Shown: in pieces, positions 1-64,000 of the stretch
Position numbering within the stretch: position 1 is the first letter of the stretch
Layout of the letters: every line of letters starts with the position of its first letter
Origin: Cenococcum geophilum
Taxonomy: Eukaryota
Length of the DNA: 64,000 nucleotides
NCBI GenBank assembly: GCA_050273025.1
Contig: CP158635.1
Coordinates: 8,618,001-8,682,000 of the forward strand
Reading direction: 5' to 3'
The notes under the pieces: generated by a model
Seen by the model: only the letters and a program-made list of their open reading frames with translations
What the model was told of the DNA's origin: nothing
Database searches by the model: none
Made by a program: the position numbers and the translations under genes

Positions 1-239
1 TTCGCGCACAGACCACGTACTCTACGGACCCCGACGGGTTAAGGGATAGGTGCTATTGCGAAGTATCCTTCTTCTCGGATGGTAACCGTCCAGGCGCGGA
101 CGGTCGGGGCGCCAGGCCCGAAACGGCCTAGTTTACACCGTCGTCGGCCGTGCAGATATGGCCTATGCGCGACCTCAAGAACATCAAAACCTCCAGCACC
201 AAAATGTAAACAATACTATCAACACCCTATATATATTAA

Positions 240-985
240 CACTATGGTAAAAAATAGGCTTTTAATAACGAGGACTTAATTCTACTAACTATATATCTAA
301 ACTAGCTAGCTAGTTTAAAGAAAAAAGCCCCCCCTTAGCCTAGGCCTCTACTTAATTTCATACCTCTATATATTAATAATAATAACGAATATAAACGCCT
401 AAATCTTCTATATAACGTTAATCTAGGCAATGCATATAGTATATTTAAGCTATTCTTTACTAATAAGCTACTTAATAAACTAGTAAACTTTACTAAACTA
501 TATATAGAGCTGTATTTAACACTAGAGGATAAATAGCTAAAGGGACGCCTATATATATAGAAGTTAATATATAAGCTAGAGCTTTATGCATACTTTATAG
601 TGCTAATCTATATAGGAATTTATATTAAACTAACTATTAAAGACTATTAGCAATAGAACTTTCGGCGTAGAACGATATATATATATATATCGCGAATATA
701 TTTTCTATACGAGATAGCAGCAGATTAACCGCTATTTCTACTATACTATATCTTAAAAAGATCGTAATAAGGCCTTCTATAGTACCTTTAAACGTATTTA
801 GGACCTTAGTAAGTATATTTAAACTTACTATTATCAATATTATTACCCTAGAGTCTATCTTACTATTAATAAGACAACTAACCGGTTTACTAGCTAAGTA
901 TTTAAAATAGTTAATATTCTAATAAAGCTAATAATAGAAGGTTATAAGATATAGGTCCTAGTAAATTAAGGCTACCTTCTTAATT
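240..985 (+). mobile_element. piggyBac-family transposase relic, 5' part (RIP-inactivated)
   Basis: Manual translation with RIP reversion gives ELYAYF.VLIYMGIH...EDYW, HLAVDE..RFTGR..EIVNIP.KP..EGYKIWVLA..GYLLD, typical of the piggyBac DDD transposase core. Termini not located. Confidence 0.8.
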
Positions 986-1836
986 AATATCTTATACGGT
1001 CCTAAACCTAGTCTATATAGATAAATACCAATAATTTAGGTATAAAAAACCTTTAAGGGAGACGTAAGTAGTAATACAGCATATACCCCTCTAAGTATTA
1101 CGCATATACTATATTAATAGGAGGAAAAATACTATTAGGTTAACTGCTTTAAGACTAATAGTCCCTAATAGCCTATCTTACCCTATCTACCCTTTATACT
1201 ATACTTCTATATTATTATAGATTGCTATTAGATATCGTTTACCTATCCCTAGCCTCTTACTACCCTATATACGTATATACGCCTACCTACTGTCCTCCTA
1301 TAACCCTCCCTAAGGTATTTAACCTACCTCCTATCTCTCTATATCTAATAGCGTACTTAATCTAGTATTATACTAGCAATAGAAGTATACTAAGCCCCTA
1401 TAACTAAGTACCTATACTACTAATGTAATAGAATAAAGTTAGGGGGGTTAAAGTAGAGGAAGACACAATAAGAAGGTAGATAGACTCTACCTACGAGGTA
1501 TATATAGTTTAACCGCGTATAGGTGCCGTATAGTATATCGTTATACCATATAAGAGGAAGGGGGACGCCATAAGTAGATGCCGTGGTTTAAGTATACTAG
1601 ACGTATACGTAAAGACGTAATAGTTATATTCGTAAGCCTCCGTTAGGGCTTACCCTCCTAGTAAGAAAATTCTACGCACTACTACCACGTCGCAGCACTA
1701 GCGCTGCGCTGCTATACGTATGTCTCTACGTTTACTCTAGTAGTCTATTAGTATAATCCTAATAAAATACTAATAGTAGCTGCTAGGTTCCTGGGCTCTA
1801 CCGCGTAGAGGTATAGAGGCTAATTTTATACAGCTC
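986..1836 (+). repeat. ~850 bp apparently non-coding dispersed repeat ('X') inserted in the piggyBac ORF
   Basis: Interrupts the transposase between GYLLD and WMYHAKG. 5' half resembles 14660-14970 (ttaggtataaaaa...ggaggaaaaatactattaggtt...cctatcttaccctatctacc); 3' half resembles the reverse complement of 49085-49560. Confidence 0.7.
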
Positions 1837-3050
1837 TAATTAGATATATTATATAAAGGGTAAGAAGAAGAGTTCCTTTAAGCTAGATAAGTATTAATAG
1901 AAAGAGGAAGGATTTACTAAAATGGAATTAGTAGTACTTAATTTACTAATATAGGTAGAGAAGAATTTTAAAAAGCGCCTTTACTCTCTAAATAAGTATA
2001 TAGTTTAGCTATATAACCTCTTTACCTTTATTAGACTTTTTTTAAGACCTTAAAAAAAAGTGATTAGTGGTGCTAGAATAGTTAGAATAATAAAAATAAA
2101 GTATAAAGAGTAGGAGGAAAGCGACGGGCTATATAATAAGTTATATAATAAACAAATTAAGCTATAGCTTATATAGCTTAGGCTCTTCTATAGTTCTAAG
2201 ATTCTATAAAGTATACATTATATAGCTATATTAAATAATAATACTATAATAGAATTTACTTAGAAAGATACGTAGATAGTTCTCTTTATAAGAACTACCG
2301 TAGATAATAAGTAACTTAACTACTTTAACTCTACGGCTATCTTACTAAAGTTATATATTATTAGCTTTTATAAAGGTACTTTAAGAAAGGAAGTGTCCGG
2401 CTACTATAGCTATAAAAGTAGCTTAAATATATAAGATTTTCGGCGATAAGGTACGTAAATAGCTCTAGATCCTATATTTTATTAACTTCTATAACTACTT
2501 TATAAAAGGCGTAGATATAGCGGACTAAATAAGGTATTATTATACCTTTTTAAGAGTTTATAAGCGTATCTAAAAGCCGCTATTCTACTTCCTAATTAAT
2601 ATAATTATTACTAACTACTATAAGCTATCTTCTTTTACTATATCTAGCTAGCTATATAAAACTAGGCATAAGAACTTTATAGTAGATCTTATAAACGCCC
2701 TTTTTAAGTATTTAATTTAGCCTACTAATATATTAGAAACTTGTCTATCTATAAGCCAAATCGTCTCCTAAATACCTATAAATTACGGATATAAGCTAGT
2801 TATTATTAATAGGGTAGATAAGATATATTTAGTGTACGCTAAGGCTAGAAAAAGGACTATAATTATAAGGTCTAATAGAAGGAAGCTTCTATATAAGCTA
2901 TTATATAATTCCTTAATAAGGCGTAAAAAGGATTTAAAGTGTCTAAAGTAGACGCTATATACTAAATTTAGGTATAGGCTCTATCGCATTTCGCTCTATT
3001 AATCTAGTCTATACTAAAAAGAGTATATTAAGCGTATAAGCTCTAAATAG
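1837..3050 (+). mobile_element. piggyBac-family transposase relic, 3' part
   Basis: De-RIP reading PIFIDFYNHFMKGVDVADQMR.YY...KRIWKPLFHFLID...NCYKL and a C-terminal Cys-rich segment (FGC.LC.I.LC...CW..H). Confidence 0.8.
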
Positions 3051-3169
3051 TAAGCTATTTTATTTTAACTATATATTTTATTTTTGTATTATAGTAGAAT
3101 TACTAACCGCTTGTAAATAAGTAGGATTAATTAGTTAAGCTTAGGCTATATATTTATGGACGAAATTAA

Positions 3170-6100
3170 TGGTATAAGGGATAGAATACCTATTAGTATT
3201 AGTATTAGTATTATTTCGCTTTTATAGCCCTTAAATACTATCTTAGTAGTACGCCCTATTAGGAAGGCTTAGGTAAACCTAACTATTTAGTCTAGTAGGA
3301 CCTTCTTTCTTAGGATCTATAGGAGTCTCTTATATAATATCTTATTAAAGGCTCCGCTTAGGTCTAGGCTTAGTATAGATACTACGCAGCCTATATACTA
3401 GAGGTAATTAAAGAGAGGGCTAAGAGTGTTAAACGCTTCTTCCTTGCGCCTATTTACGTCTATAGTAGCAGTCCTTACGCCTCTACGGCTTCTTATATAT
3501 ATTCGATAACTATCTTTTTTAGAAGCTTTCCTATTATATTCTTAAGTGTAATTAGTTAGTAGCTTTCTAGGAGGGAGTAGTCCTTTTTATTTACCTTTCT
3601 TAGAACGACTATAATTATTATATTATAATAGTCTAGTAGCTTACCTTTATAAAGGTAGGTAGTTATAGCGTTAGCTAGTAGTATTATTAAGGCTTTTAAT
3701 ATAGCTTTAATTGCCTTATTTAGGATTTTATCTAGCCCTACCGCCTTACTAGTAAGGAGCTTCTATAAAGCTTCTTTTATTTCCTTTATTAAGACTATCT
3801 AGCTTATCTCTAGGGGTAGGGGGTAGTCTTAGCTATTAGTATCTTATAGGTCTGCTTAGCCTACGCCTAGAAAGAATATCTCCGCTAGTATTTTTATCTT
3901 TTCCTTAGTATTATTTATATACTAGTTATATTCTATCTAGCGGAGTATAAGGAGATAGGGGTCCCCTAACATTTTCCCTACGGCTTACTTACTCTACTTT
4001 AATATTCGCTAAAGTCCCTAGTTATATAGTTTAGTAGGGTCTAAGATAATTTCCTCTAAGAAGTAGCCCTAGCTATTTCTACTCTCCTTTTATATTATCT
4101 TCTTAAGCCTATTTTTTAGGGCCTTATAGCTCTATTAGTAGTAGGCTTTGCCTATTACGCTATACTATTACCTTGCTCTTTTTATGCCTATAAGTAGCTA
4201 TACTACCTTAAGCGACTACTCGCGCCGGGCGAATTTACTAAGCTAGGCCTTTAGGTAGTATTCTTCTAGGCAGTTGCTTATAGTACCCTAGATATCCTTT
4301 AGCATTACCTAAGGTATTATCGCCAGTCTATTAGTAATTTCCTAGGTATATTTTTCTTAGTTAAGTTTTCTAATAGTATATCTCTAGCGAGTTTAATACG
4401 CTAATATAGCGATATTAAGAGTTATCCATATAGGTATATAGTCTATAGTTAGTGCCTATATATTTTCTAGCCCGTAAAGTACTAGCCGGTCTATAAGCGC
4501 TTCTTATATAAATGTAAAGTTAATTATACTTTCTTAGGTACCTCTTTCCTAGGTAGGTTCGCTAATTAAAGTAGTTAGAGCGAGGCCTTGCGTTTCTTGT
4601 TCGTTAAGTAAGTAGGTTAACTATACTTCTACTATAGTTTACTATTATCCCTAGGCTATATAATATAAATTAAAGTCCTCTAAGACTATTATCTCGCCTT
4701 CTACTATATTAATAGCTTATTAAAATAGTCTCTACGTACTCTATAGCTTAGCCTAGGCCATTATATAGTAGGTAAGTATACTCTAATACTTCCCCTACTC
4801 CCTTTTCTATTACTTTTTAAACGTCTTTTATACCTTAGCCCTTCTACTCTTTCTATACTATACTTTAGATAGGTCTACCAGCTATATATCTATCTCTATA
4901 ATAGTAGCCGCTATCCTCTTAAGCTTATCCTATTTAGTAGGCCGTATTAATAGCTTTATTCTAGGCTAGAGCTAGTAGGCTATTATAGCTTATATAGTAT
5001 TATATTTCCTCTTAATATACCCTTTTATTAGCCCCTTCTACGTTTTCTCTGCGTAGGCTATAGCTAGCTCCTTTAAGTATATCTAGAGCAGCGGAAACCC
5101 TATCTTATATTTAAGTACTACTATTAGTATTAATTTATACACCCCTATAATAATATAGAGATATAGGTTTTATACTACGCCTCGCTAGCGTAGCTTAGTT
5201 TTACTTATCTTCTTAGGCTTTATTTACTTTAGTAGTAAGTATTAGGTACTATATCTATATAAGATTGCTAGCTAGACTATAGTAGAGTATACTATTTATG
5301 CCTTTTAAAAGGAGGCGCCCTATATAAAAGCTATAAGCCGGGTTAATACGGTTATTTTAGTAACTATTTTTGCTTTAACGATATTAATATATGGCCTTTA
5401 TTTAAGCTTTAAGTTAACCTATACTCCTAGTATATATAGGTTACTAACTAGGCACTCTATAAAACTACGTATATTAACTATAGCCTTTATATTAAACTTC
5501 TTATAGCTCCTTATAAAGTAGATAAGGTAATGCTTTTAGGGGTAAATACTACTTTATACTGGCGTGCTTACGCTATATATACTTTATACACCCTTTTTAA
5601 GGCTTTATAGTTCTTCTCCGTAGTTTTACTATATATTAGTATATTAGAGTTATTAACGAACCTAAATACTATAGTAGTATCCCCTTATAGCTCTAGTAAA
5701 AGTATATAGATAAAGAAAAGAAAAAGGATTAGTAATAGCGCTAAGCCTTAGAATATACTAGTATTCGTCTATATTATTTACGCTATATAGCCCCTAATTA
5801 AGAGCCTTATTACTTAATCTTTAAGGAAGGGTTTTATAAACTATACTATTTAATAGGGTATGGCCTAGACCTTTATATTATAGGATATTCTTTTATAAGA
5901 GACTTAATTAAAGGCCTTAGAAATATTAAGGCTAAGTAGTAAAGCTACTAGGTTTAGGTTACTTCTCTATACTATATATACCTATTAGGTTAGTAGCTCT
6001 AGCGCTATCTATATTAAGTGCCCTAGCCTTATTTCTATTTAGCTAACTAGTAATATACCGATTTTTTCTATAATTCTAAATAGCTAGTCAGCTACTATTA

Positions 6101-6237
6101 TTTTAAAGTGGCTTTCTAATAGTATTAAGTAATATAATTAGCTAGTAGGCCTTTACTATAAAGTAGGGCGGGTTCTATAGTTTCTAAAGGACTACTATAA
6201 TAAAGTCTTTAAATAGTTTTAGGTAATATCTAATTAC
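3170..6237 (-). mobile_element. Tad1-like LINE relic (ORF2 endonuclease plus N-terminal reverse transcriptase, end of ORF1)
   Basis: Minus strand encodes LSLDLSGAFD.VSHERLLWILRKK (~3300-3375), NKA.G.D.I (~3710-3740) and I..GDFN (~4670-4695); homologous to the + strand RT at 8000-8700. Confidence 0.8.
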
Positions 6238-6252
6238 TATATAGCTACTAAA

Positions 6253-9200
6253 ACCCGCAAAGCCCTACTGTACGCGTCTATATTACCGCGGGTGGAAATA
6301 TTATTAGGAAATTGTTCCTTTTAATGGCTAAGTGCAGAGGCGATAGTAGGGAGCCGTCGCAGCGCATGCAGCGCGCTGTCGTCGTGGTTCTGTGGTGTTA
6401 AGCTTATAACACGTACTACGTATAATATATCGCCCTTAATAACACTAGGAGCCTTACTGCCTCTATATAAGGCTCTTGCTCTACTACCTAGGAAGGCCTA
6501 TTAAGGGAAACTAGGATATAAAAACCACCTAATATATAACTACCTAGCTTATAGCTAGGCCTAAAACTAGCCTTATTATCTAGTTAGTTAATATAAATAC
6601 GCCCTAGTCGTATAATAGGATACACTTAGGCTTGTACTAGCTTTAAGATTATAGGGATACGGCGAGGGCGTAGGGAACCTCTTTTTATAAGAACTTATTA
6701 AGGTTAACGCGTTATAGATACCTTATACAAAACTTATTAAGGCCCTAAGGCTACCGTAAAGAACTTATTAAGGCCCTACCTAGAGAACTCGTTAAGGCCC
6801 CTCTATAGGGCCTATCTAGTATCTAATACCTAGGTAACTTAAAAGAGGGTCTTAATAGGTATAGTGTGCGCGACCTAAACAATAAACGCGATAGCGACAT
6901 GATAGCGACGTAATAGCGACTAGATAGCTTAATAAGGTGGAAATATAGGTAAAGCTCTAGGCAGCGGAAATATAGGCTAGCTTCGACGGCCCTATAGCGT
7001 TTAACCTACGGTTAACTTATAGGTAACTTATAGGAGGGTCTTAATAGGTATAGTATATATAACCTAATATATATATATAGGGGAGGCTATAGGGGAAATA
7101 TAGGCTAGTTAGATAAGGTTTTAATAGTTAGAGATATAGGCTAGCTTATAAAAGGGGGAGATATAAGCTTAGTTAGTAGGAGAGGGGGAAGTAAGTTACC
7201 TAGTACGGGACCTAGCGTCTCTATAGCCCCCTCCTATAAAATACGGTCGGCCTATTATAAGGAGACTCTTATAGGTAATGCGAAATAGAGACTAGTAGTC
7301 TATAATAGGGTATTACGCCCCTGTAGAGCATAGTATATAGTAGCCACTACTAGCTCTAGGGACCTTACCTCTTAGCTAGGCTTTAACCCCTAGTACACCT
7401 AATAAGTAGATAGGATTACGTCCTAACTAGAGAGACTACTATATAGCTTAAGAGAACGGATGCGTGTGTTAGTATACTAATAGATAGGACTACTCGCTAG
7501 GGTAGTATACTAGTAAGGTACGCTTAAGGAGTAAATAGGAGTTACTTAGGTGGGTAAGGCTTTAGCTAGGCCTTAACTATAAAAGGTATACCACTTTTAT
7601 ATTATAGGATGCAGCTATAACACCCTTATAGGACTATGCTAGTAAGTATATAAAACGGGAGTTATAACCCCTATAAATGGTAGCTTACGCCTATACTAGT
7701 AGAAATAATAAAGAGAGATATAAAACTAGAGGCTATAGAAGGCTCCTAAGCCGTATAAAAGCGTATTAACTCTAGAAGGAGACTCTTATATAGACTACTT
7801 AGGGGCAGACTAGTACTTAGGCTAATAACCTATTATAAGATACCTAAGAGAACTAGTGAAATTCCCTATATTATTAGTAGTGGTAGCTAACTACTTATAA
7901 AAGGGACTAATACTACTAGAAAACTAGGGTAGAGGCCTAGATAAGTAGGTATATTAAACTCTACTATATAACTACCTACCCTACTAGTAAAGTACTAGGG
8001 CTAAATAAGATCCTAAATAAGGCAATTAAAGCTGCGGTAGAAGCGATAGTAATATTACTTGCCGATATAGTAACTGCCTATCTCTAGAGAGGCCAACTAC
8101 CTAAATGCTTTAAAGTAACAACTATGGTTATCTTATAAAAGGTAAAGAAAAAAGATTACTCCCTTCTAGGAAGCTACCGCTTAATTACCCTAAAAAAACA
8201 CCCTAGAAAAGCTCCTAAAAAAGATAGTTATAAAATATATATAAGAAGCGGCGGAAGTATAGGAGCTACTATTATAGACATAAATAGGCGCAAGAAAGAA
8301 ACAATTAACCCTTTTAGCCCTCTCCCTGATTACTGCTAGTATTTAAGCGGTATAATAAGCTTACCTAAAATGCACTATATCTATACTAAGCTTAGACCTA
8401 AGCAGAGCTTTTAATAATATATTATATAAGAGACTCCTATAAATCCTAAGAACTAAAGGCCTATTAGATTAGATAATTAAGTTTATCTAAGCCTTTCTAA
8501 TAGAGCGTATTATAAAAATTATAATTAAGGGATACGAAAGCGAGTTAATACTAACACCTATAGGCATTTTATAGGGATCTCCCCTCTTACTAATCCTATT
8601 TCTCTTCTTTATATTTAAACTACTAAAAATATTTAAAGATAGCTAGTATATAATAGCCCTAGGGTTTATAGATAATATAAACCTAATTATATAGGGAAAT
8701 ACGGTAGTAGAAAACTATACTAGGCTAAACTAGGCATATAATAGGTGTATTATATAGGTAAAATAATACGGTGCTAAATTCGCACTAGATAAATACTAGC
8801 TTATTTATTTTATAAGGAAAAAAAAGGGTAAGCAGTGACCTAGCCTTAATAGTAAATATCTAGGGCTGCGAAGTAAAGCTAGAAGCTACTCTTAAGATCC
8901 TAGGGGTCTAGATAGACTTTAGGCTAAACTAGAACGAGTATATTATATTAGCAACCCATAGGGGAGCAGCTGCATTTGCGGTAGTATTATAAATCGCAGC
9001 CTTAATATAGGGACCCTTTTTTAGACTTATACGCCTACTATATATAGTAGTTGTAAGGCTAATAATGCTATATAGCTCCTAAATCTAGGGCCTAGGACTA
9101 GGCGGTAAGGTGCTAGTAAAAAGCTCCCTAGCGCTACTAGTTAAACTATAAAACTAGTATTTATGTAGAACTATAGGGGCCTATAAGAGAATACTACGCG

Positions 9201-10300
9201 CCGTACTTAAACGTAAAGCGGTAGTTTTACTATTAGACGTATATATTAATATAACTACTATATAAAGAGTAGTTATAATATAAGGCCACCTAGTGGAAGA
9301 AAAAATATACTAAACACTAAAATGTATATAAGGAATAAGATATATATAAGGAGCGAGGGCCCCTTAAAGGGGAGATACGCCTAAGTATATTAGCTAGGAA
9401 GCCCTCTACCTATAAGCGGTAGAGAGAGAAAAGAAAATATAGAAACTATTAGCTTACTAGGTAGAGACCTAGCGCTATACTAATAGAGTGTTATAACGGC
9501 AATAGAGAATAGAAGGCTACTAGTATAGATAGAGATTTACTATACTTATATAAGATAGGCAGATCTTAAATAGAAGCGATAATAAAAGGAGGTAGCGAAA
9601 ATATAAGATATAGCTATATAGAATACCCTGTAGTTAATACTAACTCTCCCTTTATATAAAGGACTAATAAAAGCAGAATCTATAGCTGCGTTTCTACTAT
9701 AGATAGAGGTTCTAGGTCTAAATATATAGCTTATAAGCATCTATATCCTAAATACTACACCTTAATATACTTGCGGATGGCCTATTTAGTTAGTGCGCTA
9801 TATACTACTATTTTATAGCTACCACTTAGTAAGGGACTAGCTACTTACTAGCGTAGGCATAAATAATATTACCTAGATGCTCTCTATAAGTAGGGGCCTA
9901 TAAGTAATAGTAAAATAGCTTATAGAATAAAAAATCCTCTAGTAGTTTTAAATAGCATATAAGATCTAATAGGAGGACACTATAGGATACGCCCTATTCT
10001 AGGCCCTTAAGGACTAGTTACCCCCCGCCTAGTTATAGGCGGTATACTAGCAAACCACTAGACCCTCCTACTCCTCTTCCCCTAGATCTTCTAATATACT
10101 TAGGAAATATAGTATATAAGGTAGATAAAAAGATATAAAGATATACTAGCTAGGCGAAGGCGGAATATATAAGACTAGCTAAAAGGAAGTACTTAGGTTT
10201 TCCCCTCTATAGAGATTTTTTCTATATAGATAGGTAGTAGCCTATATAGACCTAAAAAGGGACTAAATTAGGTAATAAATAGAATTAATAATAATAATAA
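6253..10300 (+). mobile_element. Chimeric LINE-type insertion, copy 1 (5' module plus 5'-truncated Tad1-like RT/3' end)
   Basis: 15-bp TSD TATATAGCTACTAAA at 6238-6252 and 10301-10315; ends aataaatagaatt(aat)n; RT motifs at 7990-8830 (YR.I.L, LSLDLS.AFD, GI.QGSPL, GFVDD). Confidence 0.85.
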
Positions 10301-10369
10301 TATATAGCTACTAAAGAGCTTAGCTAGCACTAGGGCTAGCTACTTTTTATATATTTTAAAGAATTAATT

Positions 10370-13300
10370 ATTAATCTTTTTTAGACCTAGGGCCTTATTA
10401 GGAGTAAGCCCCTTTAAAGCCGTAATAATATTCTCCTTATTTACTTCTTTTTTTTTTATAGTTTATAGCTTTAGATATATAAAACCTAGTATATTACTAA
10501 GGTCTACCTCTATAGATAGTAGAAAGAACTACTCTATAAGGATAATAGCTTTCTTCTTATTATTATAGTATAGAGTCTCCTCTCCTAGTCTACTAATAAA
10601 AGGAAACTATAGATAGATAGATAATTTTTATTACGCTGTTGCGGTTCCTTAAGGTCTATATAGCGGTTCTATAGAGTACTATTCTCTTTAAAGGAGGGAA
10701 CTAGCCTATATTAGGAAACCCCTCCCCCCTAAAACTAGCTAGTCTAACTAGTATACTATATATATAAGATATTTTCTTCTATTATTAGTAAACTAGTATA
10801 GCTAATAGCTATGGTTATATACTGCTAAGTATAATTTGCGATTACTATATTATAAACTCCCCCTAGCCATAACTAATAGTATACCCCGCCCTACTATTGC
10901 AGTAAAATAACACCCTTACTAATATCCTTTACCGCCCTATTACGCGCTATACTAAAACTAAAGGTTGGTCGCTTTTATTACCGTAAAAGCCTATAGTCCT
11001 ATTTTTTAAACGCTAGTAAGCGCCCTTTAGCTATCTTAATATTGTAGATAGTAGCGCCTATATACTCTTATAAGATTTATATAAAAAGTAAAAAGCTATA
11101 AAAAAGGGAGAGGGCTATAAAAATTAAACCTACGGCCTTAATGGTTACTACTTCGCTTTAGTCTCCTAACTACATATCTTTACTACTACGCCATTACCCT
11201 AGAAGAAAACTATAGTAGGGACTTTAGCTTCCTATCCGCTATATATATCTATTTTACTATACTCTATACCCCTTTAGGGTTATTTATTAGCTTTTTAACA
11301 GTCTACCTTTATAGCTTATTAGCCTTTTATTAGGTTACCTTTTTATTCTTCTTCTTTTTCTTCTTTTTCTTATATATAACTTTATAGTTAATCTAGTTAG
11401 ATACTAATTAAGAGATTTTCTACGCCTAGAAGGCCTACTAGGTTTCCTTTACCTTTTCTATATATTTTTCTAACTATACTTTAGAGGCTTATAGTAAGGG
11501 CCGCGCGTTAAATATTATTTTTATTATATTATTTTTAATTACCTAGTATATAGCCTCTACTAACGCGTTTAGTTTATCTCTTATCTTATATAAGAAGCCG
11601 TATAAAGGCTAAAGCCGGCCCTCTAGCTCGCTCTATACTACCTTTTAATTAGCCTTTTTTTATAGCGGTCTCGTAAGTAGTAAAAGCCCCTTTAGCGCCT
11701 TTATATCTATCTCTATAGTAATAAGAAAATAGTTAGACCCTATATATTAGCGGTTTTACCTTTAACTTTATAGTAGCCTATTAATAATCTAGGGGGAGGT
11801 AAATACTAGATTTAGCGTACTCCTTAATATACTCTTTACCTATATCTCTATACTCGCCTTAGCAGTTAGGCTTAGGCTAGCTACCTCTATAGCGCGAATA
11901 AGGTTATCTACTACGTTATCCGTACTTATTACTATTATATCCCCCTAAAAGGTATAGTATAGATTAAAATCGCCTAATAGTATATATTCTCCTTTAGCCC
12001 TTAGTAGCTCTAGTAGTATATAAAGGCTACTATTTATCTATTAGAGGTTATAGATATTATAAATCTAAATAGTCCGCTCGCGGCCCTTTAGCTTAATTAT
12101 ATATATATCCGCTAAGTAGTATATAGGCGCCTACTTATTTATAATAATAGTCTTATTTATATAAAAATAGATCCTTATATTACCTACTCCCGCGTATATT
12201 AGGTAGTAGGACTTTATAGTATATATTATATTTCCTTAATCCCTCCGCTATAGCTTCTAAATAGCTAGTATATCTAGCTAAGAGTCCGCCTACTTTACCT
12301 CCTATAGAAAATAGAGTAGTACGCTATTCTTACTATTATTAGTATTATACTATATAATTATAAGTGGTTTCTAGTATCCTAGTATAAGAGATCTATACTA
12401 GCCTTTATACCTTTTAGCGTTTACTTACTCCCTTATAATATAGTTTTAGTACCTATAGACGCCTCTTTCTAGATCTAGGCTTTTACTTCCACCTCTATAT
12501 TAAGCTCTATATTTAGTAAAGGCTCTTAAGTTATTAGGACTTAAATTAAGGTATATATACTACTATTTAGCGCTATTTAAAGTACTAATTAGAGTATTCT
12601 CTAGCCCTTTTCCTTCCTAGAGTAGTTAATAATTTACGGCCGGCTAACCTTTTAAGGGCCCTCCTCTACCTATATAAAGCTTTTCCGTATAACTATCTCC
12701 TTTAGCTTCCTTTTCTTAGCTTATTATAAGGCCTCTTTAGTAATAATTTTATACTATAATTATAATTACTATTCGCTTATAGGCGCCTTATAGGCACTAA
12801 CGTAGTATATTAGCGTAATAGCCCTAATTACTATAGCCTTCTCCTAATATATCCGCTTAACGCTATACGCCCTACTCTATACCTTATAGTTAATATACTT
12901 TTTAAGTAAGTCTTCTATATAATCGCTAGTATTATATTACCTAGAGTAGTGTCTATACCTTCTATAGCTCTTAGCTATATAATTAAAGCCCTAGTATTTA
13001 AAGTACTATAATACTAAAAATGTCATCTTATATCTTATAGCTAGGTAGTAGTCTCCTCCTAAGAAAAGGCCCTAATTAAATAACGTATTTACTACCTTTT
13101 CTAACTATATGCCTATAATAAGCGACGATTTAACCTTTTCTCCTATCTGGACTTTTTCTAGCCTTTTCTATACGAACCTTAATACTATAAGCCCCGCTAT
13201 TATATAATTCTACTTTATTATATACTCTATTATCTACTTAGCCTCTAGGCCCTAGATAGTAAGGTTTATAGATACTACGTAGACGTCTACTAGTACTAGC

Positions 13301-14600
13301 GGTACGGCTAGTATAGTAGAGCGCCCTAGGACCTTTATCTACCTATTTCTTATAGCAGCTTATCTCTTATCTCTTTATCTATAACGTACGCACTAACGTT
13401 GCTACTTTATAGCTTCTTTACGGCTTATATCTTATAGGTATTTAGGGGTCCTACGGCCTAGAGCTTATATACTAGAGCTTAGCTATTCTACTTTAAGGTC
13501 TCCTTATAGTTAGTAGCGTTATATATACGGATTATAATCTTATATATATCTATAGATTTATAGGCAGCTTGTCTTATAGCTTAGGGTATTATAAGTATAA
13601 TAGTAGTAATATATACGTACGATAGCGGGCCTATAAACGCCGATTTACTTTTTATAGCTATTATTATAGCTCTTTAGAGAGCGTTAATATCTATCTAGAT
13701 TACCTTTATATCTTAGGCATATTATTTCTAAGTTCCTTAGGTCTAAATAAGCTCTACTAATATAGTGAAGGCTACCTAAAGGGTTATAGTAAGGAAGGAG
13801 AGCACAATAGTACGTTCCTTATTTATATTAAAATATCGTTTCTATAGCACCTACTAGGTTTATTATACGGATTATATAGTTTATAAGACGCGTTTTTAAA
13901 GGGCGCGCTATTTAATTAGGGTTGTTAGGGTTAAGGGCTTATTTATTTATTATAATCCGGTTTTAAGGGCTATATATTAGAAAGTACTATATATACCTTT
14001 ACTAATGCCGAATTAGAATACGTAGTATTAATAGAAAGGGTTCTTATAGTCCTCTGAGGCTTATAGAAACTCTATTAGACTTATTTTAAAGGTTTGTTTA
14101 GCGGTCGATTATATTATATTATAGTTAATTAGTTCTATTTATTATCTAATTTAGTTCCCTTTTAGATTTATATAGGCTTTTACCTTCTATATAGGAAAAT
14201 TTTTCCCTAAAAAGGAAAAACTAAAGAATTTCCTTTAGCTAGTCTTACGCGTTTTGCCTTTACCTAGCCTATATAGCCTTATAGTAATATCTACCTTATA
14301 TAATATACTTTCTAGGTATATTAGAAGATCTAAGGGGAGGTAGTAAAAGGGTTTAATAATTCGCTAGTATACTACTTATAGCTAGGCGGGGGTATCTAGT
14401 CCCTAAGAGGCTAAAAGGAGGTATATCCTTTAGTATCCTCCTATTAGATCTTATATACTATTTAGAGCTACTAAAGGACTTCTTAGCCTATAAGCTATTA
14501 TACTATTACTTATAGGCCCCTACCTATAGAAAGTATCTAAGTAATATTATTTATACCTACTTTAATAAATAGTTAGTCTTTTACTAAGTAGTAGGTATAA
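10370..14600 (-). mobile_element. Tad1-like LINE relic (ORF1 plus endonuclease, truncated at the RT start)
   Basis: Minus strand DILAIQEPW (~12250-12275), ILLGDFN (~11965-11985), NKAPGP (~10385-10405); upstream ORF1-like region ~12400-14300. 5' boundary approximate. Confidence 0.75.
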
Positions 14601-14659
14601 AAAGGTAGTATATAGCGCACTAACTATTATTCTTATTTATTCTTATTTAATATCTAGTA

Positions 14660-14999
14660 TTATCCTCTTATAAGTCTATATAGACGGAATACCGCTAGGT
14701 TAGGTATAAAAACCCTCTAAGGAAGACGTAAAAGGTAATACTTTTAGATAGTATTTGTACTATATTAATGGGAGGAAAAATACTATTAGGTTGCTACTGT
14801 AAGACTCCTATAAAGGAGTGTCCTAATCACCTATCTTACCCTATCTACCGCTTATACTATACTTTTACTTAAATTAAGAATACTATAAGATTAAGATTAT
14901 ATTATCCTACCCTTACTCCTATTTAAATACCCTATATATATACGCCTATAGTCCTCCTACTTATAGTATAATTTCTACCCTAAAGGAATAGCGGGACGT
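14660..14999 (+). repeat. 5' half of a repeat-X copy, target of the Gypsy insertion
   Basis: Similar to 1010-1290; directly abuts the LTR at 15005. Confidence 0.65.
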
Positions 15000-15004
15000 A
15001 TATA

Positions 15005-15424
15005 TATTACGGACGCTTTAAGTACAATGTTACGACTACTTAGAGAAAAGTCAGAAGAAGCTAGTTGGTTAATATAGGCACGGTCTAGGATAGAACCCGT
15101 AGAGCTATATAATAAGAAATGGTAACCGAGGTTATATAACGTGCTACATATTAAACAAGAGAAACAAGAGGAACTTATATACCTTATATATAACACGTAT
15201 ATTACGTATAAAAAGAATTTCATAGGAGTACGGTTATATATTTAAGGACCCTTGGTCCCTACCTAGATAGTTCCTTTCTTATAGTAATTTTCAGAATATA
15301 ATTAGAGTTAATCTGTTAGGCAACTACTCTACTAGTTATTATTATATTGTTAACTTTATTTAATACCTACATACCTAGCCTATTAACGAGCCTACTATAG
15401 TATCTACTATAAGGTTCTATTACA
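15005..15424 (+). repeat. 5' LTR (420 bp) of the Ty3/Gypsy element whose body lies inverted at 49629-56831
   Basis: Reverse complement of 49629-50048, differing mainly by RIP-type transitions; ends t(a/g)ttacgg...ttaca; preceded by ATATA. Confidence 0.9.
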
Positions 15425-15463
15425 TAATCACTACCATAGTTACGGTTTAATAAGTTAAACAAT

Positions 15464-15687
15464 ATACTACTAAAAGCAGCCACCACAACGCCATTAACGG
15501 CGGCAACTGCATTAAGATTAGGTAATAACACTAGTATAGTAAATACTAACTCGCAATAGCCTATAACGGTAGGATAGTTATAAAAGATAGTTAACTAGTT
15601 AATAGAGAATAATATAACACTTAAAAACAGACTTAATAGAATTAGAGTAGTAAAGATTAAGCTACTATTAATTAAAAGATTCTTAGG
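15464..15687 (+). pseudogene. N-terminus of Gypsy gag, cut at an inversion breakpoint
   Basis: De-RIP reading MPPKAATTTP...AKIKLPSIERFSG continues in frame as ER.KFKGFLTQM on the minus strand from 56831. Confidence 0.8.
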
Positions 15688-15808
15688 GACAGGCGAATAG
15701 TTTCAAACGAGAAATCGAAAATATTCCTACCCTCATGAGAACAGAGGTAAATTGCAGCATTGGAGGCGCTAGTTATGGAGGAATCTGCCTTTAATGTCCG
15801 GAGACATA

Positions 15809-16079
15809 CGAAGGCTGACGGCTTTGAAAACGGTCCATCTGCTAAAACGTAAGGAACACCAAAATCTCTACCTTTTGGAATTCGTATGCAATTTTAACCC
15901 AACACCCAAAACTCTTAATTAAAGTATTATATAACAGAGAAGAAGCAGATTAGTTATTCCCCAGAATTTTACGATAGTTAAATTCAAGGCGCAATTGCTA
16001 TTTATTTGTTATCGCGGGCCTAGAATACGCAAAATACTCGCTTAAAAAATTGGACCGTTTTCAAAGCCGTCGGCCTTCG
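15809..16079. mobile_element. 271-bp MITE, Tc1/mariner type
   Basis: 29-bp TIR CGAAGGC(T/C)GACGGCTTTGAAAACGGTCCA at both ends; TA at 15807-15808 and 16080-16081. Confidence 0.9.
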
Positions 16080-17287
16080 TATTCGTACTGTCTTGGCGAA
16101 AGGTCGCAAAACTTCAAGCGTTCCGATCGGGTTCCCTAATGCGGATTAGTACGAAGATGTGGGTCCGTCGCGTGTGCGGGAATCGATCTCTCCCCTCACC
16201 AACCTGGCTCCTCGAAGCAGATTGTTCAAGTTTGCTGCAGGCTTCGTGGGAGGAACAGTCGCCGAAGTTGTTATCGTAGCTGCCGGTTGGTTCTGGTGTA
16301 CCAAAGACACTCACTTCGCCCCATTCACCCAATTTCAATTCTCCCGTCGCCCGAAAGTTGAATCCAAGCGACAATCCTGTTTGTATTGATCATGCAGTCC
16401 GCACTGTACCACTTTTGAAGCCCAAACAACCGACCAGGAGCCATTAATGCGCGAATTCTGCCGGGGAATATGGTCTGGCCCAGGGTTTGCAGCTCAGAGA
16501 ATACTTCGCGCGCAAATGTAGGGCACTAGAGGGCAGGGAGGATCATCTTTGCTAATGCCGAGCCACTACCACCCAAATTCTAACTCGCGCGCCGGGAATA
16601 TACAGAGCTGTGGATGGAAACAAGTGTGCGCAAGCTATTAAAGTAAAGGGTAAGGATTGCAACCTCGCATATAGGTTTCAGAAAGGTGTTTGGAAGGGTG
16701 AGTTGGCCGTTATGATACCCCGCTGCCGTTGGATGGTTGCAGTGTACCAATGGAGCAATTACACCAGCGAATCGAGAAATTAAATAGCTCGCAAGGCCTA
16801 AGCAAGTTTATTATACTCTCGGGAGGTAGGGATCGAATCCTCTTCTGGTGAAACCAAAAATACTGAATCCCTGCTGAAAATCTCCATTCGTCGTCAACGC
16901 CCACTAGTGAACACTATCTTGTAGCATTTCTCATATAAATGAGGCGTCATATCTGTTCCGGACATTCTCCATTTTTTGAGACCACTCCGAAGTACTACCA
17001 TTTCACCAACATGGATATCGAACTGGCTGGTGGCCGCCTGTGCCATTCTTCATGCGATCTATTGTAACCACGACTGCTCTTTCTGGCGCAACCTCGCGGG
17101 TTGAGTGCATTACGACACTCGTTCGCAAGACATTCACTTTTACCATTTTGCCTGAAGCATACCGACTTCGGTCGCACTGAATAATCTATCAGCCCATCTC
17201 TTTGCCCTTCATCCTTCGTTTTTTTGCTTCCGTGTTTTGCCACTCTCCGCTTTGGTTATTTCCATGTCCTTTCGCATACTCAACTAG

Positions 17288-18492
17288 ATGTTTTTGAGTC
17301 GTCAAAATGCAAGCCATGCTCAATATGGCGACCCACCTCCACCGTATGAAGAAACGAAGTCCTCATCGCCAATAAACCCCAGAAACTGGGGTAAAAGGGT
17401 GCGGATTGGTGTCGCCGCTGCGGTCATCATAATAATCGCAGTAGTTGTTGGAGTAGTGGTGGGTATAAGGCACCCAAATGCCTATCCAAATTACAGCAAA
17501 CTCAACTACGCGCTGTTAGATACCTGTGAATGACCTATACTGTCATATCTTGATGACGCTAACCCTTTTTAGACAGTGGAACAGATTTCTTCGACAATTT
17601 CGACTACTTTACTGGATATGATCCCACAGGCGGCTTCGTACGGTACGCATTAGTTGTTAGTACCACATGTTAACTAAGCATCTGCTAAAAAATTTGTAGT
17701 TACGTCGACGCGCAAGGCTCTCAGATTCTCAACCTTACCTACGCCACCTCATCCACAGCTATCCTTCGCGTGGATACTTCAGAAACCAATGCAATCACTG
17801 GCCGCAAGTCTGTGCGCATCACTTCCAAGAAGCGTTACTCTCGCGGATTGTTCGTCTTTGATATCGTCAACACGCCCTATGGCTGCAGCACCTGGCCAGC
17901 ACTCTGGCTAACTGACCCACCCAACTGGCCGACGAATGGAGAAATTGGTGTTGTCGAAGCGGTCAACGGTGCGACGACAGGAAATCTGATGGCGCTACAC
18001 ACTAGCAAAGGATGCAAAATGGGCCAAAAGAGGGAAGAAACTGGAAAGATTATCTCAAAGGATTGCTACAGCGGCACGAATACCAACACTGGCTGCGGTG
18101 TGCAAGGACCGCAAGATACTTACGGCCAAGCTCTAAATGCGAATGGCGGTGGTGTATATGCGATGGAGTGGCGTTCGGAAGGTATCCGTATGTGGTTCTT
18201 CCCACGGTCAAATATCCCTTCCGATATCACCGAGGGAGTCTCACCAGACCCATCGTCCTGGGGAACAGCTCTCGCAGATTTCCCCAACACCAACTGCGAT
18301 ATCGGCTCGCATTTCCGGAACCAGAGTATTATCGCGAACATCGATCTCTGTGGAGATTGGGCTGGGAACGCTGCGGTATACACCGCTGATGGATGTCCGG
18401 GACTCTGTACTGACTTTGTCACCAACAACGCAGCAGCGTTCGAGACGGCTTTTTGGCAATGGAACGGTTGGCAGGTATATATCCCTACATAA
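17288..18492 (+). CDS. Glycoside hydrolase family 16 (endo-1,3(4)-beta-glucanase/laminarinase-like) with N-terminal transmembrane anchor, 366 aa; exons 17288-17525, 17573-17642, 17700-18492
   Basis: Two GT..AG introns with CTAA branch sites give a continuous frame: hydrophobic helix IGVAAAVIIIIAVVVGVVVGI, FFDNFDYFTGYDPTGGFV.YVD, GRKSVRITS, P.GCSTWPALW, WP.NGEI.VVE, NGGGVYAMEW, GIRMWFFPR, CGDWAG. Confidence 0.93.
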
Positions 18493-19372
18493 TTCAAGAT
18501 GGGGGACGAAGCGGGCTTACAATTGATGGATATGAGAAAGATGACCCCGGAAGCAAGAAAGTGATGATTGATGCCCGGCGTATGGAACAAGATATAGAAG
18601 GCAGGATTTTCGTTTTACTACTCACAGCATCTTATAGTTAGTCATTCCAATTGCATCGTATGTTGTTGAAACAGTCACAAGTCTTGTTTTTGCGTGTTTC
18701 GAGGTTGCGATCGTTTATGTTTTCAGCCTTGCTCCGCCCCCACCAACTCCTGGTTCCTTGGCTGGCGTACCTTGGCAATACCTCCACAGGGACGCCTCTC
18801 TCTTGAATGAGGCTCAATCGAGATCTTGGTATACCGAATATAATTCTATCAGTCCTTTTCCGGTAAGCTGCTCCGCTTATTCTTTCTCTTCCCTGCTGAA
18901 ACAGCGCTAGCCCTGCAGATATCATCCGTTAAAAAGCCAGCGCAATTACAACATAAGCCTTCTTGGACAAGCCTCTACATGCAATTGGGCTCTATCAGGT
19001 CCAAAATTGTCTGAAGTCGTTCGCGTGAGTAGCAATCTTATTCGCTCTACTCATCACTTCAGCATTTCCCAAATTCAAATTCTCAGCCTCTTCACGCACG
19101 GAAATTGAGTACGTCGCCATCAATTCAGCCTTCCGCTGTGGCGGCGTCTCGGCCTATTTCTTTGTTGGCATGGCCAGACGGAGCCTCGAATCAGCCCACC
19201 CCAGTTACGTGTGCCATAAAACGCGCGCAACTCCTCCCTTCCTGGCGCTAGGCGTTGAAGAATGCAATTCCAACGGCATTCCTAACTTTCGTACACCCAA
19301 ACGGCTACGGTCCCCCTTCCGATCAAGTCTATAAACGATTGCACCTAGCCAACGCACACTCGCTCCCATACC

Positions 19373-19733
19373 ATGGACAAATCTGAAGTACACCGCTCCC
19401 CTCTCCCCTTCAATCCCATCCCCCAAACCTTCCACTCACCCATCCCAGCAACCCGGCTATGCCGCTCCGCCCTACTCACAGCAGCAATCCTACCCACAAC
19501 AGCAACCGCCGCAGCCGGCATACCAGCAGCCGGGGCAGCCCGGCTACCCAATGTACCCGGACAACCAGCCAGACACGCCGTACTATCCGCCGCAGCAGCC
19601 GCAGATGCGGGTCGTGTACGTGGACAACACGAATTCTCGGTCTAATGGGAACGCTGATGCGGCAAAGGGGCTGCTGGCGGGGCTGTTGTGCGTGCTTTGT
19701 TGCTGTTGCGGGGGGCCATGTTTTGTTATGTAG
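19373..19733 (+). CDS. CYSTM-like cysteine-rich membrane-anchored small protein, 99 aa; exons 19373-19387, 19449-19733
   Basis: Intron GTACAC...ACTCAC...CCCAG (19388-19448) joins MDKSE to QPGYAAPPYSQQQSYPQQQPPQPAYQQPGQPGYPM...KGLLAGLLCVLCCCCGGPCFVM; P/Q/Y-rich N-terminus plus Cys-rich hydrophobic tail. Confidence 0.8.
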
Positions 19734-20449
19734 GGGATTTGGTGGTGAGGAGCTGGGGTGGGAGGTTGAAGCAGGGCGTGTTTGGTGCTACGAGGCGGAT
19801 GTTTCTTGACGAGCTTCGGGGATTGCTAGTGTTGGGGATAGTGATGACGGTATCGGCTTGCGAAGATGGAATGAGCTGGTTAGAAGGCCTCTAGGGTGTT
19901 GCGGAGTTGGAGCTACTACTATGTCTTTGGTCATTCCGGGCGGGCTTCCCAGTGATAAATGAATTTATATTCAACCTACTTATCGTAGTTAATTCATAAG
20001 AGCCTCAGGGTATTCAATATCGCGATATTATCGCGATAATAGATTATATAAGCCATATTATTGGGCTTGGCGGGGTATTAGGGGCCTCCTAAATTATCAC
20101 CTCCACTTTACCTCCTCATCTAGTAAGTTTACTACGAGCTCCTTCCTCTAACCTACTATAACTCTACTTTTCATCTATAACTTTAAGCTCTTTATTTACT
20201 TAATATTTATATAACTAAGTCTTATTTACTACCTATAATTAGGGTTTTAGTATTAGAGAGTCTAAGTTCAAGTAATTTAGACGCTACTTTTAGAGGCTCT
20301 AACGCTACGCCGAACCTCGCGACTTTTACCGCCCCTAGGCGTATCGCCCCCATTACCGCCCTTACTCCCTAGTTACTACCCTTACCTATAAACGGGGTGC
20401 GGCTAAGCGTAGTCTTAGAAAGGTTAAATATAGTCACTAATAGGGGCTG

Positions 20450-20980
20450 GCGGAAGCTAAGCGTATTTACTAATTGTTAGGTAAAACCTAAGTAGATAGT
20501 TATATACATACTAGCGTTTTCGAAAGTATTGCGAAAATTTAATAATGCGAGCCCCGCCCGCACAGCATTGAATTTAGGTAATCTCACTATATAAATTCTA
20601 TAACTATTACGTATACCACGCTTGCTATTCCTTAATTACTTACAAGGCTTAGGTATTATATTATAAGGTAACAGGCTCCGCACTACCTAGCCACGGCATA
20701 AACCTATAAAAGGTAAGCGAGTGACTAGTAAGATGCCAGGCACGGCTGTGTAGAACAATATATATAGGCGGGATGACTTTGTCACCTAATATATATTATA
20801 TCGCTTATATAGCTCGATTTTCTAGTATTACAGGCGTAATAGTAAACTGTAATAGCCTTTAGAAACGAGCTGCTAATTAATCTATATAGTCTTCTTAGGT
20901 AACTAAGCGCATACTATCTTATATATAGGCCTCCGTACCGTTTTAGCTTATTACCTACTTTAGCTACCTAGTTCTAGAGA
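20450..20980 (-). pseudogene. RIP-mutated spliced ORF relic of unknown family
   Basis: One minus-strand frame in which the stops are revertible RIP products (…LGDKVIPP..IVLHSRAWHL.SHSL.F..FMPW…), followed by GTATGT...CTAAC...TAG intron signals near 20470-20511. Confidence 0.4.
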
Positions 20981-20999
20981 GGCTAAGGGACCTTTTTCT

Positions 21000-23900
21000 C
21001 CTCTCTCTATATAGGGATTTTCTCCTACTAGTTCCTCTAGTACTAGAACCTTTATTTTTAGTTCTTATTCTTAAACTAGCTTTACTAAAGAAGTAAAAAA
21101 GAGTTCCTAGTTTGCTTTTATATTTATTTAAAGAAAGGAGTTTCTTAAAGAGGGTTTAGGTATCTTTACGTCTCTCTAGTTAATAGGGAGAAGGCTATAG
21201 TTTTATAATTAGATCCTATTTATTTTATTAAAGTCTAATTATCCTAGGTATTTTCCTAAAAGTTTCCTTAGTAAAAGGCTAGGTCTATAATAGACTTTCC
21301 CCTTATATTAGATCTATAGAAAGTTCCTTCTTATTTATCTAAATTTAATAGTTATATTTATTAAGCCAGTTTACTAGTTCTTTAGCCTCCCTAGTTAGAT
21401 TTCTAGTTAGTACGTTCTACTATATATAGTATAGGTTATAATCTCCTATTAGTATAAAGAGGAGTTCTAGTTCTAGTTCTAGAATAATCCTAAAGATAGT
21501 AGTCTTACTATTTCTTTAGGCTCTAAAGTTCTTATTTAGTTATCTCTTATTATAGATATTGTTGGTCACATAGGGTGACTCATCAATAACGACTACTCGA
21601 GTAGGTTACAGTGATGTTAGTTAATAAAGCTTGTTAATTAGAATGAGGAAGGGCGAGGAGCTTAAGACTCCTCGCTACGCTAGTGCCGCGGCGTTACGTG
21701 ACAACCGCTTGCCTCATTCCCGACACTAGCAACTCTTCTTTTATAGTTGCCATCTATATATAAACACTGCTTAACTAGCATAATAAATATAAATCCTTTT
21801 TACTTACTATTGCCATTGTAATATAAGTCTCGCTGCCCCAAAATTTGCCTCTTAGTACGCAGTGCTCTCTTACTAAGGGGTCGTGGGTAGACGTCGCGTT
21901 AGAGCCGCTAAGGCGCTAGTTATAAGCGAGCCAATAGCGATTTTCTATCCTAGAGATGGAAAATCCTAATTAGCTAGTTAGAGTTAGGGTTTATAGAATG
22001 TTATACTCCCCCCTCTAAAAAGGTCTTAGTAAGAGAATCTAACTAATTAAATAACTTTAACCGCTGGTTGAAGTTTCTAAACATCTCAAAACCTTATATA
22101 ACTAAGAAATTTTTAGGGATTCTCTTTTAACCTAACCTTTAACTTATATACGTAAAGTATTTATATTAACAAACGTCTCTAGTGCCTTATTTAGGTTTGC
22201 CTTTATTATCGCATCTACTAGGTTATCTTAGCTATTAATCCATTAAATCTTAAAGAGTTCTTAACGCTTATAGGATTGCTAAAGTACCATAATATCAATT
22301 ATAAGGCGCTTCTCCTTTATAGTATTAAGCTTAATTAAACACTTATAGAGGGAATATAAGTCGGTATATACGATTATAGGGATAACGGGAAGTTTAAGTT
22401 AATTTATAATTATCTTTAGGGTAGTTCTAATTATAATTGCTATATTAACCCCACTAACCATTCTATATATCTCTAATGCTAAAACGCTTTAAGTAATACG
22501 CTTGCTCTTAGTTAAGCTCTAATAGATAAGGTTGCTATAGATTATAAAGTTATTCTCTCTAGTATATTTATTTATAATAATAATCTTATATTCTAACTAG
22601 GAGCTAAAATCTTTATTATTTATAAATAATCTATTAATAAATATAAAGAGCTTAGCGGTAGGAAGATTAATAGGCACGTAGAGTAATCCCTAATTAAGAT
22701 AGTTTATTTGCTAAAAAAGACGTTTATTTAGGGTAAGAACGTTATCCTTAGTTAGTTCCTAGTATTAGGTAGCAATAAAAAAATTAAATAAAGCCTTAGG
22801 TTAATAGATAGAAGTAATATAAGCTTTGCAAGCGCGTTACTCTACATATCCTTACTTTAAAGAATTAACGTTAATAATATTAATCTCCCTACCTTAACCC
22901 TTCTAGCGCAAAGCAATAGAATCCTTATTTAGGGAGAGGATGCATCTATTAAAGAGTAATAGTATTATTAAATTAAGCTTTTCTTTTGGCTTTGCTATAA
23001 GATTTACCTTTATTAGCTTGTCTTCTTTAAGAGCTAAGAACTAGTCGTCTCCTAAGATAATTATATTATTAGTTTATATGCCAATAATTCTAAATAGAGT
23101 TTCCATAGTTATAATAAGGAAGTAGGGGTTAAATATAAAAGTAGTTATTAAAAGCTTCTCTTTATAGTGCTTACTATAGGTAGCCCACTAGTAAGTTCCT
23201 ACCTCTATAATTCTATATAATGGCTTAAGCATAACTATAATTGTATCTTTAGGATATTGGTAGCAAATTTGCTCTAGAAGGTATGCCAATATTAAGCGCT
23301 AAAGGTGCGTCTTTAATTAGGTGTAGGCTTAAGTAATATCTTATAAATAAACCGCTATTTTATTCTTTATTAAGGAGAAAGCTAGTGCAACAATAACTTG
23401 CTAACTAGCTCGTTAAATTATAAAAGATTGCGTAAGAATTACCTCCTTACTATTATTGTTATAACCTTAGATAATAAGCCTTAATTTCTTAAATAGGGCG
23501 TTAGTAGCTTTGCCCTTAATTTTATTAACTATTCTTAACTTAAAGATGTGAACTCTATTAAACTTAATAGGGTTATACTTTTTAAATTTAAAGACTTCTC
23601 TCGTAATAAGACTATTGATCTCCTACTTATTAGATACTTAAAAAGGAGCTTTTAGAGTTATAATATAACCTTCCTTTTAGAGCTGTTTTATAAGTTTAAA
23701 GTTAGCCTTTTCCTTAGCTGTTATAAAGGCCATTAATAGCTTAACTCTTTTCTTAATAGCGGCAATAAATTACTCTTCGAAATTAATAAGATATTAGCAA
23801 TTTTATAATCCCTTTAGGCGACCTCTACCGCGTTATAGTTGCAGCGTATCTACTATAATTATATTAGGATTATAGTCGCCTTCTAAAGCATATTAATTAT

Positions 23901-26900
23901 AATTCTCCTTTAAAGTATTTTCTATAGCATCCTGCAAAGGCTTAGAACTATTATCTTTATAGTAAAACTTAATAATAGTTAAACGGAATTAAGTAAGTCT
24001 ATAAGGCATCTAAATAGTATAAGTTTAACTATTAATTGCAATAAGTTAATATAGGCCTAACTACCTTCCCTTTTTACACTATACGCGTACCTTAGACTAG
24101 AGTAGCAGATTAAGTGTAGTTAAGGTATTTAGGCTATTTCTTATTCCTAGTGCGTTGTTAACCTGGCGTATAGCATAGAGATATCGCACCTCCTTCGTTG
24201 CCTTATAAATAGCTTTAGCTTATTATATAATAGAGGGAGATAGTAAAGAATTATTAGTTATTTAAGGGTAGGCGCTAAAGATAAGCAATATAGGTATAAG
24301 TCTATCTGGGCCAGCGGAATTATTAATGGCTTTAATAGCTATTTATAAGGTAAGTTTTTTACTAGCATCCTCTAGTTCTAAAGAGATAATCTTATATACG
24401 CGGCGTAATGGCGTATAATATTATTTTACTTTTTTAATACTATTATATGCCTTAATAGGGACTTCCTTAACCTTAATTGCTATTGCCTTTATCTATTATT
24501 AAAACTCTATAAATAAGAAGTTCTTTTCTATATTATAGACGATTTAATTAGGGGGTCCTAGGTAGATATTAATCTAATATAATTATAGGGTATCCTATAT
24601 ATTTTTAGCTAATATATCCTTTAAGAAACGTGCGGCTTAAAAGAAGGTTAAGAAGTTAACAACTTAGAGTACTAGCTTGCTGCTAAGATATATAACGTTA
24701 ATAATAATATAGAAGTTAAAGTTGTAGTTATCTTTAAGGCTAAACTTAAATCAGCTAGGGAACTTCTAGTTTATTTAGTAGTAATAGCAGTACTTTATAA
24801 GATGCTTAATTGCCTTAACCTTAACTTTATGGCCTGCTTACTAGAGGACCCTAAGCAGTTAGTAAATAGATAGGTGGCTAAAGTAATGGTATAGTTAACG
24901 TAACTCTAACTTAGTTAAGTAGCTCTAAGTAATACTCTTTTCTAGTTAATAAAGGAGTAACTAGGGGTAACCCTACTTACGTATAACGGGCACCCAATTA
25001 TCTCCCTAAATAAGTATATTCTTAAGGTTATTAAGCTTAACGCCTAATTTATCTATATCTTTAATATAAAATAAAAATGGGGTATTTATATGAATAATGT
25101 AGAAAGTAATGCACCCTAAGGGGGTTTAGACCCTAATTATGCTAAAAGAAATTGCAGTACCCTTACTAAAACGAATTATGTATTGGCCTGCCGTTAAATA
25201 GTTAATCTAAATAGAGCTATTAAGCTGCTAAAGGGCTTAAACTTAAGGTTCTCCTACTATAGATACTTCTGCGGCTCTAGTATCTGGCATAATACCATAG
25301 AAGACGTTCGGTAAGTATCTATTATTAAAGGAGAATGTAAAACTTTCTTATAGCTCGTTAAAGATATCTAACTTTATAATAGAGTGGAGCGTAAATTAGT
25401 TATTAAGAATAGTAACGGTTTATATACCATCTACCTTACTATACTTAGTAAAGTATTAGTTAGGTAAGTAGTCCTTAATTTCTATATCTATAAGGAGCTA
25501 TTTAGCCTTATTAACCTTACCCTTAAGATCTTTTACGCCTTTATATTAAACTAGGAAGCTTTAAAAGTAGGCTATAGTAACCTTACAATTTTTAATATTT
25601 CTTATACTTTAGCAAAACTTATTATATACCTTCTTTTGCTTATTAAGAGAATGCCTAGTTAACTAGTAATTTGGTTTCTTATAAATATAGCACTTTTTCT
25701 AGTAATTACTTTAAAGTAAACCTCTATAAGGGCCTCCACCTTTACCTTATAGTCGTTAATTATACCCTTTACCGTATTATCTACCCTGGCTACTATATAT
25801 TTAATCAGTCTAGTTATAATTATATTAGTTAGGCGGGTCGATTAAAGTAGGTTAGAGTTAGGCGTTAAATTACTATACTTCTTAAGAGCGTAGAGCGGTG
25901 CTAATAGAAGATCTTAATTAAGTATATACTCCTTTATAAGTATTTACAGGATTAAAGAGTATAAGGTTGTATTCTTTAACGCCTTAGTATACGCTAATAA
26001 CTTAATTACATAGGCTGAAATCCTTTTAATATAATTTGGATAAACCATGCTAAATTATCTAAAGTTAATTAAAGAGCTTTTAAAGATAATTAAGCTAAGG
26101 GACACCTAGGTTTATAGCAATAATCCTTAAAAAGGTAGTCTCTCTCCATTATAATATATACTACTACTTATTCTCTTCTATTTTAAAGTAGTATCTTAAC
26201 TTATATATTATACGGTTAAAATTATATCCTTTTCCTACTAAATAGTTATAATAGAAGGTACTAGTTTAGCCCTTAAGTATAACGGAATAGGAGTTATAGT
26301 ATTAATTAGACTCTATTCCTACTTTCTAATAATAGTTATAGAAGATACGTAGTTTTAAATTAAGGATATTATATAGTTCCTTACTAAACTTCTTCTTATA
26401 ATCCAAATAGAGCTTCGCGAGCTCTATAAGCAATTTTAAACCGCCTTTAATTTAAGATTAAGATAGAGGAGGTAGGAGTTGCATTATAGGCTATAGTAGG
26501 GACGTAGGTCTAATCGGTGGAGTCTAAAGGTTGTTAAATTATAAAGTAATAGGATCTTGTGCCTGCTCTCGTTAGGGTATAATATCCGATATTAAAGCTA
26601 TAGGTTAAATTAGATATAGAGGAGTTAAGGGCGAAGGTAGATTTGTCTCTAAAGGTGTATTGCTTAGATTCTATTATAAGTTAAGCTTCCTTATAGTGCG
26701 TAGTTAGTGCTTAATCTCTTATAGGGTCCATTTATGCTCTTCTTTTGCGTTAATAACCTGCTCCTAAATATTATCTTTAATAGTACCCCCATCTATAGGT
26801 ATAAATACTCTATACTCCTATAAGAAGTTATGGAAGTCTTATATAATATCCTTCTTTATAGGAGTCTATGTTTCCTTTATCTATTTAATAAAGTCCTCCC

Positions 26901-28100
26901 TTATATAGTACCATAGTATAGTGTTATTATATTCGCTATCTTTATAGTATACTATACGGTATAATAAGAATCCGTTTAGGTTCTATTGCTTAGCATTTAT
27001 AAAGTTAATTATATTGGTATTCTATGTTTCTAGGTTAATATCCTTCTCGTACTTCTTTAGATAGGTTAACGCTATAATAGGTATAAAATCGATAGGGTGT
27101 TATACGTTAAAGGTAGGTAGGATTTTCGGTTTTATAGGATCTTATAGGTTTACTGTTAAGAGGTAGGTAATTTAAGATGTTGTTTAATACGTTTTGGACG
27201 TTATTTAACGCGTTTTAGACGTTAACTTAGGACCGTAGGTTTAGTAACACTTCTAACCTAAAGTACTTAACCAAATCTTCATAAACGTGGTTGTTCTATA
27301 TAATAAACGCAACTTAGTATCTCCTAGTACTTAGTGACACTTTTATTACTAGTTTTCCGTAAGTTTAAGGTAGTATAGTATTACCGGGATCCATTCCATA
27401 TAAGCGCATATAGCACCCCTATACGAGACTGTCTCTTCTATTTAAAAACCTAGCTGCTCTATAGTTAACTGTGTATTTAACTACTGATTAGTATTAGTTA
27501 TATAGGGTAACTTACCAATAACGACTACTTGAGTAGGTTATAGTGATGTTAGTTAATAAAGCTTGTTAATTGGAATGAGGAAGGGCGAGGAGCTTAAGAC
27601 TCCTCGCCACGCTAGTGCCGCGGCGTTACGTAACAACCGCTTGCCTTATTCCCGACAGATATAAAACAATAGAAATCTTTTAAATTAGCTATAGATTTCT
27701 AATACTATAATATCTATATCTTTATAAATATCCTCCCTATTTCTATATTATAGAAAGATAATTTTCCCTATATAGATAGCTAAGTTATTAGAGAGGATAA
27801 GGTTAAAAGTAGGGTATAAAATAGAGAAGTAGGATTTTTTTATTTATCTTTCTAGGTACTAAGTTCTTATACTAGAATAAGATCTATTTTTTACTAAATC
27901 CGCTTTCTAGTAGAGTTTACTATACTTCTTATCTTTTTCCTATATTATATTATATAAAGGAGATTTCCTTTTCTTTTTATATAGAACCTTTTAAATTTAT
28001 ACTTATTAATATACTAATTTAGCTACTTTGGGAGACTCGCGGTCTTTACTATTAGTAAAGTGTTTTTCTTTATAATTAATATAAAGAGGAGTAGTATACT
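21000..28100 (-). mobile_element. Second-family LINE endonuclease relic interrupted by the Copia insertion
   Basis: DLILVQE (~27865-27885) on one side of the Copia; FIL.GDYNL (~21430-21460) and IDLAF...GSDH (~21200-21295) on the other. Confidence 0.6.
21560..27657 (-). mobile_element. Full-length (6.1 kb) Ty1/Copia-like LTR retrotransposon, RIP-inactivated
   Basis: 166-bp LTRs at 21560-21725 and 27492-27657 (TG..CA); 5-bp TSD GATAT at 21555-21559 and 27658-27662; minus-strand order gag/Zn-knuckle (~25670-25700), integrase, RT (GMQTDD ~23065-23082), RNase H (NPADAMTK ~22200-22227). Confidence 0.93.
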
Positions 28101-28569
28101 CGTAAGATCTACCTATTATATTATTATTATTAATTTATTACTTAACGCCTAATTTAGATCCCTAGCGCGGGGCTACGCAGACTGCTCTATATACGTAAGG
28201 GAAAAGTAATATTAATAGGAAAAACCCCCTAGCATATTAGGGGGAGAAAAGCTCTATAAGCTACCTTACTAAGGTAAACCTATATCAACCATTTATATAT
28301 ATAGCTGCGGCTCCTTACGGCTGCTTAAGCTACGTCTTTAACCTCTATTAGATATTAGATCTCCTTAATAACTACTATATCTTTCTTCTAGCTTTTACAG
28401 CTAGGGTAAAAGAATTCTATAAAGACTATCCTTTAGAGCCTATTTTAGCTAAATAAACGAAATATAAAGGTAAACGACTGCCACCTAATATAAATATACG
28501 AAATATAATAGTAAGAAGCTTAAAATTAAAAAGAACTTATAATATAGTTATATAATATATATGATATTA

Positions 28570-28980
28570 ACAAACTTTAACCGCTGGTTAAAGTTGTTTA
28601 ATTAGCTAGATTTACCTTACTAAGACTTACTATAAAGATATTAGTTCTACATACTGCCTTAACTAGGCTAATAGTAATTTTCTATTTTAGGGATAGAAAA
28701 TCCTAATTAGTCTATTTAATAATTAGAACTAGTAAAACTCTATACTACTACCTAACGTAAGTATATAAAATATAATAAGTTATAAGGTTTTAATTAATAT
28801 TAAATTATTTTAGATTTTTAATTAAAGGAGGGGGGGGTATTATAATAGGACTAGCCTAGTTATAGTAGGAATGTCTTAGTAAACCACTTAATAATAAAAC
28901 CCGACGCTTTAACTAAATTCTACTAAATTCTACTAAGTTCTACCAGATTAATTAAATTTTACTAAAGTTTGTTAAAGACT
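28570..28980 (+). mobile_element. Remnant 3' UTR, polypurine tract and LTR start of a related LTR element
   Basis: 28570-28710 resembles the reverse complement of the Copia 3' UTR (21940-22080); purine run AAAGGAG(G)n at ~28824-28837 followed by TATTAT (possibly RIPped TGTTAT). Confidence 0.4.
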
Positions 28981-30971
28981 GCGTATATATATATATATAT
29001 ATGTTAATCGCCAAGACCCCTAACTATTTAATTATAAAATTCTTATATTATTCCTTTCACTTTTTTATATAATATCTTATTCTCTATAAGAGCTATACCC
29101 TTAGATTTAGATAGAATATATTTTATTCCTCCAAACCTACTCTAAAGCCTCTTCGTGCCCTTATAGGCTAGTAGTATAACTAGTTACTTTGCTAGTAGGG
29201 GAAGATAAGGTAGAGGAAGGAGAAGGAGAAGAAAGGCCCTTTTTTAGCTTTCTACGTAGGTTTTTAGGGTTATTTCTTTATAGAGGGCTTTTACTTCTTC
29301 TACTGGTCCCTTTAGAACCTTTTTCCTATTTTTCCTTTCCTTTTATAAAGGGATTTTCTTTTACTAGAATACCCTATATATAGTCTCCTAACTATTTAAC
29401 TTACTCTTTTTCTCTTTCTTCTTCTAGCCTTTTATATGCCTAAGTTAGGCTTTTTAAAGCCTTTTATAGGTATTATTCTAGTAAAAGCGAGAAGAAAGGT
29501 ATGCTAGCCGTAATAGGCTTAAGCCCTACTATCTTTATTATTTATTTTTGGCTCTCTTTTTCAGGAAAAGATTAAGCGCAGTATCTTTTTTTCGTTTATT
29601 CTTATATAGCCTAGAGGTAGATTATCTACCTTTCCTATTTCTATATCTTTTCTAAATAGATAGAGGGAGGACGGAAAGGAAGAGGTAAATAATAATTCGT
29701 TATTACTTATCTCTATAAAAGGCTTTTTTTTACTCCTTAAAAGCCCTTAATATTTTAAATTTAATAGCTTATAGCTATAGGGGGGTTTCCTAGTGTTTTT
29801 AGTAGATAAAAACTTCCTTAGTTCTTTTATCTCCTAGTTCTAAAGGTAAAAAAAACTAGGCAAAAAGACTTACTAGTTTTTACTATCCTTCTACGCCTTT
29901 TCTCTCTACTAACCTTACTAGAGAACTTCTAGAGAGTTTAGGCTAAAAGGTAGTAGAAAAACTGGGGTAGTTGTTTTCTTTTACTACTAGAAGTAGAAAA
30001 AACTACTATAAAAAAGGTAATCCTTCTCTTACTAAGGAAATTCTAAGTAAAGGATATATAGAAAATTACTTACATATCTTATATTATTAGGCTTTTGTTT
30101 TCTATAAAGAAAACCCTAGAAAAAGTCTATATTTTATAGTTTGAGTATTTCTATATAAGGGGACTTTGTAGATAGGAGGCTATAAGGATACGATTGTGGA
30201 ATAGGATAAATTGGTAAGAAAGACAAATCCTTAAGGAGGTAAGGCCTTTAGGATTGTAGAGACTATATACTACGGGTATATGCCTCTAGTACGTGACTAA
30301 TAGACGTCTAAGGGGTATCTAGGGGTTATTCTAAGGGAAACCTAAGGTAACCGCAATAATATCCCTTATATTACCCCCTCCTTCTTATAGTCGGCCCCTA
30401 ATCGCCATTACCTTATAGTAGAGGGAGGTTATAAGGGCTTATCCTAGAAAGGGTTTAGAGAGATATTAGTATGCTATTATATATTATCTATCTATCTAAC
30501 CCCTACTTTAAACTCCTGAAAAACTTTAGTAAGGAAAAAATATAACTGGAGAAAAGATATAAGGATTGCTAGGAAACCTATTAGAAGCCTACTAGTAACT
30601 ACTTAGGCTAACCTATAGATTTTTATGCAACTTTATATCTAAGCCTTTACGCTAATCTGCAATTAATTATAAGTATTATAGGTAATTTAGTGTTCCTAAT
30701 ATAGTTCTATAGAACCATTTAATATATAGCTTAATATATAGGGCCTTAGCTTACCATCGTCTTTAACTATTAAGATATAATCTATAATCGTTTTTTATAA
30801 ACCTCTGCGTTACTAATATATTATTCTTATATTTGCCCTTTGGCTATTAAATACAGTTAAGGTATTAATTAGTTAATTAAGGAGACCTACCTCTTAAGAT
30901 TTAGTATATATACTTTTAAATCTAGTAGTTTTATGCCATATATTTAGTATAGCTCTACTACTTAGTAAATA

Positions 30972-31520
30972 GGAAGTGAACCTTCAAACCAGAAAAGTAA
31001 CCGTCCGACCTCCAACCGGGCTTAGACCGCCTAGCCCACGCTTAGACCGCCCAGCCCACGCGCGCTTAGGCCAAATCTCAACGTTGCCACTAAAGATAAG
31101 CCCCTTTCTCGGAAAAGTTAGTAAAATTCTATATGCGGCTTAGTTAGTGCCTAGAAATATCTAGTACGCCTCAACATAAGATAGGGTAGGGGGTTAGGCT
31201 TACTTGAGATAATATGCCATATTTTATAGATTTTCCGAGAAAAAAATCTACGTTTAGTATTTTTTTCTACTACCTACTGGACTGTTACCATAGAACCTAG
31301 CGCCAGGTTTCTAAAGACACGTAATTACTAGTAAAATTAGCTTGAAGCTTCTTCAAGACCGAAAAGTAACCGTCCGGTAACCGTCCGGTAACAGTCCAGT
31401 AGGGGTCTAAGGGTAGTAAAAGTAACCGTTCTTAAGGGGTGCTACCGAGAATTTAGCTTTATATGCTAGAATTTCCGAGAAAATATTAAAAGCGGGCATG
31501 CGCCGCAGGCACGATTTTTT
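30972..31520. repeat. Motif-rich segment at the outer edge of the foldback element
   Basis: AAAAGTAACCGT at ~30992, ~31361 (with GTAACCGTCCG iterated) and ~31417; 20-bp GCTTAGACCGCCYAGCCCAC twice at 31020-31059; TTTCCGAGAAAA at ~31232 and ~31472, inverted at ~31105. Confidence 0.6.
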
Positions 31521-31527
31521 TTACATA

Positions 31528-33610
31528 GACAGAGCTCTGTGTAGAGCTTCGATAGAGCTCTATTTTAAACTTTAATAGAGCTCTATTTTAAGCTTTGATA
31601 GAGCTCTGTTTAGAGCTTTAATAGAGCTTCGTCTAGAACTTCGATAGAGCTCCGTGTAGAGCTTTAGTAGAGCTCCGTGTAGGGCTTTGGTAGAGCTCTA
31701 TATAGAGCTTTGGTAGAGCTTCTGGCAGAGCCTTTGGTAGAGCTCCGTACAGAGCTTGGAAGAGCTCTACGCGGAGCTTTAGTAGAGCTCTATGCGGAGT
31801 CTTGGCAGAGCTTCTGGCAGAGCCTTTGGTAGAGCTCCGTACAGAGCTTCGGTAGAGCTCTACGCGGAGCTTTGGTAGAGTTCTATGCGGAGTCTTGGCA
31901 GAGCTTCGTGCAGAGCTTCGTAGAGAGCCCTGGCAGAGCTTCGTAGAGAGCCCTGGCAGAGCTTAGTGCAGAGCTTCGTAGAGAGCCTCTGGCAGAGCCT
32001 TTGGTAGAGCTCTATGCGGAGTCTTGGCAGAGCTTCGTGCAGAGCTTTGAGGAAGCTTCGTAGAGAGCCTCTAGCAAAGCTTCGTGCAGAGCTTCGGCAG
32101 AGCTTCTGGCAGAGCCTTTGGTAGAGCTCCGTGCAGAGCCTCGGTAGAGCTCTACGCGGAGCTTCGGCAGAGCTCTATGCGGAGTCTTGGCAGAGCTTCG
32201 TGCAGAGCGTCTGGCAGAGCTTCGTGCAGAGCTTCTGGCAGAGCTTCTTGCAGAGCTTCTGGCAGAGCTTCTGGCAGAGCTTCTAGCAGAGCCTTTGGCA
32301 GAGCTCCGTAAGAGCTTCGGTAGAGCTCTATGCGGAGCCTTGGCAGAGCTCCGTGCAGGGCTTCGAGGGAGCTTCGTAGAGAGCCTCTGGCAGAGCTTCG
32401 AGCTTTCTGGCAGAGCTTTCTGGCAGAGCCTTTGGTAGAGCTCCGTGCAGAGCCCGTGCGGAGCCCCGTGCAGAGCCCCGTACAGAGCCTCTAGTAAGCT
32501 TTAGTAGCTAGGGAAATTAATTATGGAGTCTAGCTTTAAGCTAGAATTATTATAGATTAGTAGACTGAGTCAGAGGCCCCACCGTAAGCTCTGTACGGAG
32601 CTCTGCACGAAGCTCTACCAGAGGCTCCCTACGAAGCTCTACACGAAGCTCTGTCAGAGGCTCTCTACGAAGCTCTACACGAAGCTCTGCACGAAGCTCT
32701 GCACGAAGCTCTGCACGAAGCTCTGCACGAAGCTCTGCACGAAGCTCTGCACGAAGCTCTGCACGAAGCTCTGCACGAAGCTCTGCACGAAGCTCTGCAC
32801 GAAGCTCCCCTAAAGCTCTGCACGAAGCTCCCTTAAAGCTCTGCACGAAGCTCTACCAAGACTCCGCATAGAGCTCTGCACGGAGCTCTACCAAAGGCTC
32901 TGCCAGAAGCTCTACTAAAGCCTACACGAAGCTCTACCAGAGGCTCTACGAAGCTCCCTCGAAGCTCTGCACGAAGCTCTGCCAAGACTCCGCATAGAGC
33001 TCTACCAAAGGCTCTGCCAGAAGCTCTGCCAGAAGCTCTGCCAGAAGCTCTGCACGAAGCTCTACCAGAGGCTCCCTACGAAGCTCTACACGAAGCTCTG
33101 CCAGAGGCTCTCTATAAAGCTCTACACAAAGCTCTGCACAAAGCTCTACCAGAGGCTCTCTACGAAGCTCCCTCGAAGCTCCGCACGAAGCTCTACCAAG
33201 ACTCCGCATAGAGCTCTGCACGGAGCTCTACCAAAGGCTCTGCCAGAAGCTCTACGCGAAGCTCTACGCGAAGCTCTACCAGAGGCTCTCTACGAAGCTC
33301 TACACGAAGCTCTACCAGAGGCTCTAAGAAGCTCCCTTAAAGCTCTGCACGAAGCCCTACCAAGACTCCACATAGAGGCTCCGCGTAGAGCTCTACCGAA
33401 GCTCTATACGGAGCTCTACTAAAGGCTCTGCTAGAGGCTCTGCCAGAAGCTCTGCCAGAAGCTCTACACAAAGCTCTGCTAGACAAAGCTCCCTTAAAGC
33501 TCTGCACGGAGCTCTGCTAAGACTCCGCATAGAGCTCTACTAAAGCTCTGCGTAGAGATCTACTAAAGCTTAACACGGAGCTCTACTAAAGCTCTATACG
33601 GAGCTCTATA
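31528..33610. repeat. 12-bp-unit minisatellite array (GCAGAGCTTCGT family); orientation flips at ~32510-32570
   Basis: Well over a hundred AGAGCT/AGCTCT cores; ten perfect GAAGCTCTGCAC units at 32681-32800. Confidence 0.95.
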
Positions 33611-34099
33611 TTTACTATAAATTAGATTAATCTAATTTTTATTAACGTCTAGTTCCTATATAGATTAATATTATACTAAACCAGATTAGCGTTAAGCTAT
33701 ATAAAGCTATTAAGCTTTAATTAGTAGGAGATAGATTCTATTTATAGAATATAGATATTACGTATTAAGGATTAATTATTTATAGGTAATTATTTTATGT
33801 TATTTAGGTATTTATAAGTATATACTTTTATATATACCTATACCTACCTAACCTATTATAAGCCCTATATCCGCGGCTAATTCTATTAAAACTATAGTAT
33901 TTATAGCTTTCTAAAGTATATCTTTCTAAGTTAAAAACTTATAGATTAATATAGTTAATAGTTAATTTAATATTATAATAAGTAGTTTATTTTAAAGGAA
34001 AATCTTATTAATTAATTTTTAGTAATATAGCTCTATATTAAGTAGAGCAGCTATATACTAAATAAGGTAGATCTATAGAGTAGAGTAGCTAAATATAGA

Positions 34100-34850
34100 A
34101 GTATTTAATATTAGTATTTCTAAAGGTAATAAACTTATCTTTTAGTAGGGCTTTAGTAAGGCCGTTAACTACGTATTTTTTATTAAAATATACTATAGCT
34201 ATACTTTTTCTTTAGTCTATCTCTTCTATATATAGAAATATTAGATTATAATATACTTTATCCTAAAGTAAAATTAGAGGTTTTTAGCTAATACTATAGC
34301 GTCTTAGTTATCTCTATAGATTATAGTTACTATTAGATCTTTTTTTAATTTAAGTAGTTCTACTAAGAGGTATCTTAGCTAGACGGCTTTTTTAGAAGCC
34401 TTATAGGATAATAAGGTAATAACTACTTATCTCTTTAATAACTAGCTAATTACTTTACTTCTAATATTAAAGATATATTATTTAGTATAATATTTAGTTA
34501 TAATATCTCTTATTTAGTCTAAGTTAATATATTTAACTAGTTATTTTAAGGAATTAAAGTAGGCTAACTTTAGGTTAATAGTATCTTAAAAGTATTAAAA
34601 TATAAAGTTCTTTAAGTTAGCTATATAGCGACTATAGACTAATATAGTATATATAATATCTAATTAAATTAAGGCCTATAATAGGTTTAGTAGGTATAGG
34701 TAATACTACTTTACTCCCTATCTATTTATAAAAGATATATCTAAAAAAGTATATATCTATAAATATCTAAATATTTTAAAAGAATTACTTATAAATAATT
34801 AACCCCTATTAGATATATCTACCTTCTATAAATAGAAACTACCTCTTACT
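34100..34850 (-). mobile_element. Copia RT/RNase H fragment lying between minisatellite blocks
   Basis: De-RIP reading GDNQ.AI.LAKNPQFHSRTKHI (~34250-34320) and DGLTKAL.KDKF (~34130-34170); no LTRs seen. Confidence 0.7.
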
Positions 34851-34854
34851 AATT

Positions 34855-35943
34855 AAGACTTCGATAGAGTTCTATCTAGAGCTTCAATAGAGCTCTGTGT
34901 AGAGCTTTAGTAGAGCTCCATATAGAGCTTTAGTAGAGCTCCGTGTAGGGCTTTAGTAGAGCTCTATATAGAGCTTTGGTAGAGCTTCTGGTAGAGCCTT
35001 TAGTAGAGCTCTATATAGAGTTTTATACGAAGTCTTAGCAGAGCTTCGTGCAGAGCTTCGTAGAGAGCCTTTAGTAGAGCTTTATATAGAGCTTCTGGCA
35101 GAGCCTTTAGTAGAGCTCTATGCGGAGTCTTGGCAGAGCTTTATGTAGAGCTTTAAGGGAGCTTCGTAGAGAACCTCTAGCAGAGCTTTTAGTAGAGCCT
35201 TTGGTAGAGCTCCGTGCAGAGCCTATATTAAGCCCATAAGAGCCCCGTACAGAGCCCCGTGCGGAGCCCCTAGTAAAGCTTTAGTAACTAGGGAAATTAA
35301 TTATAGAGCCTAGCTTAAAGCTAGAATTATTATAGATTAGTAAACTCTTAGTTTAATGCAGTACGGGCTAAAACTAAGTTAGAGGCTTTACCAAAAGCTC
35401 TACCAGAAAGCTCTGCGCGAAGCTCTGCTAGAAAGCTCTACGCGAAGCTCTACCAGAGGCTCTCTACGAAGCTCCCTCAAAGCTCTGCACGGAGCTCTGC
35501 CAAGACTCCGTACAGAGCTTTGAGGGAGCTTTATAGAGAGCCTCTGGCAGAGCTTCGTGCAGAGCTTCGTACAGAGCTTCGTGCAGAGCTTTATAAAGAG
35601 CTTCTGGCAGAGCTTCGTGTAGAGCCTTTAGTAGAGCTCCGTGCAGAGCTTTAAGGGCTTCGTAGAGAGCCTCTGGCAGAGCTTCGCGCAGAGCTTTCTG
35701 GCAGAGCCTTTAGTAGAGTCTCTAAATTAGTTTTAGCCCGTGCTACATTTAACTAAAAGTCTACTAATCTATAATAATTCTAGCTTAAGGCTAGGCTCTA
35801 TAATTAATTTCCCTAGCTACCAAAGCTTTACTAGAGGCTCTACACGGGGCTCTGCACAGAGCTCTATATAGGCTCTACACGGAGCTCTACTAAAGGCTCT
35901 GCTAGAAAGCTCTACCAGAAAGCTCAAAGCTCTGCCAGAGGCT
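34855..35943. repeat. Second minisatellite block, containing a ~530-bp internal palindrome
   Basis: Direct homologue of 31600-32570; spacer module at 35289-35385 recurs inverted at 35720-35816. Confidence 0.9.
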
Positions 35944-36178
35944 GAGTCTAAAGGTCGGAGAGTGTAGCCAAAAGCTCCAGAAGTATTCAAATACGCCACG
36001 TCGCAAAATCTTACACTTAATGAACTTTAGCCCCGTGCGCGCACACCTAATAAGCTTTTAATACAAAATTCTTTAAAATTATCATAATTAATATATTAAA
36101 GCTACACATTATTATATAATATTGCAACTATACCCTATCTTTGGCGTATTCAAGATCGTACAAATCTTAGCATTAAAA

Positions 36179-39100
36179 ATGGCCAATAATACGCAAGCAT
36201 CCCAAAGTGCGCAAAGATATATCCAGGATAGATTAACAATATATCCAGGATATAATCCAGGTACCCTTACGCACTTACCTATCTTGGGTAATTCTTCTAT
36301 ACTACTGCCAATAGAAAAAACTCAGCCTTTAATTAAAGACTTAGAATAATTACGGGAGGACTTCTTCTATAAAGGGCAACGGGTGTAGGAGGAACGCATA
36401 TATATGAATATTAAAGACGGTAATTAGGATATATCCGGCTTATATTAGGAGTACTACCAAGATATTTAATCCCAAATGCCCATGCTATAACGATCTACCA
36501 ACGCCTCTTCTTTAACGATAGTAGTAAGTAGAATTATATAACGCGAGCTATATATAATATATAAACTAATTATCTCTATAATATAGCCAGGCTTAATATT
36601 AATTATATAAACTGGATCGCTTGCAGTAGAAAGACTTATGTTTAATTAAGAAATACCGGAATATCCTATATCCTCTAAGCACGGGATTAGATATATTATA
36701 GATTTATCTAGCCTATAGCTGAATAATAAGAATATTACAAAGATATACGAAAATATAAGACACTATATCCTAGATAGATCCTATATATAACTTAGTTCTA
36801 ATATAGATAGATATAATACTTATGCATATTAAAGAACAAAATAAGTATAACATACCCTCTTTTTAGCCTCCAAAAGTATTTTAGAAGATAGATACCCTAT
36901 TTAGGCGTGTTTTATTACGAATATTTAGACCCTTAACTATAAAACTTTTATCACAAGCAAATTATAGTAGAGGACTAGGAAAGAATACGTAAATTATAAG
37001 AAAAAGTATAATATATCTATAATATTATGCTACTATATCTAAGTTATAATATAGACGTCACAAACTCTTATATATTTCCTCGGCGATTTAATAGAATTAA
37101 ATTAAGATAATATTAAACAAAGAAACACGAACACGTAAGACATTTATTTATATTATCTATTTTTATTAACATATATATAGGCTTTATAATAGTATTTGTT
37201 ATGCATTTTAGCACTAGATTGCCTATATAGAGTAGAGTACTAGTTGCAAGCTATATCTTTATATTATAAAGTATATAGTTAGTGTCTAATAGATCCTAAA
37301 TATATTACTACTATAACTAAGCTATAACTAGTCACTTATAGATAGACCCGTGGCAAGTATATACTATACTAAGGGAAGTCAAACACAGAACTATAAAAAA
37401 CACTACTAAAAGTCTCTTTCTTCAGTTTTAAGATACTTATTAAAGTATTTAAGAGATTTACTTAACCAAGGCTATTAGGGTACCCTAGAAACCTATGCAG
37501 CGGTAGAGCACAGAAAGAAAAGATCAGATAATTGCGGTAAGTTATTATAATATATATATAACTATGATATAACTATAATATAACTATAATATAATACTAA
37601 TATATCTAGGTTGTAACCACGCCCAAGGGCCTAGAAAATGGGTACTAGCCCCATATAACGTGGAGTTTAATTATATATAGCTAGATAATATTAAGGATTG
37701 CCCTTATATTATTTTAACTTCTTATGGTAAATATATGCATCCTCTAGCGCCTCCATCAAAGGTTCTAATACAGCTTATTAAAGAACTTTAATAACAAATC
37801 TAGTAACAGTCGGGGCTAGGGCTTACTCTAAGTATATTATATCTAAGCTATATTAATACTCTATTCTTACTCTATTAAGCTCTTTTATATATAGCCCTTT
37901 AATAAAAGAGTTTTGCGAAAAATACGATGTTACTAGCCTTCTAAGCCTTTATTAAAGCCTAGTAAATTTTAACAAGATTTAATATATAATTAAAAAGCAA
38001 TAGCTTTTATTATTTCTATAAGGTTAAGATATATAAGGGGTAATATTTAAAAAGCATCTGTATTATAAAACTGGTCCTGGATATATACAAGATATATTCT
38101 ATAAAAATGGTAAGCTAATAATTATATACTTTTAAAAAGGCCAGGCAGAAATACTATTAACGTTAAAAACGTTTAAAATTGATATGTCGTTTAAACGAGT
38201 TGGTACAGCTAGGCTAGATAAGGTTATAATTGCTGTAAATATCCCTAGAATTAATAAAGGTATTATATAACCCAGTTATATTATGGTTATATCTTTATTC
38301 TAATAAGGCTATAGTTATTATACTAATAAGAGTTTTTATAAACTAAGCTATGGGCCAATTAGCAGAGATGTATTAACAACTTTTCTATACTATATTCCGC
38401 TTATATAAGAATTACGGCTATTTAACTTATTAGAGTTATATCTATAAACGTGGATTTTATGCAGCTCTTATAGATATGGATAGGGCGCAGGCAAAAGGTA
38501 TTTTATAATACGTATATGTTAAAGATATTACTAAAATATATTAGGGCTTGGCCTTTACCTAGTAGATATTAACCCCTCGCAGACCTGGCAGGGCTATATG
38601 AAGTCTACAATTATATATTACCAAATCCACATTCTTCGCGGTATTTATTGGGTTATTAGAGCCGGAAATATAGGCTAAGATAGTATTAGGTAACACATGG
38701 CTTTAATTATGGAGGCTATAAGCCGCAAGCAATACTATAAAATTTTAGACGCGATTAAAGGTATAGAGATATTATATCCCTAATTAATCCATACTATATC
38801 CATATTCTAACATTCACGGTTATAGAAAAGTATAGTAATAACCATAAAATCGTAAACTGGTGTTGATATAAGCGATATATATATATTACATCTGGAATAA
38901 ATCTATATTGTAGTAAAATAGACAGCAATATATTCTCTATAATTATAAAGAATATAAACGCCGTTGAATGCTCCCATTTTTAAGCGAATAATCTTAGGCA
39001 TTAATTAAGCCTTTTAGCTGCTATTTTAATGTTAGTATATCTTATATATCCGTAATATAGTATTATAATAACAATTATAGTGGATAAAGAATTAATATTT

Positions 39101-39871
39101 TTAATTTTAAAGCGTGGAAGGCGTATTATTAGCATGGGATTTTATATATATCGCGAACTACATCTATCGCTAAAAGAATGGCTCTGGTAGAGAAGCGTAA
39201 ATGTATAGATTTATTATAGCTCTAATATGGATATATTGCTAATATAATCTGTTATAGTTCTATAAGTTTTAAAAGAGCTAGAAAAATTAAGAAAACAGGC
39301 CTATACTAGTAAAGGAAAAGCTAATGCTATATCTATAAGTATTAAAGAGAATAAAAATTTTAATTTTAATAATATTATATTAGATATATTATCTTCCGGA
39401 ACTAGTATACGCCCACGGTTATAATTACAAAGTTTGCGAGGCGTATAATTAAAATCTCACTTATAATCTCTTGCCTCTATTCGCTTTAGTATATTATATT
39501 TTAGATCTTACCAAATTCTATAAAGCTAATATTTTTTAGTTTCCTCTATTACAACATTAAATGATAGTTAAGTTTCGCTCTCTCCTAGGCCTATTTCACC
39601 GTTGGGTAGGATTATCTAGATATATCCTTAATATATCCAGCTTATAAGCTAACTATATCTAGGACATAAGAGTAGCTCCCAGTCTTTACTTCGCATAACT
39701 ATTACTTAATAAGCTTAATTCTTATAATAGTTAATGCTACAGCAATCCCAATTAAATATTCGTGAGTAAGAAGCCTAGGTTTTACGTATAGAAGCTAAAG
39801 TAAAAGCAATTAAACTATAAAATTAAAAGATGGAATTGGAGCTTAGAAAATTAGAATAAGAACTTGGTTAG
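36179..39871 (+). pseudogene. Multi-intron Mutator-like (MULE) DDE transposase, RIP-inactivated
   Basis: Ordered motifs: C..H.H segment CPYIILTS.GK.MHP (~37700-37745); F.IDMSFKRV (D at 38181); LIDMDRAQAKG (D at 38473); (C)QIHILRGI (~38619-38645); N.NAVECSH (E at 38966); coiled-coil-like C-terminus; many GT..CTAA..AG introns. Confidence 0.72.
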
Positions 39872-39949
39872 TACAAACTTCTATATTTATAAGCATAAAG
39901 GGCGGAGGTTATATTAAGGTAATTACCTAGATATAAAGACATTATAATG

Positions 39950-42090
39950 TTTAAGAGAAAGCCTAACCGCAATACTCCGCGCTATACTCTATGCTCCGCG
40001 TAATATTCTATACCTATAATATAACTAGGATCTAACCGGCATACATCTAAAATGTATAAACGCCTTAACCTAATTAATCTACACGGCGTAGTCCTCCTTA
40101 GTATTAAACATCTCCCTATTATTAAAGTCATCTATAATCTCTGGCAGCGTTATATTAGGTAAAACAAAGTTCTATTTACAGTTAGATTATAGATATATTA
40201 GTAATATAATTAAAGAATATAAGTATACCTTATTAAACCAGATATATATAGCCTAGTTAGATAAGCATACTATTTATATTAGATCTAAGATATAACAGAA
40301 ATATAACTAGTAAACTTACTCTTGCTATTAATCCTACATAAAGAACATTTCTGCTTATTTGACTTGCTAATAACCTTAAACATTACGGTGCGGTTAGGCT
40401 ATATTAAGGTTAGATTATAGTTATATTATAATTAGAACTGTATAAACTTGCCTTACCCTTAGGGGTTAATGGGATTCTAGAACGGAATATAATACGCGTC
40501 TACTAAACTAGCTCCTTTATAATCTGGTTAGATCCATAATATAATAAGATTATAAATAATAATATACCCAAATCTGCTAAAGTTGCTTTGCGTTTTCCAC
40601 GACCTTTAGCTATTAAGGGTATATTTTTAGTTGGGGGGGCTAAAATATATTAGCGATATATCCTAGATAGAAGAACAATAGTTTATACCATTATAATATA
40701 TTTTAGCCTTTCTCACTACTTTACTAATAGGGTATATAACCTGTAGTTCCTCCTTAGTACGAATAGCTCTATAAAGTGTCTTTTAAGCCGCTAAAATGGG
40801 TTAGATCTAGGATATAATATAGATATATAGATAAACATACTATCTAAGTTATCCAATTCCAGTTCTTTTTAACCTCTAGGCTTTACACTCCTAATTATAT
40901 AGCCTCCGCCTTTCTTTATTTTAAGGTTAGAAGGAGGTTATAATATAGATATATCTGGGATCTTATAGGAAAATACAACTTAATATGCTTGATTAATTCT
41001 CCACAACTATTTACGAATTTTTTTTCCTAACTGCAAATAGTGTGCTTAGTATTTAAATCCTATTATAGTTAGATCTAGGATATAATAAAGATATATAGCA
41101 CTTATAACTTACAGTCTTCCTAATAGCATAATCCCATCTATAGAAAATCTCCTTTAGTAGAATATAGATAAGGAAATATTTGCCGCGGGGCTATATTTAG
41201 GTTATATCTTAGATATAAGCTAAATATATACTAGATATTACCTTAATATAAAAGAACGGAATCTACCCTAGGCGCTTGTTAAGTCCAAGGTACTATGCCT
41301 TAGTATATTAACTAGGGGCACTAAAAATGCGCCTCTTTATAGTATTTAGCTAAAGAGCAGCATTATAAGTGCCAGAACCCTCACCCTTACTACTATTTAA
41401 GTCTAGATTAGAATATGCCTTAGAAGCTACTGCCCTATTTGCTGGAGTACTATATATAGCTATTATAGTGGCGTTTATATCTTAGATAGAGCTACTAGGG
41501 CTACTAAGGACTTTATTAATAATCTATTAAGGTTAGATTATAGATATAACGTGGTTTTATCTAAAATATAACTTATATCTTATACGACCTCCATCCTACT
41601 AAAAGTATTTACCTGCCTATTTTAGAGAAAATTCTTAGTCTATATCCTAATTAGATCCTTCTTATAACTACCAGAAGTCACATTACCTTATTATAAAATT
41701 ACGTGTTTAGACTATTAAGTAGTGTCTATTCTATATTAGATTATGGATATAACCTAAATATATACATGCGCCGCTTATATAAGAGTTATCACGGCTATTC
41801 TCTAGGGGCTAAAAGGGATTTGGCGGCAACTAATATAGTTTAGTTAGATTAAGATAATAATATAGATGGAATATTAATAAAATACCTTTTCTGCTCTAGA
41901 TTGCTGGTTCTCTAGGGTCTATAGCCACATTAGATCCTTAATAAAACCTTAATATAACCTTAGTATAACCTCCCAAAACTTACCTCGTCTATATTATTAC
42001 TTAACTCTTTTAAAATCATAATAAATAGTATAAAGTATTTAATTAAAACTCTTAAATAGCTCTATTAATATTATAATTAAAATATATTAC
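39950..42090 (-). pseudogene. Multi-intron gene of unknown function, convergent with the transposase, RIP-inactivated
   Basis: Repeated minus-strand GT..CTAAC..AG introns separating short frames (e.g. RRIF.APSQYTEAWYLGLDKR.GWIPFF; FVLPNITLPEI.DDF...EDYAVWI.QV.AF.HFRCMP). No family recognised. Confidence 0.55.
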
Positions 42091-42241
42091 TGTTATATTA
42101 ACTCTAAACGTGATATAATAAGAGTTAAATTATATACCAAGTAAGGCTGTGTCAGCGTCAGATTATCAACACTAGCCGAAGTTTTAGCGCCTTAGCGAGC
42201 ACTAACAGAGCTTTCGGCAACACTGGCCGAGCTATATACTC

Positions 42242-44392
42242 CCAGAGGCTCTCTACAAAGCTCCCTTAAAGCCCTGCACGGAGCTCTGCCAAGGCTCCGC
42301 ATAGAGCTCTACCGAAGCTCTTACGGAGCTCTGCCAAAGGCTCTGCTAGAAGCTCTGCCAGAAGCTCTGCAAGAAGCTCTGCCAGAAGCTCTGCACGAAG
42401 CTCTACCAGACGCTCTGCACAAAGCTCTGCCAGACGCTCTGCACGAAGCTTTGCCAGACGCTCTGCACGAAGCTCTGCCAAGACTCCGCATAGAGCTCTG
42501 CCGAAGCTCCGCGTAGAGCTCTACCGAGGCTCTGCACAGAGCTCTACCAAAGGCTCTGCTAGAAGCTCTGCCGAAGCTCTGCACGAAGCTCTACTAGAGG
42601 CTCTACGAAGCTCCCTTAAAGCTCTGCACGAAGCTCTGCCAAGACTCCGCATAGAGCTCTACCAAAGGCTCTGCCAGAGGCTCTCTACGAAGCTCTACAC
42701 TAAGCTCTGCCAGAGGCTCTCTACGAAGCTCTGCACTAAGCTCTGCCAGGGCTCTCTACGAAGCTCTGCACGAAGCTCTGCCAAGACTCCGCATAGAACT
42801 CTACCAAAGCTCCGCGTAGAGCTCTACCGAAGCTCTATACGGAGCTCTACTAAAGGCTCTGCTAGAAGCTCTGCCAAGACTCTGCATAGAACTCTACCAA
42901 AGCTCCGCGTAGAGCTCTACCGAAGCTCTGTACGGAGCTCTACTAAAGGCTCTGCTAGAAGCTCTGCCAAGACTCCGCATAGAGCTCTACTAAAGCTCCG
43001 TGTAGAGCTCTTCCAAGCTCTATACGGAGCTCTACCAACGGCTCTGCCAGAAGCTCTGCTAAGACTCCGGATAGAGCTCTACCAAAGGCTCTGCCAGAAG
43101 CTCTACTAAAGCTCTATATAGAGCTCTACCAAAGCCCTACACGGAGCTCTACTAAAGCTCTATACGGAGCTCTATTAAACTTCGAGACGAAGCTCTATCA
43201 AAGCTCTAAACAGAGCTCTATTGAAGCTCTATACGGAGCTCTACTAAAGGCTCTGCTAAAAGCTCTACTAAAAGCTCTGCCAGAAGCTCTGCCAAAAGCT
43301 CTGCACGAAGCTCTGCCAGAGGCTCTACTAAAAGCTCTACTAGAGGCTCTGCACGAAGCTCTACTAGAGGCTCTGCACGAAGCTCTGCCAGAGGCTCCTA
43401 TAAAGCTCCCTTAAAGCTTTACACGGAACACTGCTAAGACTCTGCATAGAGCTCTACGCGGAGCTTCGGTAGAGCTCTATATAGAGTCTTAGGACAGCTC
43501 CGTATAGGGCTTTAGTAGAGTTTTAGTAGAGCTCCGTATATAGCTTTAGTAGAGCTCCATATAGAGCTTTAGTAGAGCTCCGTACAGAGCTTCAATAGAG
43601 TTCTATGCGGAGTCTTAGTAGAGCTTCGTGTAAAGCTTTAAGGGCGCTTCGTAGAGAGCCTCTAGTAGAGCTTCGTGTAGAGCTTCTAGTAGAGCCTCTT
43701 ATAGAGCTTCTTATAGAGCTTTTAGTAGAGCTTCTTATAGAGCTTCTAGTAGAGCTTCTTGCAGAGCTTCTTATAGAGCTTCTTACAGAGCTTCTAGTAG
43801 AGCCTTTAGTAGAGCTCCGTGTAGAGCTTTAGTAGAACCCTATGCGGAGTCTTAATAGAGCTTTATAGAGAGCCTCTAGCAGAGCTTTTAGTAGAGCCCT
43901 ATATAGAGCCCCGTATAGAGCCTCTAGTAAAGCTTTAGTAGCTAGTAAAATTAATTATAGAGCCTAGCTTTAAGCTAGAATTATTATAAATTAGTAAACT
44001 CTTAGTTAAATATAGCATCGGCTAAAACTAAGTTAGAGGCTTTACTAAAGGCTATACTAGAAAGCTCTGCTAAAAAGCTCTATATAAAGCTCTGCTAGAG
44101 ACTCTCTACAAAGCTCTATACGGAGCTTTATATCTACTATAACGTCTACTATAATATCTACTATAAAGCTCTACTAGAGCTCTCTGCGGAGCTTTATTAA
44201 ATCTCTATATAGAGCTCTATTAAAGCTTTTCGCGGAGCTCTATTAAAGTTCTACGTGGAGCTCTATTAAATCCCTATATATGCCTCTAATAATACCCCAC
44301 GCGGAGCTATACTAAGCTTTATATAGAGCCTTATATAGAGCCCTATATAGAGCCTTATATAGAGTTATATATAGAGCTCTATATTTACTATA
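42242..44392. repeat. Right minisatellite arm; 42242-43230 is an inverted copy of ~31590-32390
   Basis: The chance ORFs at 32084-32438 (+) and 42266-42584 (-) are near-identical; spacer module recurs at 43942-44040; ends GAGCTCTATATTTACTATAA as at 33601-33620. Confidence 0.93.
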
Positions 44393-44439
44393 ATATCTAC
44401 TATAATATTTATCTAACCTAACCTATTATAACCTTTACT

Positions 44440-47400
44440 ACTAAATTACTTATATATAATAGATAATTTAATAAAACTACTAAGGAGCCGCTATAGTAGT
44501 AGGATACGCCCACTAATTACCTAGAATATAACTATTATATAAACAATAACAGGAAAAAAAAATATATATACTAGCGGAAAGGTTTTTTTTATAAGGGCTA
44601 AGTAGACCTATAAGATACTAGTAGCTAAAACTACCCTCTACCTCTAAAGATAAGCTAAATAGTTTTAGTAAAGGAAATAAAAGAAGCTATATAGAGGCTT
44701 TTTATTAGTAAGGCGGTAGGGCTAAATAGTATTCTAAATAAGGCAATTAAAGTTATATTAAAAGTCTTAATAATACTATTAGCTAATACTATAACTAGCT
44801 CGCGAAGCCCTACTACACGTGTCTATGTTACCACAGGTGGAAATATTATTAGGAAACCCTTCCTTATAACAGCTAAGTGTAGAGGTAATAGTAAAGAGCC
44901 GTTGTAGCGTATATAGTGCGCTATAGTGTTAGGCCTGCGACGCGTATAATATATCGCCCCTAATATTACTAGGAGCCTTACTACCTCCGCTTAAGGTTCC
45001 CGCTCTACTACCTAGGGAGGCCTATTAAGGGAAACTAGGATATAAAAACTACCGAATATATAACTACCTAGCTTATAGCTAGGCCCAAAACTAGCCTTAT
45101 TATCTAGTTAGTTAATATAAATATATTCTAGTCGTAAAATAGGATACCCTTAGGCTTATACTAGCTCTAAGATTATAAAGAAACATAGCGATGGCGTAGG
45201 AAACCTCTTTTTATAAGAACTTATTAATATTAACCCGTTATAGATACCTTATACGAAACTTATTAAGGCCTTAAGGCTATTACGAAGAACTTATTAAGGC
45301 CCTATATAAAGAACTCGTTAAGGCCCCTCTATAAGAGCCTATCTAGTATATCTAGGAGATTTAGAAGAGGGTCTTAATAGGCGTAGTACGCGTGACCTAG
45401 ACGATAGCGATATAATAGCGACGCGATAGCGACTAGACGGCTTAACGAGGTGGAAATATAGGTAAAGCTCTAGGCAGCGGAAATATAGGCTAGCTTTAAC
45501 GGCCCTATAACGTTAAAAGGCGACTTATAGGAGGGTCTTAATAAGCGTAGTATATATAACCTAATATATAGGGAAGGCTATAGGGGAAATATAGGCTAGT
45601 TAGATAAGGACTTAATAGTTAGAGATATAGGCTAGCTTATAAAAAGGGGGGATATAAGCTTAGTTAGTAGAATAGGGTAGAGTAGATTGCCTGGCATAGG
45701 ATCTAATTTACGGCCCGTTCTATAAGATATAGTCAGCCTATTATAAGGAGACTTTTATAGGTAACGTAAAACGGGAACTAGTAGTATATATAGGGTATTA
45801 CGCCCCTATATTACTGCTAACCTCCTAAAGGGGGTAGTGCGTAGTAGCTACTACTAGCTTTAAGGACCTTACCCCTTAGCTAGGCTTTAACCACTAGTAT
45901 ACCTAGTAAGTATATAGGATTACGTCCTAGCCAGAGAGACTATTACGTAGCTTAAGAGAATAGATACGCGTATTAGTATATTAATAGACGGAGCTGTTCG
46001 TTAGGATGGTATACTAGTAAGATATACTTAAGGAGTAAATAAGATTTACCTAGGCGGGTAAGGCTTTTAGCTAGGCCTTAACTGTAAAAGGTATATAATA
46101 CCTAAAGGTAGGATAATACTAGAAAACTAAGGTAGGGGCTTAGATAAGTAGGTATATTAAACTCTCCTATATAACTACCTACTTTTAAACGTATATGCCT
46201 ATTATATATAGTAGTAGTAAGGCTAATAATGCTATACGGCTTCTAGATCTAGGGCCTAGGACTAGGCGGTAAGGGACTAGTAAAAAGTTCCCTAGCGCTA
46301 CTAGCTAAGCTATAAAACTAGTACCTATATAGAACTATAGGGGCCTATAGAAGAATACTACGCGCCGTACTAGAACGTAAAGTAGTAGTTCTACTACTAG
46401 ACTTATATATTAATATAACTACTATATAGAGAGTAGTTATAGTATAAGGTTACCTAGTAGAAGAAAATATACGCTAAATACTAAAATATATATAAGGAGT
46501 AAAGGCCCCCTAAGGGGCAATACGCCTAAGTATACTAGCTAGGAAGCCCTCTACTTATAGATAGTAAAGAGAAAAAAGGAAATACGGGAACTACTAACCT
46601 ATTGGGCGGAGACCCGGCGCTATACTAGTAGAGCGCTACTATAGCAATAGAGGATAGGAGGCTATTAGTATAGATAGAGATCTATTGTACTTATTATAAG
46701 ATAGGCAGACCTTAAATAGAGGTAATAATAGAAGGAGGTAGCGAAAATATAAGACGTAGCTATATAGAATACCTATAGTTAATACTAATACTCTATATAT
46801 AAAAGACTAATAAAAGTAAAATCTATAGCCGTTTTTTTACTATAGATAGAGGTTTTAGACCTAAATATATAGCTAGTAAGTATCTATATTCTAAATACTA
46901 CACCTTAATATACGTGCAGATGGCCTATTTAGTTAGTGCGCTATATACTACTTTTCTATAGCTACTACTTAGTAAAGAACTAGCTATTTACTAGTATAGG
47001 TATATATAATACTACCTAGATACTCTCTATAAGTAGGGGCTTATAAGTAATAGTAAAATAGCTTATAGGCTAAAAAGTCCTTTAGTAGTTTTAAATAGTT
47101 TATAAGATTTAATAGGAGGATACTAAAGAATACGCCCCCTTTTAGCCCCTTAGGGACTAGATACCCCCACCTAACTATAGGCGGCACTTTGGCGAATTGC
47201 TAGACCCTCCTACTATATCCCCCCTAGATCTTCTAATATACCTAAAAAGTATAGTATATAAGGTAGACCTAAAGATATAAAGATATACTAGCTAGACGAA
47301 GGTAGAACGCGTAGGACTAGCTAAAAGAAAATACTTAGGTTTTTCCCCTTTATAGGGCCGTTTCCTATATAGAAAGATAGAAGCCTATATAGACCTAAAA

Positions 47401-49075
47401 AGGGGCCAAATCGGGCAATAAATAGAATTAATAATAATACTACTATAACTATCTACCTCTATAAAAGTAAGCTACTAAACTACTATAAAGTAATAATTAT
47501 AATTATTCTAAGAAAGGTAAATAAAAAGGACCACTCCCTTTTAGGAAACTACTAACTAATTGCCCTTAAAAATATAATAGAAAAGCTTTTAAAAAAGATA
47601 GTTATAAAACGTATATAAGAAGCCGTAAAGGAGTAGGGACTACTACTATAGATATAAATACGTATAAGGAAAAATTAATTAATACTCTTAGTCCTCTCCT
47701 TAATTACCTCTAGTGTCTAAATAGCGTAGTAAGCTTACCTAAGTTATATAGTAACTATACTAAGCCTAGGCCTAAGCGGAGCCTTTAATAGTATATTATA
47801 TAAGAGACTCTTATAGATCCTAAGGAAGAAGGGCCTACTAGACTAGATAGTTAGGTTTACCTAAGCCTTCTAAATTAGGCATACTACTAAAATAGTATTT
47901 AAGGGCTATAAAAGTAAAATAATACTAATACCTATAGGGATCGCCCCTATTGCTAATCCTAATCCTAATTTTATATTTAGGCTACTTAAGATATTTAAAA
48001 GTAATTAAAAAATAGTAGCCTTAGGATTTATAGATAATATAAACCTAATTATATAGGGAAATATAATAGTAGAAAACTATACTAGGCTAAACTAGGCGTA
48101 TAATAGGTATATTATATAAGCGACCTATAGGGGAGTAGTTATAAGGTATAATCCTTAGTATATATAATAGAGAGTAAGTAAGCTAAGTAAGGGTTATAGG
48201 GAGTTAATAGAAGAGGTTTATATAGTAAAGAGTATAGGTATAGCCTTAAGGGAAGAGATAAACTAATAAGGGAGGAAGGGTTATAATCCTAAGGCCTAGC
48301 CTTCGGCTAGCCTTAGTAGCCCCTAAGAGCTTTATAGATATATACCTGAGTAAGGGATAAAATATCCCTTATAGTAGTAGTATTTATAGCGGTATTATAA
48401 ATCGCAGCCTTAACCTAAGGACCCTTATTTAGATATATATAACTACTATATATAGTAGTAGTAAGGCTAATAATACTATATAGCGCCTAGATCTAAAATC
48501 TAAGCCTAAGTAGTAAGCTACTAGTAAAAAGCTCCTTAGCGCTATTAGCTAAGCTATAAAACCAATACCTATATAGGATTATAGGGGTATATAAAATAAT
48601 ACTACGTGCCGTACTAGAACGTAAAGTAGTAGTACTATTACTAAATATATATATAGATATAATTACTATATAGAGAGCAGTTACGGCATAAGACTACCTA
48701 GTAGAAATTTTTTTATTAAATAGTAGAGCGTATATAAGGAGCGAGCGCCTAATAAAGGGGTAATGTGTCTAAGTATATAAGCTAAGAGGCCCTTTATCTA
48801 TAAGTAGTAAAAAAAAAAAAGGAAAATAAGAGAATTAATGCTACGCTAATAGAGTACTATTACGGTAATAGAGGCTAGGAGGCTATTAATATAAGTAGAA
48901 ACCAATTATATATATTATAAGATAGGTAAATAGTAAGTAAAAGTAACGCTAAAAGGAAGTAGTAAAAGTATAGAGAGTAGTTATATAGAATACCCTATAG
49001 ATAATACTAACTCTTCCCCTATATAAAATATAGATAAAGGTAGAATTTATAGCCGCCTTTCTACTATAGATAGCC
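44440..49075 (+). mobile_element. Tad1-like LINE RT relic hosting the copy-2 insertion
   Basis: KA.G.D.I.NKAIK (~44710-44750) continues after 47451 into Y..IAL.N...KL.EKIV, LSL.LSGAFD and GF.DD. Confidence 0.75.
44798..47440 (+). mobile_element. Chimeric LINE-type insertion, copy 2
   Basis: TSD TACTATAACTA at 44787-44797 and 47441-47451; 5' ~1.38 kb homologous to 6253-7980; 3' ~1.25 kb homologous to 9025-10300 with the same (aat)n tail. Confidence 0.85.
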
Positions 49076-49084
49076 TATATAGTT

Positions 49085-49623
49085 AGTGCGCGGGCTTTAA
49101 AAAATCGGGCTTTATATATCTACGCGGTAAAGCCTAGGAATCTAGTAGATAGCTATTGGCGTTCTATTAGGATCGTGCTAATAGACTGCTAGAGTAAATG
49201 TAGAGACGTATATATAGTAGCGCAGCGCCGGCGCTGTAATGTAGTAGTAGCGTAGATAATATTTTTACTAGGAGAGTAAGCCCTAATAAAAGCTTTAAAA
49301 ACGACTACCGCGTTTTAGTCTTAGCAATTACGTCTATATATTAAATTTACGACTTAAGTTACAGCATCTATACTAGCGTTCCCCCTTCCTTCTATATAGT
49401 AGATAAGATAATATAGTACTACGTATAGTACTACATAGCACCTATACGGCATAGCGACTAAATAAATTGTATACGCCTTAGGAAGTCTATAATAAGCCTC
49501 TTATTCCCTATCTTACCTAATAGCCTAGATTTACTACGCGCGGTATTCCGTCTTCCTCTATATCTTTAGCTAAAGATATATATAGGGGACATAGATTAGG
49601 GCTTTAGGAAAAGATACCTAGTT
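49085..49623 (-). repeat. 3' half of the repeat-X copy, inverted
   Basis: Reverse complement aligns by eye with 1450-1836 (gggcttac.ctcctagtaa...gcgctgcgct.ctata...tttactctag.agtctattag). Confidence 0.7.
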
Positions 49624-49628
49624 TATAT

Positions 49629-52600
49629 TATAACGGAACCTTATAGTAGATACTACGGTGGGCTTGTTAATAGGCTAGGTATATAGGTATTGAATAAAGT
49701 TAACAACGTAATAATAACTGGTGGAGTAGTTGCCTAATAGATTAACTCTAATTATATTCTAAGAATTATTATAAGGAAGAAACTATTTAGGTAGGGACCG
49801 AGGGTCCTTAAATATATAACCGTACTTCTATAAAATCCTTCTTATATATAATGTACGTATTATATATAAGGTATATAAGTTCCTCTTATTTCTCTTATTT
49901 AATATATAGCACGTTATATAACCTTAGTTACTATTCCTTAATATATAGCTCTATAAGTTCTATTCTAAACCGTGCTTATATTAACTAACTAGCTTCTTCT
50001 AACTCTTCTCTAAGTAGTTATAATATTATACTTAAAGCGTCCGTAACACTATCTCCTTCCTTTTTATCTTTATCCTTAAAGATACTTAGTATCTCTAAGT
50101 CGTTTACTAGAGGTATAATATCCGTCTAATTAATTTGGTTAATATTGTTACTTATTATACCTAAAGCTTCTTCTTCTTTATACGCGCAATGTTATGCCCG
50201 TACTATTGCTGCTATATTATCGCTTAGTAAAATTATACCGTCTCTATATTCTTGTTGTGTAAAAAAAGGGTTAGTTTATATTGCGTTAGCAAGTCCTTTA
50301 TCTTAGCAACTATCCTTTTATTTAGAGTGCACTAAAGTAAACATTTAATTATTCTATAATGTTCGCTTTACTTCTAACGCTAAGTATACGCGTCCTATAA
50401 CTCTTAATAGTCGTTAAGTTCCCTAAGTAATTTATTATAGAGTTTTATGTTTAATCTACTACTGTGAAGCTTAATAGTGACCTAGTATAGGCCCTTACTA
50501 AGCTTAAGTGTTTTTAAAACGCGGAATAAAAGGCCCTAGATGCTCGCATTGCGGTGTTTACTTAGCTACTTTATCTTAAGAAAGTGCGTAAGAAGGTTTG
50601 TTTTAAGGAGTGGAAACTTATAAAATAAGGTTTATAGGAACTTAGTAATAAAATAGCGGATTCTCTTCTAATAGAGAAGGAAATAACTTTAAGTAGTTTA
50701 GTAGTTGCTCTTCCTAGGTCCCCCTTAGGTGACTTATTTTTTAGCGATCCTTCTTTATTAATACTACCTAACCTTTTTTCTTCTAATACTCCTATACCTT
50801 TTCTATAGCGTTCTTTAGGTTCTCTAGTAGCTCCTAGGTAGTCTTATTGTAGCCTATTTACTTTACTTTATACTATATTTTATTATTAACGTCCTTATAA
50901 CTAACGATTTTTAAAACTTACTATTTGTCTTCTTCTTATCCTCTATACGTGTCTACTTTGTAAACTAGTGGCTTAATATTCCCGTGTGCTGGCTCTAGCA
51001 TTACGATATGCTGTATAGGGTAGATCTTTATCTTAGCTGGTAGATTTAACTTAAATATAACCGGTGAAATTTTCTATGTAATTTTAAAAGGTCCTAGTTT
51101 GACGTGGTTTAACTTCTTACTTAGTTGTTAACTCTTAAAATTTTTATATAGTAGCCATACTTTATCCTTCTCCTTAAGATCTGGTCCCTTAGATCTCTTA
51201 GCATTATAGTACCTTTTTATTCTTTACTATACCACCTTAGCTGTTTCTATAAGGTTTATATAAAGATTTATTAAATTCTTTATTCTTTACTTAGCTGTGC
51301 TACTTATCTTCTTTACTTAATGTGGCGATAATAAGGTCCTTAGCTTATATCCGTAATTCGCCTTAAATAGTAACGTACCTATTCCTTCTTATAGTGTTGC
51401 ATTATATACAAACTGTATAACTGGTAATAGCAATACCTAATTATTCTATGTATAATTAATATAATGCCTTAGATACTATTCTAGTATCTAATTTAATCTC
51501 TCTGTTTAACCGTCTGTCTGTAGATAATATACGGTAGAAGTTGCTACTTAAACCCCTTACTCTACTAAGAACACTTCCTAGAATACTACTATAAATCTTA
51601 GATCTTTATCCGATATAATTTTACTTAATGCTTTATATCTTATAAACACTTCTTTAATATAGATTCTAGCGATATCTTCCGCTAATATTTCTTCTATGTA
51701 TACTATAAAGTATCCCCACTTTATAAGCTTGTCTACTATTATTAAGATTGCGTTATAATTTTATTTAGTAATAGGGTCTCTTAACTTTAGTAACTTAATA
51801 ATAAAGTCCTATAATATAACTTCCTATAGTCTCTCTAGTATTTTAATAGGTTATAGCCCTCTATATGGCTTATGCCTTATTAGTTTATTTATTTAATAAT
51901 TTAGATATTTCTTTATAACTTATCTTGCTAGTCCCTAGATTCTATTAATAATATATTCTTCTTAAAGTCTTAACACTAAGCCTATAGCTCTATTATGTCC
52001 TTAAGTTAGTCCTTTATAAAATAACTTAATAAACTCTTTTATAATAGACCTTAGCATATACATTGCTTCTCAATTTTTATACTGCTCTAAGTCTAGGTCC
52101 TCTGCTTATACGTCTTAGATCTTTTATATTTAATTACTCTCTAGTAATTTATAGATTTGTTCTTCTTATATTACTATAATTTTTGGATAATTGTACCTAA
52201 TTAATTTATCTGCGTCTTTTCGTAATAAAGCCCCTAATAGCTTTTCGTTATTCTATAATTTAGTCTTTTTACTTAGCGCGTCTACTTATGCATTCTCTAT
52301 ACCCTTAGTGTACTAAATCTTAAAATGGTATTTTATAAGCATCTTTACCTATCTAACCTGTCTCTAATTAAGTTCTTTTATTATTAGGAACCCTATTAGG
52401 TTCTTATAATCCATCTTAACTATAAATGGTTTCTTTATGCCTTGTAAGAATGCTCTCTATTTCTTTAGTGCTGTAACTATACCTAATAACTCCTTGTTGT
52501 AGATATTATAGTTTAACTCTAGTAGTATTATCTTCCGACTATAGTATACTACTAGGTGCTATTCGTCTAGATGCTTTTATATAAAGTATACCCCTAATGC

Positions 52601-55600
52601 GAAGTCTAATGCGTCTGTTTCTATAACCGTTTCTAGTCTTAGTTAATAGATCTTAAGAACTAGTTCCTAGGTAAATAACCTTTTAACTTCTTAAAATAGT
52701 TCTTATTACTCTTTTCCCCATATCTATAGCTCTTCTTTCTTTATTAATTTTATAAACGGCTTAATATCCTTTAACTATTAAGCTATAAACCTTCTGCAGT
52801 AATTGTAAAACCCTAGGAATAACCTTAACTGTGTTATATTCTTTAGTTCTTGCTAATTTACTATAGCCTTAATCTTCTTTAGATCTATATTAAGTTAGCC
52901 TAGTTTAATAATAAATCTAATAAAATCTATCTTTCTTGTAAAGAACTTATATTTCTCGATTGCTACTAGTATCTGTTCTTGTTATAGTCTCTCTAAGACC
53001 TATTTAATGTATTCCCTATATTCTCCCTTATTTATTAAGTAGATAATAATGTTATTAAGGTATACTATAACAAATTTATCTAAGTATTCTCTTAATATAT
53101 TGTTAATACGCTTCTAGAATGTTACTGATGCGTTTATAAGCCTAAATTATATAACTAATGGCTTATATAGTCCTTCCTTTGACCTAAAAGCTGCCTTCTA
53201 TTTATTACCTTCCTTAATTCTGATCTAATAATACGCCTATCTTAGGTCTATCTTTATAAAGATTTACGCATTGCTAATCCTGTCTTAGATTTCGCTATTT
53301 AAGGGTAAAGGATACCTATTCTTTTTGGTGATGCTGTTTAACTATCTATAGTTAATGTATAGTCTAAGTTTTCTATTTTTCTTTAGTATGAATAGTACTG
53401 GATATCTTGCTAATAACTATAATAGTCTAATATATCCCTTTTATAAGTTTTCCTAGATAAACTCTTTTAACGCTCTACCCTCTTCTTTAGTAAGCTTATA
53501 GATTGGAAAGAACCTTAGACTTATTCCTTCTTCTAATTCTATCTTATAGTCCTATACTACGTGCTCTAATAGCTTTTTACTTTCTAGTAACTATAACTTT
53601 TTACTATATTTGTAGTATTTTTTTGGTATATAACTTAATCCTTAATTGGTCTCTTTATATATCGCTCTAACCTAGTACTATACTATCTTGGTTTGTTATT
53701 ATATCTTACGTTATTATATATTTTTAATATCGACCTAACCTATAACCTAATTAATCTTTAGGTTGTATTCCTGTAACTAAAGCATTCCTAATACTGCCTT
53801 ATTATTCCCTAATGGTAATATGTTGAAAGACATCTCAATCTATCTCCTTTTAATGGTTATCTAAACTAGTCCTATTTTAAGATTAATTATGCCTCCTCTA
53901 TAGGCTATTAGATCTCCTAAAATTATTACTAATAGGTAAGGGTGCTCCTTTTGTCTGTGTAGTAGCCCCATCCGTTTTACTGCTATTAGTAAGATATAGT
54001 TCCTTACTGCTCTACTATCTACTAGTGCTTTAAACTATTGATTTTACTAATTAACTTATAAATTTAGGTGTTGTCCTTAAATTCTTTTAAGGGTTTAAGG
54101 TTCTACTACTGGTTCCCTCTAGTTTTATAGGCCTCTACTTTTTTTAACTGTTAGCTGCTTAATCCTGTCTGTACTTGGTCTAACTTAGGCTAATACTTAA
54201 TTTGCTTCTTTTCTTTAATATGCTATAGATAGGTATTTTCTAGATATTCCTACTATTGTTATCCCTCTAGGCATTCCTCCGTAAGGAATCTTTCTGGTTA
54301 AAGTGTTAAGTCTCCTAACTTTTAAACTTCTACTAAATGCTAGCCGTGTATGTACTTGGTATTTTTATACTATTACTTATCTAGCGCCTAATATATCCTT
54401 ATAGGGTATTTTTGATTCTTTTCTTTTGGGTTTTTATATATTTTATATATATTATTTACGTATATAATCTATAATAGCGTATAGTATGCTAGGTTCTTTA
54501 GGTTAACTCTTAACTTATCTTTATTCTTAAGCTTAAACCTCTATTGTGTTAATCTAATTATTGTAACTTTATTTATAGGTACTAAGATACGCCTCTCGCT
54601 TCTTTAGTTCTCTAATTATTCCTCTAAATCTTTTAATGTTATAATTAAGGCTCCCTTGATATAATTTATTGCTTTTTCCGTAATTAGGTGGTTTTGGATA
54701 ACTCTTTCGTCTAACTATATATAGAAATCTTCCTACTTATTATTGTGCCTTTGCCTATACTACTTTTGGTATAGCTGCTGGAGTATATACAGCTTATCCG
54801 TAAGGAAGTATCTTCTTATTACTACATTATAACAGCCTTTTGTGTGTTATTCTTTAAATATAGTTAGAATCCCTAGATCCTCTTTATTTTCTAATTTAGT
54901 AAGCTACTTAGCTCTTAGTATGCCTGCTCTTAACCTATTAGTAATTCTTTATATGGGTGCTCTGCCCCTTATACAACCTAGTATGCTAAATCTTATATCT
55001 AGTTTCCTTTCTTGCTATATAGTAATTCTTGCTCTAAATTCTGTTATAGTTTCTTTTACCTTTCGCCTTACAAGTAGATCCTTAAAGTTATCTTACTTCT
55101 TAATCTTGGTATTAATCTCTTAATCTTTAGTCTAAACATCTTATTTAACTGGTAAGTCCTTTAGGTTTATATATTTGTCTCCTAATCTAACTGCTGTTTA
55201 TATTATAGATTCTCTAATCTATAGCGAAGCCGCTTACTTCTTACTTATAGGTGTCCTTATTTGTACTCTAAATTCTTAACCTTTTAGATTCTTTAATCCT
55301 AAGCTTACTTCTTTCTTAAGCTGTGCTCCAGCCTTAGTCCAACTAGGCTTTACTAGTATTCTCGTCTTATCTTAAGAGTTTTAAATTTCACTTATCTCGT
55401 CTTAAGAATCTTGGTTATCTCTTATCTTATCTTAAGAATCTTAAGCCTTTGGCCTTTTGCCTTTATTAAGTGGTAAGCTAGCACTAGCAGTTATCTGCTT
55501 ACTTAATCGTCTTTAGATATTACTCCTTCTATCTTATAAAGCGATAGATGCCGTATCTAATAGTGTTATAATACCTGTTACTAAACCTTACTCTATAGCG

Positions 55601-56831
55601 GTCTTAGTCTCTACTTCTATTACGTTATTAAGATTTGGATACCCCTAGTTGGTTCCTTTACTATCCTTATCGCTATTAATCAATAAGTACTCCGACTCTA
55701 TTATTATTGTGGCTAATCTTTGTCTATATATTACTATAATATCTTAATCTAGCTTATAGAGTTAATCTTATTCTTTATCTAACTCTTTAGTTCCTTTAAG
55801 TCCCTTTAACTCTAGCTCTTATAGCTAATAGCTTACACTATACTTAGTATCTTTATAAATTTGGTATGCGTTATTATAACAAAACGTAAAACTTTTAATT
55901 AAACACTCTTTTGTTCCTTGTAGTATACTATTATCCCTCCGTACGTACGTGTTATATACTATTAGTCTAGTTCCCTTTACTGCGTAGTAACTCTAACCAC
56001 TTTTATAGTCTCTAGCGAAATAACCCTATTTCCTATAATTTATATAAGCTCCGTTTTTAAACTATTACTTTTATTATAGAGTCCGCTTAAATATCTTCTA
56101 CTACTAAGATCCTTGGTTTAGCCTATACTCCCTAGTCCTATAATTACTTAATTCTTAACCTTTAGGTTTTTATGGTTTCTTACTCCATCTTTTATAGGTT
56201 TCTTTAGTACCGCTTAGGTCTATTGGCTTTACGCTATACTATAGTTTTTAACTTAGCTTTAGTTATTGCGTGCTTTGCGTCTTATATAACTATAGAACTT
56301 TATCCTAACCCTTTTTAGCCTGTTCCCTTTAGTAGATCCTATTATTAATCTTAATTACTTAATTAATTAAATCCCTAAGGGTGTCCGTATCTTCTATTAG
56401 AATAATTATATTCTAGACTTTAGCCTTAAGTCCCTATTTATACTATACCATAAGCGCCTTATTATTCCACTTAACTTATATAGCTAGCGTTTAGAACTAT
56501 ATTATATACTTAATTGCTAAGGTTTGCTGCGTAATGTCTTAGAGTTTTTTTTCCGCTATAGTTGTTACCTCTAAATCTCCGAATATTTATGTAAGTCGCT
56601 TTGTGAATCCGCCCTAACTTAAGAATATAAACCGTACTTCCTGGTTTATAGTTATTATTCTATTTTTTTATATCTCTATAAGGTAAGACTTAAACCATTT
56701 AAGTGCCTTTCCTAATAAGAATAATTCTATATACGCTACTTGATCTATAGGTATTAGTAGCTTAGCTCCTTCTTATAAAACCTTAAAGTGTATTTATGTA
56801 AGGAATCCTTTAAACTTTAATCTCTCTCCTA
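49629..56831 (-). mobile_element. Chromodomain-bearing Ty3/Gypsy retrotransposon (most of gag, pol, 3' LTR 49629-50048), RIP-inactivated
   Basis: Minus strand: gag KFKGFLTQM..LFL.GKALEW, CCHC (~56000-56050), protease ALVDSGA (~54010-54030), RT FV.VYLDDIIIY (~53040-53075), RNase H ETDASDFALG, integrase, chromodomain YKVKW.GY..TTWEP.ENL (~50815-50875), polypurine tract GGAAGGAGATAG before the LTR. Confidence 0.93.
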
Positions 56832-57206
56832 TTTCGTATCGTCTTAACCCTCGAAGGAGCATCCTCTGTCATCGCATCCAAGCGCTCGTAGCCCTGCAAT
56901 CGAGGTTCAGAGGGTTGCTGATGTATTCTGCATTCGAGAAGTTCCACATTGGAGAAGAAATCACGAATATGGACTAGAATGACTTTAGGATGGTTTTTTA
57001 TGCTTCATTGACCGGCACGCTTGCCAATCAATCAACGAGTTTTCAATATTGAATTGAATTGAATGCCAAGACTCAATCAATTCAACCAACTGAGAGCTCA
57101 CTGGCTTGGCAACGCATTCAATCCGGAGGTCCTAATTGAATTGAGTTGATTGAAAATATTGAAGCTTTTGATATTATATGGAAAATACCAAAGTTCACAT
57201 GCAGTA

Positions 57207-57601
57207 GAAGTTGAGGCCACCTCATGCACGGTCCCACCCTCGTGCACGGCACCAAAATATACCTTTTTAAAATACCTATAACTTAATAACCATAATAGCT
57301 ATTTATATAAAATTTTAAATATAGCTTATTAAATAGCAAACAACCCTTTTTATAAGATAAAAATCCCAAAAATCTTTAAATATAAAATTTTATTAATTTT
57401 AAATAAATCTCATTTATAATGTACTGTTAACTTTAAATTTTTTAAAATTTGTTTTATAAAAAGGTTTATTTACTATTAGATAGACTATATTAAAAATTAT
57501 ATATAAATAGCTATTGTAGTTATTAAGTTATAGGTATTTTAAAAAGGTATATTTTGGTGCCGTGCACGAGGGTGGACCGTGCATGAGGTGGCCTCAACTT
57601 C
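57207..57601. mobile_element. 395-bp near-fully palindromic MITE nested in the hAT
   Basis: GAAGTTGAGGCCACCTCATGCACGGTCC(C)ACCCTCGTGCACGGCACCAAAATATACC... mirrored at the right end; TA on both flanks (57205-57206, 57602-57603). Confidence 0.9.
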
Positions 57602-57729
57602 TAATGCCCTAAACCTTATTTTTCTTAGTGTTCCTCAATAAAAAAAGTTTATCCGAGTATCACCCATTATTTACACCGTTATATCGCCGCTAAATTTTTA
57701 GTAGGTAAGCAAAGTTTTACTACTAGATT

Positions 57730-58044
57730 CGCCTATTATTATATTGGCAAGCCAGGCTGAAAGGAACTCAATACCAACGACTTGCTCGCATGGCTCTCGA
57801 TTTACTGACGATTCCGCCAATGTCGTCAGACCCCGAACGCATATTTAGCCTCACGGGCTTACTCCTTACTGCCAATCGCGCACGACTACGACCTGATATA
57901 ATTGGAGCTTTAATGGCGGTAGGATCGTGGGATAAGGAAGGCATAATTGATATGGTAGATGGGAAGTTGAAGCGCCCGCAGAAGGAAGGAACAGGACATA
58001 CACGGCAGGAAGGTGACTCAACACCATGCCAAGACTCGCGATAG
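57730..58044 (+). pseudogene. hAT transposase C-terminal dimerisation-domain fragment
   Basis: YWQ....TQYQRLARMALDLLTIPPMSSDPERIFSLTGLLLTANRARLRPDIIGALM matches the hAT motif L...A...L.IP..S...ER.FS. Confidence 0.85.
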
Positions 58045-59899
58045 GCTTGTATTAAGGGCAGGGGCGAAAGGAATAACGGTAGAAAACGATCTATGCGTTG
58101 GTAGGTAGGTCCTCCTACATCAACACCATGCCAAGACTCGTGATAATTACTGACTACTGTACTAGTTGAATTTAATTGCAACCGTTGCAATATTGATTCA
58201 ATCAATTCAATCAACTGAGCCCTCTGCTTACAAAGCTTTCAATTCAATCAATTCGAGGCGTCAATTGAATTGAATTGATTGATTGGCAAGCCTGATTGAC
58301 CGCGCTACTCCTCTGCATCAAGGCCTGCCTTCTTGCTCTATGCAGTTGACAGCAATATTCCTATCATCGCACCATTTAGCGCCGCCGTCCCCATCAGGGA
58401 GAGCTGTCAGACGTTATCGGCAGGGGGAACAACAAAGCTAGTGAATCTTCTGACTGACGATTACCGTGCAGTAGAGATATTTCTGCTGTCGAAGGACCGC
58501 GAGGTAACAGATATCATGATTATTTCGTTTGAAGACGATGGGTTTCGCCGGGACTGGAAAAATCTAGTCATTTACTATTACCTATGGATGTACCGATGAA
58601 GCCGTCGAGGTAACCTTCAAAGGGCTGAAAGTTGGATGCATACCTCTATGGGTAAAAGTTGGAGCGATTCTACCCTCTGGTGATTTTTGCGGCATGGTCA
58701 TTTTTAATAACCGATATACGAAATATAGCTAAGAACTCAGCCTAGGCATATGTAGGCAATGCGATCATCAGCAGGTCCGAAAGCTACTTGAATAGACGCA
58801 CTGGTCACCAGAGCACCCTGCTAGGCGTGTTACAAATCAATAAACTAGGCGCCTTTCAGCAGCTCTCCCACTACATTGCGACCCGCGGCATCTGTAAGGT
58901 CTTTTCTACTTGTCATTGATATCGAAAAGTTGCTAATAAAAAACCAACGTAAGCACGATCTAGCTAAATATAGCCATTTGGCTGAAGTTTGGAGTCTTTA
59001 AAACAATGATGCAAGCCTTGAAGGTATTTAGGGCTCGGTACTTCTTGGAGGCATCGTATCTCTTGCTTATTACTCTACTATAATGTCTACGTCCAATAGT
59101 CAACCCGTGCAGCGTACCGGTCTGCAAGTCATTGGAGTACAACCACAATTTACTCTTAAACCCTACAATGGATTTAAGCTTATTGTATCCAGGGAGGCCT
59201 GCCAGGAACTTCGGCGAGTTCTCTCCAAGACGGGCTCCAGATCCTAGGCTTCGCACCATGCTATCACACAATCACAGATCTGATCCCTCGAGCACAAACG
59301 CAGGGGCTCATGTGGCTCAAGGCCATGCAAACAGAGGACGAAGCGGTCCGGCAGAAAATCCTCGCTGAGATAGTGCAAGGCTATTCCGCAACCGTCGACG
59401 GACCGGGCTGTTTCTCTGTCATTAAAATTAAGTATTAACTGATGCTTCTTTTTGAAAGTGGTCCTCGGCCTGCGCATCTCACCCCAAGCCTGGCTCGACT
59501 CGGTCAATGGCTCGATTGCGAAAGTCTTCGGTAAAGGGCCCATGTACTACATCACGTACTATGTGCCAGAAATGCACTTTTGGGTTTCTAGTAAACAACC
59601 TATGGGACTAGCAGACCAAAGCAAAGTATGGCGTCGGCGTCCGCAGCACAGAGTACTATGTCTACCATAATGACCACGTGAGGAAGGTCGTGCCAAACAG
59701 GGTTGCACATAATCGACGTAACCATAATCGGCCTATAGATTTTGATTATTATAAAATCGCCCCATCTGATTCTGATTGATTATATTAATTATATTAGTTA
59801 TGTACTAATTTCCTAATTAGGATTAGATTGGTTAAGGCTTGAGATGGCCTATAAAGGGATACTATATACTACACTAGAACGCAAAGTACTACTACTACT

Positions 59900-60760
59900 A
59901 CTACTACTACTATATAGAGAGCATTTATAGTATAAGGCCACCTAGTAGAGAAGGAGATATACTAAACACTAGAACGTATATAAAGAGCGAGGGCCCCCTA
60001 AAGAGGTATTACGCCTAAGCTTATAAGCTAAGAAGCCCTCTACCTATAAGTAGTAGAGAAAGAAAGAAAAATATAGGAGCTATTATAATACTAAGCGGAG
60101 ACCTAGTGCTACGCTAGTAGAGTATTACTATGGTAATAGAAGATAGGGGGCTACTAGCATAAATAGAGATCTACTATATATATCGCAAGATAGGTAAATA
60201 TTAAGTAGAAATAAGGCTAAAAGAAGACGGTAAAAGCGTAGAGAGTAACTACGTAAAGCACCTTATAGTTAATATTAACTCTCCTCTTATATAAAGGACA
60301 GACAAACGTAGAATTTATAGCCGCCTTCTTATTATAGATAGAGGTCCTAGGACTATATATATAGCTAATAAATATCTATATCCTAAATGCTATACTATAC
60401 TATATATACAGATAGCTTATATAGTTAGTACGTTATATAATACTCTTCTGCAACTACTATATAGTAAAAGACTAGCTATATACTAGGGCGGGTATAAATT
60501 ATATTACCTAAATGCTTTTTATAAGTAGGGGCCTATATATAGTAGTACAATAACTTGGTTAAGAAGTCTTTTAGTAATTCTAAATAGCCTATAAGATCTA
60601 ATAGGAAGATATAGGAGGATACGCCCTCTTCTAGCCCCTTAGGGACTAGATACCCCCGCCGAGCTAAAAGTAGTATATAGGCGAATTACTAAACCCTCTT
60701 ACTACCCCCTAGACCTTCTAAGATACCTTAGAAGTATAGTATAAAAGGTAAAGTAGATAG
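59900..60760 (+). mobile_element. 5'-truncated Tad1-like LINE 3' fragment
   Basis: Homologous to 9250-10130 and 46420-47270. Confidence 0.8.
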
Positions 60761-60902
60761 GTTATAATAAGACTACTTATAGTGCCAAGACATTAGCATG
60801 TGCATATACGAATTCTTACTAAAACTAATACGACTTCAAATAATTTCATAACGCTGTAGTAATTAAATGCAGCCAAATCAGTATAAGATTATTTAATTAT
60901 AG

Positions 60903-61983
60903 TTAACACTTCGTCTGTTAGCCACGTGCTTTTTTTACTGCCTCTAGCCTTTAGTCTATACTGTTAATTAATCGTTATATAAGGCCTTAATTAATAGCCA
61001 ACCACGCCTCTTTATATGCCTTAATTAAACGCTCTAAATCCTCCTTACTTTATCTTATCTATTTAAGCTTTAGATAAAGCTTAAGGATTTTCTTTTTTAG
61101 TGCTAGCTAAAGGTGCTAGATTAGGTTAAGATTAGGCGAGTATAGGGGGAAATCTAGCGTTTAACTACTATACGTTTCTAACCACTTCTTTATAAGATTT
61201 AATATATAGATTAAAGCGTTATCTATTTAATAGATATCTAAAGGCTTATAAACTACTATAAGACCTTCTTCTAAGGCCTAAATATAGCTTTAGGCGCTAT
61301 ATCCTTCCTTTTACGCTAAAACGTCTCTTTCTATAGTAATTAACTCTAAATAGCTATTATACTAAAAAGCGGCGTAGATTATCTGTATAAGATCCTTTTT
61401 ATTAAACACCTCTATAATAAAGTCGTAATTTTACTTTTATAGAGATATTTAGAAGACTTAGATAGACTTCTTTCCTAAGCCTTATTTATATAAGCATTTA
61501 TTAAACAACTTAATATACCTCTAAGGAAATCCCTTATACTTTTAAGCCTAAAGATACCTTAATTAAGCTACCGCTGGCGTTAGCTTTAGTCTCTTTTTAG
61601 CGAGCCACTTTATAATATAGTGTTTATTAAATAGACGTTATAAAGTTTTATACTTAATGGTAGCCCCTATAGCCTAATACTTAAGAGCTGTATAGTTGAT
61701 TTAAGGGTTCCTGTATATAATTTAAAGAAGTAGACACTTCTATTATTAAGTAAGCTTTTTAGGCTGTTTGAGTCTTAGTAGAGATTTAAGCGTGTAGTGG
61801 TTATTCTATCGATTAATTATATTATAAATAACGCGACTACTGACGCGATACCTCGCCGCGATTTTATTTAGTCTTCTCCTCCCCTACCTCTACTGCACTA
61901 AGGATTCCAGCTCTTTGTGCATCTGAAAGCTCTACCCTAGGCCTTCGATTTCTACTAATTTCCGTTCTAAACGAGCGTTGCAT
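60903..61983 (-). mobile_element. Tc1/mariner transposase relic
   Basis: ATG at 61983; HTH-like ELSDAQRAGI..; SDEC (~61490-61505); DNA.IH (~61205-61225); FPPYSPDLN.I.HL (~61110-61152); C-terminal LIDSM..RLEAVKKARG. Confidence 0.85.
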
Positions 61984-62034
61984 TGTAATGTGGTAAATAA
62001 TTAAATTTGGTGACAATATTGCGATCGTGGCTCC

Positions 62035-62286
62035 CTCTTCGGCGCCGATAAAAGCGGCGGAATAACGGCACGGGCCACAAACACCAGATTTTCGGCCACA
62101 CCTTGATTTCTATATACAATTAAACGCTCAATTCATGCTCAATACTGTGTTATCTGCCCATTTGCACGCCGGCAATCTTGGGAGTGTTTTGGTGCGCGTA
62201 TTGTTGTTTGTTGTGATTGTTTAGGGGGGTGTTTTGGTGTTTGTGGCCCGTGCCGTTATTCCGCCGCTTTTATCGGCGCCGAAGAG
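62035..62286. mobile_element. 252-bp un-RIPped MITE with ~52-bp perfect TIR
   Basis: CTCTTCGGCGCCGATAAAAGCGGCGGAATAACGGCACGGGCCACAAACACCA and its exact inverse; GCTCC at 62030-62034 and 62287-62291. Confidence 0.88.
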
Positions 62287-62826
62287 GCTCCATCGGTGAC
62301 CTCGCTTAGCTCTCGCCAACCCCCATCGGCGACCACGTTCAACTTTTTCCGGACCACGCTTTAGCTGCGACGCGTTTTAGGAGTGGCGGTGATATAACGG
62401 TGTTGGGGCACGTCACCTGCCGCATTCTAAGATCGCTTACTACTAGCGCCTTGGCGCCCCCTATATATTAGCCCCTAACGGCCTTCTTCTTTCGTTCTTC
62501 TTCTTCTTAGCTTAATATCTTTATATAGTAGTAATCTACAAGCTTCGCCACAGAGGCACCCATATGAGCCTGTTACAGCTACCTACCGAGCCTTCTCCTC
62601 CTACTTAGCCGCGATTAATCTAGAATTAAATAAATATAAAAGGCAGGAATAAATAAAAGATAGTGTTTAAAATTAGCTTTATAGAAGCCTTAAATTAGGC
62701 AGTAGTAGGAGTAGTAGTAGGAGGTAGAATACTAGAAGGATATAAATATTAAATGGAATATAATTAATAATCTAAAAAGGAAGTAAGTAAGGAAGAAGGA
62801 CTCTACTACTACCTTTAGTACGACTA

Positions 62827-63131
62827 TCCCATGCGCCGTTACGAAAGGTGCTCCTTTTCCTGAGCCAACCAGAGGCTCTAGATTTAATTAAGTCTTGGCA
62901 AAATAAAGTTGTAGATTTAATTAATTAATTATAACCCAATATTATAGTAATAAAACTTAAATTTAATATATAATTCGACTCTAGGTTAAACAAGGTCTAC
63001 ATCATTGGAAGAACGTTTGCAGCCCATTGTGGTGGTTTAATCACGATAAGAAGCTATAGAGAGACGCGTGTTGATGTTTTGGTGTTCGCGCACGGGCCAC
63101 AATAAAAGGAGCACCTTGACGGCGCATGGGA
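62827..63131. mobile_element. ~305-bp MITE with TA flanks
   Basis: TCCCATGCGCCGT..AAGGTGCTCCTTTT versus AAAAGGAGCACCTT.ACGGCGCATGGGA; TA at 62825-62826 and 63132-63133. Confidence 0.75.
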
Positions 63132-63419
63132 TAGATAATAGTAAAGCCTCTACTAAGGTCTCTATATCGGCAAAATATTGTCCCCTATTAATGGCCTTAA
63201 TAGTTAGTAGTTAACGCAATTAGCGCGCAGTTAAGGGCATTTAGCAACTCGATTGACTAACTTATATCGTGGTTTTTTTTTTTAATATTCTAATACGCAG
63301 CCTACGCGCAGCCTGCGCGCAGTCTGCGCAATTAACGATTTCGTTAATTTACCTTTTACTTATAAAAATATTAAAGTCTTTTAAGTCCTATATAATATAG
63401 TATTATAATATATATATAT

Positions 63420-63820
63420 TCTATAAGTAGGGGCCTATATAGAGTAGGATAATGGCTTATAAATTAAGGAGTTCTTTAGTAGTTCTAGATAGTATATAAG
63501 ATCTAATAGGAGGATATAAGAGGATACGCCCCTTTTAGCCCCTTAGGAACTAAATACCCCCGCTAAGCTAAAGGCGGTATATAAATTACTAGACCCTTTT
63601 ACTACCCCTAGACCTTCTAAAATATCTTAAAAGTATAGTATAAAAGGTAGATAGACTTTAAAGGAAAATAGACTAGGCGAAGGTAGAGCGCGTAAGACTA
63701 GCTAAAAGGTTATACCTAGGTTTTTTCTATATTAGAGATTTTTCTTATAAATAGAAGGTAAACGTCTATATAGACCTAGAAAAGGAACTAAATCGGGCAA
63801 TAAATAGAATAAATAATAAT
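63420..63820 (+). mobile_element. Short LINE 3'-terminal fragment
   Basis: Homologous to 9884-10300; ends gcaataaatagaataaataataat. Confidence 0.8.
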
Positions 63821-64000
63821 TATAACGTATATATAATTGTATAATTATAGCACCTATTGTACCAACCGCGTGCTTACGCATTCGGTACACTAGGTACGCG
63901 TTTACGCGTTTAGTGCACCAACCACTCGCTTACGCGTCTGGTGCACTTATAAAGCACTAACTAATTAGGGGGGAGGTGCATTAGTATATAGACTACGTAG

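Follow-up and report, generated by a model that had tools for sequence, protein, structure and literature searches.

The question raised by this locus is whether kilobase-long arrays of a 12-bp repeat, lying on either side of two convergent genes, are the ends of the transposon to which those genes belonged, or a separate repeat that shares the site. An earlier note made from the letters alone had read the whole as a two-gene foldback Mutator-like element. Throughout, the window is the entire 64-kb stretch of DNA that was analysed.

The + strand gene

The core region (6.2 kb, with edges at 35960 and 42200) is RIP-degraded and holds the two convergent genes. The one on the + strand, running from 36178 to ~39880 with short introns, is a dead copy: RIP has filled its reading frame with stop codons, 14 of them in frame within 354 core codons. 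The exon at 37611-37790 encodes a finger of GCM/WRKY type, its pattern kept with Y replacing the second C and the first H. The DDE core lies at 37800-38980 and has, in order, KIDMSFKR at ~38180 (D), LIDMDRAQAKG at ~38470 (D), YYQIH at ~38620, and NAVECSH at ~38955 (E). Both the N-terminal finger and the motif series D(MSFKR), D(MD), CxxH, and N.VE..H that the earlier note had picked out are present, with the C of CxxH turned to Y in the window by a G-to-A change of RIP type; the less mutated copy P0006 has YCQIH at this place. A coiled coil at ~39770-39870 makes up the C terminus.

Pfam returned no family for the six read-through frames of the window core. A word-indexed protein search with the read-through frame 37950-38699 gave 207 candidates and none that scored, the method being too insensitive for RIP-mutated sequence. 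A full phmmer search found 62 homologues at E ≤ 1e-3, the best at 2.7e-23, and tblastn maps residues 285-606 of homologue P0003 to 37615-38735. Full-length homologues of the gene product occur in many Pezizomycotina and two Agaricomycetes, and the usual annotation in the family is a single hypothetical protein.

The transposase family and its fold

Fold tests were run on an AlphaFold model of homologue P0003 (pLDDT 79.6) rather than on the window copy. The best structural match is the IS256-family transposase ISCth4 (Foldseek E = 3.4e-4, probability 1.0), scoring Z = 12.7 with 233 residues aligned in one comparison and Z = 11.6 at rank 1 of 48161 chains in another. Hermes (Z = 9.2-9.3), the P element (Z = 8.9), RAG (Z = 7.9-8.5), and Transib (Z = 6.3) all score below it, and KDZ structures were absent from the list. 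In the model, D458 comes after beta1, D534/536 after beta4, and C568-x2-H571 after beta5, with E660 past an all-helical insert, giving the RNase H-like DDE core, closest to IS256, by which Mutator transposases are recognised. Their N-terminal zinc finger of WRKY-GCM1/FLYWCH type is found as well, in the window exon and by structure, the GCM domain 1odh_A aligning at Z = 9.1 over 136 of its 157 residues and WRKY33 at Z = 5.4; a WRKY-GCM1 class of DNA-binding domain is described for transposases in the parts of PMC1702500 consulted. Family alignment A1 carries VDMSYKR, DMDxKQxxGLG, CxVHFxR, and TNAxEQxH, the catalytic D, D, and E being conserved throughout, so the Mutator order D ... D ... C/D-x2-H ... 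E is seen in the alignment and in the window alike.

A Pfam match to PF10551 or PF00872, another mark of Mutator, is lacking. The MULE model PF10551 was significant in 0 of 36 members and reached E = 0.19 in one, despite UniRef naming one member "MULE transposase domain-containing". Pfam families specific for hAT, KDZ, P, or Transib/RAG were found in none of the 36 at E ≤ 10, and a sequence-profile search of PDB gave nothing meaningful, the best being an unrelated protein at E = 0.046. The Mutator assignment made in the earlier note is thus upheld by the RNase H-like DDE fold and not by the Pfam MULE model. Taken with the P0003 model, these results establish the predicted product of the + gene as a transposase joining a GCM/WRKY-type DNA-binding domain to an RNase H-like DDE core with C-x2-H, and the modelled protein is Mutator-like by fold, domain architecture, and catalytic motif order. 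The family is best explained as a fungal branch of the Mutator/IS256 superfamily missed by Pfam, and Pfam-based repeat annotation would under-call it. A metagenome scan with a 7-row family alignment yielded 2 loci of ~5.1 kb each, L001 and L002; L001, at 41% identity, has no similarity to the window downstream of its transposase gene.

The - strand gene

The second gene occupies 41932 to 39985 on the - strand, convergent with the first and intron-rich, with its ATG at 41930 and its 3' end between 40081 and ~39950. Within 39900-42200 the - strand has 4 matches to the strict intron pattern GTA[AT]GT...CTAA[CT]...[CT]AG and the + strand has 0, against a mean of 0.07 and a maximum of 1 in 200 shuffles. 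A spliced and less mutated relative, P0085 (120 aa), covers three of the window exons, the last two of them joined without an intron, and P0084 is 73% identical. A convergent second spliced gene accompanies the + gene, as had been claimed. The meeting point, placed by the earlier note tail-to-tail at ~39900, agrees with the position of the coiled coil on one side and of the last recognisable - exon, ending near 40080, on the other. What the second gene encodes was approached by Pfam on P0084, P0085, and two exon read-throughs (0 families) and by an Atlas search (no usable match). RNA run X22, of which ~12% was used, gave neither depth nor splice joints across the two genes.

The 12-bp arrays and their hairpin modules

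Arrays of a repeat with an AGAGCT core span 31531-33610, 34865-35960, and 42200-44390. Tandem Repeats Finder gave 62 rows within 28000-48000, including period-12 arrays at 31704-32453 (64 copies), 32586-33479 (75.8 copies, score 559), and 42327-43397 (91 copies). Outside the arrays no 100-nt bin of the window has 3 or more AGAGCT/AGCTCT words. Repeat finder and word counts both bear out the arms of a 12-bp AGCT-core repeat first noticed by eye.

From the left, a unique segment at 30972-31530 (GC 0.43, free of RIP, with short internal direct repeats) has no second copy within the window; its word depth of 257 in isolate B resembles that of the core and drops to 0 in organism D, and whether it is part of the element is uncertain. 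Array P1 (31531-32490, + strand) consists of 12-bp AGAGCTnnnnnn units and is the inverted partner of M4. It is followed by loop L1 of hairpin module H1 (32491-32585, +), a short variant with a 29-nt deletion in alignment A4, and by M1 (32586-33610, -), the reverse complement of the P1 unit, which contains a perfect 12-mer run at ~32680-32800 and reaches the highest depth of any bin in every run (29164 in X5). A spacer at 33611-34864, extremely RIP-mutated (GC 0.21, CpA+TpG/ApC+GpT 0.03), has inverted ends (33717-33836 against 34738-34856) and is matched almost identically by contigs of organisms B, C, and D. Then come module H2 (34865-35505, +), made of P2 34865-35270, loop L2 35271-35394, and M2 35395-35505, and module H3 (35506-35960, -), made of P3 35506-35707, L3 35708-35835, and M3 35836-35960, which abuts the core and whose loop is inverted relative to those of H1, H2, and H5. 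To the right of the core and abutting it is M4 (42201-43400, -), of which 42239-43249 is the inverted partner of P1, and beyond it the RIP-affected module H5 (43460-44390, +), made of P5 43460-43935, L5 43936-44044, and M5 44045-44390. Rfam and tRNA scans of the block gave 0 matches. For five long ORFs from elsewhere in the window, Pfam gives only a sub-threshold DUF2076 match.

The inverted match of ~0.8-1 kb reported earlier is real: P1 at 31531-32393 aligns with M4 at 43150-42239 at 85.5% identity over 915 columns with gaps. Its ungapped blocks have 90-95%, namely 31570-31754/43065-43249 (90%), 31685-31916/42856-43087 (94%), 31758-31951/42728-42921 (95%), 32064-32305/42363-42604 (93%), and 32190-32393/42239-42442 (91%). 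There are 52 differences in 712 compared positions, 35 of them transitions. Identity between the arms overall is 65-95%. Each "arm" is composed of hairpin modules, an array, a loop of 90-120 nt conserved in the alignment, and an inverted array; four homologous modules are complete and without coding capacity, one of them inverted, and there is one orphan array of 1.2 kb. H3 forms inverted pairs with H2 (I7, 89%) and with H5 (I12, 88%). Long inverted arms of tandem subrepeats able to fold back, the defining structure of Foldback elements, are thus found here. The two arrays directly flanking the core, M3 on the left and M4 on the right, are direct repeats and not inverted, and the loops had no clear similarity, on reading, to the core ends.

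RIP load and copy depth

In P1, M1, M2, P3, M3, and M4 the RIP index (CpA+TpG)/(ApC+GpT) is 1.2-1.9; the core has 0.64, and values for the spacer and flanks lie at 0.03-0.3. It follows from this contrast that the arrays as they now stand are younger than the RIP that inactivated the genes, or have escaped it. The AGAGCT half of the unit is invariant and has no CpA or TpG. Word depth reaches 29164 in the arrays against 175-323 in the core.

In isolate B the core is multi-copy, with 4-16 contigs per site, and a paralogous contig (record 22) spans 42022-42241, the core/M4 junction; the recurrence of an array-core junction is seen in this one contig and on this side only. Contigs of organism D include arrays and spacer and miss the left unique segment, P1, core, and M4, a joint absence that hints weakly at a link between arrays and core. 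In RNA run X22, the shorter side of the joints that link arrays is 20-49 nt long and lies inside the repeats.

Termini

The earlier note saw no outer target-site duplication, and none was found here at 31531/43248 (tacatagac against actaaaggc), RIP blurring the ends. The right flank at 44401-49202, on the side where the earlier note suspected that a LINE had cut the element, matched 0 Pfam families in the three + frames, which leaves that LINE conjectural. Compared by BLAST with the remainder of the window, the flanks show other repeat families from ~44522 and no interrupted host element that would mark insertion ends. A RIP-tolerant purine/pyrimidine BLAST for partners of the left segment or core ends was too noisy and recovered only the inverted ends of the spacer.

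One element or two

We lean towards a two-gene DNA transposon of the Mutator/IS256 branch, present at this locus as a copy that is dead and rearranged, in a RIP-degraded, AT-rich repeat region. By a similar lean, the 12-bp arrays are probably the cognate, composite foldback-type ends of the transposon family. Cut-and-paste transposition of active copies would rely on binding of the transposase to the reiterated motif, and the coding-free hairpin modules may be non-autonomous derivatives that this enzyme mobilised. P1/M4 and the inverted modules H3/H5 would then be remnants of the foldback-type ends, the left side having perhaps been scrambled by recombination and strand switching between near-palindromic AGAGCTCT units, or by nested insertions, and recent array turnover could have erased the RIP marks in the arrays.

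An appreciable minority of the probability goes to two unrelated repeats at one locus, an old two-gene Mutator-like element whose own short ends would lie between 35960 and 42200 or at these limits, and a younger foldback or minisatellite family, independently mobile or expanding, that surrounds or has invaded it, with P1 and M4 as two members of this family or as a segmental inverted duplication of it. That would suit arrays nearly free of RIP next to a RIP-ridden core, complete modules with a conserved loop and nothing to encode, M3 and M4 as direct repeats, the absent target-site duplication, and an organism D that has arrays and spacer but not the core. It would also suit copy number, array words being ~100 times deeper than the core in contigs of another isolate and 69% of the RNA-run material placed on the window, with a large share on the arrays, running on into sequence unlike the window, as well as the relative L001, which has no tandem array within ~366 nt upstream or ~1.6 kb downstream of its gene. 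Against it, the arrays abut both core edges exactly, the core/M4 junction recurs in record 22, no short terminal inverted repeats were found at the core edges, and cognate composite ends equally predict that non-autonomous foldback copies far outnumber coding ones. Of the foldback MULE first proposed, then, the Mutator-type transposase, the second spliced gene, and the tandem-repeat arms stand; that they form a single mobile unit does not follow, given the missing duplication, the direct orientation of M3 and M4, and the array/core contrast in RIP and depth.

It is very improbable that the pair are domesticated host genes, one for a DNA-binding factor of transposase origin and the other its neighbour, beside an ordinary minisatellite. 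Fungi have recruited transcription factors from WRKY-GCM1 proteins that derive from transposases (PMC1702500, in the parts consulted), and the mostly single hypothetical proteins of the family would fit; the multi-copy state in isolate B, the in-frame stops, the RIP-degraded repeat surroundings, and a catalytic triad kept throughout the family speak against it. Missed adapters can yield hairpin-like inverted structures, for example through chimeric long reads that fold back, but an artefact of assembly is hardly credible with arms well short of ~100% identity, a loop module occurring 4 times with differing RIP loads, and arrays and spacer covered by contigs from three other organisms.

Should the arrays prove to be cognate ends, the association of Mutator with Foldback would extend from animals and plants to filamentous fungi, in a two-gene form whose ends far exceed the 22-99 bp listed for ascomycete Mutator-like elements. 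Independently of the arrays, a widespread fungal transposase family with a GCM/WRKY domain and an IS256-like DDE core is defined. The contrast between RIP-escaped arrays and RIP-destroyed neighbours bears on how RIP treats short-unit tandem repeats, and on what drives rearrangement in AT-rich, repeat-filled compartments. A bolder and rather doubtful extension is a fungal foldback-type Mutator family whose kilobase-long hairpin ends of a 12-bp repeat largely escape RIP and turn over quickly, ends and coding-free hairpins staying competent to pair and still able to spread or to rearrange AT-rich regions long after the loss of every transposase gene to RIP; if true, it would be a route for DNA transposon ends to outlive genome defence.

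Comparison with known systems

ISCth4 (PDB 6xgx/6xg8), the best match to residues 343-702 of the P0003 model at Z = 11.6-12.7, belongs to an insertion sequence of bacteria, has 6-8% sequence identity, and lacks the GCM/WRKY domain. In maize MuDR the genes converge and the inverted ends are plain and ~200 bp long, against kilobase-scale repeat arrays in the window. MuDR carries mudrA and mudrB (PMC6446971, in part). It shares with the window a Mutator-type transposase gene and a convergent second gene, a likeness of arrangement. Drosophila FB-NOF has long tandem-subrepeat arms, abundant hairpin-only copies, and rare copies with coding DNA between the arms. FB/FB-NOF and Phantom, grouped with Mutator in the parts of PMC3169594 consulted, are animal elements like the window in arm structure, likened by description and not by sequence.

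The ascomycete Mutator-like elements Hop and Mutyl share the fungal host, a WRKY-GCM1-type domain, and sometimes a second ORF, mutB (PMC6446971, PMC1702500, both in part); unlike them, the present family has no PF10551 match. Ascomycete Mutator-like elements have inverted ends of 22-99 bp and duplications of 9-10 bp, with no foldback arrays in the table of PMC6446971. Mutator-type transposases inside foldback-type ends are known as Tm1, FARE, and Phantom, from insects, nematodes, and plants (PMC3169594, in part). The novelty claimed for this architecture accordingly narrows to fungi, for which no foldback-type Mutator is described in the literature searched, mostly outside subscription journals and Repbase, where a catalogue entry is possible.

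Another close likeness is Tm1 of Meloidogyne. Tm1 stands apart by its FLYWCH finger, its Pfam MULE domain, and its defined ends, with terminal motifs of 7 bp and duplications of 9 bp (PMC3169594, in part); the window has a GCM/WRKY-like finger, no PF10551 match, kilobase-long hairpin arms, and a second gene, with no termini or duplication found. Both place a Mutator-type transposase within composite inverted ends that consist for the most part of short tandem repeats in varying number, with units of 13-15 bp in Tm1 and 12 bp here, and both have many coding-free derivatives and arms of unequal length (PMC3169594, in part).

The + strand gene and its protein family

Because stop codons occur throughout the + strand gene, its frames were read through with stops written as X. 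Pfam has no match in the six read-through frames of the core, and a word-indexed protein search with the gene's read-through finds none. With the read-through frame 37500-39299 as query, full phmmer returns 62 proteins at E ≤ 1e-3, of which 14 reach E ≤ 1e-10 and the top one 2.7e-23. The full-length homologs, 600-940 aa long, are spread over Pleosporales, Onygenales, Xylariales and others, with two Agaricomycetes as well; P0003, P0011, P0044, P0073 and P0076 are intact. Four short matches from ENA or JGI/IMG records (P0006, P0020, P0021 and P0029), 62-82% identical, are read as probable less mutated copies of the window's element. By tblastn, residues 285-606 of homolog P0003 map to 37615-38735 and residues 669-727 of homolog P0011 to 38795-38977, and the C-terminal coiled coil of the family is discernible at ~39770-39870. 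The gene has an ATG in good context at 36178 and short GT...AG stretches at the positions of frame change. Its four core exon blocks carry 14 in-frame stops in 354 codons, and cysteines or histidines of the finger and the CxxH motif have been replaced by Y. The window copy is dead, inactivated by RIP-type changes.

The family alignment conserves VDMSYKR, DMDxKQxxGLG, CxVHFxR, WAxHK and TNAxEQxH, with C...C...GIHxHPPPPP located upstream of these motifs. None of 36 family members has a significant Pfam match, PF10551 being seen once at E 0.19, and a sequence-profile search of the PDB with the family gives no match. The AlphaFold2 model of P0003 has a pLDDT of 79.6, with the core above 90, and places D458 on beta1, D534/536 after beta4, C568/H571 after beta5 and E660 behind an all-helical insert, the positions that DDE catalysis by a transposase requires. 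Foldseek ranks the IS256-family transposase ISCth4 first against this model (E 3.4e-4, probability 1.0), as does VIA-align on Foldseek's list (Z 12.7, 11.6, 10.5). In an unbiased scan of 48161 chains ISCth4 is again first at Z 11.6 with 262 residues aligned, followed by Hermes (9.2), the P element (8.9), a RAG-like protein (8.2) and retroviral integrase cores (~7-8). The intact relatives have, in the model, a DDE transposase fold with its catalytic triad in place. In the 48161-chain scan the N-terminal part of the model matches the GCM DNA-binding domain 1odh at Z 9.1 over 136/157 residues and a WRKY domain at Z 5.4, showing a predicted GCM/WRKY-type DNA-binding domain in the family. A WRKY-GCM1 finger joined to such a catalytic domain has been described as the hallmark of Mutator-like transposases, including those of fungi, and Babu et al. 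2006 call the Pfam definition of the catalytic domain improper (PMC1702500). P0003 also adjoins clusters named or annotated MULE in the protein-language-model Atlas, which is a lead only. By modeled fold and architecture, rather than by Pfam, we file the + strand protein as Mutator/IS256-like.

The - strand gene and its introns

Between 39900 and 42200, the - strand has 4 matches to a strict fungal intron pattern and the + strand 0, against a mean of 0.07 and a maximum of 1 in 200 shuffles; a looser pattern gives 11 candidates in the - strand gene region. The gene has a window ATG at 41930 and its last discernible exon ends near 40080, which bears out the earlier note's claim that the two genes are convergent, meeting at ~39900-40000. 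It has no Pfam or Atlas match. A word search with its longest exon finds two matches, P0084 (56 aa, 73% identical) and P0085 (120 aa, assembled from a public run). P0085 spans the window exons 41829-41779, 41639-41574 and 41523-41353 uninterrupted and lacks the gap of ~50 nt that parts the second of these from the third, so a spliced, less mutated relative of the gene exists. P0085 suggests that an expressed copy exists.

The short introns of both genes (36100-42200) are alike. Three on the - strand (41112-41060, 40840-40791 and 40319-40270) have ...TATATC[CT]TAGATCTAA[CT]... in common, and 40800-40830 and 41068-41098 form a 31-nt direct repeat, 97% identical. The metagenome-derived transposase relative L001 (1-5176) has the motif AACGCGTTC...CTAAC nine times along the locus, mostly inside the gene. 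This likeness calls introner-like elements to mind.

Arrays, loops and hairpin modules

The block 30972-44392 is richer in G+C (0.40-0.59) around an A+T-rich core (0.23-0.34), most of the window being at 0.27-0.38. Tandem Repeats Finder gives 62 rows in 28000-48000, in which a single 12-bp unit predominates; its AGAGCT half is invariant. Array orientation was scored per 100 nt by counts of AGAGC[TC] versus [AG]GCTC[TC]; arrays with AGAGCT on the + strand are labeled P, those in reverse complement M, and loops L. The same word counts find no 12-bp AGAGCT array in the rest of the 64-kb window. From the left, the order is P1 (31531-32490), L1 (32491-32585), M1 (32586-33610), a spacer (33611-34864), P2 (34865-35270), L2 (35271-35394), M2 (35395-35505), P3 (35506-35707), an inverted L3 (35708-35835), M3 (35836-35960), the core (35961-42200), M4 (42201-43400), P5 (43460-43935), L5 (43936-44044) and M5 (44045-44390).

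The inverted match of the arms pointed out in the earlier note holds up as 31570-32393 against 42239-43249, in five ungapped blocks of 185-242 nt that are 90-95% complementary. A gapped alignment of P1 with M4 is 85.5% identical over 915 columns, and 52 of 712 compared positions differ, 35 by transitions. The arms are more than two simple repeats, as the centers of the array-loop-array hairpin modules H1, H2, H3 and H5 are mutually alignable over ~200 nt, including an asymmetric loop of 90-120 nt with the conserved stretch AAGCTAGAATTATTATA. H3 is inverted (89% to H2, pair I7; 88% to H5, pair I12), the H1 loop has a 29-nt deletion, and M4 lacks a loop. An uninterrupted series of perfect 12-mers inside M1 (~32680-32800) indicates that the arrays are still expanding, and array similarity is therefore a poor clock. 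Several reading frames through the arrays stay open for up to 279 codons (42270-43109, +; 32012-32500, -; 32919-33422, +) and would give 4-residue repeat proteins, probably a by-product of a 12-bp unit without stop codons.

Elsewhere, G+C-rich islands (0.45-0.55) lie at 16000-20000 and 58000-60000 inside the A+T-rich window; Pfam gives no significant match for the 267-aa ORF at 17689-18492 or for its neighbors. The right flank (44522-49000), separated from M5 by just ~130 nt (44392-44522), consists of other repeat families with copies 72-93% identical elsewhere in the window (3200-10300, 14100-14600, 48400-49100 and 59800-63800).

One element or two families

Arrays adjoin the core on both edges, and we think it somewhat probable that they are the transposon's ends and form one element with it. 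The inverted pairs P1/M4 and H3/H5 bracket the core. Isolate B has multiple copies of the core (4-16 contigs per listed site, nearly all with C>T or G>A differences from the window) with even depth across 35875-42282 (175-323), and one paralogous contig with 27 differences extends past the core edge over the first 40 nt of M4. In organism D, depth is about zero over the left unique segment, P1, core and M4, which is no proof of absence, and contigs match the extremely RIP-mutated spacer (33705-34857) with 0-3 differences; a spacer without the core may represent a lineage presence/absence polymorphism or a rearrangement. Foldback-type ends around a Mutator-type transposase also have precedent (PMC3169594).

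It is possible, if somewhat doubtful, that core and arrays are instead separate repeat families. M3 and M4, immediately beside the core, share direct orientation; no target-site duplication or defined termini were found at the locus; and the loops do not resemble joined core ends. No tandem repeats occur in the 5.2 kb of L001, where the flanks are short and the transposase relative (41% identity, intact, intron-bearing) is of a different subfamily. Depth in the deepest array bin is ~100x that of the core, and 69% of RNA-run sequence placed on the window continues into sequence unlike it, so that the array motif is present at many other loci. RNA reads heap up on arrays at 32671-33204 and 35341-35874 (mean depth up to 488), with 1338 reads at 35610 having one loose-end consensus in common; this pile-up, with its continuation outside the window, indicates that a highly expressed transcript elsewhere contains an array-like stretch.

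Six of the arrays also lack the RIP that inactivated the genes. The index (CpA+TpG)/(ApC+GpT) is 1.2-1.9 in P1, M1, M2, P3, M3 and M4; the core is at 0.64, the flanks at 0.2-0.3 and the spacer at 0.03. These arrays as they now stand never underwent that RIP. Array expansion could wipe out RIP marks. The 12-bp arrays (31700-33480, 35395-35960 and 42200-43100), the DNA repeated most at this locus, retain CpA/TpG, and neighboring unique or low-copy DNA (33611-34864 and 36061-42130) is RIP-mutated, with an index of 0.03-0.64. No RIP-preferred dinucleotide occurs in the unit's AGAGCT half.

Proposed mechanism and comparison with known systems

With the arrays as ends, active relatives of the transposase would move by cut-and-paste, the reiterated 12-bp unit would be the target recognized by the DNA-binding domain, and the hairpin modules would be non-autonomous passengers. 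Near-palindromic AGAGCTCT units may promote strand switching and inversions, and these would account for the M|P junctions at ~35503 and ~43430 and the scrambled left side. Transposition of the mosquito Mutator-like Muta1 is reported to be akin to that of hAT, Transib and V(D)J recombination (PMC5499845).

Our search, which covered part of the journal literature, found no foldback-type Mutator member in fungi. Among the closest described arrangements is Tm1, in which a Mutator-type transposase lies between foldback-type ends made of 13-15 bp tandem repeats and which has many derivatives that lack coding sequence; FARE and Phantom/FB are cited alongside it (PMC3169594). Known ascomycete Mutator-like elements are listed as having inverted ends of 22-99 bp, duplications of 9-10 bp and one or two reading frames (PMC6446971). 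Should the arms not be cognate, the locus holds a dead transposon of an ordinary sort within a nest of repeats, its family being one missed by Pfam; should they be cognate, it is a fungal foldback-type Mutator variant.
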